A DNA stretch of 45,384 nt, taken from positions 1 through 45,384 of IMG/VR virus record IMGVR_UViG_3300022745_000005. One strand, written 5' to 3'. The DNA is from a virus. Taxonomy: Duplodnaviria; Caudoviricetes. Numbering within the stretch: the first letter of the stretch is position 1; every line of letters begins with the position of its first letter. Of the stretch, positions 1 to 45,384 are shown in pieces. The position numbers were made by a program, and so were the translations under genes. The notes beneath the pieces were generated by a model. The model was not told the DNA's origin. It made no database searches and saw only the letters and a list, made by a program, of their open reading frames with translations.

Positions 1-127
1 TTCCTCCAATCCACCCGCAAGGCTGGCCCTGGCACCATGCGCCGCTATTGCCCTGATTGTGGCGTGTGCTTCGACACGAATTCCGGCAGTACCGAGCGCT
101 GCGAGACTTGCGGCCACGCGCATAACC
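1..127. repeat. Terminal direct repeat, left copy (circular assembly overlap)
   Basis: Bases 1-127 are identical to 45258-45384; 127 bp matches a common assembler k-mer length. Confidence 0.95.
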
Positions 128-381
128 TGGAAATGAAACGGATGGAAGCTTACAACCAACCGCCGCGCCCGGATCAACGTTTTCGCCCGCAAGGGCCAGC
201 GGTTAAGGATTTGGTTATCATCCCAGGCGGATTAGATGGCTTTGATGACGCCTACCTGTGGCAAATGGAAATCCCGCCGCTGGTCAAATGCGATCCGAGC
301 ATCGCGGGGTTACGCGCCCTGTATTGTGGCAAAACTGTGGAAATTCTGGCTGATGGGACATTGAAGGAGATAAAAAGATGA
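1..381 (+). CDS. Zn-finger hypothetical protein; true start is probably ATG 45252, across the circular junction
   Basis: CPDC...CETC motif; in-frame ATG at 45252 overlaps the methyltransferase stop (ATGA) and reads MTFLQSTRKAGPGTMRRYC. Confidence 0.65.
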   Translation, partial: FLQSTRKAGPGTMRRYCPDCGVCFDTNSGSTERCETCGHAHNLEMKRMEAYNQPPRPDQRFRPQGPAVKDLVIIPGGLDGFDDAYLWQMEIPPLVKCDPSIAGLRALYCGKTVEILADGTLKEIKR

Positions 382-599
382 CCAACATATACACAATACC
401 AATACCCGAACTTTTGTCTGATCTTGAAGAAACGAATAGGGATATTGCGCTTTGCGAAAGCGTTCTATCAAATGGTGTCCTTGGGTATTCAGGCGGCAAG
501 GTTTCCGAAAGATTGGCAATCAATCGTCAAATCCAAATGAAAATCCTGGTTGAGTTGGAGCGAAGAGACGTTCATATTTTGGAGATGAAAAATGACTGA
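378..599 (+). CDS. Hypothetical protein (73 aa)
   Basis: AAGGAG RBS; ATGA overlap with the upstream gene. Confidence 0.7.
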   Translation: MTNIYTIPIPELLSDLEETNRDIALCESVLSNGVLGYSGGKVSERLAINRQIQMKILVELERRDVHILEMKND

Positions 600-960
600 T
601 TACAACGTGACTGTACCCGAATGGATCAAAATTCTAGGGCTGGAAGACATCCGCGCCCAACTGACCTATAACATCAACCTGGCCGAGAGCGAGAAGGCGC
701 GCGCAGCGCAATGCGAGTTGAAGGCCATCGGCTTACAGCAGGAGCGCGACGAGGCGCGGGTGGAACTAACCGCGGCTACTGCCAATTTAGCCGCAGCGAA
801 TACCGAGATCGTTGATTTGTACAATGCACTTCATGACATTGTTGCAGAAACTCTCGCTCATGACAATACTCCATATATAGCGCTGGCGAAAATCGTAAAG
901 ATTGCAAGTGATGCGCTGGGAATTGAACCTGTTTGGGGAGGCGCCGCAAAATATGAGTGA
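592..960 (+). CDS. Coiled-coil hypothetical protein; C-terminal half shared with 42582..42944
   Basis: GGAG RBS; ANLAAANTEIVDLYNALHDIVAETLAHDNTPYIALAKIV occurs in both genes. Confidence 0.75.
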   Translation: MTDYNVTVPEWIKILGLEDIRAQLTYNINLAESEKARAAQCELKAIGLQQERDEARVELTAATANLAAANTEIVDLYNALHDIVAETLAHDNTPYIALAKIVKIASDALGIEPVWGGAAKYE

Positions 961-1153
961 TACATGGAAAATCAAGAACTGGATTACGGGGGAAGAAATT
1001 GAATTGCCAAAAAGTGATTACAACGAACCGACGAATGTGTGGATCGAGGGGTGGAATGCTGCAATGCAAGGTGATGTTGTAAATCCGTACTCATCTCCAG
1101 ACCCCGAATGGCATGAGTGGAATGATGGCTGGTGGAGCGCGATGGAGGATTGA
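781..1153 (+). repeat. Diverged 373-bp duplicated module, copy A (copy B at 42765..43137)
   Basis: Colinear with no indels; differences are mostly synonymous third positions. Confidence 0.9.
953..1153 (+). CDS. Rmf/CrpP-fold-like small protein, copy A (66 aa)
   Basis: GGAGG RBS; WIEGWNAAMQG..NPY.......WNDGWWSAMED resembles Rmf RGYQAGIAG..CPY......WLGGWREAMAD. Confidence 0.6.
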   Translation: MSDTWKIKNWITGEEIELPKSDYNEPTNVWIEGWNAAMQGDVVNPYSSPDPEWHEWNDGWWSAMED

Positions 1154-1154
1154 C

Positions 1155-1610
1155 ATGAATCTAATTCCTGATCCTTTCGAGAATGTTTGGGCAGATAAAA
1201 ACGGAATTGGCGGGGATGATGATCCTGCGAACTTTCCGACGAAAGAACAGGCCGACAAGATTTTACGAGACTTAGGGTATGACCCCGTAGCCGTGGGATT
1301 TCGCGGCAAAGTTTTTGCTGAAGTTTGCATCCAAACATTGAAACTGCAAGATGAACTCGCTCAGGCCCGCGCCCGCATCGCGCAACTGGAACAGGATATC
1401 GCCCTGCTCGTTAGCAGGCAATGGGTGAGCGTGGAAACCAGGCTGCCAGATAATGACGATCCTGTAATTGTCACTGATGAGATCGGGCAAAACGTTGCAA
1501 TAGGTTGGCTCGTCCATAACGTCGATGCCGGATACTGGACATGGAGAGGGCCTATCAATCGCGTATGTTATTGGATGCCCTACCACGCGCCGGAGGTGGA
1601 TCATGACTAG
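1155..1610 (+). CDS. DUF551-domain phage protein with coiled coil
   Basis: QWVSVETRLP...VIV...RVCYWMP is the DUF551 pattern; GGAGG RBS. Confidence 0.75.
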   Translation: MNLIPDPFENVWADKNGIGGDDDPANFPTKEQADKILRDLGYDPVAVGFRGKVFAEVCIQTLKLQDELAQARARIAQLEQDIALLVSRQWVSVETRLPDNDDPVIVTDEIGQNVAIGWLVHNVDAGYWTWRGPINRVCYWMPYHAPEVDHD

Positions 1611-1818
1611 CATTGCCTATTTCACCCGCCCCTGTCAGGTAGCTGACCTCTACCTGTACCGCATCTATCACGAGCCTGACACCACGCCAACGATGCGCGA
1701 GATGGCGATGGACATGCTCGTTTTGCATGGTCGATATTGCGGATGCATGGAGTGCGTCGATATGGCTAAAAATGACGCTACGGACACGCGGCAAATTACC
1801 CCAAGAATAGGGCTGTAG
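1603..1818 (+). CDS. Hypothetical protein
   Basis: GGAGG RBS before ATG 1603; HGxxCxCxxC motif. Confidence 0.6.
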   Translation: MTSIAYFTRPCQVADLYLYRIYHEPDTTPTMREMAMDMLVLHGRYCGCMECVDMAKNDATDTRQITPRIGL

Positions 1819-1971
1819 GGCCTCAGAATGGCTGTAGGGCGTTTTTTCACCCCCTAATTGAAATAACAGGAATATCCAGAAAATTCCGTTGAAATTAGGG
1901 AAAAACGCTTGTAGCGTCTTATAGGGTCTCAAAGAATTCAGGGAATAAATCGAAAGTATTCGAGGGATAAA

Positions 1972-2289
1972 ATGGATGCAAAAGATTTCAAAATCATTGA
2001 TAGCCGCGCCATTTACATGGCCGGAAAATACGTGGCAGTCGTCCTGCCAGTCATCAAGAAAGATTTTCGCAAAGTGATTGATGACATCGAATATAAAGGG
2101 TCGGCTAAAATCGCCGATCTTTCGGGAAAGCCCTATATTGATTTTATCGACTTGCGCCATGATGACCGAGATGATGAATGGTACATTGATGACGATAGTC
2201 CGGTCGCTGGGGGATTAGATATTGGATTTTCTGATCAAATCGCCAATGAAATCAGAGCAGCGATTGCCTATATCAGGGGGAAGGAATGA
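1972..2289 (+). CDS. Acidic hypothetical protein (105 aa)
   Basis: GAGG RBS; coupled to the next gene. Confidence 0.65.
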   Translation: MDAKDFKIIDSRAIYMAGKYVAVVLPVIKKDFRKVIDDIEYKGSAKIADLSGKPYIDFIDLRHDDRDDEWYIDDDSPVAGGLDIGFSDQIANEIRAAIAYIRGKE

Positions 2290-2498
2290 CCCTCATCCCC
2301 CTGGCCAACCCCCAAACCGCGCCCGAACTGCGCAAGCCCTGCCGGTGCTACAGTGGCGCAACCGATTTGCAAGCGCAGTCATGCGCCGAGCGCACATACC
2401 GTGAGCGAGGGTGGCCGCTGCCCGAGGTGGCGTATCTCGTGAGGGTAAGGGGTGGGTATGAATTGTATTTGCCTGTTGATAAGCAAACCACCGCCTAA
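2286..2498 (+). CDS. Hypothetical protein (70 aa), last plus-strand gene
   Basis: ATGA overlap; ends just before the terminator. Confidence 0.55.
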   Translation: MTLIPLANPQTAPELRKPCRCYSGATDLQAQSCAERTYRERGWPLPEVAYLVRVRGGYELYLPVDKQTTA

Positions 2499-2531
2499 CC
2501 ATTGCGGTAATAGCGCGGTAAATCGTTATAT

Positions 2532-2556
2532 AAACCCCCTCATAACGAGGGGGTTT
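2532..2556. terminator. Probable bidirectional intrinsic terminator between the converging blocks
   Basis: Perfect 10-bp inverted repeat AAACCCCCTC-ATAAC-GAGGGGGTTT. Confidence 0.75.
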
Positions 2557-2580
2557 CGCTTGCCGCCCTGTTGCAAGCCG

Positions 2581-3567
2581 CTAAGATTTACGCCAGGTTT
2601 CGAGCGCCTTTACCTGTGTTTCCAAGTGATTTATTCTCTCACTGGCATCCGTCAATTCACTAGCCCGAGCCTCAAGCCATTTCAAACGGCCTTCAATGTC
2701 AGGGGGGATGATAGGCGGTGGTGGTGGTGGCACGATCCCCAGCCGATCAGTCATTCCGACCATCTCAAATAGTTCCTTGCGCGTGCCCTCGAAGATATCC
2801 AGGTCCAGGCCGGAGGGGATATTGTTACCACTAATCTCTGGGCAGGTAATCGCCTTGCAACCGCCGCCAGTGCCGTGGTATTGCCAGAACCGCTTGTACT
2901 GTTTGGGCTTCGCCGCATTGTCGCCGAACCAAATCGGCGCGTGTCCGGTAATCGGTTGGCGCAATGCTCGCACCTGGGCCAGGTCATTTGCTACAAGCGC
3001 GGGCGTGTCGGTGCGATAATTCGCCGTCCAGATTGCAATTTCGGGATGTTGCTCAAGCCAGGTTACTACGGCCGGCTGCGTGTCGATGAATGACTTCCGC
3101 GAGTAAACGCCGAGGATGATCTTAGGAAACTCGCCGGTCTTTTGCAATGTAACCATGCGATTGCGCAAATCCTCAAGGTAAGCCGCGTTCCAAACATCCC
3201 CGGCGCCTGGCATCTCAACGTCGAACCACAATACCCCGACCGCCTTCCATCCCGATCCCGCGTGCAGGCTTTGCTGGATACAGTTGAGGATAGGGTGATT
3301 GCCGTTGGACTGTTGCGTCATGTTCGTCAAGGTCATTTGTCGATTGGTGTAGTAGCTCGAATTGACCACCCAATAGGCCATGGGTACGGCGCAAGCATCA
3401 TAAAAGGCCTGAATATGCTGCGCGAACTTGCTATCCTTGATCGGGTCGCCGTTGGATACGTTCATCCTGGCGACGCCAAAGTCAATCACCCCAGGCGCGA
3501 ATTTCGCTGCGTCTTGGAAGACGCAGATGTCGGTTCCCCATGCGCGATTATCCCAAATTGAGGACAT
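2581..3567 (-). CDS. Endolysin, glycoside hydrolase family 25 (muramidase)
   Basis: N-terminal D (GTDICVFQ), WFDVE (DxE), GVYS, IWTANY, FWQY and LDLDIF motifs; Pro linker then coiled-coil tail. Confidence 0.8.
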   Translation of the reverse strand: MSSIWDNRAWGTDICVFQDAAKFAPGVIDFGVARMNVSNGDPIKDSKFAQHIQAFYDACAVPMAYWVVNSSYYTNRQMTLTNMTQQSNGNHPILNCIQQSLHAGSGWKAVGVLWFDVEMPGAGDVWNAAYLEDLRNRMVTLQKTGEFPKIILGVYSRKSFIDTQPAVVTWLEQHPEIAIWTANYRTDTPALVANDLAQVRALRQPITGHAPIWFGDNAAKPKQYKRFWQYHGTGGGCKAITCPEISGNNIPSGLDLDIFEGTRKELFEMVGMTDRLGIVPPPPPPIIPPDIEGRLKWLEARASELTDASERINHLETQVKALETWRKS

Positions 3568-3569
3568 GA

Positions 3570-4889
3570 TTATCTCCTATGTGCCATGATGACTAAATCT
3601 AAATCCCCTAACCCAAGCCCTTGCCCTGTGTCACTGATCTGCGCCGAATGACTTTCATTCGTGCCGCCTTCATATCCTGCCCAGGCCGATTTGAGCAGAG
3701 CCAGCGTGGTACAGTTCGCGGTCAAGATGCGTCCCCAATGGTACACGCCACTGCCTGGCGTATATCGATTGTAGTCGATCACGTTTCCTGCCCCGTTGTT
3801 CACGGCCTCCCAGTAAATTCCGCGAGAGGTGGTGCCAAGAAACGTGTTATGATCGATCTGCGCCCCAGCCGTGGTAAGCGCCACACCATCATAATTTGCC
3901 AATACGTGATTTCCCGAGTTGGCATAAATGGTGTTGCTTCTGACCTTGCAGTTGGTGCTGCCCTTCAGGAGGACGGCTGCGTTGGATGATCCCTCCTGGT
4001 TACTCAGGTTGTTGGATAGCACCAGGTTATTTACGCCCTTGTCGATCACACAATGCCCGAGTACGCTGATGTAGCACCCCGAAACCTCCAGGCCGCTGCT
4101 CCCTCCGCCCAATAGCAAGCCGTGATTTCCCTGGCAGGTCATCGAGGTGTTGCGCACGTAACCAGCAGTCGCCAACCCAGTGGTATTGTCAGCTCCGAAT
4201 GCAAAGCCGCGCCCACCAGAAGTGATCTTGCAGCCACTGATATAGACCGTACTGCCTTCGCCAGAGATGGCCCATTGTGTGCCGGTTTTAGCCGAATTGA
4301 TTGTGCAGTTGGTGATCGTAACGGTGGCGACCAGAGTGCTGATCGAGCGAATGTCCAGATGGTTGTGGACTCCTGCAGTATTCCCGGTGAGGGTGCAGTT
4401 TGTCAGAGAATACGCCACCGTTCCTGTCCCTACAAAGGAATGTACGATCAGATAGGCGTCCGCCGTCACCCCATCGTCGGTGATCGTGCAGCCATCGAAA
4501 ACAATCCCGGATAGACTTGTACCGTTGGCGGTGATAAAGATGGTGTACGTCCCGCCTGAGTAGCTGGAAAATGTCAGATTTTTGAAGGTTGTATTGGTTG
4601 ATCCACCATTGATCTGGGTGTTGATGCCTCCGGTTGTCCCGGTGATGATGACGCTGGCCCCATCCACCTCGGGCTGGATGGTTAGTACAGTACCATACGC
4701 TCTGGTAATGCTCAGTTTCGTTGTCTCTGCGTAGGTTCCCGCCCCTACCAACAGCGTGTGTGGCCCGCCTGTCAGCGGAACCCCGCCAGATCCCAGCGCC
4801 TTCGTGAGCGTCAGCCAGGCCGTCGCATGAGAGAGGCCATCACCAGTGCTATCATTCCCAGCGTCTTTGTTGACGTAATAAGTAGTCAT
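3570..4889 (-). CDS. Right-handed beta-helix (pectin-lyase-like) protein; putative tailspike/depolymerase
   Basis: TYYV..AGND..GDG.S.ATAW.TL.KAL N-cap, GAGTY.E, repeated I.NCT/N beta-helix rungs. Confidence 0.75.
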   Translation of the reverse strand: MTTYYVNKDAGNDSTGDGLSHATAWLTLTKALGSGGVPLTGGPHTLLVGAGTYAETTKLSITRAYGTVLTIQPEVDGASVIITGTTGGINTQINGGSTNTTFKNLTFSSYSGGTYTIFITANGTSLSGIVFDGCTITDDGVTADAYLIVHSFVGTGTVAYSLTNCTLTGNTAGVHNHLDIRSISTLVATVTITNCTINSAKTGTQWAISGEGSTVYISGCKITSGGRGFAFGADNTTGLATAGYVRNTSMTCQGNHGLLLGGGSSGLEVSGCYISVLGHCVIDKGVNNLVLSNNLSNQEGSSNAAVLLKGSTNCKVRSNTIYANSGNHVLANYDGVALTTAGAQIDHNTFLGTTSRGIYWEAVNNGAGNVIDYNRYTPGSGVYHWGRILTANCTTLALLKSAWAGYEGGTNESHSAQISDTGQGLGLGDLDLVIMAHRR

Positions 4890-4898
4890 CTCGATCTC

Positions 4899-6074
4899 CT
4901 ATGCGTTGTGCCATTCCAGCGTCGCATTGATATGGACCAGGCTGCTTGTCGCTACGGTCGCAGTTGTCACGACCGCAAGACAGTAGTTACCGTCAGCGGG
5001 CAAAGCGAAGTCCGAACCGCTTACCGATGTTGCGCTCGATCCTGCCGGCGTGGTTACGGTCGTCGTGGCTGATCCTGATACCAGTGTCCCTGTCGTCCAT
5101 ATCTTCACCCCCGCAGCGCCCGCACCACTCGTAACCGGATAAAAGCCAACCGTGAAGTTACCTGTAGGCGCAGTATTGTTAACGCTAATGGTTGCCCGTA
5201 CCCTGAGTTTTGGAGCCAGGGCATTGACGGTAGGAAAGTTTCCCGAGGCGATATTGATAATTTGGATCGGGTACAGTACACCCGTTCCGCTTACTGCCGC
5301 CGGGTCGCCACATCCCAGCATATAGGTTCCTGCTACTTTAGTAGCAATGTGCGAACCTGTCGCAATAATCAGGGTGCGGTATACACCCAAGACCGCATTG
5401 ACCAGCGTACTTGTGGCGGTAGATACGGGCTTTGCGGCATCGCTCGTGTTGTTGCAGTTGCCTAATCCTACGTGGGTAGCCGTGATGCCTGTAGGCGTGC
5501 CCGTAAAGGCGGGGGAATTTATGGGGGCTTTCAGGTCAAGCGCCGTTTGCGTAGCGGTAGAAATTGGCTTTGACGCATCCGATGTATTATTGCAATTCCC
5601 CAGCCCTACATGAGTAGCAGTTATTCCGGTAGGAGTTCCGGTAAAAGCTGGCGAATTGATAGGCGCTTTCAAATCCAGGGCGGTCTGGGTCGCCGTGGAA
5701 ATTGGCTTCAACGCATCCGTAGTATTGTCGCAGTTTCCAAGTCCTACGTCCGACTTACTTACGGTTACGTCTGCTGTCAAATCATGCCCCGCAACTTTGC
5801 GTGAGGTGGCAACCCCTCCCAATCCCTCAAGTGTCTGGTCACCCGTGTTAGAGCCAGTCACAAGGGCCAGTGCGGTACTATTGCCATGCGTATGACGCGC
5901 CGTGTCGCCGTGTTTGTGATCGTTGCGGGCGTAGTTTGTGCCTACCCCTACTGCATCTGAACCGTCCAGGGATACCACGGAACTAGCGGGTGTTCCGCTC
6001 CCGGTGGATACAGGCGCTCTCTCAATGTCTTTGATCTTGCGCGTCAATTTGCGAATATCTTCTTCGAGGCTCAT
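4899..6074 (-). CDS. Tail fibre protein with VGLGNxxNTxD repeats
   Basis: T/A/G/S-rich; 46-aa repeats; ATG 6074 overlaps the upstream stop. Confidence 0.75.
   Translation of the reverse strand: MSLEEDIRKLTRKIKDIERAPVSTGSGTPASSVVSLDGSDAVGVGTNYARNDHKHGDTARHTHGNSTALALVTGSNTGDQTLEGLGGVATSRKVAGHDLTADVTVSKSDVGLGNCDNTTDALKPISTATQTALDLKAPINSPAFTGTPTGITATHVGLGNCNNTSDASKPISTATQTALDLKAPINSPAFTGTPTGITATHVGLGNCNNTSDAAKPVSTATSTLVNAVLGVYRTLIIATGSHIATKVAGTYMLGCGDPAAVSGTGVLYPIQIINIASGNFPTVNALAPKLRVRATISVNNTAPTGNFTVGFYPVTSGAGAAGVKIWTTGTLVSGSATTTVTTPAGSSATSVSGSDFALPADGNYCLAVVTTATVATSSLVHINATLEWHNA
5410..5747 (-). repeat. About 2.5 copies of a 138-bp (46-aa) coding repeat
   Basis: VGLGNC units start at 5747, 5609 and 5471. 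Confidence 0.9.
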
Positions 6075-6412
6075 AGAATATTCTTCCGTATCCACTGCGT
6101 TACCAGTTTTACGCTGGCGCTCTCGTCTTCCGTAATGTCCATTGTCTCGAAGCCCATCTGTTGCGCCCGATTGTGTTTGTACTCATCATCCAGGGCCATC
6201 TTTCCCCCATGCCAATGCTTGCCCTGCACGTACAGCGCAATGGGCCGGGGTGGGACATAAACAATAAAGTCAACCACCTGCCCACCCCGGACATTGCGCC
6301 CCCCATCCAGCGGAACCTGAAAAGCAAAGTCGATCTTAGCCCGTCCCAGCGCCGTGTAAACGTTCTGTTCGTTGATGCTCCCAAAGGTAACGGGCGGCGC
6401 TTGATTGCTCAT
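6071..6412 (-). CDS. DUF559/Vsr-like endonuclease-fold protein
   Basis: F.FQVP...VVDFIV....IALYVQG.HWH......D......QMGF pattern. Confidence 0.6.
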   Translation of the reverse strand: MSNQAPPVTFGSINEQNVYTALGRAKIDFAFQVPLDGGRNVRGGQVVDFIVYVPPRPIALYVQGKHWHGGKMALDDEYKHNRAQQMGFETMDITEDESASVKLVTQWIRKNIL

Positions 6413-9036
6413 TTTTCCCAGATAACCATCGTTGCAATGTACTTGGCCCGGCGTGTCTCGGTTGCCCCGCGTGGGTCCAGCGTGTCCTGTATCTCAATCG
6501 GCGCGACGGAAGGCGGTTCGATAAAGACATACTTACCCGACCAGGGAGCGTACTCCTGTTCGGCATAGATGGGATGCGCCCGCGTCCGGCTGTCTGCCCA
6601 TTCCATGAGCTTGTCAAGCTGCGTGTCTGCTGAGGTGGTCGAGCGATTGCCCTGCAAATCAAGCGGGTTATCTTCGATCAAGAAGGTCAGGGTGTAGCTA
6701 TTCTTGGGAGGGATGCGTACGACGCAGTTGATTAGTTCCGCTTTGAGGCGCGGGTACTTGGTTGGGTCATCCGTGTACAGCGTGATCTTTTCGCGCCAGC
6801 GTAGGCCGGTGACGTTGTTCGTCGCGGATAAATCCATCTCCTGCCCCGGCGAGTGGTGGAAGGTTTCAGCGGAAGGCATCGCCGTCCAACTGGTCGAGGT
6901 GTCAGTCTGGAATTCCATCGTAATGTACTGGTGGGTGGTATCCAGGTTCTCGGTGAACAGTTTCACGCTGTCCCAATACTTCGTAATGTCGCGGAAGTTG
7001 CCATACTTCCAACTGCCAATGACGTAGCCGCCGCTAAAGTAGGTATAGCCGGTTGCCTTGCGCGCGTTGGATGCAAGAGGTATCCAGTAAATATCTTCTT
7101 CCTCGCTGATCCAAAGGCGGTCAACTGTATCCCCTGGTAAGACCTGAATATGCAAACGCCGGATGCGCTTACCGTATGCGCCTTGATAGATTTGATGCCA
7201 GCCCGTTCCGTTGTAGCACATGATCGAACTGTAACCCGTAACGCCTGCGTCAATCGCCGCATACAACCGGCCTGGGTAGGAAATGATATGAACCACCGTA
7301 CCCTTACAGGTTCCGGTGTTACCACCAATCGTTCGGGAGGCAGACATACCTTCATCCCGGTTCGGACCCATGTCGTCTAACTTCTGGTCATAGTAACGTT
7401 CCAGCCCCTTGCCCATCGAGAGGTAAAGGTATACGCCATTCTGACACCAGGCGCGACCATTGGATTCATCCTTGACGGTCGCCATCTCTCCCAATGGAAC
7501 TGGAGCATAAACGGTCTGAGCGTTATTGATCGACCCGAATTGATCTTCTTTCATCACCCAAACAAGGTTATCGTACAGCGCGAGATTGGTAATGTTGGAA
7601 TTATTCGAGCCGCAAGTAACCGAACTTCCAAAAGACAGAGGGTCGGTAACGCTGGAAAAATCAACAATCGAGGTTGCGGCAGTAGCCCGTACAACTTTCC
7701 TTGTTCCGGCGTCGTTGTACCAAAGCTTGAGGAAGTCGGCCTTGTTGCTGTTGTCATCCTTCCAGGTAAAGCCGGTTGTCGTCCAGGCCCCGCGCCGGAT
7801 GTTGGTTGCATCGCCCATCGCAAAGTAAACAACGTCATCCACGACGCACACATCCGTAATGGGTTTGGTCATCCCGTGGCCGGTGATTTTCTGCCATGTG
7901 TCACAACCAAGGATGACGAAATTAGTCGAGGTGCTATGAGTTGTCTGCCATTCGGGGGTCACGGTAATGGTGTCGTTCGTTCCGCTTTGGGTATTACTAA
8001 CAATCGTGCGCCAGTTGGTAGCCTCGCCCTTGCCAGGTCCGGATACGATCTTTACAATCTTCCCTGCGAGGTTCACATTGGCGAGGTTGAGGGAGGTAAA
8101 CATTTGATTTCGTTGATTGGTATTTGCCAGGCGAGTAGGACCCCGATACCCATTCATCCACAGATTAGGCGCTGTATCATCATCTCCCCTATTGACTGTA
8201 TATAAAGCATTTTTCATCTCAAAGAAAATTGCATTTCCCTTACCCCTACCATTCAAATAGTAAGCCAGGGTAGTATTCGATGCGGATAATGTCCAACTTC
8301 CTGGGCCTCCCGTATAAAGGCTAATTCCTGTACTAGAACCTTTATAAAATTTATTATCAGTAGTAGTCCCCAACCCAATTACTGTTCTCAGGGTAAATGA
8401 AATCCAGTATTTTTTCGAGGCTTCTAAAGAATAATAAATTAAGATCGACGTTGTGTTTGGACTAAAATTCCCGTAATCAGATGTTCCGCTAGCCAGTAAA
8501 GTGTTAGGACCCGAGCTATCAGAATAGAGCTTGACATCGATAACGCATTTATCTTCGGGAAGATTTCCAGCGTAGATATATGAAAATATTACATTTCGCA
8601 AATCAAAGGCCGCTGTCGTAGTAAAAGAAGAAGCCCATTCCGATAATTCATATACGGTATGTTCCGTAGACCCTGATTTTACAATATCATAGGATGTCGT
8701 TGTCGTTGCCGACGGCCCCGGTATCACATCCCCTGGGTTGGTCGTGTCAATGCGGTAGCCTTCCAGGTAGCGGGTTGCATCGGCTAAGTCCTCCTGCCCA
8801 ATACCGGCGCTCCAATCCTCCTGCACCATCGTACTGTAGGGTAATTCCAGGTCGCCATAACCGCCACTCGTCCCTTGCGCAATGCGCATGACGGTGCGCG
8901 GGTTAGAGAACTGCTGTATCCCTAACTCGTTTACCCGCCCCGTCCGGTCGCACAGCGTAAGCCCCAGGGTTGTCGTGCCGTCGGTCAGGGTGAGGTGGTT
9001 GGTGTTGCGCTTGCCGGTCGGGGTGGCTGTGGGCAT
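6409..9036 (-). CDS. Putative tail nozzle / tail tubular protein B-like structural protein (875 aa)
   Basis: Size, beta-rich W/Y/D content and position between adaptor and fibre in a podovirus-like order. Confidence 0.55.
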   Translation of the reverse strand: MPTATPTGKRNTNHLTLTDGTTTLGLTLCDRTGRVNELGIQQFSNPRTVMRIAQGTSGGYGDLELPYSTMVQEDWSAGIGQEDLADATRYLEGYRIDTTNPGDVIPGPSATTTTSYDIVKSGSTEHTVYELSEWASSFTTTAAFDLRNVIFSYIYAGNLPEDKCVIDVKLYSDSSGPNTLLASGTSDYGNFSPNTTSILIYYSLEASKKYWISFTLRTVIGLGTTTDNKFYKGSSTGISLYTGGPGSWTLSASNTTLAYYLNGRGKGNAIFFEMKNALYTVNRGDDDTAPNLWMNGYRGPTRLANTNQRNQMFTSLNLANVNLAGKIVKIVSGPGKGEATNWRTIVSNTQSGTNDTITVTPEWQTTHSTSTNFVILGCDTWQKITGHGMTKPITDVCVVDDVVYFAMGDATNIRRGAWTTTGFTWKDDNSNKADFLKLWYNDAGTRKVVRATAATSIVDFSSVTDPLSFGSSVTCGSNNSNITNLALYDNLVWVMKEDQFGSINNAQTVYAPVPLGEMATVKDESNGRAWCQNGVYLYLSMGKGLERYYDQKLDDMGPNRDEGMSASRTIGGNTGTCKGTVVHIISYPGRLYAAIDAGVTGYSSIMCYNGTGWHQIYQGAYGKRIRRLHIQVLPGDTVDRLWISEEEDIYWIPLASNARKATGYTYFSGGYVIGSWKYGNFRDITKYWDSVKLFTENLDTTHQYITMEFQTDTSTSWTAMPSAETFHHSPGQEMDLSATNNVTGLRWREKITLYTDDPTKYPRLKAELINCVVRIPPKNSYTLTFLIEDNPLDLQGNRSTTSADTQLDKLMEWADSRTRAHPIYAEQEYAPWSGKYVFIEPPSVAPIEIQDTLDPRGATETRRAKYIATMVIWEK

Positions 9037-9858
9037 TTAGTTCCTCGCCAGGGTCGGTGTATGTTGTGCGTTGCGCAGTGGGAACTGCTTATCCTTAGCA
9101 ATCCGCTGTTGGTCAAAGTAGACCACGGCGTCATAATCTTCCTTGCGCCTGCCGCCGAGTAGGTAGCGGTTGTACATGGCATGATAGCCGGCGTGCCAGC
9201 GCAGCCGTTCGGGATTGATTGCATCGGCAATCACATCCGCGTCCAGGGTAACGGAGGCATGGGTAGTACAGTAAAGCAGTTGGATCTGGTTTCCGGTCGT
9301 GCCCTGCGCAGAGGGAATCGAGTCGGTGTCAAAGTACAGCACTCCCCCCACCTCGCGCCATCCGGTGATTGCATCGCCATACGAAAACGGGCTGGCGTCG
9401 TTGTCAGCCAGCCTCACCTGCTTGACGTTGAACACGTTACTGGGAAGCGTGACCGTTTCCGCGTCTGCCACAATTACCAGGCTGGCGTTCTCATAGACCT
9501 GATCCACCGGGCCAATACTTCCAAAGGCGCGGTTAATCGCCTGTACCATCGTCTGCCGCGAGAAGGTTCCCTTACATGCGCTGTAGGTGTCGCCGGAAGT
9601 GATGACCCCCGCGCCCGGGGTGGCAAAGGTATAGACCCCTGATGCTCCGGTGTAGTCGGTAATGGTAGCGGTCTTGTTGGCATGGTTGCCAGAGCGAAAC
9701 CACAACACCCCACCGTTGTACCAGTCATCGGCTTCCAGGTTGGCAACCGCGCTGTCAGTGAGGGTGGTAGGACTTGCGCCGGTGGTCGAGGTAGCCGAAC
9801 CGTCGCGTACTTCGTTGATCAGATACGCAAGGTCAAGGAGCGCTTTGGAGAGTAGCAT
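9037..9858 (-). CDS. Putative head-tail adaptor / tail tubular protein A-like
   Basis: Helical ends (MVQAINRA) around a beta insertion; synteny. Confidence 0.5.
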   Translation of the reverse strand: MLLSKALLDLAYLINEVRDGSATSTTGASPTTLTDSAVANLEADDWYNGGVLWFRSGNHANKTATITDYTGASGVYTFATPGAGVITSGDTYSACKGTFSRQTMVQAINRAFGSIGPVDQVYENASLVIVADAETVTLPSNVFNVKQVRLADNDASPFSYGDAITGWREVGGVLYFDTDSIPSAQGTTGNQIQLLYCTTHASVTLDADVIADAINPERLRWHAGYHAMYNRYLLGGRRKEDYDAVVYFDQQRIAKDKQFPLRNAQHTPTLARN

Positions 9859-10002
9859 TTACTTCCCCTTCTTTTTCGGCTTATCCTTTTCAGCCTGTTC
9901 CAGGGCAATCGCTACGCTTTGTTTCTGCGAGTGGCCTTTCTTGACCAATTCGGCTATGTTGGCCGAAATTGTTTTTTGGGACGAACCTTTTTTGAGCGGC
10001 AT
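9859..10002 (-). CDS. Small basic protein (47 aa) [47 protein letters not shown]; absent from the ORF track
   Basis: Translated by hand; fills the gap exactly; MPLKKG.S..TIS.NI...Q.VAIAL is a recurrent phage small-protein pattern. Confidence 0.85.
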
Positions 10003-10005
10003 GGT

Positions 10006-10326
10006 TTACCCCGCGAAGTCGTTGAGGGTAATATAGATCGTGCGGTCTGCGCCTTCCGCGCTGCCACTGACGATCTTGAAGGAAGTACAGCCCATCGTGA
10101 TCGCGGCGGGAACTGCGACCGAACGGGTGCTTGGGCTGGTGATGGACAGGTTGCCATCCTTATCCCCTAACGTGCCGCTGGTTCCATACCCGTCATTGCT
10201 TCCGGTAAGGGTGGCGGCGGTTCCGGTCATGGTGGGGAATTCAATCAACATCACGGCCAGGTGATTGTTCTTGATCTCGGTCGAGGCGGTTCCACCACTC
10301 GAAATAACTGCGGATACTCGTTGCAT
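10006..10326 (-). CDS. Hypothetical, probably virion protein (106 aa)
   Basis: GAGG RBS; beta-rich; lies in the structural operon. Confidence 0.65.
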   Translation of the reverse strand: MQRVSAVISSGGTASTEIKNNHLAVMLIEFPTMTGTAATLTGSNDGYGTSGTLGDKDGNLSITSPSTRSVAVPAAITMGCTSFKIVSGSAEGADRTIYITLNDFAG

Positions 10327-10329
10327 GGT

Positions 10330-10689
10330 TTACCTCTTGAGCGAAGGCATGGAGGCCATCGCGGCAACACTCATTACCTTTTCAGCAGGCCCCATCTTTT
10401 CCGTTCCGGTGGCTTCACTGGCGCTGTAGCCGTAGTCATTGGTCAGCAAACGAACCAGATACGGCGCGTTCTTCCGGCTGGATGGGATAAAGGCATGTCC
10501 TTTTTCAAAGTACACGCCTGCTGTGCGCCCGGTGTATTCCGGGTTGGGGGTGGAAATCATCCACCCCGAATTACTCTCGCGGGATGCGGCAGCCTGTTGG
10601 GCTAACTGGTCGTTCAAATCCGCGATCTGTGCGTTGAGGCGCTCGATCTCAGATAGGAGTTCCTCTTTGGTAGCGGCGCTTTGTGCCAT
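10330..10689 (-). CDS. Hypothetical protein with N-terminal coiled coil
   Basis: AGGAG upstream of MAQSAATK; TPNPEYTG.TAGV.F..G motif; start is uncertain. Confidence 0.6.
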   Translation of the reverse strand: MAQSAATKEELLSEIERLNAQIADLNDQLAQQAAASRESNSGWMISTPNPEYTGRTAGVYFEKGHAFIPSSRKNAPYLVRLLTNDYGYSASEATGTEKMGPAEKVMSVAAMASMPSLKR

Positions 10690-10900
10690 AGCGTACATTG
10701 CTCCTGTAGTCGTCAAATCTTTCTGATAGCTTGTCGAGTAACAAGGTTCCGGGGTTATGGCCCCATAAGAAGCGCTGGGGGATGCGGTGCATTTGTCCGG
10801 CGCATACCGGACACTGAACCGCGACAATTTCTTTCATGCCGTGAATGACGGTCTGCCGCGCTTCGGGGTGATTTTTGCAGCCGTATACGTAGGTTGGCAT
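10649..10900 (-). CDS. FmdB-family zinc-ribbon protein
   Basis: MPTYVYGCxxH...CPVC.G.M.R. Confidence 0.8.
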   Translation of the reverse strand: MPTYVYGCKNHPEARQTVIHGMKEIVAVQCPVCAGQMHRIPQRFLWGHNPGTLLLDKLSERFDDYRSNVRYGTKRRYQRGTPI

Positions 10901-10901
10901 G

Positions 10902-11975
10902 TTACTCCACGATCATCAGTTTCAAAACATGGACAGGCTTCCGCAAGCGGCACTCGTCGCGCAACTTTTCAATGACTTGCCGCGCTCCGCTGTGAGCCAA
11001 CAGTTCAGCGCGGGTGTCCTGGTATTTCTCCCAGAGCTTGCGCCCTTCATCCATTTTCTTTTGCCGGATGTAGGTTTCTGCCGTGGCCTTCTGCATGTTC
11101 ACATCACCCTTGAGCCGTTCTTCCTGCGCCATGCACACATCCCGTTTTTCTTCCAGGCGTTGCGCGCTGGTATAAACGTCATCCTCTTTCATCAGGGTGT
11201 CAAGGATCATCACGGCCCCAAAGTACATAGCCCGAACGTCATTCGCCTTGGTGGCTTCTTGCGGGTCTTTGGCTGTCCCATTGTTGAATTCTTCCACGGC
11301 CTTCGTTGCATCGGCATGGGCCTGTTCGCGCAATTTCTCGTAATGCGCGCGCAATGTTTCAAGGCGTGGACGCTGGAGGTGTGGAACGCCTTCATAGCCA
11401 TACACGGCTACATTGAACAATCGGCTGGCGGGATGGACCACAATATCGATCCCGCGACCGTTGGCAATACCCATCATAAACTCAACTGCGGGGGCCTGAT
11501 CGGCGTACTCAGTATCGCTCGCCATCTCCACGCCATACATTTCGATGCGTTTCACGCCCATATGAATCGCCAGGGCCAGCATCAAACCAACTGACGAAGT
11601 GTAATATTCTGGGTTCTGATCGCCGCGCCAAAGGTGTTTGAACAGGTCGGCGCGCACTTCCTCACGCGGATACGGGACGCAACTGGGAAACTCGTCCATT
11701 TCCTGCTGCATGTAGATGGTCAATCCCTCATGCTCCTGCCCTAACCATCGGCGGTATTCCTGGCTGTCCGGGGTTTCCTTGCGCGTAAACCATTCGGGGG
11801 TGTGCATCTCAAACAAACGGTCTACACGCGGTAAATCGCGTTCGGCTTCTGGCTTGCGCAGATCCAAGAACCAATGATGGTTCATCGTCCAGATCTCATC
11901 AACCTGGGCATCCTTGAGATACTTCAATGTTTCCTTGGCAAAGCCAGCAATGGCTATGGAGTGTGGTGTTTTCAT
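10902..11975 (-). CDS. Putative glycosyltransferase (GT29/GT42/Maf DUF115-like fold) with helical C-terminus
   Basis: IAIAGF.., IWTMN, RLFEMH and TSSV..MLALAI.MG.KRI.MYGVEM motifs. Confidence 0.5.
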   Translation of the reverse strand: MKTPHSIAIAGFAKETLKYLKDAQVDEIWTMNHHWFLDLRKPEAERDLPRVDRLFEMHTPEWFTRKETPDSQEYRRWLGQEHEGLTIYMQQEMDEFPSCVPYPREEVRADLFKHLWRGDQNPEYYTSSVGLMLALAIHMGVKRIEMYGVEMASDTEYADQAPAVEFMMGIANGRGIDIVVHPASRLFNVAVYGYEGVPHLQRPRLETLRAHYEKLREQAHADATKAVEEFNNGTAKDPQEATKANDVRAMYFGAVMILDTLMKEDDVYTSAQRLEEKRDVCMAQEERLKGDVNMQKATAETYIRQKKMDEGRKLWEKYQDTRAELLAHSGARQVIEKLRDECRLRKPVHVLKLMIVE

Positions 11976-11990
11976 AGACCTTTCAAGGGT

Positions 11991-12014
11991 TGAGGGGGGA
12001 TTTCTCCCCCCTCA
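11991..12014. terminator. Strong hairpin downstream of the capsid/cement genes (weak terminator or mRNA stabiliser)
   Basis: TGAGGGGGGA-TTTC-TCCCCCCTCA, a perfect 10-bp stem; no clear U-tract on the minus strand. Confidence 0.55.
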
Positions 12015-12023
12015 CTATTGAGT

Positions 12024-12464
12024 TTAGTGGAAAGCGACTTCGCGGTTCCAGTCCCGCCCCACGTTGTTGACAACGTAAAGCTGGACGGAGGCGATGGACC
12101 ACGCGCCGGTCCCGGTGGTTACGGTCGTGGTGATTTCGGCCATGATGCTGCGCACTTCGGGGTCGACGAACGGGATGATGTACGAGATGTACTGATCGCT
12201 CGTCGCGCCAGCCATGCCCGTTTTCTGCCCGATGATCTTACTGGCTGTGGTGGCGGCTGTGGTCGTGGTCGATCCGTGAATGTAAACGTTCACGGTCGGA
12301 TCGGTGGCTCCGGTGGTGAAGGTCGAGATAGTCACCTTCATCGCCAGGCCATGCAACGGGGTTCCTTCAAGTTCAAGGACGTTGGTCTTGGCCTCAGCGT
12401 TGGAGCTGTCGAAGGCTGCCGGGGTGTCAGAACGAACTTTGAGAGAGGCATCGCGTAAAGGCAT
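12024..12464 (-). CDS. Putative capsid cement/decoration protein
   Basis: 146-aa beta-rich protein directly after the major capsid gene (BPP-1 Bbp16-like arrangement); GGAGG RBS. Confidence 0.55.
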   Translation of the reverse strand: MPLRDASLKVRSDTPAAFDSSNAEAKTNVLELEGTPLHGLAMKVTISTFTTGATDPTVNVYIHGSTTTTAATTASKIIGQKTGMAGATSDQYISYIIPFVDPEVRSIMAEITTTVTTGTGAWSIASVQLYVVNNVGRDWNREVAFH

Positions 12465-12473
12465 GGTATCCTC

Positions 12474-13466
12474 CTAGCTCCACTGTGAGGGAGCGTCAAT
12501 GGACCAAAGGCGGGTGATACCGTAGCTTCCAAAGGAGGCCAGGCCCACGGGCCATTCGATGCGCACCATCGTGAACGGACCGTCCGGGCTTTCCGCAATC
12601 GGAACGGTATCCATTCCACCCAACTGGATACCCGTTACGCCCTGCTCGCTGTCAAACGAGGCGAAGTAAACGGAGGTGTGTTCGGCATCTCCGCCGGTTC
12701 CATCGGTTTCGGTGTTGGTGATGATCTCGGTCGACTGGTCTTTCTTGAGGCCGACATCGATGAAGGGTGCGCCGTGATAGGTCAAAATCTGGCGATCAAA
12801 GCTGTCTTTGGTCACATCCAGACCGCCGCCGCCACTGGCATTGATGTAGCGCAGGACGCGGGAGAAGCCCAAGTACATGGCCTCATTCATAAAGATCGCA
12901 TTGACCTTGCCGCCGTTGCAGCGATACCAGGAGGCTTCCCAGTTGTCAATGAAGGTGCGCGCGTTGGCGACGCTGGCGGTCGGGTTGACAGTGGTCGTGG
13001 TCGAGTTGCAGGCAATTAGCTGGCGCGAGGGCATGAGGCTAACGCGCTTTTTCAGCCCTTCAAAACCGTCGACGTCAATGGCCTGGTCGCCGTTGATGAA
13101 GTAGTTGTTGAAGTCCAGGGACATAGCCTTGAGCTTCATGTTCAACTGCTGGGTTTTGGGATCGATGATGGTATTTTGGACTTTGCCAAAAATGCGGTCG
13201 AATTTGATTTCGCCGCCGAAAATATAAACGCTTTCCCACACCTGCTCGACGTCGCCGTCGGTAGTCTCGGTGTAGGTTCCGCCAACCTTGCGGAAGGCTC
13301 CGCCGGTCGGCAAGGTGCGCACGCGAACGGCCAGGGATTGGAGGCTGTTGACGTTCTCCCAGGGCACGACTTCCATGATCTTCGACTCGCGAAGCATGTT
13401 CAGCATGATGCCCTTTTTGAAGTCCTGCACTTCCAACTTGGCGAGCTGTGCTAATGTGTAAGCCAT
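12474..13466 (-). CDS. Major capsid protein (HK97 fold)
   Basis: 330 aa; ESKIMEVVPW, LP...FRKVG, FINGD....FEGL..R and RIEW.VGLA patterns; follows the scaffold. Confidence 0.85.
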   Translation of the reverse strand: MAYTLAQLAKLEVQDFKKGIMLNMLRESKIMEVVPWENVNSLQSLAVRVRTLPTGGAFRKVGGTYTETTDGDVEQVWESVYIFGGEIKFDRIFGKVQNTIIDPKTQQLNMKLKAMSLDFNNYFINGDQAIDVDGFEGLKKRVSLMPSRQLIACNSTTTTVNPTASVANARTFIDNWEASWYRCNGGKVNAIFMNEAMYLGFSRVLRYINASGGGGLDVTKDSFDRQILTYHGAPFIDVGLKKDQSTEIITNTETDGTGGDAEHTSVYFASFDSEQGVTGIQLGGMDTVPIAESPDGPFTMVRIEWPVGLASFGSYGITRLWSIDAPSQWS

Positions 13467-13478
13467 AGTAAGCTCCTG

Positions 13479-14150
13479 TTACCAGCGGCCATTTTTGAAG
13501 GCGCGCTGGAATAATTCGTTGGGATCGTTGATGTCGCGGATAGGGTTCGGGTCAGCAGGCCCACCCCCACCCAAAGGAGTGCTGGCGGTAGCAATGCGCG
13601 CCCGCTTGGCCTCGATAGCCTTGCTCGTAATGCTAATGGCTTCCGTCATGCTCTTGGGCCGAGTTTGGAAGAATTTCGCTTCCGGATCGGCGTCTTCAAT
13701 CAGGATGCCATTCTCTTGCATCAGGTTATAGGCCAGGAGGGAAAGGGGATCGGCAGGAGCGTCATTCGGCGGGGTATTCTGCTGGGCGGCAGAAGGCTGC
13801 GCGAGCGGTTCAGGAGAGGTTTCTACCTTTTGAGCGATCTGGTTGCGCAGCGCATCCACCTGGGCAGGCTGAAGCTCTACGCCAACAGTTTTCAAAAGGT
13901 CGGCCTGTTCTTGGAACCGTTGGTCAATAACGCTTTTCTTCTTGTCTACGTAGGACTGTGCCCGCCTGAACGCTGCGTCCTCGATTTCCTTGACGCGCTT
14001 TTCAAACGTATCCATGTCCACGTATTTCGGGGTCGTTGCTTCCGGCGCACCAGCCTGGACGGGGTTAGCCGTGGGCTGTACAGGGTTGGAAGGTGTGCCC
14101 GCACCCCCATCCTGCGCACCTGAAAACTGCACCTGCTTGCTATCCGGCAT
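13479..14150 (-). CDS. Putative capsid scaffolding protein
   Basis: P/Q/A-rich ends, central coiled coil, directly upstream of the capsid gene; AAGGAG RBS. Confidence 0.65.
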   Translation of the reverse strand: MPDSKQVQFSGAQDGGAGTPSNPVQPTANPVQAGAPEATTPKYVDMDTFEKRVKEIEDAAFRRAQSYVDKKKSVIDQRFQEQADLLKTVGVELQPAQVDALRNQIAQKVETSPEPLAQPSAAQQNTPPNDAPADPLSLLAYNLMQENGILIEDADPEAKFFQTRPKSMTEAISITSKAIEAKRARIATASTPLGGGGPADPNPIRDINDPNELFQRAFKNGRW

Positions 14151-14180
14151 TTCTTGCTCCTTATTTCACAATGGTAAATA

Positions 14181-14217
14181 CCTGTTTACATTTTAGCACA
14201 AGCGTACAAGTTTACAA
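14181..14217 (-). promoter_or_regulatory. Promoter for the scaffold-capsid operon: TTGTAA-N16-TAAAAT with extended -10
   Basis: Minus strand GTGCTAAAATGTAAACAGG; 17 of 19 bases identical to the site at 31185-31203. Confidence 0.7.
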
Positions 14218-14228
14218 CTACGAATGTG

Positions 14229-17200
14229 CTACTGCGCCCCCATCTGGTCGTAAATGAGCTTCATAAAGGCCTTGAAGTCACCGCCGATTTTACCATTCTT
14301 CTCCCACCAGCTTTGCAGCTCGCTGTAGGCGCCGGGCCGGATGGTTTCGCCGGCGTAGCGAATGGCCTGTAACTGCGCCTGGGTGGCCGCGCTGAATTGG
14401 TTCAGGTCTACGGTGATCGGCCTCTGGTAACTCGTGCCCGCAATCGCCCCGCTCAAGCGGGCATCGCTCAAAACGAAGGAGGCAATATCAGGATTGGCTG
14501 CGGCATAGGTGCGCTGCCAGTCCCAATACTTCTTGAGCATCGATCCTTCTTGCGTCTTGAGGAAGGCCGACCGTTGCGGCGAACCTTTGGCGTAACTATA
14601 ATAGGTTTCCTCCGCGGCGCTCAAGCCTGGGAAGGTATCATCTTTCAGCGCCCGGTAGGCGTACACCTTCTGTTGTGTCGCGGCGGGCAGGCCGTATAGC
14701 TCGCTTTGTTCACTGGTAATCCAGGGGATCGCCTTCGGGTGCTGCGCCAGGAACAAGTTTTTCCAGCTATAGTACTTGTCAATCTGCGGGAACTGCTTGC
14801 GCACCTGGGCCTGTTGCTCTTGGGGCAGGTTCATGTATCCGCTCAAGACGCTGTTGACGTTGGGGAAGTACTTCTTCTGCTCGTCGTAATACTGCTGGAC
14901 AATCGCCGCATCTTCCTTGCTCGCCAGCTTGGGGTTGAGCTTCGGCGCATCCGGGGCCATGTCGGGATTGTTCCCGCCCATCGCCTGCGCCCATTGCGCC
15001 AAGGTCTGCGCGTCAATGCTGTCATAGCTGCGGGTATCCTTGCTCAAGAATGCATCCGTGAATTGCTCGCCCAACTGGTCGCGCATCTGGCGTTTATACA
15101 GGTCCGGCAACTTCATGTAATTGTCCCACACCTCGCTGATCAGGTATTGTTTTAGCCGTTGCTGCGGGTCTTTTTGCAGGCTGTCCATACGGGCCTGATA
15201 CTCGGGATAGGTGTCGAAGAACTTGGTAAAGGCCTGTTTGTCTCCGGCGATCCATTTATCCCGCGCCCTGTTGTACTCCTTCTGTAACTGGCGCTGTTCC
15301 TGCTCGCCTTCAGGGAAGAAGTCTACCCCCAACGGCGCACCCCAATACTGCCATAAGCCCATCTGACTTACGCGCTGCTGCGCCTGGGTGAAGGCGGGGC
15401 CGGTGCGGTCAATCATCGCCCTGCTCGCCTCATCCGCGCTGATGATGCCCTCGGCGGCCATGTTGGACAATACGCGGTCGACGCGGTAATCCTCGAAGCG
15501 ATCAATCGGCGGTTGGCCCGCTGCCCGCCGTAAGGGTTCCTCAATGTTGAAGCCTCGCGGTCCACCGATGCCTGCCGCCGCTGTGTTGGCCTGGATCATC
15601 TTGGCAAAAGGCGTCATTCCTATCTCGTCCTGCCTGCCTGTAACAAACTTATACGCCAGGTTCAGGGGCAGGCTCATCCCACTGACCGCCGATGCAAAGT
15701 CGATCGGGTTCTTGATATTGCCGTCAACGTCCTGCCGCGCCTGGGCTAGCGCCTGGTTCCACACGATCCCGCTGTGCTTGGCAAGCGCATCCTTGTACTC
15801 GGCGTCCGTGATCTCACCGCTCCTCGCCATCTTCGCCAGCAATCCTTCGGCGCTTTTGTTCTCCTGGTTGGTCTGGGAATAGAACTGATCCAGCGGGTTC
15901 GCCAGTTGCAGGAAGGGGAACATCGCCCGCTGTGGATCAAAGAAGATGCCCTCGCCCATCCAGTCGGGTAAGAACGGAAGCGGGATCATGGCTTTCTTCT
16001 TGAGCCGTGTCGGGTAGCCCTTGTCCTGCTGTTGGTTCAGGAAGCCCTGGAGCTTGAAGTAGTTGCTCAGAATGTACGGCTTGTCGATGAAGCGTAAGGC
16101 CCAATTGACCATCGAACGGGTATACCAGAATTCGTAGGGCATTGCCGCCATGAGGCCGGTGTCAAATCCGTAGCGCTGCTCGTAGGGCAGGAGCGCAAAG
16201 TCACGGCGAGCTGTGCCGTAGCGCAGGGTCGCGAGCTTCGCGTCTGCCATTTGTGAATAGACTGTTCCCAGATAGCGCTTGAGTTCGCGCTGTCCATCGC
16301 CGGACAGGTCGCCAAACTGGAATTTCGTCGGGCGGGTGATCGCGTCGGCGTGGGCCTGTTCGGCCTTGTCCAGCGCGGGGAGGATGTGCTTTTGATACGC
16401 CTCGAATGTCGCGTCCTGTGTCGGTGGTCCGCTCATCTGTTCGGCTGTGCCGAGTGGCAGGTTTGCGGCGGCGTTGTTCTCCACCGGCTTCTTGGTCTTG
16501 CGCATCAAGATGTTGGGGTCGTTGGGGTCGAACGTGCCACGGTTGAAGGTGGATTTGATCTGGTCGGGAGAGAAGGCAATGTAGCTATCTTCGGAGTTTG
16601 CTGCCATATGGTCTTGCCACGCCCGATATAATCTCTGCTGTTCTGCGTACCCAGGTAGCTTCTGTTCTTGAATACTTACCGAGTTTTTCGACCCGCCCTT
16701 GCTTCGCATAAACTCATCATTAGCTTTTCTCCATTCTTGAAACTTCGCAGATCCGCCTTCGCTCTCGGCCGTGTTTTTGTAAACAATGCCATCATACCCA
16801 AGATCTTGCAGATACTTTCTTGCTTGTGAGGTAGATTTCATCCTTAAGATATCACGGTATGCTTCCTCTCCAAGAACATCCTTCACACCCCAGGCAATAT
16901 TTTCGACACTCCAACTTCCAAGATCATCAAGGCGGAGCGGATTCTTGATCGAAAGATATGCAGGTAATAACCGAACGCCTTCTGGTTGAGATGAACCGAT
17001 CCCTGTCTTAAATTCGATGCGGTCATTAGCTTGCCCACTCGTACCAAAATGGATTCCGATATCACTTCTTGAAACCTTGAAAGCGTCAAACTGATTACCA
17101 GCCGTCCCATGATACACCACCAGTGGCCCGCCGTTTTCGTCCACTACCTTGCTATCACCGAACCACTCGCGGAAGGCCGGGGTTTCGGGAGATGTGGTGC

Positions 17201-20200
17201 GGAATAACACGCCAGCCCTGCTGATCTTCGCTTCCTTCGCCTTGCCCTCGAAGCCTGGGAGATCCTTGCCCGTCAGGATGTAGTAGACGTTGTTCACCTG
17301 TTCGGGGGTGGTGAACTTGTAGGTTGATCCGCTGGCCTCCACACTTACGGCTAATTCTTTGGCCTTTTCTTCCCATGCCTTGTGTTTCTTTTGATAGGTT
17401 TCCTGTGCCGTAGCACGCTTGCTAAACTCAATCTTTGAATAGTCGGGGGCCTGTGGTTCTTTGCCTAATTGTTTCGCAATGTCTTGGGTTTTGGACAGTA
17501 CCGCTTCCAGGTCGCGGGCAAACGTCGCTTTTTCCGTTGCGGTCATTCCGACCTTGCCAGCTGGCATGGTGTAATCTTTCTCAGCCCCGCCCATCGTCGA
17601 ACCCTTATAAGGTATCACCTCGTTCGCGGGGTAAGGCTGGCCGTTGACCATTGCCTCCATTTGGCCCGCGTCATTCGTGCGGAAACCGTCAACGATACCG
17701 CGCTGGTAATCACCTGCCGCGATCTGATACCAAACTTCATCACCGACTTTGTACAGCATCCCTGCGGGCGCTTCTGCGTTCTGGTAACGCGGGGTGGGGC
17801 CATCTTTTTCTATCGCTCTCTGGACTAGCTTTTCAAACTCATCCTTGCCGCCGATTTTCTTTACCCTGGCGATCAGCCCTGTGATTAGTTCGTCCTGGGT
17901 TGTGCCTGTCCCAGAAATGGCGAGTATACCTGTTCTGCCTTCATCGATATTGAGAGTCTTGCCATCCTTGACGATGAAAAAATCCATACCTTCGAGCCCT
18001 GGGACAGTCACGGGCTTACCCGCCGCCTTTTCAAATCGGAGGAATGAACCGTCAGGGTTCTGCAAGCGGATGTAGTATTCCTTGCGCACTGGCGTGGCGG
18101 TGGCCTGGGGAATTGCGCGGGGTACTGGCGCGGCGGGAGGTGGCTCAACGGGCGCGGGTTGCGTTTCCACCACCGGCGCGCGTACAGGCTCCGGCGCTTT
18201 CACCTGCGCCATGATGCCATCTATCGCGCCTTCATCTGTCGCGGCGCGTAGCATGGTTGACATGATGTTATAGGGAACGTCGCTTGTACCACTCAACACA
18301 CGCTCAGCCCTGGCGTTGTCACCCATTAGCCGATACCACCAAGACGATAACATGCGGGCCTGGGGTTCGTTTCCTCTGACCTGTGTGTATTGCGCGTCAA
18401 ATCCTGGGTGCGCTTTCTCCCATACCGCCATGTCCTTCGCGTAAAGCTGGATGTAATCGCCTTCGGTCTTTGGCGCAACGCTCGCGGGCTTTGCGTCCCA
18501 GGCGGTTGCGGGCGTGGAGGGCTCGGCCTCTACGGGGGCAGTGATAGGCTCGGGCTGTTTAGAGAGAGTTAGATATGAGTTACCTAACTCGTCCTTCTCC
18601 AATCGTGCCAATCCTTTTCTGACAACGGCCTCTTGTACCCTTCGATAAGCATCAGATACACCGCCAAAAGACTCGGTATATATGTCACCATCACGCAAGG
18701 CGGTAAGTAGCATGTTCTGCCCGTTACCCTTGCCGCGTTGTGCTTCTGGAATGGTAAACGTTGCAACTCTCCGTTGTCCGGTCTTATCCTTAGATACCAT
18801 AAGTTCAGAACCAGGAAGGTCAACGATCTTATAAATCGATACCTCGCCGGCTTTGTTATTCCTGGTATAGGAAGATACGCGATTACTCAGCGCTGTCCCA
18901 ACGGGCGGGGGCGTCTCCCCCCCCATCCACCGCTGTATCATCGCCTCAACTTCCGGCGATACCTTTACATCGATCTGACTGCCCTTGATCTTGCGATACA
19001 CCTGCGTCATCCATTGCTTGATGCGCTCGACTACGCCGTACAGCGTGTGTGTCGGCGGCAGTCCTTCCCGTAGTCCCTTCTCCACGGCGGCAGATAGCAG
19101 CTCGTAAGCCTGCGCGTGTGGGGTGGTGTACTGGCCCTTCTTGCCCGCAAGTGGAACCATGTCCTTGTTCCACGTTTCAGGCAGGTCGATGCCATGATCA
19201 TCCTTCAACCACCGGCGCACCGTAGCCGCGTCATCGACAGTCATGAAGGGGGTGATCGCGTGGGTGACTTCATGCGCAACGGTTGCGACGGCTTCCGTCC
19301 CTGTCTGGTCGTAGATGCGCACCAGGCTGTGCAGGTTGTCAGTGAAGGTGGTCACGCCGGTCACGGTGTCGGCGTGCTGGCGGGTTGCCATATCATCATC
19401 AAGACGGGTGAGGATATCAGGCGTTTCCTTGCCCGTAACAATATCCTGCGCCGTGGATAACAGATTGCGCATCCGGCTTTTGCTGTACCCGTCAAATTCA
19501 TAGGAGGCTAATTGTCTCCCGGTTTTGGGGTCGTCAATCTCAAGCCAACCGCTTTGATGCGAGAACCATTCAGAAAGAAAAGTAGCCTGATCGGCTGTGA
19601 TTGGACCTGAAATCGAGATCATACCAGACGCATAATCAATGCGGATTGCCCCAGACTTCTGCATGAAATCGTGCATGTCTATAAATTCGGGGGGCACTTC
19701 CCGATGATCTACATTCCTTTGCCCGCGCAGATAGTCTGGCTCTCCGGGCTTAGGACGATAACCCGTCTTGGTGGGTTCATACCCAGTTGCATAATGCCTA
19801 CCGGAAAGATCGAGCATCCTTCCACCAGGAGTTACATATCCTGCTTCTCGAATGTCATTGGTCGTCCCGTAGAATTTTCGGGCAATCTGCCATGCCTTCT
19901 GCGCCTCATCGCTTGGGGCATAACTGCTAAATCTATTTAGCCCTTCCTCGCCCCCAAACTGCCCGCCAAACTTCCAGCCTATGTTATTCAGCAGCTCATC
20001 TTTCGCGGCAGGATTGTAATTTTCAGCGATTGAATTTAGGAAGTCGCCCATCGCTTGCGCTTGCTCTGGGTATCTCGCCCGCATCTCACGATTGAAGGCT
20101 TCAATGCCTGCGTCAAACTGGTCGGCGTCTTCGAGTTTCGCGCCCTCGCTGTCAAAGTGATCGGCCATCGCCTCAGCCTGGGAATGGATCTCGTCCACGT

Positions 20201-23200
20201 TGGCAGTACCGGGCATCTCGCTCATGCCCGCTTCAAAGGCGGCCTCCTGAATGTCGGCGGGGGTATGTACTGCACCCGTCTTGGTGTCCACCGCCACAAG
20301 GTCGTTGTGGTTCATGTGCTGGACGATTACATCCACGTTCTCGATGTTGACCACTTCCTCAACGGTTGGCACTTCCCGGCGCGTGGCAGCATCTAGCGCG
20401 GCTTGAGTATCCCCTTTTCCACTAGCAACTGGCGCGGGACCAGCTTCCACGTTGGGGGTAGTATCCCCAGGCGTAACCTCGCGGAACTTGGTGCGGAGTC
20501 TGGCGTCGCCTGCAATTCCGGCTGTGGCTGCGGCGTGGGCTGATTGGTTGGCTGCGTCTGCGTCGGCAAAGGTTGCCCCTGCTCCGACATGGAAGTCATA
20601 TCCGGTGAAGTAGCGTTTATTCCCTGATCCATCATCTACCTCCAACACAAGTTGTTGCATCTTGTTCTTGACCGCGTTCATCATCGTTTCTGCGGTCGTC
20701 GTGTCGCCGTTCACGATCACGGCAAATTCATCGCCCCCATATCGGTAGGCGCGGTTCTCGCCTTCGCCGGATACCAGTTGCGCGGCGACTTTGAGCAAGG
20801 CATCCCCGGCAAGGTGCGATACCTCGTCATTGGTCTGCTTCATGCCCCGAATATCGAACAGAGCGAATGAGTAATCCTTGCCCGGTGTACCCTTCAATCC
20901 AGCCATGTCGATCATAAACGTGTTGCGCGTCTTGAGTCCGGTCAGTACGTCTGTCTCGGCGCTGCGCATCCGTTCAATCACGCGGGCTACGGCTTCTTCA
21001 TGCGTCATGCCCTGGTATTCTGGCTTCTGCAATTCTTCGCCAATGATGCGGCGGGCTTCCAAGTTCGCCGGGCTGCGCCGTTCTACCTGTCCGGCTGGCG
21101 GTTCTGTGGCAACGGGCGGGATTGTTTCCGGTTGTACGGTCTGCGCTGGCGGGTTACTCTCAATGTCTCTCACCGCCTGCTGTGCCTGCGTTTCCCAATT
21201 GCCCGCACCCTTAGCAATGGGCCTGCCGCCCTTGCGTTCGCGCAAGATCGTCTCAATCGCGGTCATTCGCATGACCTGATCCTCAGTCTTGGCCTTGACT
21301 TTGTTCAACGCGTTGTACCTGCGGCTCAGATCGGCTGTCTCCAGCTCGTCATACCTTGCGCCGTTGGTGTTACTGGTCACATTCGCCGCTTCGTCGATGG
21401 TCATCGAGGGCTTTGCGGGCGCGGTGACAGGTTCGGGCCGTGCTTTTGGCGCTTCGCCTGCCTGTGGCGCCTGCGGTGGACGCGTAGGCGGTACTTTGGT
21501 CGGCGGTTTGGTATCTGCTCCCCATCCAGGCGCGTTGTTGTGGCTTGCCGTGGCCTGTTCGGTGATGAAACCACGCTGGATGTTGTCGTAATACCACTTG
21601 TTGATCTGTTCGCGCTCAAATCTCTTGATAAGGTGTAGCGGTTGGCCCTGGGTGTAGCCCCGGATCAACTCCATAGATTGCGCCGGAAGCCATGACTTCA
21701 TTTCAGGGGGTAAACTACCGCCCCGGAAGAAGGTTTGGGCGGCGCCTGCCCGTCTGCGCACTTCGCGAACCGCATCCCGCCAGGCCTGGTACTCGCCTTT
21801 GGGTCGGCCTGTGGTGCGTTCGTACAATCTCGCGCCTAACTCATCGATAATGCCCTGTGCGCGGTCGGCCTCGATGATCGCCTTAGCATAGCGGTCGATG
21901 TTTCGGCGGTTGAGCGCGTCCCACTCGGCTGAACGCGCTTCCTGGGGCATGTCTTTGGGTAATGCGTTCCAGTTCTCGAACTCGTCCCGCACCTGGTCAT
22001 GGAATTCTTTCCATACCCGATGAATACCGGGCTTGTCCACATCAATTCCATTGCCCAGATAGGCGAGCATCGCCGCACTCTCGGCGTCATCCGCGCCTAA
22101 TGCCTGGTAGATGCCCAGCCATTGCGCCGCTTCCTGGTCAAAGAAGGCATTGTATACGCTGTTCTCCTGCGCTTTGAGGTTGGCCCATTTGATTGCCCGC
22201 TCCTGTTCGGTGTACTTGCCGGTTGCTAAGTCCTCAGCAACGGCGGCTGTCCTGTCAAAGTGTCCGTTGGCGGTATCGAAGGCCATCCCGTCTAGCTGAT
22301 CCACGAGGTCTTGTACGCCCTTGACGCCCTCGACGCTGGCTTTTGTCACCACCTTCTCAACTGTTTCACGGGCTTTGCGTATCGTATCCTTGCGGATGGT
22401 GTCGGCTATGTTCTTCTTAGCCTTGCCATACAGCGCGTGAACGTCCTGGGGGGTCTTTGCGGTCTTGAGATCCTTGTCAATCTGCTCCACCAGTCCGGGG
22501 AAGTGGTCGAGCATTTGAATATCGTTCTTGTCCAGCACATCCCGCACGCTGATCTTGTCCACACCATTGAACAAGGCGGCTTCAATCTCTGTCCGGCTGT
22601 GTCCGTTGGCTATCAACTGTTCGATCTTACCCACTAAGTCAGGGTTGATACCGTCCAGGTATAAGGCGAGCTGCGGATGGTTGTCGCGGATGCTATCAAA
22701 GCCGTCGCCTGCCTTCCATAGTCCATCCCAAAAAGGCCTCATTGCGTTGTGATAAGCGACTTCGGAAGCGTTCTTCTCCATCCATTGCGACAACCGCGCG
22801 AAGGCTGTTACCTTGCGGGAGAACTTAGAAAGGTTCTGGTTTGTTTTCGATAACCAATCCTTCCCCTGTCTGGCGTCGCGTATCTCCTGACCTAAACTGT
22901 AACCCTTGCGGCCTTCCTGCACCAGTTTCGCAGCTTCAATCTCGCCGCCTACTTCGCCCTGGTCCGCCGCGCTTGCACCCTTGCGGAACATGCTATCAGG
23001 GAAGCCCATGCGCGTGAACCAGCCGGCCCGTTGTCCTTGCGTGTTGATCGCAAGCAAACCGTCATACAGCAGGTGCATCTCATTCGTCAATCCGTTGGTC
23101 ATCGCAAAGGTGGGGGTATTGAGTAACACCATGCTTTGCGCCGACTTGACGAAATTGGATACCTTCTCGACCCAGCCCATCGGTTTGACGTTGAACCAGT

Positions 23201-25331
23201 CTACCGCCCACTTTTCCAGGCTTTGCGCCAATGCCTCGCCCACGTGCAGCTTGAGAAGTTCCGGCGTGAACGGTGCGCCATCCTTGCCGTAGAACAACTT
23301 GGCGGCTTCACGCAGTGGGTTATTCCCACCCTCGGCGAAGAAGTCCAGTTCTGCACCGGGTAAAATACCCGCGTCCACGTTCTCGCGGATGGTCTGCATC
23401 ACGCCACGATAAGCCCGGTCCAGTTCCGGCGCGCCCTTGGGTTCGGCAAACATGCGGATAACATCGCTCATGGTCACGGGCTTTTCCGGTGTACTCAATG
23501 CCTGCGCCATGCGCTGTATGATCTTGCGCTGCAACACCGTCTGATCGTAGGCGTCCACCACCTTGAGCGGTTCGGAGGCGGCGTCCTTCATCGCTACGGA
23601 AAGGATCGCGCCCTCACTGCTGTCAATGAACTTGGGGTAAGGCGAGCCGTCCATCTGTGCCCGCGCTTCCCCTGGTTTGGTATCGCGCAGACTCGTAAGC
23701 GCCTGCCGGATTGCGCCGGGGGCTGTCTCATCGTTGGGCAGAATCTTGAATAGCTCATCCACCCCGCTAGCCATCTTGTACGCGGCGCTGGTTGCCCTGC
23801 TTTGCGGTGTCATGCCGAACACGCGGTCTAACACACTGGCCTTATTGACCGGACTAAACTCTTTGGGTAGTCCAGCCTCGTCAATGCCCGCGACCATGCG
23901 CAAAATGGGGTGTAACCTGGACGCTTCTTCCACCGGCATTTCACGCACAAGGCGGGCGGTATTCATCAGCCCTTCATGCCCGGATGCGCTCATCGCCATG
24001 GCTTCTTCCAACGGCTTCCAGTTGAGAGCCTTACCCAACTTCCCGAGCGCCGCGACTTCTCCGCCAGGAACAAGATACATCAGGTCGAAGATGCTTTGTC
24101 CTACGAGCTGCTGCACATCGTAACGGATACCCACCTTTGCCCGTATCTCGCTCTCGATTTGCGCAAGGCTTTCCCCCGCGTCAATCCTGCGCCGCGCATC
24201 GGCAAGTAGAAAGGCTGTTGGGCTGGCTTCTTCGGGCGGGGCAATTACGTTATGGGTTGGCCCTACCTTGTTCGCTTCCCATGCGTCGATCTCGTTAGGC
24301 AAAAAGGCGACGCCATAGGTCAGCGCCCCTGCTTTGTAGGCATCGTCAATATGTTGGATGACCTCACCCACCGGACCATACTTCTCGGGATCGCGGATGC
24401 TGTTGAACAATTGGTTCAGCACGCCCATCGATTGCTCGGGGATCATTGCCGACGCACTCAGAATAGGCATGGCCTTTTGCGCCAGGTCGGCAGCCTGCGG
24501 GTTGACAAAGGTTCCATCCGGGTTCTGCTTGAAGGCTTCGCCAAAGATCGAGGCGAACAGCACGCCTATACCAGCACCCATCAAACCGCCCTTTGCCCCT
24601 GCCGCCGCGCCTTCTGCCGCGCCGCTGATAGCGCCCAAGACGCCGCCCTGAATTCCCGACTGCGCGGTCATCTGTCCACCGGGGAGGGATTGGATCGCCT
24701 TTTGCCACCACTCCAACTTATCCCATTCCGGGGCAGGCACGCCCGCTACCATATCAGCCTTCGGTGCGTTCACATCGCTAGGCGGTTGGTAGGTTTGGGC
24801 CTGCGTCTGCTGCGCACGTGCCACCTGGAAATCGAGGTAGTCGGCGGGAACCAGTACATTCCCGCCCTGTTTTGCCATCTCCGCAAGCGCATCCCGCCCG
24901 TAGGCAGATAACGCCTGATCCTCTGGAATTGGATACAGTACGTTATCCGGGCCGGCCTTGGGTGCGCCTTGCGCCGCTATGCTCTGGCTGGTCTGGGTTG
25001 GGTCTTCACCAAATATCAATTGGCTGGTGAACTGACCCATCGGAACAACGGGGTTATCCTTCTGGACATACTCCTTGGGGAGATAACTCAGGTGTTCGGC
25101 GAGGTTAGGGTCAGGGTAATTCCACTGCCGGGTATTGACGTCGGGACGGTTGAGATAGTTGATCGCCGCGCCGCTTTGAGGGCTCATGCCTGCGGGTAAG
25201 TGGCTCCAAGTGCGGAGTAGGGTATCGTTTGTTTGCGCTCCCCATCCAGTCGGACGCACAGCCCAACTCTTGCGGGCCATGTCGTCATACCATGCCTTGC
25301 TATAGGGTTCGATGGCAGGTGCGTTGCTCAA
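14229..25331 (-). CDS. Giant polyvalent, probably ejected, virion protein (3,700 aa) with GGDEF, zincin HExxH, GNAT and ART-like domains
   Basis: TTG start with GGAGG RBS; lies between portal and scaffold; motifs RYGGDEF, AHEVTH, QRGKGNG and F..WFGDSKVVDENG.PLVVYHGT. Confidence 0.85.
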   Translation of the reverse strand: MSNAPAIEPYSKAWYDDMARKSWAVRPTGWGAQTNDTLLRTWSHLPAGMSPQSGAAINYLNRPDVNTRQWNYPDPNLAEHLSYLPKEYVQKDNPVVPMGQFTSQLIFGEDPTQTSQSIAAQGAPKAGPDNVLYPIPEDQALSAYGRDALAEMAKQGGNVLVPADYLDFQVARAQQTQAQTYQPPSDVNAPKADMVAGVPAPEWDKLEWWQKAIQSLPGGQMTAQSGIQGGVLGAISGAAEGAAAGAKGGLMGAGIGVLFASIFGEAFKQNPDGTFVNPQAADLAQKAMPILSASAMIPEQSMGVLNQLFNSIRDPEKYGPVGEVIQHIDDAYKAGALTYGVAFLPNEIDAWEANKVGPTHNVIAPPEEASPTAFLLADARRRIDAGESLAQIESEIRAKVGIRYDVQQLVGQSIFDLMYLVPGGEVAALGKLGKALNWKPLEEAMAMSASGHEGLMNTARLVREMPVEEASRLHPILRMVAGIDEAGLPKEFSPVNKASVLDRVFGMTPQSRATSAAYKMASGVDELFKILPNDETAPGAIRQALTSLRDTKPGEARAQMDGSPYPKFIDSSEGAILSVAMKDAASEPLKVVDAYDQTVLQRKIIQRMAQALSTPEKPVTMSDVIRMFAEPKGAPELDRAYRGVMQTIRENVDAGILPGAELDFFAEGGNNPLREAAKLFYGKDGAPFTPELLKLHVGEALAQSLEKWAVDWFNVKPMGWVEKVSNFVKSAQSMVLLNTPTFAMTNGLTNEMHLLYDGLLAINTQGQRAGWFTRMGFPDSMFRKGASAADQGEVGGEIEAAKLVQEGRKGYSLGQEIRDARQGKDWLSKTNQNLSKFSRKVTAFARLSQWMEKNASEVAYHNAMRPFWDGLWKAGDGFDSIRDNHPQLALYLDGINPDLVGKIEQLIANGHSRTEIEAALFNGVDKISVRDVLDKNDIQMLDHFPGLVEQIDKDLKTAKTPQDVHALYGKAKKNIADTIRKDTIRKARETVEKVVTKASVEGVKGVQDLVDQLDGMAFDTANGHFDRTAAVAEDLATGKYTEQERAIKWANLKAQENSVYNAFFDQEAAQWLGIYQALGADDAESAAMLAYLGNGIDVDKPGIHRVWKEFHDQVRDEFENWNALPKDMPQEARSAEWDALNRRNIDRYAKAIIEADRAQGIIDELGARLYERTTGRPKGEYQAWRDAVREVRRRAGAAQTFFRGGSLPPEMKSWLPAQSMELIRGYTQGQPLHLIKRFEREQINKWYYDNIQRGFITEQATASHNNAPGWGADTKPPTKVPPTRPPQAPQAGEAPKARPEPVTAPAKPSMTIDEAANVTSNTNGARYDELETADLSRRYNALNKVKAKTEDQVMRMTAIETILRERKGGRPIAKGAGNWETQAQQAVRDIESNPPAQTVQPETIPPVATEPPAGQVERRSPANLEARRIIGEELQKPEYQGMTHEEAVARVIERMRSAETDVLTGLKTRNTFMIDMAGLKGTPGKDYSFALFDIRGMKQTNDEVSHLAGDALLKVAAQLVSGEGENRAYRYGGDEFAVIVNGDTTTAETMMNAVKNKMQQLVLEVDDGSGNKRYFTGYDFHVGAGATFADADAANQSAHAAATAGIAGDARLRTKFREVTPGDTTPNVEAGPAPVASGKGDTQAALDAATRREVPTVEEVVNIENVDVIVQHMNHNDLVAVDTKTGAVHTPADIQEAAFEAGMSEMPGTANVDEIHSQAEAMADHFDSEGAKLEDADQFDAGIEAFNREMRARYPEQAQAMGDFLNSIAENYNPAAKDELLNNIGWKFGGQFGGEEGLNRFSSYAPSDEAQKAWQIARKFYGTTNDIREAGYVTPGGRMLDLSGRHYATGYEPTKTGYRPKPGEPDYLRGQRNVDHREVPPEFIDMHDFMQKSGAIRIDYASGMISISGPITADQATFLSEWFSHQSGWLEIDDPKTGRQLASYEFDGYSKSRMRNLLSTAQDIVTGKETPDILTRLDDDMATRQHADTVTGVTTFTDNLHSLVRIYDQTGTEAVATVAHEVTHAITPFMTVDDAATVRRWLKDDHGIDLPETWNKDMVPLAGKKGQYTTPHAQAYELLSAAVEKGLREGLPPTHTLYGVVERIKQWMTQVYRKIKGSQIDVKVSPEVEAMIQRWMGGETPPPVGTALSNRVSSYTRNNKAGEVSIYKIVDLPGSELMVSKDKTGQRRVATFTIPEAQRGKGNGQNMLLTALRDGDIYTESFGGVSDAYRRVQEAVVRKGLARLEKDELGNSYLTLSKQPEPITAPVEAEPSTPATAWDAKPASVAPKTEGDYIQLYAKDMAVWEKAHPGFDAQYTQVRGNEPQARMLSSWWYRLMGDNARAERVLSGTSDVPYNIMSTMLRAATDEGAIDGIMAQVKAPEPVRAPVVETQPAPVEPPPAAPVPRAIPQATATPVRKEYYIRLQNPDGSFLRFEKAAGKPVTVPGLEGMDFFIVKDGKTLNIDEGRTGILAISGTGTTQDELITGLIARVKKIGGKDEFEKLVQRAIEKDGPTPRYQNAEAPAGMLYKVGDEVWYQIAAGDYQRGIVDGFRTNDAGQMEAMVNGQPYPANEVIPYKGSTMGGAEKDYTMPAGKVGMTATEKATFARDLEAVLSKTQDIAKQLGKEPQAPDYSKIEFSKRATAQETYQKKHKAWEEKAKELAVSVEASGSTYKFTTPEQVNNVYYILTGKDLPGFEGKAKEAKISRAGVLFRTTSPETPAFREWFGDSKVVDENGGPLVVYHGTAGNQFDAFKVSRSDIGIHFGTSGQANDRIEFKTGIGSSQPEGVRLLPAYLSIKNPLRLDDLGSWSVENIAWGVKDVLGEEAYRDILRMKSTSQARKYLQDLGYDGIVYKNTAESEGGSAKFQEWRKANDEFMRSKGGSKNSVSIQEQKLPGYAEQQRLYRAWQDHMAANSEDSYIAFSPDQIKSTFNRGTFDPNDPNILMRKTKKPVENNAAANLPLGTAEQMSGPPTQDATFEAYQKHILPALDKAEQAHADAITRPTKFQFGDLSGDGQRELKRYLGTVYSQMADAKLATLRYGTARRDFALLPYEQRYGFDTGLMAAMPYEFWYTRSMVNWALRFIDKPYILSNYFKLQGFLNQQQDKGYPTRLKKKAMIPLPFLPDWMGEGIFFDPQRAMFPFLQLANPLDQFYSQTNQENKSAEGLLAKMARSGEITDAEYKDALAKHSGIVWNQALAQARQDVDGNIKNPIDFASAVSGMSLPLNLAYKFVTGRQDEIGMTPFAKMIQANTAAAGIGGPRGFNIEEPLRRAAGQPPIDRFEDYRVDRVLSNMAAEGIISADEASRAMIDRTGPAFTQAQQRVSQMGLWQYWGAPLGVDFFPEGEQEQRQLQKEYNRARDKWIAGDKQAFTKFFDTYPEYQARMDSLQKDPQQRLKQYLISEVWDNYMKLPDLYKRQMRDQLGEQFTDAFLSKDTRSYDSIDAQTLAQWAQAMGGNNPDMAPDAPKLNPKLASKEDAAIVQQYYDEQKKYFPNVNSVLSGYMNLPQEQQAQVRKQFPQIDKYYSWKNLFLAQHPKAIPWITSEQSELYGLPAATQQKVYAYRALKDDTFPGLSAAEETYYSYAKGSPQRSAFLKTQEGSMLKKYWDWQRTYAAANPDIASFVLSDARLSGAIAGTSYQRPITVDLNQFSAATQAQLQAIRYAGETIRPGAYSELQSWWEKNGKIGGDFKAFMKLIYDQMGAQ
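16500..17200 (-). other. ADP-ribosyltransferase-like domain (ART-PolyVal type) within the giant protein
   Basis: PAFREWFGDSKVVDENGGPLVVYHGT, GIHFG, AYLSIKNPL, GYDGIVY, YIAFSPDQIKS..N.GTFD. Confidence 0.75.
18580..18850 (-). other. GNAT acetyltransferase-like domain within the giant protein
   Basis: VATFTIPEAQRGKGNGQNML fits the acetyl-CoA motif A (Q/RxxGxG). Confidence 0.65.
18920..19380 (-). other. Zincin metallopeptidase-like domain within the giant protein
   Basis: TVAHEVTHA (HExxH at 19260-19274), downstream YELLS..VE helix and RIKQWM.QVY. Confidence 0.65.
20530..20960 (-). other. GGDEF diguanylate cyclase domain within the giant protein
   Basis: TDVLTGL, FDIRGMKQTND, SHLAGDALL and YRYGGDEFAVI (GGDEF codons 20724-20738), in canonical order and spacing. 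Confidence 0.92.
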
Positions 25332-25334
25332 GGA

Positions 25335-26084
25335 TTAGCCTCCGTAGCCTCTCCAATTGGTCAGGTTGATAAGCCATTGCGGGCGTGCGCCGCCACCACC
25401 GCCGCCGCCACCCCAGCCCCAACCGTAGCCGTAGCCATCACCGGCGGGGGCGGGGGGTGTATAGGGCTTGGTTGGATCGCCTCCAATCGCGCCGTAAGGC
25501 ATGGAGTAATACGGCGCGGGGAAGTCGCGCAAGTTGCTCGCTGTTTCATAACGAGGGTTGACCTGGTTGATCTTCTGGGGAATGACGCGCCCCTGTCCAT
25601 CCAGCTTGACCTGTGGGGGGAGCCAGGTCGAGGGCGTGCCGGGGGTGGTTACGCTTGGGGTTTGCGCGGATGTGCGGTACTGCGTAGGCGGCATGTAGGT
25701 ATAGGGCTGGATGGTTTGCGCGGCAATGTTAGCCGCATTGGCAAATACCTGCTGCCCTGGGTTGTATTGCGGTCCGGTACTCTGCGGCCCGCTCATCAGG
25801 CGGTTGTAGTCGATGATGTTCGGGTTCTGAGGTGGAAGATAGGCAGGCTGGAGGCCGGGAAACATCCGCGCGCGCCACTGACTGTAACTGGTGATCTGCG
25901 GTTGGATGGGAATAACCTTGACATTGTTTCGGTCAGCCTGGGGTGTCTGATCGTAGGCGTTGACACTATTCACCGAAGGCGTGAACGTTACCACGGGCTT
26001 TGTAGGCTGTGGCTTGGCTGGTGCAGGGTTGGTCGGCATCAAGGTGACAGGGTCAATCGTGGGTGAACTAAACTTTACGGCCAT
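25335..26084 (-). CDS. P/Q/Y/G-rich low-complexity protein; putative internal/ejection protein
   Basis: GGAGG RBS before MAVKFSSP; lies between portal and giant protein. Confidence 0.6.
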   Translation of the reverse strand: MAVKFSSPTIDPVTLMPTNPAPAKPQPTKPVVTFTPSVNSVNAYDQTPQADRNNVKVIPIQPQITSYSQWRARMFPGLQPAYLPPQNPNIIDYNRLMSGPQSTGPQYNPGQQVFANAANIAAQTIQPYTYMPPTQYRTSAQTPSVTTPGTPSTWLPPQVKLDGQGRVIPQKINQVNPRYETASNLRDFPAPYYSMPYGAIGGDPTKPYTPPAPAGDGYGYGWGWGGGGGGGGARPQWLINLTNWRGYGG

Positions 26085-26274
26085 ATTTATCCTCCATCTG
26101 CTTCCGTGTTTCGGCTGGAAGCCCTGCCTTGATCTCATCCGGTAAACTCTGCCACATCTGCCCGATCTGACTTTTCATCAGCGGGAAGTTGAATTCATCA
26201 TTGAAACGCGCCTGCATCTTTTGCGCTTCCTGCTTTGCCGATAACATTGCATCTTGAAAGTCAAGAACGTTCAT
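26068..26274 (-). CDS. Small helical hypothetical protein (68 aa)
   Basis: AAGGAGG RBS before MNVLDFQ. Confidence 0.65.
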   Translation of the reverse strand: MNVLDFQDAMLSAKQEAQKMQARFNDEFNFPLMKSQIGQMWQSLPDEIKAGLPAETRKQMEDKYGRKV

Positions 26275-26275
26275 G

Positions 26276-28027
26276 CTAATACCCTCCTTGCCCGTTACCG
26301 CCAGGCATCGGCCCGCCAGGTTCTTGCGGTTGCGCCATAGGTAGGCCACCTTGCGATTGTTGTAGCTGCGCCATTATATCGGCGGGGTTGGGCTGTCCTT
26401 GCGGTTGTTCTTGCGGCATACCAGGAGGCAGGCCCGGCTGCCCTTGCGGTAACTGTCCAGGCATCCCAGGCTGTTGACCCTGCGCTTGCAAGCTCATCGC
26501 CTGCGCCTGTAGTTGTGCTTCCTGTTGGGCGTTCTGTTGGAAGATGCGCTCTAACTCGCGCTCCACGTAGATGCGGTAGACCATCTCTTTGGGCTGTTCG
26601 ATCTCCAACAGTTCTTCCATTGCCCATTCCTTGCTTGCCAGTCCTGCCCCGACGAGTTGAACCGCAACTACCGCATTCTGCCGCTCGTCCGTGGGCTGGT
26701 CCAGCTTGAGATTGCAATCCAGGTCGATGACTTCCGGTATTTCTTTGGGGTCCATTTCGATAACGCCCTTGGGACCGTAAACGCTTGCCCCGCTCCCACC
26801 CTTGCGCAGCAGGTCGAACGCGGAAAGCATCGCCATTGCTATGCTGTATTCCGTTGCCGCCTTGTAGGGTGCGAGGGGGAGGCGTCCTTGCTGGCTCATC
26901 AAGGCGCTCTCACTGAATGAGCGACCACCCTGTAGCGGTTGGCCTAACGCCTGTGAATACATCGTGCTTTGTTCGGCAAGCTGCGCAAACATCTGCCAGG
27001 TCTGAACCAGGCTGCTATCAATCGCGTTCTTGGCTAACGGCTGGTACTGCTCGTCTTTTTCGATAGTCACAACCGTTGGGACAGAAGAATAATCCACTCG
27101 CGGCGCCGGCTTGTCGGGTTGGTTGGCCTGATAGACGAACGTCGGCGCTGCTCCCAGGGCAAAGGCAAGCGAGGTTTGCAGGGTCAGGTTGATATTCGAG
27201 GCTGCCCACACGCCTGATTTGTGGATGGTGTACAGCATCGGCTGGCGGCTGTTAGGGTCGTTGGTCGAGTACAGATCCCCACCCTCGACCACGTGACTGA
27301 CAATCGGAATAAAGCCCAGCGGGTTGCTTGTCTCTTTGTTGAGCGGCTTGCTTGCGCCTTCCACCCAGCAGAAATGATTCTCGTAATCCCAATAATCCCA
27401 GACGTTGACACGATCCGTGACCTTAGTCCTCCCGCCCGTATCCGCATCAATCCCATAGCGTCCGTGAATGTCGCCAATGGTGAGTGAACGCCTGCTGCTG
27501 TGTGAGGATAACCCCGCCAGGTCGAATAGGGGGAAGCAGTCCGCCGGACGCATGACCTCGAACAGAATGGGCGCTTGCTTTGCAATCCGATCGAACCGCG
27601 CCACCTGCCCGCCTCTGGCTGCGTCCCGAAGGTATTGCGTCACGTTGATCGCTATGTCAACCTCGGAATACATCAGGGCGCTGGTAGCCGCCTGGACATG
27701 GAGCCGTTTACCCGTAACACGGTCGCTCGCGCGCGCCAGGGTGGAGGCGAAACGCTCGATCTGTTCTGCCTTGGTGTTGGCGTCCTGGTTGTTCTTGTCC
27801 CGTCCCACGTGAAAGCCTGGATAGGTGGGGGTCATCAACTGGATTGCCCCACGCAACTTGTTACGCGGCGAGGGGTCAAGCGTCTTCTTGACATGGCTAC
27901 CCTTGGGAACAGCGCTGCTCTCCAAGTTCATGATGTTTTCAAGCTCGACGTAGAGCGCATTTCGCACGCCGTAAATGGTTTGCAGGTTGGCCGCTAACGT
28001 CTGTGCTTCCGCTAGTTGAATTGGCAT
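26276..28027 (-). CDS. Portal protein
   Basis: 583 aa directly after TerL; NPLGFIPIV motif; Q/P/G-rich tail typical of podovirus portals. Confidence 0.8.
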   Translation of the reverse strand: MPIQLAEAQTLAANLQTIYGVRNALYVELENIMNLESSAVPKGSHVKKTLDPSPRNKLRGAIQLMTPTYPGFHVGRDKNNQDANTKAEQIERFASTLARASDRVTGKRLHVQAATSALMYSEVDIAINVTQYLRDAARGGQVARFDRIAKQAPILFEVMRPADCFPLFDLAGLSSHSSRRSLTIGDIHGRYGIDADTGGRTKVTDRVNVWDYWDYENHFCWVEGASKPLNKETSNPLGFIPIVSHVVEGGDLYSTNDPNSRQPMLYTIHKSGVWAASNINLTLQTSLAFALGAAPTFVYQANQPDKPAPRVDYSSVPTVVTIEKDEQYQPLAKNAIDSSLVQTWQMFAQLAEQSTMYSQALGQPLQGGRSFSESALMSQQGRLPLAPYKAATEYSIAMAMLSAFDLLRKGGSGASVYGPKGVIEMDPKEIPEVIDLDCNLKLDQPTDERQNAVVAVQLVGAGLASKEWAMEELLEIEQPKEMVYRIYVERELERIFQQNAQQEAQLQAQAMSLQAQGQQPGMPGQLPQGQPGLPPGMPQEQPQGQPNPADIMAQLQQSQGGLPMAQPQEPGGPMPGGNGQGGY

Positions 28028-28029
28028 GT

Positions 28030-29493
28030 TTAGGCTCCGAAGTTTATTGTAGTCCAGGGGTTCGGCGCGCTGTCTCGCCTTACGTACTCCTGAATAGATT
28101 CAATCGCGTTATAAGCCACACTGCTACCGTCAATCAGGTCATCATGTGACAGGTCAGGGAAACCATGCAACTCAGCAAGGTATACGTCATTCCATGACGC
28201 GGCGAGTAACTTTACTTTTCCCTTGCTGGATGAGGTTGAATAGGCGTTGGCTCTTACAACTTTATCCCCTGCGCTGGGGATGCCTTCGCAATCCAGGCCA
28301 GGGTACTTCTTGATAAGTTCTCGCTTGAGGCGTTCACTTTCGCGGATGGATGCGCTTCCAGGCTCGATCTCCCAGCGCACCATATACCTTGTAGCTGACG
28401 CGCGCGCCATCATCATATCACGGGCGATAACCGCAAACATCCAGCCTTCAACTTCTCCCGCTGGCATCCGCTCTTTGATCGCATCCACGACGATATACGT
28501 ATCCTTCACCTTACGTATCTTCACGCCGGTATTGAAGTCTGGGTCGTCATTCTTCTGGCTTTTCATCGTCGCCGCCAGGTCAAAGCCTCTACACTCAACA
28601 CCCCCAGCCGGTGCATGTGCGACCAGATCGAACCACTGGCGATTGAATACCTTACCGGCTTCAGCCCGCGCCTTCCAATTGCCGCCCCGCTTGGGATCTC
28701 CAAGGAAACGCGCACGTTCAATTGGGCCTTGCGCCTGCAGGTTGGCGAGATAACCAGGGTCAGTGATGAGCAGGATCAGGTTATCGTATACCGTTGCCGG
28801 GATGAATGTAACACTCTTTGGCATCAGTTCAGGGAATTGCTCTTTGAGTTCTTCCTTACTCTCTCCCCAAATTACCTCATCATTCCAACGCACAAACCAG
28901 CGCAACACACCGGCACGCTCAAGGATTGCATAGCCGTCGCTGTCGATCCACCATGACAGGAAGCCTTTCCCCCACACACCATCTTTGTCAGTAACTAGCC
29001 AACTGTCAGGGTCAGGGTTGCAGGTCCCCCGCACACGTGGAGGCACGCCACAAGTCGAACGGTTGCGGATGAGTAAATAAAAAAATTGCTTCTCGCTAAA
29101 ATGCTCTAACTGGTCAAAGCACAGGTCACAAATCTGCGCACCGTCAAACTTAGATAGTTCGCTCTCATACTGGCAATGACCAAACTCCACCCGCGCACCA
29201 CTGGGAAAGCGCCATTGTAACGAACCCTTCACGCCCTCGGCTTTGGCATGAGGATAGATATTCTCGCTCACATCCCACATGCCGCCCTGATTGGTTACCT
29301 CAGGGTAGGTGCGCCGCATGATGACTGCGCCAAACTCGGGAACATCCACATCATGCAACGGATCAAGCAAAAGTCCGTACGTTTTCCCACCCCCAGCCGC
29401 ACCGCCATAAATACAAATATCAGCCGACGAGGACAGGAATTCCTCCTGCCTGCCAGGTTGCGGCTTGATAACCTTAGCCGGGGTTATTCTCAT
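28030..29493 (-). CDS. terL: Terminase large subunit
   Basis: PQPG.Q, Walker A YGGAAGGGKT, RGTCNP, R.FDLAAT and FP...HDDLID nuclease motifs. Confidence 0.95.
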   Translation of the reverse strand: MRITPAKVIKPQPGRQEEFLSSSADICIYGGAAGGGKTYGLLLDPLHDVDVPEFGAVIMRRTYPEVTNQGGMWDVSENIYPHAKAEGVKGSLQWRFPSGARVEFGHCQYESELSKFDGAQICDLCFDQLEHFSEKQFFYLLIRNRSTCGVPPRVRGTCNPDPDSWLVTDKDGVWGKGFLSWWIDSDGYAILERAGVLRWFVRWNDEVIWGESKEELKEQFPELMPKSVTFIPATVYDNLILLITDPGYLANLQAQGPIERARFLGDPKRGGNWKARAEAGKVFNRQWFDLVAHAPAGGVECRGFDLAATMKSQKNDDPDFNTGVKIRKVKDTYIVVDAIKERMPAGEVEGWMFAVIARDMMMARASATRYMVRWEIEPGSASIRESERLKRELIKKYPGLDCEGIPSAGDKVVRANAYSTSSSKGKVKLLAASWNDVYLAELHGFPDLSHDDLIDGSSVAYNAIESIQEYVRRDSAPNPWTTINFGA

Positions 29494-30040
29494 TGCGTGG
29501 CCGGCCGTTGTCGGGTAGGTAAATGATAACGTTAGATAATGGCTGTCCGTCTTTGGTCGATAGTTCAGTTCGGGCCGTGACCATTTGACGAATATCCATC
29601 ACCTTCTGAATGGCCTCTAGCTTGCTGTATAGCTCGACCTCTTGTATGGTTGTCTCGCTTTCTGCGCCATCTTTGGAGGTAGATAACTTAGTGACCTGTT
29701 TTACCTTGCGAATGAGATGAGTCAGTCCCTTACGCTTCGCACCCGCAAGATCGAGATTGAAACTAACCTCTGAAATGTCCAAAAGCTCGCCCATGTCGCC
29801 GCGTGCTATATCGGAAAGAATTAGAACAATTTCGTCGTTTTTCAACGCCTTTTCGTCAACAAGGCGTTTTATCTCAGATTTGATGTTAGGGTTTGTTAGA
29901 AATTCGGATGAAGTGGACCTCGATGACCGTTCTGAATACCCAGCCCGAATACAGGCCTGCGAACCGTTGAAGTCCTTGACATACTCTCGGCAAAAGGCTT
30001 GCTGTTTGGGCGTCAGGCCAGTAACAGGATCGGCAACCAC
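29474..30040 (-). CDS. terS: Terminase small subunit
   Basis: LTPKQQAFCREYVKDFNGSQACIRAGYS is the Terminase_2 pattern; GTG start. Confidence 0.92.
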   Translation of the reverse strand: MVADPVTGLTPKQQAFCREYVKDFNGSQACIRAGYSERSSRSTSSEFLTNPNIKSEIKRLVDEKALKNDEIVLILSDIARGDMGELLDISEVSFNLDLAGAKRKGLTHLIRKVKQVTKLSTSKDGAESETTIQEVELYSKLEAIQKVMDIRQMVTARTELSTKDGQPLSNVIIYLPDNGRPRNENNPG

Positions 30041-30316
30041 TTATCTCCCCCTCACGAAATCGACGATGGTTCCCGCTGTAGTCCCCAGCCCTACGCCCAA
30101 CATCGCCACGAGCAGCTGAGATAAGGCGGTTTCGCGGCTGGTTTTGTCGATCTTGCCAGCGGTGAGAAGGGCGAACGCAAGGAAAACCAATAGGCTGCCT
30201 TCCGCATAGGAAACCAGCCGGTTCGTTGCCTCATCCGTGAAAATGCGGGCGGTCGGAACTTTGAGCTTATGCCCAAACCATCCGGCGAGAATGGATAACA
30301 CAAAGGCGTAAAGCAT
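30041..30316 (-). CDS. Small membrane protein (3 TM), holin candidate
   Basis: Three hydrophobic segments, basic C-terminus, AGGAGG RBS. Confidence 0.55.
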   Translation of the reverse strand: MLYAFVLSILAGWFGHKLKVPTARIFTDEATNRLVSYAEGSLLVFLAFALLTAGKIDKTSRETALSQLLVAMLGVGLGTTAGTIVDFVRGR

Positions 30317-30660
30317 TATCCTCCTAATCCCATACCACCACGCCGGGCCGGTAATAGCGGATCTTCAAATGGGACAGGCCGACCACCTAGCCTGACAACC
30401 TGGTCACACAGGCGACGCGCCCAGTCCTGATACTTGGCAATCTCAGCCCGCACCTGTTGTACCTCCTCCCGAACGCTGGCTAATTCAGCCCGATATTGAT
30501 TGACTAGCTCTATGGCCTTTTCGCTCGCTTCCAGTCCTTTATCAATACTGGATTGCGGCGCAGATTTGCGGTCCTGAACGATCTTATAAAATACGGGGAG
30601 GGTGCTTGTAATCAATCCCACGATCCCCCCAACAATCGCGGCGGTTAGGTTAGCATCCAT
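30316..30660 (-). CDS. Single-TM plus coiled-coil protein (lysis-accessory-like)
   Basis: LTAAIVGGIVGLITSTL then coiled coil ELASVREEVQQVRAEI. Confidence 0.6.
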   Translation of the reverse strand: MDANLTAAIVGGIVGLITSTLPVFYKIVQDRKSAPQSSIDKGLEASEKAIELVNQYRAELASVREEVQQVRAEIAKYQDWARRLCDQVVRLGGRPVPFEDPLLPARRGGMGLGG

Positions 30661-30943
30661 AAATCTTATGTCTCGCATTCCATAGGGTTCCGGCAAGCAT
30701 CGAAATGATCGCTACTTGCGAATGAACGCGCAAGGCCGCCGACCACAGATTGAAAAAAATCACATCAATATCCCCATGTAAATCTGTAACAATAATAGCC
30801 ACATAAAAAGCGATACCGTGTAAAGCGAGAAAAGCCCAGCCGATGTAAGAAAGTTTGTTGCCGTTGCATTGCTTCATCACGGCCAGCGCAACGAGCAACA
30901 TAATTACATAACCCGCCAGGGCGATTAGGCGGGGTGCTGTCAT
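30650..30943 (-). CDS. Small membrane protein (3 TM)
   Basis: Three hydrophobic stretches; ATGA coupling. Confidence 0.6.
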   Translation of the reverse strand: MTAPRLIALAGYVIMLLVALAVMKQCNGNKLSYIGWAFLALHGIAFYVAIIVTDLHGDIDVIFFNLWSAALRVHSQVAIISMLAGTLWNARHKIYGC

Positions 30944-31164
30944 TTACCGGTCGCCTTGGGTCGAAACGGCTTGGGCGCATCGATGGGCGTGCTGTTGCCA
31001 AACGTGCGCAGCAAGAAAACGATGATCGCAATTGCCAATGCGATGAAGCCCTCCACGGTCAGGTTACTGGTCTTGTACCATCCCTGGACAATCTGAAGGA
31101 TACCCAGTGCAGCCAGTCCAACCATGAACAGATTGATTTTGGATTTGTAAACAGGTTTTGACAT
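30940..31164 (-). CDS. Small membrane protein (2 TM), holin candidate
   Basis: KP.YKSK N-terminus, two TM segments, LR....TP tail; GGAGG RBS. Confidence 0.65.
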   Translation of the reverse strand: MSKPVYKSKINLFMVGLAALGILQIVQGWYKTSNLTVEGFIALAIAIIVFLLRTFGNSTPIDAPKPFRPKATGK

Positions 31165-31184
31165 ACCCCTCCGAATAGTAAACG

Positions 31185-31246
31185 CCTATGTACATTTTAG
31201 CACGTTCCACCCGCAATACAATAAGGTGGATTTCGCGTAATGTCAA
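31185..31246 (-). promoter_or_regulatory. Promoter(s) for the membrane-terminase-portal operon
   Basis: TTGTAT-N16-TAAAAT with TG extension (31221..31194); also TTGACA-N17-TATTGT (31246..31218). Confidence 0.65.
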
Positions 31247-31296
31247 TTTTTGTGCAAAATAAGTCAATAAAATGCTAGTATTTATGTATGCATGTA

Positions 31297-31310
31297 TGCT
31301 ATTATATAAT
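31297..31310 (+). promoter_or_regulatory. Early rightward promoter -10 region
   Basis: TGcTATTAT overlapping TATAAT in the AT-rich divergent gap. Confidence 0.55.
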
Positions 31311-31341
31311 CAACAAACAGACAGACGAAAGGACAACCGAA

Positions 31342-31509
31342 ATGAAAACCAACTTGAATTACACCCAGATCGAAGAGAACCTGATGGATAAGGGTTTTAC
31401 CCGCGAGGAAGTTGATAAGCTTACCGATTGGTGGCGGGCTGATTGGGACTGGCTCTTTGCCGCAAGCGCAGAAGAAATCCGCGCCGCTTCGGTCGATTGC
31501 CTCTCATAA
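31342..31509 (+). CDS. First early gene; small acidic hypothetical protein (55 aa)
   Basis: GAAAGGA RBS before MKTNLNY. Confidence 0.7.
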   Translation: MKTNLNYTQIEENLMDKGFTREEVDKLTDWWRADWDWLFAASAEEIRAASVDCLS

Positions 31510-31519
31510 TCGCATAGCA

Positions 31520-31569
31520 CGCGAAACCCCGCGAGGGGTCGCCGTCAAAACGGGACGGCCTGATGAGCG
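31520..31569 (+). ncRNA. Type II hammerhead ribozyme, predicted cleavage after C31540 (GUC)
   Basis: CGC-GAAA-CCCC(GCGA)GGGG-UC^-GCCGUC(AAAACGG)GACGGC-CUGAUGA-GCG: all core nucleotides and three perfectly paired stems, in an intergenic gap. Confidence 0.93.
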
Positions 31570-31583
31570 AAAAAGGAGAACCC

Positions 31584-31811
31584 ATGAGACAACGTTACGT
31601 AATGTTTAGACTACCAATCGATGTCCACGAGGGTATCAAAGCCCTGGCCGAAGCGCATACCCGCCCGATGGTGGATGAGTTGCGCGTAATCCTGCAGCGT
31701 GAACTGGCCGCGAACCTGAGCGAACCCCGCCCGGATGTGACCATCGCCGAGGCGCTGGAGATTGGCGCACGCACGCACGGCGCACCCTGCATCCACATGA
31801 AAGGAGAGTAA
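31584..31811 (+). CDS. Arc/ribbon-helix-helix DNA-binding protein
   Basis: VMFRLPIDVHEGIKALAEAHTRPMVDELRVILQREL; AAGGAG RBS. Confidence 0.8.
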   Translation: MRQRYVMFRLPIDVHEGIKALAEAHTRPMVDELRVILQRELAANLSEPRPDVTIAEALEIGARTHGAPCIHMKGE

Positions 31812-31812
31812 C

Positions 31813-32190
31813 ATGATCTCAACAATAACTCAGCATGACCTGGATTTGCACCAGAAATGGATCAATAATGAGCCTGGCGGCGTGAAACTCGTAACGGCAT
31901 ACGGAAAAATTGTTATTGGGGCCGACCTGCGCGGTTCCAACCTGAGCGATGCCGACCTGAGCCGAGCCGACCTGAGCGATGCCGACCTGATCGGGGCAGA
32001 CCTAGATTTTTCCTGCTGGCCTCTATGGTGCGGTTCCAAGGGCGTCAAAGTTGATACTCGAATCGCCGCCCAACTCGCCGCGCATTTTTGCGTACTCGAT
32101 TGCGACGATCCCGCCTATCTCGCCGCACGCGAGGCGCTGATGGAGTTTGCGAAAACCTCACACCGCGCGGGGGATTTGGGCCTAAAATAA
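31813..32190 (+). CDS. Pentapeptide repeat protein
   Basis: ADLRG-SNLSD-ADLSR-ADLSD-ADLIG-ADLDF; H.KW N-terminus; PLWCGS motif. Confidence 0.85.
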   Translation: MISTITQHDLDLHQKWINNEPGGVKLVTAYGKIVIGADLRGSNLSDADLSRADLSDADLIGADLDFSCWPLWCGSKGVKVDTRIAAQLAAHFCVLDCDDPAYLAAREALMEFAKTSHRAGDLGLK

Positions 32191-32250
32191 TTCCGGTCCG
32201 CGCCAGACTGCGCAGACCGGAACGAGGGACAACCTCACCGAGTATAGCAC
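32184..32250 (-). ncRNA. Candidate ~50-nt antisense sRNA unit: extended -10, anti-RBS hairpin, intrinsic terminator
   Basis: Minus strand GTGCTATACT, then GAGGTTGTCCCTC, then a 13-bp stem followed by TTATTTT. Confidence 0.45.
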
Positions 32251-32265
32251 GAAAGGGACAACCAA

Positions 32266-32571
32266 ATGACCGAAAAACGACCGCTCAATATTCCACTGAT
32301 CCGCGAGATGCAGCGCCAGTTCCACGATGAATACTGGCAAACTGGCCTACTGTCAATCGCTGAAAATTATGTACACATCCTGCCTGAGGCAATGGTGGAT
32401 GTCGCACCACTCGAAGACTGGCAATTCGCGAGCGACGATACTACGCCTGGAAAAGACATCCGTCGGTATCTGCGGTATGAATACGTTGCCGATGGCCTGC
32501 TCTTCATGGCGCTGCGCGAAAACTATCTCCCCAAAGATCAACCCGCACAGGAGATATCGAATGACCAATAA
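32266..32571 (+). CDS. Hypothetical protein (101 aa)
   Basis: GAAAGGGA RBS. Confidence 0.65.
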   Translation: MTEKRPLNIPLIREMQRQFHDEYWQTGLLSIAENYVHILPEAMVDVAPLEDWQFASDDTTPGKDIRRYLRYEYVADGLLFMALRENYLPKDQPAQEISNDQ

Positions 32572-32884
32572 CCCGTACGCCGGATGGACCAGCAACAAGG
32601 CTGAACGCGCAGCTCAGGCCGTCGCCTATCAGCAATGCCTGTCCGAGTGCCAGCGCATGACCGCCGACCTGATGCGGAGATCAAAGCTCCATACCTACCT
32701 GGCGTTTGAGGAAATCCAAAACCACACTTGGGCGCTCGACAATATCAACAAAATCTTGCGCCGTCACATTGCGCAACTGGACGCCCGCGACGCCGCCCGC
32801 CTGGATGCGATTCGCGCTGGACAGGCCCAGGATTATGACGATGACCGCCAACTGTATCAAGAACTGAGAAGGGGTTTAGGATGA
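32561..32884 (+). CDS. Hypothetical protein
   Basis: AGGAG RBS before MTNNPY; coupled to erf. Confidence 0.65.
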   Translation: MTNNPYAGWTSNKAERAAQAVAYQQCLSECQRMTADLMRRSKLHTYLAFEEIQNHTWALDNINKILRRHIAQLDARDAARLDAIRAGQAQDYDDDRQLYQELRRGLG

Positions 32885-33630
32885 ACAAATCAGAATCGAT
32901 CAACGAACTCGCCGCCGCGCTTGCTCTCGCTCAGGGAGCAATGGAAGCGGCTGCAATGGATACCAGGAATCAATTTGGCGGGGTATATGCCGATCTGGGA
33001 TCAATCATGCAAACTGCAAAAGGCCCACTCTCTGCTAATGGATTGGCCGTTAGCCAACACCCCGAACTCACCGAGGGCCGCGTCACCTTGACCACTCTCC
33101 TCATGCACAAATCAGGCCAATGGATTGAAAGCTCAATTTCTGCTGGTATCGGAGATAATCGAGCTTTGAGCGCGGCACAGCAGGCCGGTATTGTCATTAC
33201 CTATCTGCGCCGTTATGCCTATGCCGCGATTGTTGGCATCTATGCCGACCAGGATACGGACGGCGCTAAAGTTGAAGTTCCTAAGCCAGAAAGAAAACCT
33301 ATCGATCCATCGAAAGTAAAGCCTCTGACCCCGCCCGAACCCGTCCAGCAACCCCAGGCCGCAGCCGAGCCCGCGCCCGCCAATTGGCCCCGCGAAGTGT
33401 TACAGCATTTCGTGATTGAGTACAAACTCCAGGCCAACAACCAGGCCGCGAACATGCTCAACCTGAGCAATCTGCCCAAAGATACACCCTTGCCGATCCT
33501 TGAGGCATGGGTCAAGCACTACAAGGCCAACCGCGCGGATGGGACACTCTCCACGCATGAAGCCGCCGAACTGGCTAACTCGCAGATGGCTGAGACGGTC
33601 AAGGAATTCGCCGCGAAAGGACAAGTATGA
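32881..33630 (+). CDS. erf: ERF-family single-strand annealing protein
   Basis: SESINELAAALA.AQ, YADL, TTLLMH.SGQWI and Q..G..ITY.RRY...DTDG. Confidence 0.92.
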   Translation: MNKSESINELAAALALAQGAMEAAAMDTRNQFGGVYADLGSIMQTAKGPLSANGLAVSQHPELTEGRVTLTTLLMHKSGQWIESSISAGIGDNRALSAAQQAGIVITYLRRYAYAAIVGIYADQDTDGAKVEVPKPERKPIDPSKVKPLTPPEPVQQPQAAAEPAPANWPREVLQHFVIEYKLQANNQAANMLNLSNLPKDTPLPILEAWVKHYKANRADGTLSTHEAAELANSQMAETVKEFAAKGQV

Positions 33631-34157
33631 ACGCACCTACGATTACTTACCTCAACGCCAAAACCCGCAAGGCTATTGCCGCATTGCGCACGATGACTTC
33701 CAAGGATCGCCCGCCCATGAAATATATCTTCACTGCCGGACGGGTGCAGGCTGCATCGAATGGTTTTGCAGCGGTCCTGAGACAGCATGATGAAGCGCTG
33801 CCGGATGAATGTCAGGGGCGCAAGGATTACCGCTTTGTCCCTGGTTCTACGATGACCGTCGTATCCCCACCTGATACCGAGGAAACATATCCTGATCTCA
33901 ATAAAATCATCAGGCAGGATGATAGCAAAACCGTATTTGAAATCGCACTGGGGCCGAAATTGCTACGGGATGTTATGGCCCAGTTTCAGGATTGCGACTT
34001 AGCCTATTTCCGCTTTTTCGCAAAGAACCAGACAATTGAGATTACCGGGAAAAATCCAGACGGCGAAACGGTGATATTCGCTTCGATCATGCCAATGTTT
34101 GCCGATCACGGTATCAAGCGCCCCGACTGGATCAATATTTCCTACGAAGCAAAATAA
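33627..34157 (+). CDS. Hypothetical protein, possibly sliding-clamp-like fold
   Basis: D.RP.M..I, AASNGF, YPD..KI, I.L.PKLL and IMPM resemble beta-clamp-derived phage proteins. Confidence 0.45.
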   Translation: MNAPTITYLNAKTRKAIAALRTMTSKDRPPMKYIFTAGRVQAASNGFAAVLRQHDEALPDECQGRKDYRFVPGSTMTVVSPPDTEETYPDLNKIIRQDDSKTVFEIALGPKLLRDVMAQFQDCDLAYFRFFAKNQTIEITGKNPDGETVIFASIMPMFADHGIKRPDWINISYEAK

Positions 34158-34237
34158 CGTATCCGCGGGCGCGTCTGGTACACGCCTGCCCGCTATCAGG
34201 CTGGGGAGCGCATAGCATAAACGCCAGAAAGGGTATT

Positions 34238-34579
34238 ATGGAACTCAAGAAATTGGAAGTCCAACTGACCGAGGCTTATAGCATGTTAGACGAACTGCGC
34301 TCGAAGATGGCGGATGACGCCAACCACTGCGCGGCCTATGCTTTCACGCTCGAAACGATGAAGGCCGAATTCATCCTGGCTGGCACGATCCAGGGCAAGA
34401 ACGAAACCGAACGCGCAGCCTCCACCCGCTCTTTGCTGAAATCGGCCTATGAAAGCATCGATGACGCCGACCGCGTGTTTCGCCGCAGCCGCGCCAATTT
34501 TGAGAACGCCGAACGTCGGGTGGAATACCTTCGCGCCCTGCTGCGCATCGCGGAATTGACCGCAAGCAAACCGGACTAG
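34238..34579 (+). CDS. Helical hypothetical protein
   Basis: I.GKN.TER.A motif within a coiled coil; GAAAGG RBS. Confidence 0.7.
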   Translation: MELKKLEVQLTEAYSMLDELRSKMADDANHCAAYAFTLETMKAEFILAGTIQGKNETERAASTRSLLKSAYESIDDADRVFRRSRANFENAERRVEYLRALLRIAELTASKPD

Positions 34580-34613
34580 TCGCAAGCCGCCGCGCCTGCT
34601 GAAAGGAATTGAA

Positions 34614-34877
34614 ATGTGCGAACATGAGCATACATCAGAACTACTTTTCCAGCACAAAGTCACCGACTACCGGGGAACTCGCAAGTATGAAGTCGCGGTT
34701 TGCGACGACTGCAAGATGCTTGTCAACTATTACAATTCGGAAATGGCGATGACACCCGACGAGATCCGGCGCATGTTCATCGATCTGCGCGAACTGTTGG
34801 GCAACGTCGAGAACGCCCACAACGATATGCAGGCCGCATTGAGCGCCGCGCTGAACCCGTTCAGGGATTTGGACTGA
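34614..34877 (+). CDS. Hypothetical protein with C.H...CxxC motif
   Basis: GAAAGGA RBS. Confidence 0.65.
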   Translation: MCEHEHTSELLFQHKVTDYRGTRKYEVAVCDDCKMLVNYYNSEMAMTPDEIRRMFIDLRELLGNVENAHNDMQAALSAALNPFRDLD

Positions 34878-34964
34878 GTAAGCCGCCGCGCCTGTATGGC
34901 CCATAACTTGAACCACTACGGGGGGAGCTGCCAGGCAGGCGCGGCGAGATCGAAAGGAGTTGAG

Positions 34965-35240
34965 ATGGCACACAGTAAGTTACCGTGGGCGAGTTGGTTG
35001 ATTACCGCTCAGGATATTGCCGGTATTGATAGCGCCGATTGCGACGACGAAGGTATGCTGGAAGTGGCTCGCATTAGCGAGAACTCTAACCCCAACTTCG
35101 CGGATGACGCACACTTCATCGTCACGGCCTGCAACGCGCATGACGACCTTCTCGCCGCGTGCAAGGCGGCGCTGGAATTCGGACTATTGCCGGGAGTTGT
35201 TGACCAGCTCCGCGCGGCAATCGAAAAGGCGGGGGGATGA
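34965..35240 (+). CDS. Hypothetical phage protein (H...PW / A.FIV.A.N family)
   Basis: AAGGAG RBS; MAHSKLPW...DAHFIVTACNAHDDLLAAC...RAAIEKA. Confidence 0.7.
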   Translation: MAHSKLPWASWLITAQDIAGIDSADCDDEGMLEVARISENSNPNFADDAHFIVTACNAHDDLLAACKAALEFGLLPGVVDQLRAAIEKAGG

Positions 35241-35860
35241 GCGCTACGCTGATACTCGGGGATTGCCGTCATCAGCCCATAATCTGTGATGCCGTGATTA
35301 CAGATCCAGTATGGCCGAACTGCCCAGCCGATTTGTTGATAGGTCAGGAAAAACCCCAAGCTCTCCTTGCAGATGCTTTAGAAAATGTTATAGCCAAAAG
35401 GGTGGTTATTGTATTGCGCTTTGATAGCGATCCGCGTTTTTTACAAGCCGTTCCCCCTCGCTGGGGATTTTTCCGAGCTTGCATCTTGCCTTATGCGGTC
35501 CCAGGTTATATCGGCCGCAAGCTGGGAGGTATCGAGATTGCGTATTGTTTTGGAGATCCAGTTAACAGCGCTCCCGGTCGCCGTGTTATCCCCGGAATGG
35601 CCCCAAGTGTTACCAAACCAACGCCCATGAATGGACACACTACACCACGAGCAGCAAAACATTTCAGATGGCTTGTGAACTGGTTCAGCGAACCTGATGA
35701 AACTATATACGATCCTATGATGGGGAGCTGTACAACGGGAGAGGCAGCGATAATGTTGGGAAGAAATTTTATTGGTTATGAAATCAGCGAGGAATATTAT
35801 CGCATTGCCGAGCGCCGCATACGCCAGGCCGAGATGCAGGGCAGGCTGCCCGGGGTGTGA
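35237..35860 (+). CDS. DNA amino-methyltransferase (N6A/N4C, beta class) with variant catalytic motif
   Basis: LILGDC, DAVITDPVW (motif IV), H.TP, IYDPMMGSCTTG.AA...GR.FIGYEI. Confidence 0.85.
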   Translation: MSATLILGDCRHQPIICDAVITDPVWPNCPADLLIGQEKPQALLADALENVIAKRVVIVLRFDSDPRFLQAVPPRWGFFRACILPYAVPGYIGRKLGGIEIAYCFGDPVNSAPGRRVIPGMAPSVTKPTPMNGHTTPRAAKHFRWLVNWFSEPDETIYDPMMGSCTTGEAAIMLGRNFIGYEISEEYYRIAERRIRQAEMQGRLPGV

Positions 35861-35895
35861 TCCCGCCTATTGAATTGCGGAGGGGAAAGTTGCGA

Positions 35896-35924
35896 TTGAA
35901 TATGGAGGTGAAAAGTCGTACAAT
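35896..35924 (+). promoter_or_regulatory. Sigma70-type promoter TTGAAT-N17-TACAAT
   Basis: Near-consensus boxes with 17-bp spacer upstream of a structured leader. Confidence 0.7.
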
Positions 35925-35929
35925 ATGAG

Positions 35930-36068
35930 TAGATGCGTAACAGCATTTGCGGAAGCGGAGCCGCCCATAATGTGACGACATAAGCCCCTTTTGTCTCGGC
36001 TTGTGGTTGTTCCTCGTCACATAGGATACTCCGCAAGCCACAAGCTGAGACACAAGGGGTTTTATTTT
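35930..36068 (+). promoter_or_regulatory. Structured leader/attenuator (C4-like) upstream of the replication genes
   Basis: ~23-bp stem 35985-36007/36037-36059 plus T-tract; loop segments complementary to 35947-35953 and 35970-35978. Confidence 0.65.
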
Positions 36069-36470
36069 ATGGATACCCAGGTATTCGAGCATAAAAAATT
36101 ATGTGAGAGATGCAATGTTGAGGTACTGGCTCGTCTTGTGCGCACGATTGCACAGAATGGAGCCAATCAAGTTTATTGGTGGTGCATCTCAGGTAATCAT
36201 AAACTTGCTCGAACTGCTCATTTTATTCCCCACGACATTTTACGCCAGTACAACATCGAACCTAATCGATTACCGATTATGGAGAATTACAGCCATAATG
36301 AACCTTGTATTGTTTGTGGTAATCCAATGACAGAACTTCATCACTTTGCCCCTCGCTATTTATTTGAGGATGCGGATAAATGGCCGACCGCCTATCTATG
36401 TAAACCTCATCATAAGCAATGGCATGACCGGGTTACGCCGAATATGTGTGAGAACAAAAGGGAAAAATAA
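36069..36470 (+). CDS. Zn-binding HNH-like protein
   Basis: CERC...; CIVCG....ELHH...LCKPHH..WH. Confidence 0.65.
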   Translation: MDTQVFEHKKLCERCNVEVLARLVRTIAQNGANQVYWWCISGNHKLARTAHFIPHDILRQYNIEPNRLPIMENYSHNEPCIVCGNPMTELHHFAPRYLFEDADKWPTAYLCKPHHKQWHDRVTPNMCENKREK

Positions 36471-37342
36471 TGGACACACCGCAGGTAGACACATACCGTA
36501 TTGCAGTTTCACAATATATCTGTAAACAGAAAATACCGAATAATGATCCCTTCTGGCCGCGTTTCAATGCCAGCTTCGACAATTATTCCATGGGCGTCAG
36601 TCGCATTGTAGAAGCAATTTACCAGGGGCATCCCATCACCACGCAACACGCGAACCACTGGAGGGATAGTAAAAACTATATTTGCGGTCAACATCTGGGT
36701 CTGGATATGGACACAGAAGACGAGCGCAGCACCATCGATACGCTCATGAAAGATTTTTTCATAGGCCGGTACGCATCGTTTATTTATTCCACCATCAGCC
36801 ATACTGACGAGAAACCACGCAGCCGGGTCATCTTCATGCTTGATACCCCGATCATGCAAGCGAAAAACTACGCCATGGCCGCCAGCGCTTTACTTTGGTT
36901 GTTCGGCGCAGCAGATCGCCAGTGTAAGGACGCCGTAAGATTTTACTATGGCGCTCCTGGCTGCCGAGTGGAGATGATCAATAACATCTTGCCCTTGGAT
37001 GTTATCAAGCACCTGATTGAACAATACCAGGAAACGGGCGCTAAGGAACACAAGAAGCAGAGCAACTATCACGCGCCAGCCGATCAGGAGGAAGTAGCCG
37101 CAGCTCTCAAGTTTATTCCACCATGGCAGATCGATTATACCGAATGGGTTGAAATCCTCATGGCGCTACATGCCCAATTCGGGGATGGCGGTTATGCCCT
37201 GGCGGAAAGTTGGGGGGATGGCAAGGGAAACGAGATAGAAAAGAAATGGGCCAGCTTCAAAGCAGATGGCAATGTTACCGGTGCTGTGACCATCGCCACG
37301 GTATTCGGAATTGCCAAGCGGTTCGGGTGGAAAAAGGCTTGA
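36470..37342 (+). CDS. Primase-like protein (AEP-type N-terminus plus PriCT-2)
   Basis: LGLDMD, YSTISH...PR.RV; AALKFIP...DY.EW....MAL...KWASF...VTIAT....AK..GW. Confidence 0.8.
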   Translation: MDTPQVDTYRIAVSQYICKQKIPNNDPFWPRFNASFDNYSMGVSRIVEAIYQGHPITTQHANHWRDSKNYICGQHLGLDMDTEDERSTIDTLMKDFFIGRYASFIYSTISHTDEKPRSRVIFMLDTPIMQAKNYAMAASALLWLFGAADRQCKDAVRFYYGAPGCRVEMINNILPLDVIKHLIEQYQETGAKEHKKQSNYHAPADQEEVAAALKFIPPWQIDYTEWVEILMALHAQFGDGGYALAESWGDGKGNEIEKKWASFKADGNVTGAVTIATVFGIAKRFGWKKA

Positions 37343-37367
37343 CAATATATATATAAATAGCTATACT
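37339..37367 (+). promoter_or_regulatory. Near-consensus sigma70 promoter TTGACA-N17-TATACT
   Basis: Read directly; precedes the HTH gene. Confidence 0.85.
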
Positions 37368-37386
37368 GATATACAAGGAATAACAA

Positions 37387-37569
37387 ATGGATACATTTTA
37401 CACCCTCAAACAAGCGGCTAATATTTTAGGCGTTCATCGCCTTACCATTTCACGATGGGCAAAAGAAGGAAAGATAACCCTTATTTATCTCCCAGTCGGA
37501 AATCGTCCTAGAATTTCAAAATCTGAACTTGACCGCATCCTCACGCCTAAAAAGGATAAGGTGGACTGA
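37387..37569 (+). CDS. Excisionase-like HTH DNA-binding protein
   Basis: YTLKQAANILGVHRLTISRWAKEGKI......G.RPRI..SEL. Confidence 0.85.
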   Translation: MDTFYTLKQAANILGVHRLTISRWAKEGKITLIYLPVGNRPRISKSELDRILTPKKDKVD

Positions 37570-38138
37570 TGAACATCGATCCTAAAAAGGTACAACTATC
37601 AGAGAAAGACTTGGAGGATTGGTTATATGAGAATTCTTCAGCCTTTAATTATTATGGTATCAAACCAATAACCAAATGGGCAGCGCGTCAATTTAGTGTT
37701 CCTTCAGGGGTGATTGATTTATTAGGAATAAATGATGCAGGTCAATTTAGCGTAGTTGAAGTTAAAAACGTGGTTCTAACCTCATCTTGCTTGACGCAAG
37801 TTTGTAGATACGCACACGATATTTCTGAAATTTGTTTTAGATCGATTGATGGATGGCGGGAAGAAGAAATTTCTAAATATCTTGTCGGACCCTATATTCC
37901 TGACGTTGATTTTTTAGTTGAAGCAAATGCATTAAATGTTAATGCAATGCAAATGCAGATTACATTTTCAGCAAAGTTATCTAGGTGGGGTTTGAGCCAG
38001 GAGAAGAAAGAAAGGGACAACCAGGAGATAGAAGATATGTCCAGTCTACCTATTTTTCAAAATGCCAATATTTTGCGGCAAGCATGGATGGCTATTCACT
38101 TACCAGAAAATACTGATGAGGAAAACGAAAATGGCTAA
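37569..38138 (+). CDS. NucS/EndoMS-like PD-(D/E)xK endonuclease domain protein
   Basis: SEKDLEDWL, RQF....G.IDLLG......VVEVK......Q..RY. Confidence 0.8.
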   Translation: MNIDPKKVQLSEKDLEDWLYENSSAFNYYGIKPITKWAARQFSVPSGVIDLLGINDAGQFSVVEVKNVVLTSSCLTQVCRYAHDISEICFRSIDGWREEEISKYLVGPYIPDVDFLVEANALNVNAMQMQITFSAKLSRWGLSQEKKERDNQEIEDMSSLPIFQNANILRQAWMAIHLPENTDEENENG

Positions 38139-38943
38139 CCGCAGAATGATTGCTGGTGATTTATTTGAAGACGAATTTATTGGTAGCCTGAATTTCTTGG
38201 AGCGTCTATTATGGATTGGAATAATCACTACGGTCGCAGACGATCAGGGACGCATGATAGATAATCCGGCCCTTATTCGATCAAAGGTTTTTTTGTTTGA
38301 CAAGGTAATGGATTGTGATATCGAATCCACATTACGCAAAATCAATGCAGCCAACAAGATAGCCCGCTATGTAGTTGGAAATAAATCCCTGATCCAAATC
38401 GTGAACTGGTGGAAATATCAAACCCCTGCCTGGGCATCTCCTTCAAAATATCCGGCTCCTGAAGGTTGGACCGACCGCGCCAAATATCACGCCGCAGGAA
38501 ACAAGATCATTACCGTCAATTGGGACAAGATAGGCGGCTATGTAGCTAACTATGTAGCCCCACTACATAGCCCTATAGAGGATGGTGATGGTGATGGTGA
38601 TGTTAAAGGTGATGGTGAGGGTGAAGGCAAGATAGCCCCGCCCCTCGCCCCTTTCGATATTCTCCAATGCACTTTAGAACAGGAGGGCATCTTAGTAGTT
38701 CGGGCTAGCGATATACAAGTTGTTAGCGAAATGGTGGAGGCTGGTATAACGCAAGAAGACTTGGTAGCAGGTATTTCGTGGAAGAAAGACAACTCGGATG
38801 GAAAGCCTCTTTTCCCGTCATCCGTAATTGGGCCAGCTAAAACTGCAATGCGCATCAGGTTACAACAGCCTGCGCCAGCTAAGAAGATGGAGCGATACCA
38901 TGGGCCGGTTGTGTTACCCAATGGAGAGGTGGTACAGGTATGA
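38131..38943 (+). CDS. Phage replication initiator (replisome organiser)
   Basis: MANRRMI...F.D......ERLLWIG....ADDQGR...NW.KYQ; low-complexity linker; lies upstream of the helicase. Confidence 0.75.
   Translation: MANRRMIAGDLFEDEFIGSLNFLERLLWIGIITTVADDQGRMIDNPALIRSKVFLFDKVMDCDIESTLRKINAANKIARYVVGNKSLIQIVNWWKYQTPAWASPSKYPAPEGWTDRAKYHAAGNKIITVNWDKIGGYVANYVAPLHSPIEDGDGDGDVKGDGEGEGKIAPPLAPFDILQCTLEQEGILVVRASDIQVVSEMVEAGITQEDLVAGISWKKDNSDGKPLFPSSVIGPAKTAMRIRLQQPAPAKKMERYHGPVVLPNGEVVQV
38536..38625. repeat. Iteron-like repeats, candidate replication origin inside the initiator gene
   Basis: CTATGTAGC twice, inverted CTACATAGCC, then GATGGT tandem repeats. Confidence 0.5.
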
Positions 38944-39995
38944 ATCCCGAAGTTGCACAGTATGAAGCCATGGCGAAAGAGTTGTTACGCCGCTGCATGG
39001 CTGAGGAAGAACCCGAAGACCTGCGCCGGTGGCTAACCGAAACCCTGGCCCGTCTTGGTGGTGGAGATGTAAACGCGATCATGACATGGCCGCAATCATT
39101 TGAATTTACAGAGCGCATGATCGAGGAATATGAGCGTGTGGCCCATCTTCCCGAAGCCGAACGCAAGGTACTTACCTGGCCGTGGTCGTCGTGGTCATCC
39201 CTCATTGACCCGCTGGAGGATGGTATGTTAGGGGTTATCACGGCCCCGGATGGGCAGGGGAAAACGATCTACGCTGAAACCATAGCAGAGCACTGGGCGA
39301 AACATCGTAACCGCGTGGTATTTGTGCATTACGAATTGAACCGCAAGTTGATGATGATACGCCGCACCTCTCGCCATGCGTTAGTTTTGTCCCGCAACAT
39401 CAAAAATGGAATGTTATCGTATGACGAGAAACAGAAGATCAAAGCGGTTCGCCCGATGTTGGAATCCTGGGATGGGTATATCTCTTACGTCCATACTCCC
39501 GGCTGGACCATGGAGCGCACAGTAGCTGAATTGACCCGACTGACCGCCGAGAAAGAATGTGACGTTGTGGTACTAGACTATCTTGAAAAGGCCGCAGCTT
39601 CCACCCGCCAGCTAAAAATGTATGGATCAAACCCATGGCAGCGGGAGGCCGATAACGTGGAACAGCTCAAGAACTTTGCTGAAAGCACTGGCGTTCCCGT
39701 CCTGATGGTCGCGCAAATGAGCAAGGAAGCGAAAACCGGATCATTTGATAAGGTGGATCGTTCGGGTATGCGTGGAGCAGGGGAGAAAAGCGATAAGGCT
39801 AATCTTGTCGTTCTCCTGCGCCGAGACAGGGATGATGACGGATATTCGCCGACCGTTCATGTCATGGTTGATAAAAATACCATGGGTGCAACCGGATCAT
39901 TCAATCAGATCATGCGCCCTGAGTATTACCAAGTGGGAGACATTCCCACAATTGCAGATAAAGCCCAGGCCCCGCGCCAGGGGAGGGGGGTATGA
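38940..39995 (+). CDS. DnaB-like (SF4) replicative helicase
   Basis: Walker A APDGQGKT, VHYE, VVVLDYL, VAQM, GAGE....A.LV.LL.R and DKN..G.TG. Confidence 0.88.
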   Translation: MNPEVAQYEAMAKELLRRCMAEEEPEDLRRWLTETLARLGGGDVNAIMTWPQSFEFTERMIEEYERVAHLPEAERKVLTWPWSSWSSLIDPLEDGMLGVITAPDGQGKTIYAETIAEHWAKHRNRVVFVHYELNRKLMMIRRTSRHALVLSRNIKNGMLSYDEKQKIKAVRPMLESWDGYISYVHTPGWTMERTVAELTRLTAEKECDVVVLDYLEKAAASTRQLKMYGSNPWQREADNVEQLKNFAESTGVPVLMVAQMSKEAKTGSFDKVDRSGMRGAGEKSDKANLVVLLRRDRDDDGYSPTVHVMVDKNTMGATGSFNQIMRPEYYQVGDIPTIADKAQAPRQGRGV

Positions 39996-40399
39996 ACCTA
40001 AAACTTGCCAAACGCATTTATAAGCTCTTGGGGGATGGGGATGGAGGCGGGGATATGTATGCCCCTCCCGGTAGCGATCAACGCCTAGAACTGTTTTACG
40101 AATCAGGCGAGAGTATGTTTATCGCCGCTACATATCCCAATGATGGACATGAATTTTGGATGGGCACTCGAAACAAATGGTGGGGATTTCTCAGGCGTTC
40201 AGAGGCCCTGAAATTAGCGTGGTTCATCATTTGGAATTGGTGGATTGTAGGGACATGGTGCGGGGTCAAGCGCTGGATTTGGTATAAGGCCCTAAGCGCA
40301 ATTGTGAAAAGTTATAAATCAATTGGTCCGATTGAACCGCCTACGGATTACGGACCCGAGGCCGGAAGTGTCACGCGCCAGGGGAGGGGGGAGAGATGA
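39992..40399 (+). CDS. Trp-rich hypothetical protein
   Basis: ATGA coupling and G-rich RBS. Confidence 0.55.
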   Translation: MNLKLAKRIYKLLGDGDGGGDMYAPPGSDQRLELFYESGESMFIAATYPNDGHEFWMGTRNKWWGFLRRSEALKLAWFIIWNWWIVGTWCGVKRWIWYKALSAIVKSYKSIGPIEPPTDYGPEAGSVTRQGRGER

Positions 40400-40770
40400 G
40401 ACGCCACAGCACGAACGGTTATACCACCGACTGGCCCGAAGTTGCACAGCGCGTGAAAGATGAGGCGGGCTGGAAATGTGTTCGGTGTGGTCATGTCCAT
40501 GAGCGGGAAACCGGTCATGTTTTGACTGTTCACCACCTAGATATCAATCCCGACAATAACGCCTGGTGGAATACCGCCGCACTTTGCCAGCGCTGTCATT
40601 TGCACATTCAGAGCAAGGTGGTTATCGAGCGCCTCTGGATGTTGGAACATAGCGAGTGGTTTAAGCCCTATGTAGCGGGGTATTATGCACACAGATTAGG
40701 TATGGATGAGAGCCGAGAGTATGTCATGGCGCATCTTGAAGAATTGATTACAACGAGGGGGGAGAGATGA
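40396..40770 (+). CDS. HNH endonuclease
   Basis: Y..DW...CVRCG...LTVHHLD.NP.NN...N..ALCQRCH. Confidence 0.88.
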   Translation: MRRHSTNGYTTDWPEVAQRVKDEAGWKCVRCGHVHERETGHVLTVHHLDINPDNNAWWNTAALCQRCHLHIQSKVVIERLWMLEHSEWFKPYVAGYYAHRLGMDESREYVMAHLEELITTRGER

Positions 40771-41111
40771 GCGAAAGAATAGACTTATCCCGAAAGGCTT
40801 ATAAGATTTCCACCAAAGCGCATAACGAGGGCGGCTATTGCATTGTAAGCGCCAGATCGGCAGGCGAAGCTAAATCTATGATCATAAGCGATATGCAAGA
40901 TGCTTATGATAAACCAACTTATTCATGGATTATCTCATGCCGCCGCGCCCCTGAGTATGACGATTTGGCGCATCAGTGGAAGGGCTGTATCGCCTGGCAT
41001 GATTACGGCGAGAACTGGGAGCAAGATCGCGGGAGCTGGCGAGATTATGAAAAACGACCTATGACCTTCAATGAGCGCATCTTGAAACAGGAAGCGGAGG
41101 TATGGCCGTGA
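40767..41111 (+). CDS. Hypothetical protein
   Basis: V.A.SAGEAKS...RRAPEYD; ATGA coupling. Confidence 0.65.
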   Translation: MSERIDLSRKAYKISTKAHNEGGYCIVSARSAGEAKSMIISDMQDAYDKPTYSWIISCRRAPEYDDLAHQWKGCIAWHDYGENWEQDRGSWRDYEKRPMTFNERILKQEAEVWP

Positions 41112-41461
41112 GCGAACACTTTCACGCCCGCCGAGTAACCATCGATGGTTACAAATTCGATAGTCTGTCCGAAGCTCGCCGCTATGGGGAATTGAAGCTC
41201 CTGCAGCTGGCCGGAGAGATTAGCGCCCTGGAAGTCCACCCCCGCGTGTACCTCCTTCCTGCATACAACGAGTATAAGCGCTGGGATATGACGCTGGACT
41301 TCGGATACATCGAAAAGAATATCCAGGTCTACGAGGATGTAAAGCCCTGGAAGAATGTCAAGGGTGAACGAAAACCCTATCTAACCCGTGAGTTTCAAGT
41401 CAAGTGGCGCGTATTGCGCTACATGCACACTACCTGTGATTTTCGCATCGTGGAGGGATAA
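41102..41461 (+). CDS. DUF1064-family PD-(D/E)xK nuclease (resolvase-like)
   Basis: DGYKFDS..EARRY.ELKLL..AGEI..LE..P...DF.Y......EDVK. Confidence 0.88.
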   Translation: MAVSEHFHARRVTIDGYKFDSLSEARRYGELKLLQLAGEISALEVHPRVYLLPAYNEYKRWDMTLDFGYIEKNIQVYEDVKPWKNVKGERKPYLTREFQVKWRVLRYMHTTCDFRIVEG

Positions 41462-41465
41462 CCAT

Positions 41466-41585
41466 ATGAAAACCTTTGACCGTATCTTTTTGACCGGCCT
41501 GTTTTTGATCCTGGCCGGCGGCTGCATTGGGCTGGCAATCGTTGGTTTCGTCGTGGGGCTGTCCTGTATGACGAGGGCTTGCTAA
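41466..41585 (+). CDS. Small membrane peptide (39 aa)
   Basis: GGAGG RBS; hydrophobic core. Confidence 0.5.
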   Translation: MKTFDRIFLTGLFLILAGGCIGLAIVGFVVGLSCMTRAC

Positions 41586-42376
41586 TGCGCCATATCGTGA
41601 GTTATTCCACCGGTCTTTCTTCAAGTCTCGCCGCCGTTCGTGTCGCTGAGCGATACGGCGCAGATCATACGCTCCTTGTATTCATGGATACCCATTTCGA
41701 GGATGAAGATAATTATCGTTTCATGCGTGAGTTTGTTTATAAAACTGGACTGGAAATACTCTATCTATCCGAGGGCCGGACACCCTATCAGGTATCACAT
41801 GCTGAGCATGTGATACCTAATTCCCGAGTTGCACCCTGCACCCACCGGCTTAAAATTGAGCCTTTCCGTGCCTGGTTGAAAACGCAATCCGAACTTATCA
41901 CAATTCACATCGGCTATGATTTTTCGGAAATGCACCGATGTGAACCAACCCGAAAAAACTATGAAAGTTTGGGCTATGCAGTTGATTTCCCCCTCTTGTG
42001 GAAACCCTACGAATTCCGCAGCTATGAAATAATCTCTCGCGAGGATTGGGGCATTGAACCGCCGCGCATGTATAAACTTGGGTATACACATGCCAATTGT
42101 GGCGGTCGTTGCGTCAAACAGGGACACGGTGACTGGCTGCGAACCCTAGTCAACTTTCCCGAACGATATGCGGAGATTGAGCGATGGGAGCGGGAAATGC
42201 GGCTAAATCCAGTAAATGCTGATTATGCTATCCTAAAACGCCAAACCAAAGAGGGAGTGACTGCGTTGACTTTGGAAGAATTACGTCTTGAATATGAGAG
42301 AAACGATATTGGAAAAATGAGCCTTTTTGATATGGATGAAAAATCGTCCTGTGTCGTTTGCGGGATTGGCGGTTAG
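41585..42376 (+). CDS. PAPS-reductase-like / PP-loop family protein with Cys cluster
   Basis: IVSYSTGLSS, FMDT..ED.D.YRF, C...LK, IG.D..E..R, PRMY.LGY.HANCGG.CVK. Confidence 0.75.
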   Translation: MRHIVSYSTGLSSSLAAVRVAERYGADHTLLVFMDTHFEDEDNYRFMREFVYKTGLEILYLSEGRTPYQVSHAEHVIPNSRVAPCTHRLKIEPFRAWLKTQSELITIHIGYDFSEMHRCEPTRKNYESLGYAVDFPLLWKPYEFRSYEIISREDWGIEPPRMYKLGYTHANCGGRCVKQGHGDWLRTLVNFPERYAEIERWEREMRLNPVNADYAILKRQTKEGVTALTLEELRLEYERNDIGKMSLFDMDEKSSCVVCGIGG

Positions 42377-42457
42377 TCAATCTCATGCCTATTCAAGTCA
42401 ATCCTATGCTACTTTGCATAATTTGAACGAGATAATATTGATGTGAGTGGAGGGAGT

Positions 42458-42577
42458 ATGAAACATTTTCATTTGACCGAAGATGATCTTTGGCAATGTG
42501 TCGCACTTGTGGCGATGTTGGTTGGGGTGATCTGGTCGTGTGGGACCGCATCGATTGGGAGCGAATCGCGGAGGTGA
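42458..42577 (+). CDS. Small membrane peptide (39 aa), absent from the ORF track
   Basis: GGAGGGAG RBS; MKHFHLTEDDLWQCVALVAMLVGVIWSCG... Confidence 0.45.
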   Translation: MKHFHLTEDDLWQCVALVAMLVGVIWSCGTASIGSESRR

Positions 42578-42581
42578 TGAG

Positions 42582-42944
42582 ATGACAGACGAGATGAAAC
42601 CATGTCCGTTTTGTGAAAACAAAATAATTCTCACTCGCACCGGAGAGGGGCATACGTGTAATCGTTGCGGTTCTGTTGGTTATTGGGACTGGAACACCCG
42701 CCCTATCGAGGACCGCCTGACCCTCGCCCTTTCCGCCGCCGAAGCGGAGCGGGACGCGGCCTCTGCTAACCTCGCCGCTGCCAATACCGAGATCGTCGAT
42801 TTGTACAATGCGCTCCACGACATTGTTGCAGAAACCCTGGCCCACGACAACACGCCTTATATCGCCCTAGCAAAAATCGTGAGGCTCGCGAGTGACGCGC
42901 TGGGAGTTGATCCTGTTTGGGGAGGCGCAGCAAAAGATGAGTGA
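42582..42944 (+). CDS. Lar-family (restriction alleviation) Zn-finger fused to the shared coiled-coil module
   Basis: MKPCPFC...CNRC......WNTR; GGAGG RBS. Confidence 0.7.
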   Translation: MTDEMKPCPFCENKIILTRTGEGHTCNRCGSVGYWDWNTRPIEDRLTLALSAAEAERDAASANLAAANTEIVDLYNALHDIVAETLAHDNTPYIALAKIVRLASDALGVDPVWGGAAKDE

Positions 42945-43137
42945 CACGTGGAAAATCAAGAACTGGATCACAGGCGAGGAAGTTGAATTGCCAAAAAGCG
43001 ATTACAACGAACCTACAAAAGAATGGATCGAGGGTTGGAACGCTGCAATGCAGGGCGATGTTTGCAATCCGTATTCCTCGCCAGATCCCGAATGGCATGA
43101 ATGGAATGATGGTTGGTGGAGCGCAATGGAGGATTGA
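42765..43137 (+). repeat. Diverged 373-bp duplicated module, copy B
   Basis: Colinear with 781..1153. Confidence 0.9.
42937..43137 (+). CDS. Rmf/CrpP-fold-like small protein, copy B (66 aa)
   Basis: 62 of 66 residues identical to 953..1153. Confidence 0.6.
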   Translation: MSDTWKIKNWITGEEVELPKSDYNEPTKEWIEGWNAAMQGDVCNPYSSPDPEWHEWNDGWWSAMED

Positions 43138-43350
43138 ATGACTAGCAACATTCTCGCACGCCAATTGCGCCGCGCCAAACTTGAGGGCCGCGTATGCTCT
43201 CGTTGTGGTTGGCTGATCTCCATCAAGAACTGGAAGAAGGGCTATCGCCTTTGCCCTGGATGCTACGACGCATTGAAAGGCGTAAACGTATCCAAAGGAC
43301 ACAGACCGTATCGGGATGAGGCAGTAGACAAAACAGGAAACATGATATGA
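43138..43350 (+). CDS. Basic Zn-finger hypothetical protein
   Basis: CSRC...CPGC; GGAGG RBS. Confidence 0.65.
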   Translation: MTSNILARQLRRAKLEGRVCSRCGWLISIKNWKKGYRLCPGCYDALKGVNVSKGHRPYRDEAVDKTGNMI

Positions 43351-43634
43351 GCCTAACAAATGATCCAACAATGGAAGGTGGTCTTGAATTCGACCTGCGC
43401 GAATTGCAAGAGGAAAATGATAGGCTCCACGCCGAACTCGCGCAGGCGAAACACCTGCTCGCTCTCGCCAATGATGAGGTGAGCGATCTGGTGGCGATCA
43501 ACGTGAAAACGACCGACGAGCGCGACGCGGCACGGGCACAGGTCGAGGCGCTGAGGGAGCAATACCTTTTGGCAACGTCCAAAATAAACAGATTGAGCGC
43601 CGAGCTTGACGCTTGCGAGAATGGAATAGCATGA
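43347..43634 (+). CDS. Coiled-coil hypothetical protein
   Basis: ATGA coupling; heptad pattern. Confidence 0.6.
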   Translation: MSLTNDPTMEGGLEFDLRELQEENDRLHAELAQAKHLLALANDEVSDLVAINVKTTDERDAARAQVEALREQYLLATSKINRLSAELDACENGIA

Positions 43635-44128
43635 TGAGAGACAACAGAGATGACGGCGAAAATAAGAGCGACGAGTACAGCAAACGCGAACTCGACACGC
43701 TTGAGCGACAACGCTATCTTGAGGGCGTTGTTGTGCAGTTGACCGCCGAACTCGCCCAATCCCGCGAGCGAGAAAAAGCGTTATCCGCCGCCGTCGCGGA
43801 AATAACCGGTCATAGACTGCACCAGTCAAAAGAAATAAACCGCCTAACTAAGGTTGAAAACGATTTGGTAAGTCAGATCGAGAAACTACACGCTGAGAAA
43901 CCATGTGATCTGTACTACATCGAAATGATAGCGTCGTTTGAGAGAGAGCTTGCCGCATTACGCGAGGCGCTAGGATGGTATGCTAACCCGCGCAGTTATC
44001 GCAACGGGATCGCCGGTGAAGATCGGGCGCTGATGACCGTTGAACCATGTGTCCATTATTGGCGGGCCGACAACGGCGAGAAAGCCCGCGCCGCGCTCGC
44101 CTCGACCGCGCCGAAGGAGGGGGAATGA
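43631..44128 (+). CDS. Coiled-coil hypothetical protein
   Basis: LREAL.WYA...D.G.KARAAL is a common phage C-terminal pattern. Confidence 0.65.
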   Translation: MMRDNRDDGENKSDEYSKRELDTLERQRYLEGVVVQLTAELAQSREREKALSAAVAEITGHRLHQSKEINRLTKVENDLVSQIEKLHAEKPCDLYYIEMIASFERELAALREALGWYANPRSYRNGIAGEDRALMTVEPCVHYWRADNGEKARAALASTAPKEGE

Positions 44129-44328
44129 TGGAAGATCTTAATTGGCATCTATATAATCAGAGGATAAATGCAATCGACCGCGCATTATCCGCAATTCGAA
44201 AGGCGCGAACTATCGGGATTTTCTCACTGGAATTCGACCATGCCGAGGAAATGATGAGACTTGCGAGAATTCAAACAGTAATTGATTTTCGCAATCGCGA
44301 GGCAGTAGCGCAGGAGAAAAAGTCATGA
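44125..44328 (+). CDS. Hypothetical protein
   Basis: AAGGAGG RBS; ATGA coupling. Confidence 0.6.
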   Translation: MMEDLNWHLYNQRINAIDRALSAIRKARTIGIFSLEFDHAEEMMRLARIQTVIDFRNREAVAQEKKS

Positions 44329-44522
44329 TCTGCACACGCTGCAACGGTAAAGGCAAAACCCTCGTCTGCGTCAGATGCGAGAAACCGCGCCGCCGCATCC
44401 TGGCATCATGCCCCGATTGTGACGGTACTGGCGTGGTCGCTGATGGTAACGGCTGGAAACCGGCGAGGATAACGGTCATCCGGTCAGGCGCGCATGTTAC
44501 GGTGGTGAGAGAGGAACTATGA
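44325..44522 (+). CDS. DnaJ-type zinc-finger small protein
   Basis: CTRCNGKG and CPDCDGTG (two CxxCxGxG) plus CVRC. Confidence 0.7.
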   Translation: MICTRCNGKGKTLVCVRCEKPRRRILASCPDCDGTGVVADGNGWKPARITVIRSGAHVTVVREEL

Positions 44523-44623
44523 AACGCCGCGGAATTATCTCCCCCTGGTTCGCCGTCCTGCTCGTGCTGTTCGTATGCGGCTGCCTGGCGATGGTTTGGT
44601 GGATGCAGGAGATGGCGAAATGA
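44519..44623 (+). CDS. Small membrane peptide (34 aa), absent from the ORF track
   Basis: MKRRGIISPWFAVLLVLFVCGCLAMVWWMQEMAK; ATGA coupling at both ends. Confidence 0.55.
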   Translation: MKRRGIISPWFAVLLVLFVCGCLAMVWWMQEMAK

Positions 44624-45255
44624 CAAGGCCGAGATTATTAGACTTGTTTTGCTGTCAAGGGGGAGCGGGAATGGGCTACTACCGCGCCGGTTTCGAGGTG
44701 GTTGGTATCGATATTGTTCTCCAGCCGCGCTATCCGTTTGAATTCCATCAGGCCGACGCGCTCGAATATCTGGCCGAGCATGGACACGAGTTTGATGCAA
44801 TCCACGCCAGCCCGCCATGCCAAGCCTATACCCTGGCGGGTCAACAATGGAGAGCCGAAGGGAAAGCGTATCCCGATATGATAGCGACTACGCGTGAATT
44901 ATTACTGTCAATCGGTAAGCCCTATGTGATTGAAAATGTACCCAGCGCTCCCCTTATTAATCCAACAATACTCAACGGGCTATTTTTCGGAATGAACGTT
45001 AGGCGAACACGACTATTTGAAACTAGCTTTCATATTCCGTTTATCCTGCTGCCAAAAGAAGGGGCGTCCCATTCTAAAATGGGACGCCCGCCGAAGAAGG
45101 ACGATCCCATTGTACCAGTTGGTCATTTTAGCAATATTCCCCGCGCTCGTCGTGAAATGGGCTGTGAGTGGATGAATGGTAAAGGGCTTACGCAAGCCAT
45201 CCCCCCCGCCTATACTGAATGGATCGGCGCTCGTCTGATGGAGGGGCTACGATGA
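44620..45255 (+). CDS. Short DNA (cytosine-5)-methyltransferase-like protein
   Basis: LLDLFC..GGA..G, HASPPCQ, VIENV, R.R.F and QAIPP.Y motifs; very short target-recognition region. Confidence 0.85.
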   Translation: MTRPRLLDLFCCQGGAGMGYYRAGFEVVGIDIVLQPRYPFEFHQADALEYLAEHGHEFDAIHASPPCQAYTLAGQQWRAEGKAYPDMIATTRELLLSIGKPYVIENVPSAPLINPTILNGLFFGMNVRRTRLFETSFHIPFILLPKEGASHSKMGRPPKKDDPIVPVGHFSNIPRARREMGCEWMNGKGLTQAIPPAYTEWIGARLMEGLR

Positions 45256-45257
45256 CC

Positions 45258-45384
45258 TTCCTCCAATCCACCCGCAAGGCTGGCCCTGGCACCATGCGCC
45301 GCTATTGCCCTGATTGTGGCGTGTGCTTCGACACGAATTCCGGCAGTACCGAGCGCTGCGAGACTTGCGGCCACGCGCATAACC
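45258..45384. repeat. Terminal direct repeat, right copy
   Basis: Identical to 1-127. Confidence 0.95.

Follow-up and report, generated by a model that had tools for sequence, protein, structure and literature searches.

A GGDEF domain without an inhibitory site in a predicted giant polyvalent protein of a phage probably infecting Chloroflexota

The window analysed here, the whole 45,384-nucleotide stretch of record IMGVR_UViG_3300022745_000005, carries a 127-base terminal repeat at its ends and is classed in that record as a virus with direct terminal repeats; it is a complete 45-kb phage genome. Terminase, portal, capsid and tail genes lie on its minus strand and replication genes on its plus strand. 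Integrases were not matched among the 47 ORFs scanned, Rfam gave no match within the window, and none of the listed runs containing the window sequence was an RNA run. Two freshwater runs each yielded a single contig of 45,287 bases with flat depth (90.7 and 21.6), and across positions 14000–26500 both contigs show 0 letter differences from the window; these runs are possibly the source of the window DNA and so do not count as independent samples. In a third run a single piece spans 20106–20765, again with 0 differences.

The minus strand contains one uninterrupted frame of 3,700 codons placed among the late virion genes, between portal and capsid (Table 1). The 223-aa ORF directly downstream probably encodes a scaffold, judging from its position. 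The neighbourhood is conserved, with the capsid gene at most 2.5 kb downstream and on the same strand in 56 of the 63 related loci that hold both genes.

Table 1. Features of the giant gene and its neighbours (nucleotide positions in the window; aa, residues of the giant protein unless an ORF is named)
Feature	Position	Strand	Basis or remark
Predicted giant polyvalent protein, 3,700 aa	14229..25331	-	Single ORF; likely internal virion (ejection-type) protein
N-terminal conserved block, aa about 300-1200	21732..24434	-	Common to up to 112 of 119 orthologues
Amphipathic helix, aa 1444-1460, running into DxLT	20952..21002	-	AlphaFold2 model, helix 20-35
GGDEF domain, aa 1461-1608, DxLT wide turn to end of alpha4 helix	20508..20951	-	Pfam, NCBIfam, model, fold searches
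RxxD inhibitory-site position, reading EGEN, aa 1523-1526	20754..20765	-	Residue positions; loop shortened
His1599 and Thr1603 in place of gamma-phosphate Lys/Arg (DgcR K289/R293, PleD K442/R446)	20523..20537	-	Alignment, model
Zincin-like peptidase cassette, HEVTH at aa 2020-2024	18882..19379	-	Motif and recurrence in the family
ADP-ribosyltransferase cassette ART-PolyVal, aa 2731-2930	16542..17141	-	PF18760, E 2e-15, over cut-off
Helical C-terminal block, aa 2960-3690, family-defining	14262..16454	-	131 homologues
Portal, large and small terminase genes, upstream of giant gene	26276..30040	-	Pfam/ORF scan
Pro/Gln-rich ORF, 267 aa, separating portal from giant gene	25335-26138	-	ORF scan
223-aa ORF and major capsid protein, directly downstream of giant gene	12474..14150	-	Pfam/ORF scan

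The giant protein has two conserved scaffold blocks. The N-terminal one has no Pfam family and gave a weak lead in the ESM Atlas to viral clusters, with recognition below threshold; in one of these clusters LPD38 is found in 20% of members. The C-terminal block was modelled with low confidence (pLDDT 69, pTM 0.43), and a fold search with this model gave no PDB match at E 0.001. Sequence searches of Pfam, PHROGs, NCBIfam and PDB gave nothing usable for the scaffold blocks, and no known or solved ejection protein was matched by sequence or, with the low-confidence model, by fold, so that the case for virion delivery rests on gene context. Within the middle of the protein, the peptidase cassette carries an HEVTH motif and scores under the cut-off for Pfam Peptidase_MA_2 (E 0.024), and a cassette at aa 1810–1960 had no match in the ESM Atlas.

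With a GGDEF domain and an ART-PolyVal domain both above their Pfam cut-offs, plus an HExxH cassette, unrelated chemistries are joined on a single polypeptide, and from its domains we read the protein as a phage polyvalent protein. It resembles those described by Iyer et al. 2017 (PMC5512222), in which GGDEF domains are listed, in being a giant late-gene product that combines GGDEF, a zincin-like motif and ART, and in the role proposed for it. One of their examples, the Acetonema longum prophage protein WP_004096050.1, has the same three elements (GGDEF, zincin peptidase and ART), although its host is a firmicute and the probable host here belongs to the Chloroflexota. The protein in the window differs from the polyvalent proteins of that paper in that its scaffold blocks are without a Pfam family and in that it has no SWI2/SNF2 or methyltransferase domain. 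The giant-protein family may already be contained in the supplements of Iyer et al.

Virion delivery agrees with where the gene lies and with the partner domains, and the protein likely enters the virion and is injected together with the DNA. At about 400 kDa it would be present in only a few copies per 45-kb virion, by analogy with the N4 virion polymerase and the T7 core proteins. Its gene being a late one, the protein could in addition act ahead of packaging.

The earlier note had proposed that this protein contains a diguanylate cyclase without an inhibitory site, quoting DxLTGL, FDIRGMKQTND, H..GD and an exact RYGGDEF. Each motif was located in the 3,700-aa ORF. DVLTGL begins at aa 1461 (Asp codon at nt 20949–20951), FDIRGMKQTND supplies D1493, K1498, N1501 and D1502 and is followed by H1506 and by D1510 of the GD pair, and GGDEF occupies aa 1532–1536 (nt 20724–20738). 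The Pfam scan that the note had suggested gave PF00990 at aa 1458–1587 with an E-value of 5.2e-12 (46.3 bits, cut-off 23.8), and NCBIfam TIGR00254 scored 52.6 bits against a cut-off of 37.4. An AlphaFold2 model of aa 1425–1625 (mean pLDDT 87.5) has the complete GGDEF topology, in which a 16-residue helix precedes the DxLT turn and the last helix is long. Its best fold matches in Foldseek and VIA-align were DgcR, WspR, SiaD and DgcB (Z 18.6 and rmsd 5.6 over 171 residues for DgcR; Z 17.7 and rmsd 2.2 over 139 residues for GcbC), and adenylyl cyclases and polymerases ranked lower, with Z below 10. Profile scores and modelled fold thus agree, and the segment is confirmed as a genuine GGDEF domain, far above chance. 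Third-position GC is 0.65 in the GGDEF segment and 0.66 in the whole giant gene.

We compared the active site with cyclases of assigned residue roles, DgcR (PMC8041772) and PleD (PMC12943098, PMC7288161). Twelve of 15 signature positions are canonical (D1461, R1469, D1493, K1498, N1501, D1502, H1506, D1510, G1533, D1534, E1535 and D1592). These include the metal Asp D1493 which, with GGDEF 1532–1536, corresponds to PleD D327 and E370, the guanine-binding N1501 and D1510 (PleD N335 and D344), the transition-state Lys K1498 (PleD K332, DgcR K179) and the cross-dimer Arg R1469 (DgcR R147). Four of the five cross-dimer residues (DgcR R147, D183, H187, D282 and Y286) are retained, the Tyr being replaced by Q1596. 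At the C-terminal end, the usual Lys is His1599 (nt 20535–20537), as had been suspected, and the second gamma-phosphate binder, missed by the earlier note, is also lost: Thr1603 (model residue 179) aligns to DgcR R293 and PleD R446. Since the gamma-phosphate Lys and Arg that define class I diguanylate cyclases are here H1599 and T1603, the domain is not filed as class I, though it is likely class I-like in action. Set beside DgcR, PleD, WspR, DgcB and SiaD as a group, it shares the fold, the DxLT turn, the metal, guanine and GGDEF residues and the K179 and R147 equivalents. It differs from them in having no sensor domain, a shortened I-site loop, DIRGMK in place of DxDxFK, His and Thr in place of the gamma-phosphate Lys and Arg, and an extended last helix where they have a last strand.

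EGEN stands at the RxxD position as the note had read it, and besides this substitution the I-site loop is shortened, to 20 residues from the guanine Asp to the Arg preceding the GGDEF motif, compared with 22 residues in 190 of 230 measurable control domains. The intact RxxD that marks degenerate GGDEF receptors for c-di-GMP of the PelD and PopA type is therefore absent. The absence of an I-site is not in itself a sign of novelty and was rejected as such, since RxxD is carried by only 96 of 232 cellular control domains and by 19 of the 26 Chloroflexota GGDEF domains having an exact motif. In enzymes of the Hypr type, which make cGAMP, a Ser takes the place of the xxGD Asp and the cross-dimer Arg is usually missing (PMC13725321, PMC6456294); the window copy has D1510 at the first position and R1469 at the second. 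With both residues of the c-di-GMP type, c-di-GMP is the predicted product, if any. From these residues we predict binding of GTP and magnesium and a likely, though probably slow, synthesis of c-di-GMP by paired copies.

Searches with the GGDEF domain among 4,558 candidates of similar length returned the window's own protein only. Close relatives were absent from 49 pattern matches in viral contigs and from 22 genome-contig matches obtained with a single C-terminal query. It was by way of the C-terminal block and an alignment, not by direct searches with the GGDEF domain, that the family was found. A search of cluster representatives found two giant proteins, P0013 and P0053, with both conserved blocks and a GGDEF domain at the same place; P0002, second among the hits of that search, was discarded as a repeat artefact (Muc B2). 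The C-terminal block has 131 homologues, the best 120 of which were examined. A family profile detected 30 GGDEF-like domains in 29 of these 120 orthologues, so that the survey of homologous giant proteins that the note had called for places the domain in the same variable zone throughout, always between the two conserved blocks wherever both could be placed. The other 91 have no detectable GGDEF, indicating that it is dispensable. Fetching 149 loci added eight more GGDEF domains, of which several are copies of known family proteins.

The middle zone also holds HExxH peptidase-like cassettes (75 of 120) and ART cassettes (34 of 120), and DdrB-ParB and helicase domains in other members, and so reads as a rack of swappable cassettes. 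On a tree of the C-terminal block, GGDEF presence requires 18 changes for 29 carriers among 120 proteins (shuffles: mean 26.1, least 20), and GGDEF identity tracks scaffold identity (Mantel rho 0.36, p 0.0005, on 24 of the 29 carriers after near-copies were dropped). The pattern fits an old cassette that is frequently lost or exchanged. The window copy has a best identity of 36% within the family.

Removal of 8 near-copies from 38 family domains left 30 non-redundant ones with a mean identity of 25%. The GTP half-site is largely kept: 28 domains have the metal Asp, 29 the guanine Asn and 25 the guanine Asp (replaced by Asn in 4 others), and the G, D, E and F of the motif are found in 28, 29, 29 and 27. 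Retention of the half-site at such low mean identity suggests that selection maintains GTP binding. The Asp and the Thr of the DxLT turn are each present in 24 of 30, and the helix ahead of it is heptad-like, being hydrophobic at −3 (83%) and −10 (70%) from the DxLT Asp (n=30); it is a possible coiled-coil dimeriser. The residues that work across the dimer or on the phosphates are relaxed family-wide. In DgcR numbering, R147 is found in 8 of 30 domains, K179 in 12, D183 in 16, H187 in 14, D282 in 13, Y286 in none and K289 in 13. The corresponding counts are 209, 214, 198, 216, 205, 171 and 219 among the 232 cellular controls, whose conservation is inflated because they were selected for resembling the query and for an exact GG[DE]EF, and 27, 26, 27, 29, 29, 29 and 30 among 31 Chloroflexota domains, which as top Pfam scorers also favour canonical domains. 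Family chemistry may thus differ from that of textbook cyclases.

The I-site loop has 18–21 residues in 29 of the 30 family domains, and an R..D pair lies within 20 residues of the motif in five, at spacings other than that of RxxD. In 14 of the 30 the catalytic hairpin is longer by two residues. An Arg two residues after the metal Asp is associated with absence of the C-terminal Lys, which is present in 2 of 14 domains with this Arg and in 11 of 16 without it (Fisher p 0.004, uncorrected for kinship, most such domains falling in one subclade); this suggests that the Arg may compensate for the lost Lys. An intact half-site together with the K179 and R147 equivalents is seen in only three of the 30, one of which is the window copy, and none of the 30 has Ser at the xxGD Asp. 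In a quickly built tree, all 30 clustered with the GGDEFs of two other large proteins, P0143 (which has LPD22) and P0049, plus a single long-branch host row, and were separated from 59 of the 61 cellular rows; the SH-aLRT support of 91 is under the tool's 95 mark.

Eleven loci from the genome collection carry related giant-protein genes, the best being 53% identical, and 7 of them, including all three contigs longer than 100 kb, belong to Chloroflexota assemblies. The three long contigs exceed the phage in length and so are likely prophage-bearing. The other four are contigs of 10–46 kb in Pirellulales, Methanothrix, Paludibacter and Thermoleophilia bins, and none of the 11 has a GGDEF domain in the stretch fetched. 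Judged from these relatives alone, the host of the phage is probably a member of the Chloroflexota. All five Chloroflexota genomes tested, which carry related giant-protein genes, have GGDEF genes of their own (4 to 43 matches each), indicating that c-di-GMP signalling is used there. The same genomes were uninformative on immunity, with one match to CBASS cyclases, below cut-off, and none to bacterial STING, for which the controls also gave none.

Our preferred reading, whose chances we put at about even, is that the window encodes a GGDEF cassette without an I-site within an injected polyvalent protein, and that this cassette binds GTP and magnesium and makes c-di-GMP slowly upon pairing. The giant protein would be packaged and then ejected with the phage DNA, as argued for polyvalent proteins generally (PMC5512222). 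Two GGDEF copies would come together by way of the helix ahead of DxLT or of the conserved scaffold blocks, and the HExxH peptidase may cut the giant protein and free the cassettes, an idea found in the same paper. Asn1501, Asp1510 and Arg1469 would confer guanine specificity, and Arg1495, at +2 from the metal Asp, would stand in for the lost C-terminal Lys. Where copies meet, two GTP would be converted to c-di-GMP, probably at a low rate. The purpose would be a feedback-free rise in c-di-GMP at entry, with the ART and peptidase cassettes acting alongside, and a c-di-GMP-using host, probably of the Chloroflexota, would be pushed towards a sessile state with altered surface structures; this purpose is the weakest step of the proposal. 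There is precedent for a phage raising host c-di-GMP in the YIP peptides of PB1-like phages, for which superinfection exclusion has been suggested (PMC8085984). The replacements H1599, T1603 and Q1596 count against ordinary cyclase activity, and canonical motifs are no guarantee of activity, as GdpS illustrates (PMC10333796). An unrestrained pulse of product at infection, as the note had envisaged, is doubtful: both gamma-phosphate binders are replaced and a protein of this size would enter in few copies, so that any global rise in c-di-GMP would be slight, barring a fast enzyme or local action.

Less probable, though the strongest competitor, is that GTP and metal binding persist in the phage lineage while the chemistry has changed, to formation of linear pppGpG, to GMP transfer onto another acceptor, or to a GTP sensor that turns on neighbouring cassettes once in the cytoplasm. 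The retained half-site combined with family-wide relaxation of the cross-dimer and phosphate-binding residues would be expected on this account, as would the hairpin insertion in 14 of the 30 copies and the clustering of phage domains away from cellular ones, and GTP-sensing GGDEF domains are known (PMC2952852, PMC10333796). However, the window copy retains R1469, K1498, D1502, H1506 and D1592, the family retains the DxLT turn and the preceding amphipathic helix, which serve dimer catalysis, and the clade support comes from a quick tree and falls short of the 95 mark. A bolder form of the idea, which we regard as rather unlikely, makes the virion-borne GGDEFs a lineage of their own, with the feedback loop deleted, the half-site kept and the dimer and phosphate surface rebuilt (an Arg beside the metal Asp for the C-terminal Lys, and a lengthened hairpin), whose product other than c-di-GMP (pppGpG, a guanylylated host target or a decoy) would serve as an injected counter-defence in Chloroflexota phages.

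It is improbable that the domain in the window copy is a decaying or catalytically dead passenger. Loss of the Lys, Arg and Tyr at the C-terminal end, a closest family identity of 36% and the patchy occurrence on the scaffold tree could be read in this way; yet the copy is among the most canonical of the family, and its matching third-position GC together with the Mantel correlation fit long residence under selection. Production of decoys against immunity of the CBASS or STING type, in the form of 3'3'-cGAMP or mixed cyclic dinucleotides, is very unlikely. It has in its favour the general proposal made for polyvalent GGDEFs (PMC5512222) and the loss of the cross-dimer Arg in 22 of 30 relatives, as in Hypr enzymes. 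The window domain resembles the Hypr enzyme GacA (PMC6456294) in the Asp form of the GGDEF motif but lacks the Ser at xxGD and has Arg rather than Tyr at the cross-dimer site; with Asp1510 and Arg1469 in place and the Hypr Ser in none of the family domains, cGAMP synthesis was rejected, and production of an immune signal could itself set off defence. Finally, near-identical relatives are absent outside the window's own cluster, but an assembly chimera or chance motif is as good as refuted by the uninterrupted frame, by the one contig per run with even depth, and by P0013, P0053 and 26 further orthologues with the same arrangement.

What stands of the original proposal is a genuine GGDEF domain that has an intact GTP half-site and lacks the I-site, in a protein compatible with virion delivery by its gene context and companion domains; its novelty does not, since lack of the I-site is common and the idea was preceded by Iyer et al., who suggested for such domains a part in disturbing the host's nucleotide responses or in attacking rival elements (PMC5512222), which covers the suggested jamming of nucleotide-based immunity. 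The statement that there is no characterised example held in our literature search, which, most subscription journals lying outside it, turned up no experimental test of a GGDEF domain in a polyvalent protein. Stand-alone GGDEF proteins of YuA-like Pseudomonas phages, Vojvodinavirus Bordetella phages, Clostridium phages and Bacillus phages, annotated as such in the YuA-like and Bordetella cases (PMC10333796, PMC8471281), are likewise phage-encoded but are small separate proteins unfused to a virion-type scaffold, and are 29–39% identical over about half the domain. The YIP peptides likewise alter host c-di-GMP signalling, but act on the host cyclase YfiN, whereas the window phage is predicted to bring its own enzyme domain (PMC8085984).

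As a discovery the finding is modest, the architecture having been catalogued in 2017; the additions made here are a description of the family, the probable placing of its hosts in the Chloroflexota, and the pattern of a retained half-site beside a rebuilt dimer surface. The window copy, being among the most canonical of the family, is a good first reagent, and the family offers natural variants that differ in the K179 and R147 equivalents, in the hairpin insertion and in the C-terminal Lys, and that may reveal which residues cyclase chemistry needs. If the domain is active, it would represent a phage-made second messenger delivered as infection begins, and c-di-GMP would then be a lever that phages may use when infecting Chloroflexota.

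By comparing third-position GC along the giant gene we find two cassettes with low values: 0.44 at aa 2721–2880, in the ADP-ribosyltransferase (ART) cassette, and 0.48 at aa 1761–1920. The gene as a whole has 0.66, and its GGDEF domain 0.65. This compositional contrast suggests that both cassettes were swapped in more recently. The table lists these cassettes and the other features discussed here.

Features within and around the giant gene (orthologue count relative to the best 120 of 131 C-terminal-block homologues)
Feature	Window position	Strand	Remark
357-aa late gene	10902–11975	minus	ORF
ART cassette, low GC	16542–17141	minus	
QRGKGNG stretch, near aa 2198	18462–18824	minus	motif
150-aa cassette	19452–19904	minus	common to 11/120 orthologues
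aa 1761–1920, low GC	19572–20051	minus	
267-aa ORF, Pro/Gln-rich, glycine run at end	25335–26138	minus	directly before giant gene
Two DNA methyltransferases and a PAPS-reductase-like gene	35237–35860, 41579–42376, 44575–45255	plus	

The QRGKGNG motif looks like the loop with which GNAT acetyltransferases bind acetyl-CoA; the stretch containing it had no match in Pfam and was absent from all other family members among the 120 orthologues. The 150-aa cassette had no match in Pfam, PHROGs, NCBIfam or Atlas, and a second unassigned cassette (aa 1700–1805) is present in 18 of the 120.

The GGDEF region also varies among relatives. One orthologue, P0170, carries two GGDEF-like domains in tandem (aa 1567–1958), the second reading GGDMF, and these could form an internal pair. 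In three related loci (L030:9413–9979, L091:4289–4939 and L092:9365–9937) and 11 further family domains, the catalytic hairpin contains an insertion of two residues; the resulting sequence, such as RLHDSGDEF, is similar to RIFHPSGDEF, a motif described in a protein from an archaeal MAG (PMC13725321). On a 326-kb Chloroflexia contig (L062, 140–12254) the giant gene is divided among several ORFs, including ones of 2,751, 693 and 301 aa, as would be seen in a decaying prophage.

The 357-aa late gene, without a match in Pfam or PHROGs, is present in 17 of 149 related loci, located after the capsid gene among the examples listed. The Pro/Gln-rich ORF, for which none of the 149 loci gave a homologue at E 1e-5, may encode a pilot-type ejection protein. 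On the opposite strand, the two methyltransferases together with the PAPS-reductase-like gene suggest that DNA is modified.

Follow-up and report, generated by a model that had tools for sequence, protein, structure and literature searches.

The window, by which we mean the whole stretch of DNA analyzed here (45,384 bases, a phage record that is circular and complete, its ends overlapping by 127 bases), carries a type II hammerhead motif of known kind and layout at 31520-31569, an identification that is well supported. It lies in the first intergenic gap of the plus strand, between a small early gene (gene 1) and the gene for an Arc-like regulator. Judged from its sequence, it would cut the transcript of these genes after C31540, splitting the message into two units, a reading to which we give a probability of roughly 0.6.

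The phage and its early region

The structural and packaging genes of this phage occupy the minus strand up to 31164; from 31342 on, the plus strand carries small genes of the early and replication classes (Table 1). A promoter-like stretch can be read ahead of gene 1, at which a sigma-70 scan made no call. The gene 1 product has no Pfam or PHROG match, and a protein database search for its homologues returned gene 1 itself only. The Arc-like protein scores 21.7 bits with the Pfam Arc model (cut-off 20.4) and matches the FitA-like ribbon-helix-helix (RHH) domain with an E-value of 3.8e-5. The pentapeptide-repeat gene begins 1 nt past the Arc-like stop codon, and the two genes are likely to be translationally coupled. 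An ERF gene lies three genes beyond the pentapeptide-repeat gene; since the latter is followed by a 14-bp hairpin (z -4.3) and a 75-nt gap before the next gene, an Arc-pentapeptide message may end before ERF.

Table 1. Coordinates of the hammerhead motif, its flanks and the neighboring early genes
Feature	Position	Strand	Remark
Possible extended -10 promoter, TG-n-TATTAT overlapping TATAAT	31297..31310	+	ahead of gene 1; read from sequence
Gene 1, 55-aa ORF	31342..31509	+	AAGGA 8 nt ahead of its ATG
4-nt stretch able to pair with 31521-24	31510..31513	+	predicted stem II competitor
5' flank G-N-A, with G(-3) and A(-1) counted from stem II	31517..31519	+	G31517: putative partner of C31551 in loop I
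Stem II, 5' strand CGC	31520..31522	+	C11.1 = 31522
Core GAAA (G12 A13 A14 A15.1)	31523..31526	+	
Stem III: A31526-U31539 and four G-C pairs	31526..31539	+	GNRA-type loop GCGA
Stem III, G-C strands	31527-30 / 31535-38	+	
GUC cleavage triplet	31538-40	+	
Predicted cleavage site, C17 (31540) / G1.1 (31541)	31540..31541	+	position in consensus (PMC3088659)
Stem I, 6 bp	31541-46 / 31554-59	+	7-nt loop between the strands
Loop I AAAACGG, 7 nt	31547..31553	+	subgroup signature A2, C5, G7
Core CUGAUGA (C3 U4 G5 A6 U7 G8 A9)	31560..31566	+	
Stem II, 3' strand GCG	31567..31569	+	G10.1 = 31567
Shine-Dalgarno-like AAGGAG of the Arc-like gene	31573..31578	+	3 nt beyond stem II
Arc-like ribbon-helix-helix protein, 75 aa	31584..31811	+	Pfam Arc PF03869
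Pentapeptide-repeat protein	31813..32190	+	PF00805, E 1.6e-10

Several further features of this region and genome were recorded. The second early intergenic gap (32190-32265), which is without an Rfam match, contains the 14-bp hairpin, with a terminator-like T-rich tail on the minus strand, and a small hairpin after it. Near 32241-50 lies TG-n-TATACT, a possible antisense promoter from which an RNA of about 50 nt would result. A tandem ATGTATGC repeat at 31283-31299, immediately upstream of the possible early promoter, is a candidate operator for the Arc-like protein. The minus strand at 31160-31250 is likely the late promoter region, ahead of the lysis and packaging genes, with TTGACA-17-TATTGT matched at 31246-31218 and TG-n-TAAAAT near 31203-31195. 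The word TAGCACG occurs at 31198, 31515 and 32245, which are three of its five sites in the genome and fall inside 1.05 kb; over-representation was rejected, the total being at chance level (5 sites vs 4.1 expected). The site at 32245 resembles the ribozyme flank with a ribosome-binding site directly after it, as if the ribozyme were missing. GCGAAA is likewise repeated, at 31521 and 31567. On the minus strand, 14229-25331 encodes a polyvalent protein of 3700 aa in the virion region, with an ART-PolyVal ADP-ribosyltransferase domain (E 2e-15) and a GGDEF domain (E 5e-12), a diguanylate-cyclase-like domain being unusual for such proteins. A PAPS-reductase-family protein, N6/N4 and C5 DNA methyltransferases and a Lar-like protein (41579-42376, 35237-35860, 44575-45255 and 42540-42944) form a probable DNA-modification and anti-restriction set.

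A type II hammerhead motif between gene 1 and the Arc-like gene

The core positions C3 U4 G5 A6 N7 G8 A9, G12 A13 A14 A15, U16 and H17 are all matched, and the three junction pairs are present as G31541-C31559 (1.1-2.1), G31567-C31522 (10.1-11.1) and A31526-U31539 (15.1-16.1), the rules being those given in the methods of Perreault et al. 2011 (PMC3088659). The topology is that of type II, with loops closing stems I and III and stem II open. A descriptor covering hammerhead types I, II and III picks out 31520-31569 as the sole match on either strand of the window; 200 dinucleotide shuffles of the window yielded one loose match and none as good. The first-pass annotation had read a type II hammerhead here, and we found each of its elements at the coordinates it gave; the type II identity is upheld by the core, the junction pairs, the topology and covariation in relatives, and AAGGAG does follow 3 nt after the motif. 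That annotation also had the motif filling the space between the two genes: it lies in that gap, of which it takes up only 50 of 74 nt, beginning 10 nt past the gene 1 stop and ending 14 nt before the Arc-like start. As for the 3-bp stem II, suspected there of being too weak, we see no strong objection, given that natural stems II of 1-2 bp have been reported (PMC3088659). The 1-bp stem II described in that paper is active when held by a pseudoknot, which is absent in the window copy. From its sequence, we consider the motif very probably catalytically competent.

A scan of the window with Rfam, of the kind that the first-pass annotation had proposed with hammerhead models, gives no match at gathering score. 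In a 1.2-kb search, RF02276 (Hammerhead_II) matches 31520-31569 over its full length with 23.8 bits (E 0.038), against a gathering score of 37 bits that is an annotation cut-off and no structural definition; the match is absent from the whole-window search listing down to E 5. Among 17 subgroup loci scanned (the subgroup is defined below), two pass the RF02276 threshold, L003 at 39.1 and L080 at 39.9 bits, and thus the window copy belongs to the known family; as most subgroup copies fall under this threshold, phage hammerheads are under-annotated. Matches to Guanidine-II and Mu-gpT-DE were dismissed as far below threshold, and the Rfam scans of the window revealed no other ribozyme family. Neither the descriptor nor model R1 with filters off detected a further ribozyme, degenerate ones included, in this genome, which, with its single copy, does not display the clustering of two or more ribozymes bracketing a gene.

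Relatives and covariation

We define a subgroup of type II hammerheads by three features: stem I has 6 bp, loop I has 7 nt with A at position 2 and G at position 7, and one strand of stem II reads C-N-C. It comprises 38 distinct copies from 28 records, several of which are paralogues or near relatives, so that the independent lineages are fewer. These were assembled by several routes. A stem II-based pattern retrieved 45 viral loci, of which 37 pass the descriptor and three of those have the same 7-nt loop, and a loop pattern without any pairing demand retrieved 25 metagenome loci, of which 20 pass (one being this phage itself and another a repeat of a viral match). Further copies came from flank-based and less biased scans, one of them over 25 of 64 collection parts, and from two multi-copy records. 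A close-sequence pattern had no matches in viral contigs, and the six matches of the loop pattern in 185,579 bacterial and archaeal genomes were set aside as chance, none of them having the stems.

In the 38-copy alignment 99.5% of the cells are paired and 13 of 16 pairs vary in both partners, where the choice of copies for pairing inflates the former figure and not the variety of pair types. Two-sided changes affect all six pairs of stem I, five of six in stem III and one of three in stem II, namely the middle pair, which covaries in five copies. None of 500 shuffles reaches the observed values, and slid controls are 24-35% paired; covariation was also computed on the first 26 copies alone. 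The window copy is the most divergent of the subgroup. Its stem III, with 4 bp, is the shortest (5-9 bp in the other 30 of 31 copies), and its fifth stem I pair, U31545-A31555, is unique to it, the other 37 copies having G-C. Being compensated on both sides, this change points to selection on the fold of this very copy. In the DNA contigs of four other sequencing runs none spans the ribozyme, the one identical piece stopping inside it at 31535; the listed sequencing runs containing this phage include no RNA run.

This material also bears on the notion that the motif is a chance look-alike with no RNA function. The sub-threshold Rfam score could be cited in its favor, as could the ordinary folding energy of the 50-mer (z -1.05), but the shuffled windows contained no strict match, and 37 related copies with covarying stems occur in the same gene context; we regard it as largely refuted, with next to no probability left.

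Two other sets of loci stood out in the collection. L074, L076, L269 and L277-L291 form a type II subgroup of their own, in which stem II has 4 bp and loop I starts with UA; it differs both from the pseudoknot class and from the 38-copy subgroup. L293 (G005:C1:17500-25200) holds six subgroup copies in 6.3 kb, with core position 7 being C in four and loop position 5 being U in two, and thus presents a natural mutational series.

Loop I and the upstream flank

The pseudoknot between loop I and the 3' tail (at least four pairs), found in 13 of the 17 long-loop type II copies collected, is seen in none of the 38 subgroup copies, and in the window copy the longest complement between the two is 1 bp. 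A Watson-Crick pseudoknot of loop I with either flank was likewise rejected. The pseudoknot is described as a majority feature rather than a requirement of type II (PMC3088659). Another known contact, that of the UNmYN loop 1, depends on a U at the start of the loop and a pyrimidine in the last position but one (Dufour et al. 2009, PMC2632901); these are present in one and two of the 38 copies, respectively, and the window loop has A first and G at position 6. The R...A ends around stem II are retained in 36 of 38 copies (A31570 at +1 and A31519 at -1 in the window copy).

What the subgroup does conserve is the upstream flank, with A(-1) in all 38 copies and G(-3) in 35, positions -2, -4 and -5 being variable. 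G(-3) accompanies a loop C5 in 31 of 31 copies, vs 12 of 109 other type II copies and four of the 41 among the latter that have a 3-bp stem II. A TAG stop codon occupies -5 to -3 in 21 of 31 copies; that G(-3) is solely a by-product of it was rejected, as the 10 copies without TAG there all retain the G. Both loop position 5 and flank position -3 were left free in the 38-copy definition, and their combinations are C/G in 34 copies and U/A, U/G, U/C and C/A in one each. No other loop-flank combination of positions examined pairs as well (0.95, the runner-up having 0.82). The association of the two has a Fisher p of 0.013, computed over copies that are not independent, and roughly half of the copies were retrieved by a pattern that fixed loop C5, so that the conservation of C5 is partly imposed, the flank G being free in that pattern. 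For a loop C5:flank G pair there are thus one compensated (U-A) and one wobble (U-G) variant, and against it two mismatches; shared ancestry could also link the two positions.

We conclude that loop I and the flank probably have a joint functional role. A direct contact of C31551 with G31517, suggested by the sequence variants, is a serious possibility at somewhat under even odds. Tentatively, and with slightly less conviction, we propose a third type II docking mode, in which an A-rich 7-nt loop I would grip the upstream strand via C31551:G31517, with neither a pseudoknot nor a U:A Hoogsteen pair. As that strand usually coincides with the stop codon that ends the gene before it, loop I docking would, if true, tie activity directly to the spot of ribosome termination. 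Failure of loops to dock can strongly slow hammerheads (PMC6155905).

Genomic context of the subgroup

Among 31 context-tested copies, three of which lie near contig ends, a stop codon lies no more than 20 nt upstream in 26, and a Shine-Dalgarno-like word with a start codon no more than 30 nt downstream in 24; both are present in 21, vs 2.2% of 6200 random positions from the same loci. The upstream stop codon lies at a median distance of 4.5 nt (present in 24 of 26 copies examined) and directly 2 nt from stem II in nine of 24. The other type II copies are packed between genes in like manner. The phage records G004 and G005 hold four and six copies, mostly directly between ORFs, and three other records one each.

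The neighboring genes themselves are not conserved. From 21 extracted downstream proteins three near-duplicates were omitted, and of the 18 scanned one passes the Arc cut-off, three are weak RHH matches, one is an HTH protein and 13 are without an informative match; a special tie to Arc/RHH genes is accordingly only partial (4 of 18, three of these weak). No type II hammerhead was found at 32 loci of distant relatives (two terminase and 30 ERF loci, 24-55% identity), which are too distant for a test of gene order; the element is thus not bound to this gene set. In the short operons at L049 and L050, the junction one gene beyond that of the hammerhead has a hairpin, without an Rfam match, whose loop is able to pair with an upstream 3-4 nt stretch in a pseudoknot-like manner before the ribosome-binding site.

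Such promiscuity of neighbors, together with the recurrence of near-identical copies inside genomes and the divergence of the window copy, would suit a mobile stop-spacer-RBS cassette that acts as a gene-shuffling junction, with the window copy drifting, slow or inactive and its cleavage of little importance here. We consider this quite unlikely: no core position is lost, the stem I change private to this copy is compensated on both sides, the shortened stem III is fully paired with a GNRA-type loop, and a single copy leaves no recombination partner in this genome.

Folding and the proposed processing of the early transcript

The hammerhead core cleaves after H17, leaving a 2',3'-cyclic phosphate and a 5'-OH. 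In the mechanism that we propose, a transcript from the promoter-like stretch at 31297-31310 would run through gene 1 into the Arc-like gene with the hammerhead predicted to fold within it, and self-cleavage after C31540 would split it into two units that age independently, one with gene 1 and the other with the Arc-like and pentapeptide-repeat genes. The gene 1 piece would finish in stem III plus one base bearing the cyclic phosphate, and the Arc-pentapeptide piece would start with a 5'-OH on a stem I-paired base 42 nt ahead of the start codon. Type II topology places a hairpin on each product, stem I forming a blunt 5'-terminal hairpin on the downstream one; its first base pair has a predicted probability of 0.97-0.99, which supports the geometry, a hairpin at the 5'-OH end, that the first-pass annotation gave this product. 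As only the 3-bp stem II holds the pieces together, they would separate. In the absence of the usual pseudoknot, loop I may dock on the strand just upstream of stem II, possibly via C31551:G31517, although this step is less firm than the others.

There is precedent for several of these steps in the work of Perreault et al. 2011 (PMC3088659). Of 18 candidates conforming to the consensus, 14 were active; prophage hammerheads cleaved within long transcripts, in E. coli as well as in vitro; and the end of a halovirus transcript maps at most 3 nt from a hammerhead.

The predicted fold of the isolated 50-mer is exactly the hammerhead. When the native flanks are included, ViennaRNA retains stems I and III, whereas the probability of stem II drops to 0.00-0.01 owing to a possible pairing of 31510-13 with 31521-24; the competing fold has -23.2 vs -20.9 kcal/mol for the active fold. 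Stem II probabilities below 0.05 are found in 10 of 31 subgroup copies and 47 of 116 other type II copies, i.e., they are frequent in the class, because the folding model is without tertiary energy; the window copy stands at the low end.

The competing strand invites an explanation in which translation of gene 1 gates cleavage: a ribosome at the stop codon would cover 31510-13, free stem II and so release the Arc-like message. That strand begins right at the end of the stop codon and beats stem II by 2.3 kcal/mol, and the typical closeness of an upstream stop in the subgroup is of a piece with this. Yet masking the end of gene 1 (31480-31518) brings stem II to 0.13 only, 21 of 31 copies have a stem II probability of at least 0.05 unmasked, with no conserved switch visible, and in the copies with the stop 2 nt from stem II the ribosome would cover the ribozyme itself, all of which makes such gating very unlikely. 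Gating of the ribosome site by cleavage was rejected on its own account: its opening energy is 8.9 or 8.5 vs 7.8 kcal/mol in a wide-window calculation and 5.1 or 5.7 vs 5.6 in a narrow one, with shifts on cleavage of at most 1.1 kcal/mol. We infer that the purpose is RNA processing, with no switch of ribosome access.

The effect on the downstream message could have either sign. The blunt 5' hairpin would, by analogy with RiboJ, shield it from 5'-end-dependent decay, and B. subtilis mRNA is indeed stabilized by 5' hairpins (PMC3997798). On the other side, RNase J1 can degrade the 5'-OH RNA left by the glmS ribozyme (PMC3997798; bioRxiv 2023.03.12.532304), and the sign is thus host-dependent. 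As to the host, a portal protein relative in an Anaerolineales MAG, the only one of 21 portal homologues with an organism name, has 31% identity and is only a weak hint; the best cultured terminase matches, at 44% (Methanoculleus and Rhizobium phages), are uninformative on this point, and an ESM Atlas search gave Uroviricota clusters only. It could therefore be held that cleavage lowers expression in the manner of glmS, by delivering the 5'-OH product to RNase J-type decay or by freeing the gene 1 mRNA for fast 3' decay, and serves as an early-gene timer. The glmS precedent and the host-dependent sign leave room for this; nevertheless, the new 5' end is paired from its first base, and arrays of 4-6 copies ahead of many genes suit the processing of units better than the destruction of messages. 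We judge it unlikely, and on balance favor a role in processing with neutral-to-protective ends.

Comparison with known systems

Type II hammerheads are common in bacteria and prophages, and Perreault et al. 2011 reported cleavage of native polycistronic fragments and proposed processing into gene-length mRNAs (PMC3088659). The intergenic phage layout and the processing idea are hence already published, and the splitting of the gene 1/Arc message, as deduced here, is a plausible functional story that is not new. The role of phage hammerheads is still termed an open question (PMC6155905), and one further intergenic type II copy leaves it unsettled. What may be new is that a subgroup can be defined which lacks the known tertiary contacts and for which an alternative one can be tested. 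Many hammerheads show no known tertiary contact, and other contacts may exist (PMC3088659). We found no description of the loop/flank signature in the literature, mostly open-access, or in the supplements of PMC3088659 outside the Dataset S1 section on type II; published alignments may already include the subgroup. It offers a specific and cheaply testable candidate for an alternative tertiary contact, and the window copy, a 50-nt single-copy element with hairpin ends predicted for both products, a clean reporter case for stabilization vs decay.

Like the type II hammerheads of RF02276 (PMC3088659), the window copy combines the core with an open short stem II and hairpin stems I and III, and is situated between small non-conserved phage genes, the setting for which processing of polycistronic RNA was proposed. 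Unlike them, the subgroup lacks the loop I/3'-tail pseudoknot and has a fixed 6-bp stem I, an A-rich 7-nt loop and a conserved G(-3), and the window genome has a single copy. With the UNmYN/RNnA extended hammerheads (PMC2632901) it shares the 7-nt loop 1 and the R...A around stem II, whereas the reverse-Hoogsteen U:A pair as described for these cannot form in the subgroup. The Bacillus glmS ribozyme (PMC3997798) also self-cleaves ahead of a gene to leave a 5'-OH mRNA; it has another fold, is metabolite-dependent (PMC3088659), and its product is degraded by RNase J1, whereas the 5' end in the window is predicted to be paired. RiboJ (PMC6206723), which increases protein two- to tenfold, is similar in self-cleaving just 5' of a ribosome-binding site and in leaving a uniform hairpin-bearing 5' end. 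RiboJ is an engineered sTRSV ribozyme with an added hairpin, and here the hairpin would be the ribozyme's own stem I, so that the comparison is of the works-like kind only; in the same vein, docking on the upstream strand could make such a ribozyme useful as a compact insulator, with the ribosome-binding region downstream kept free.
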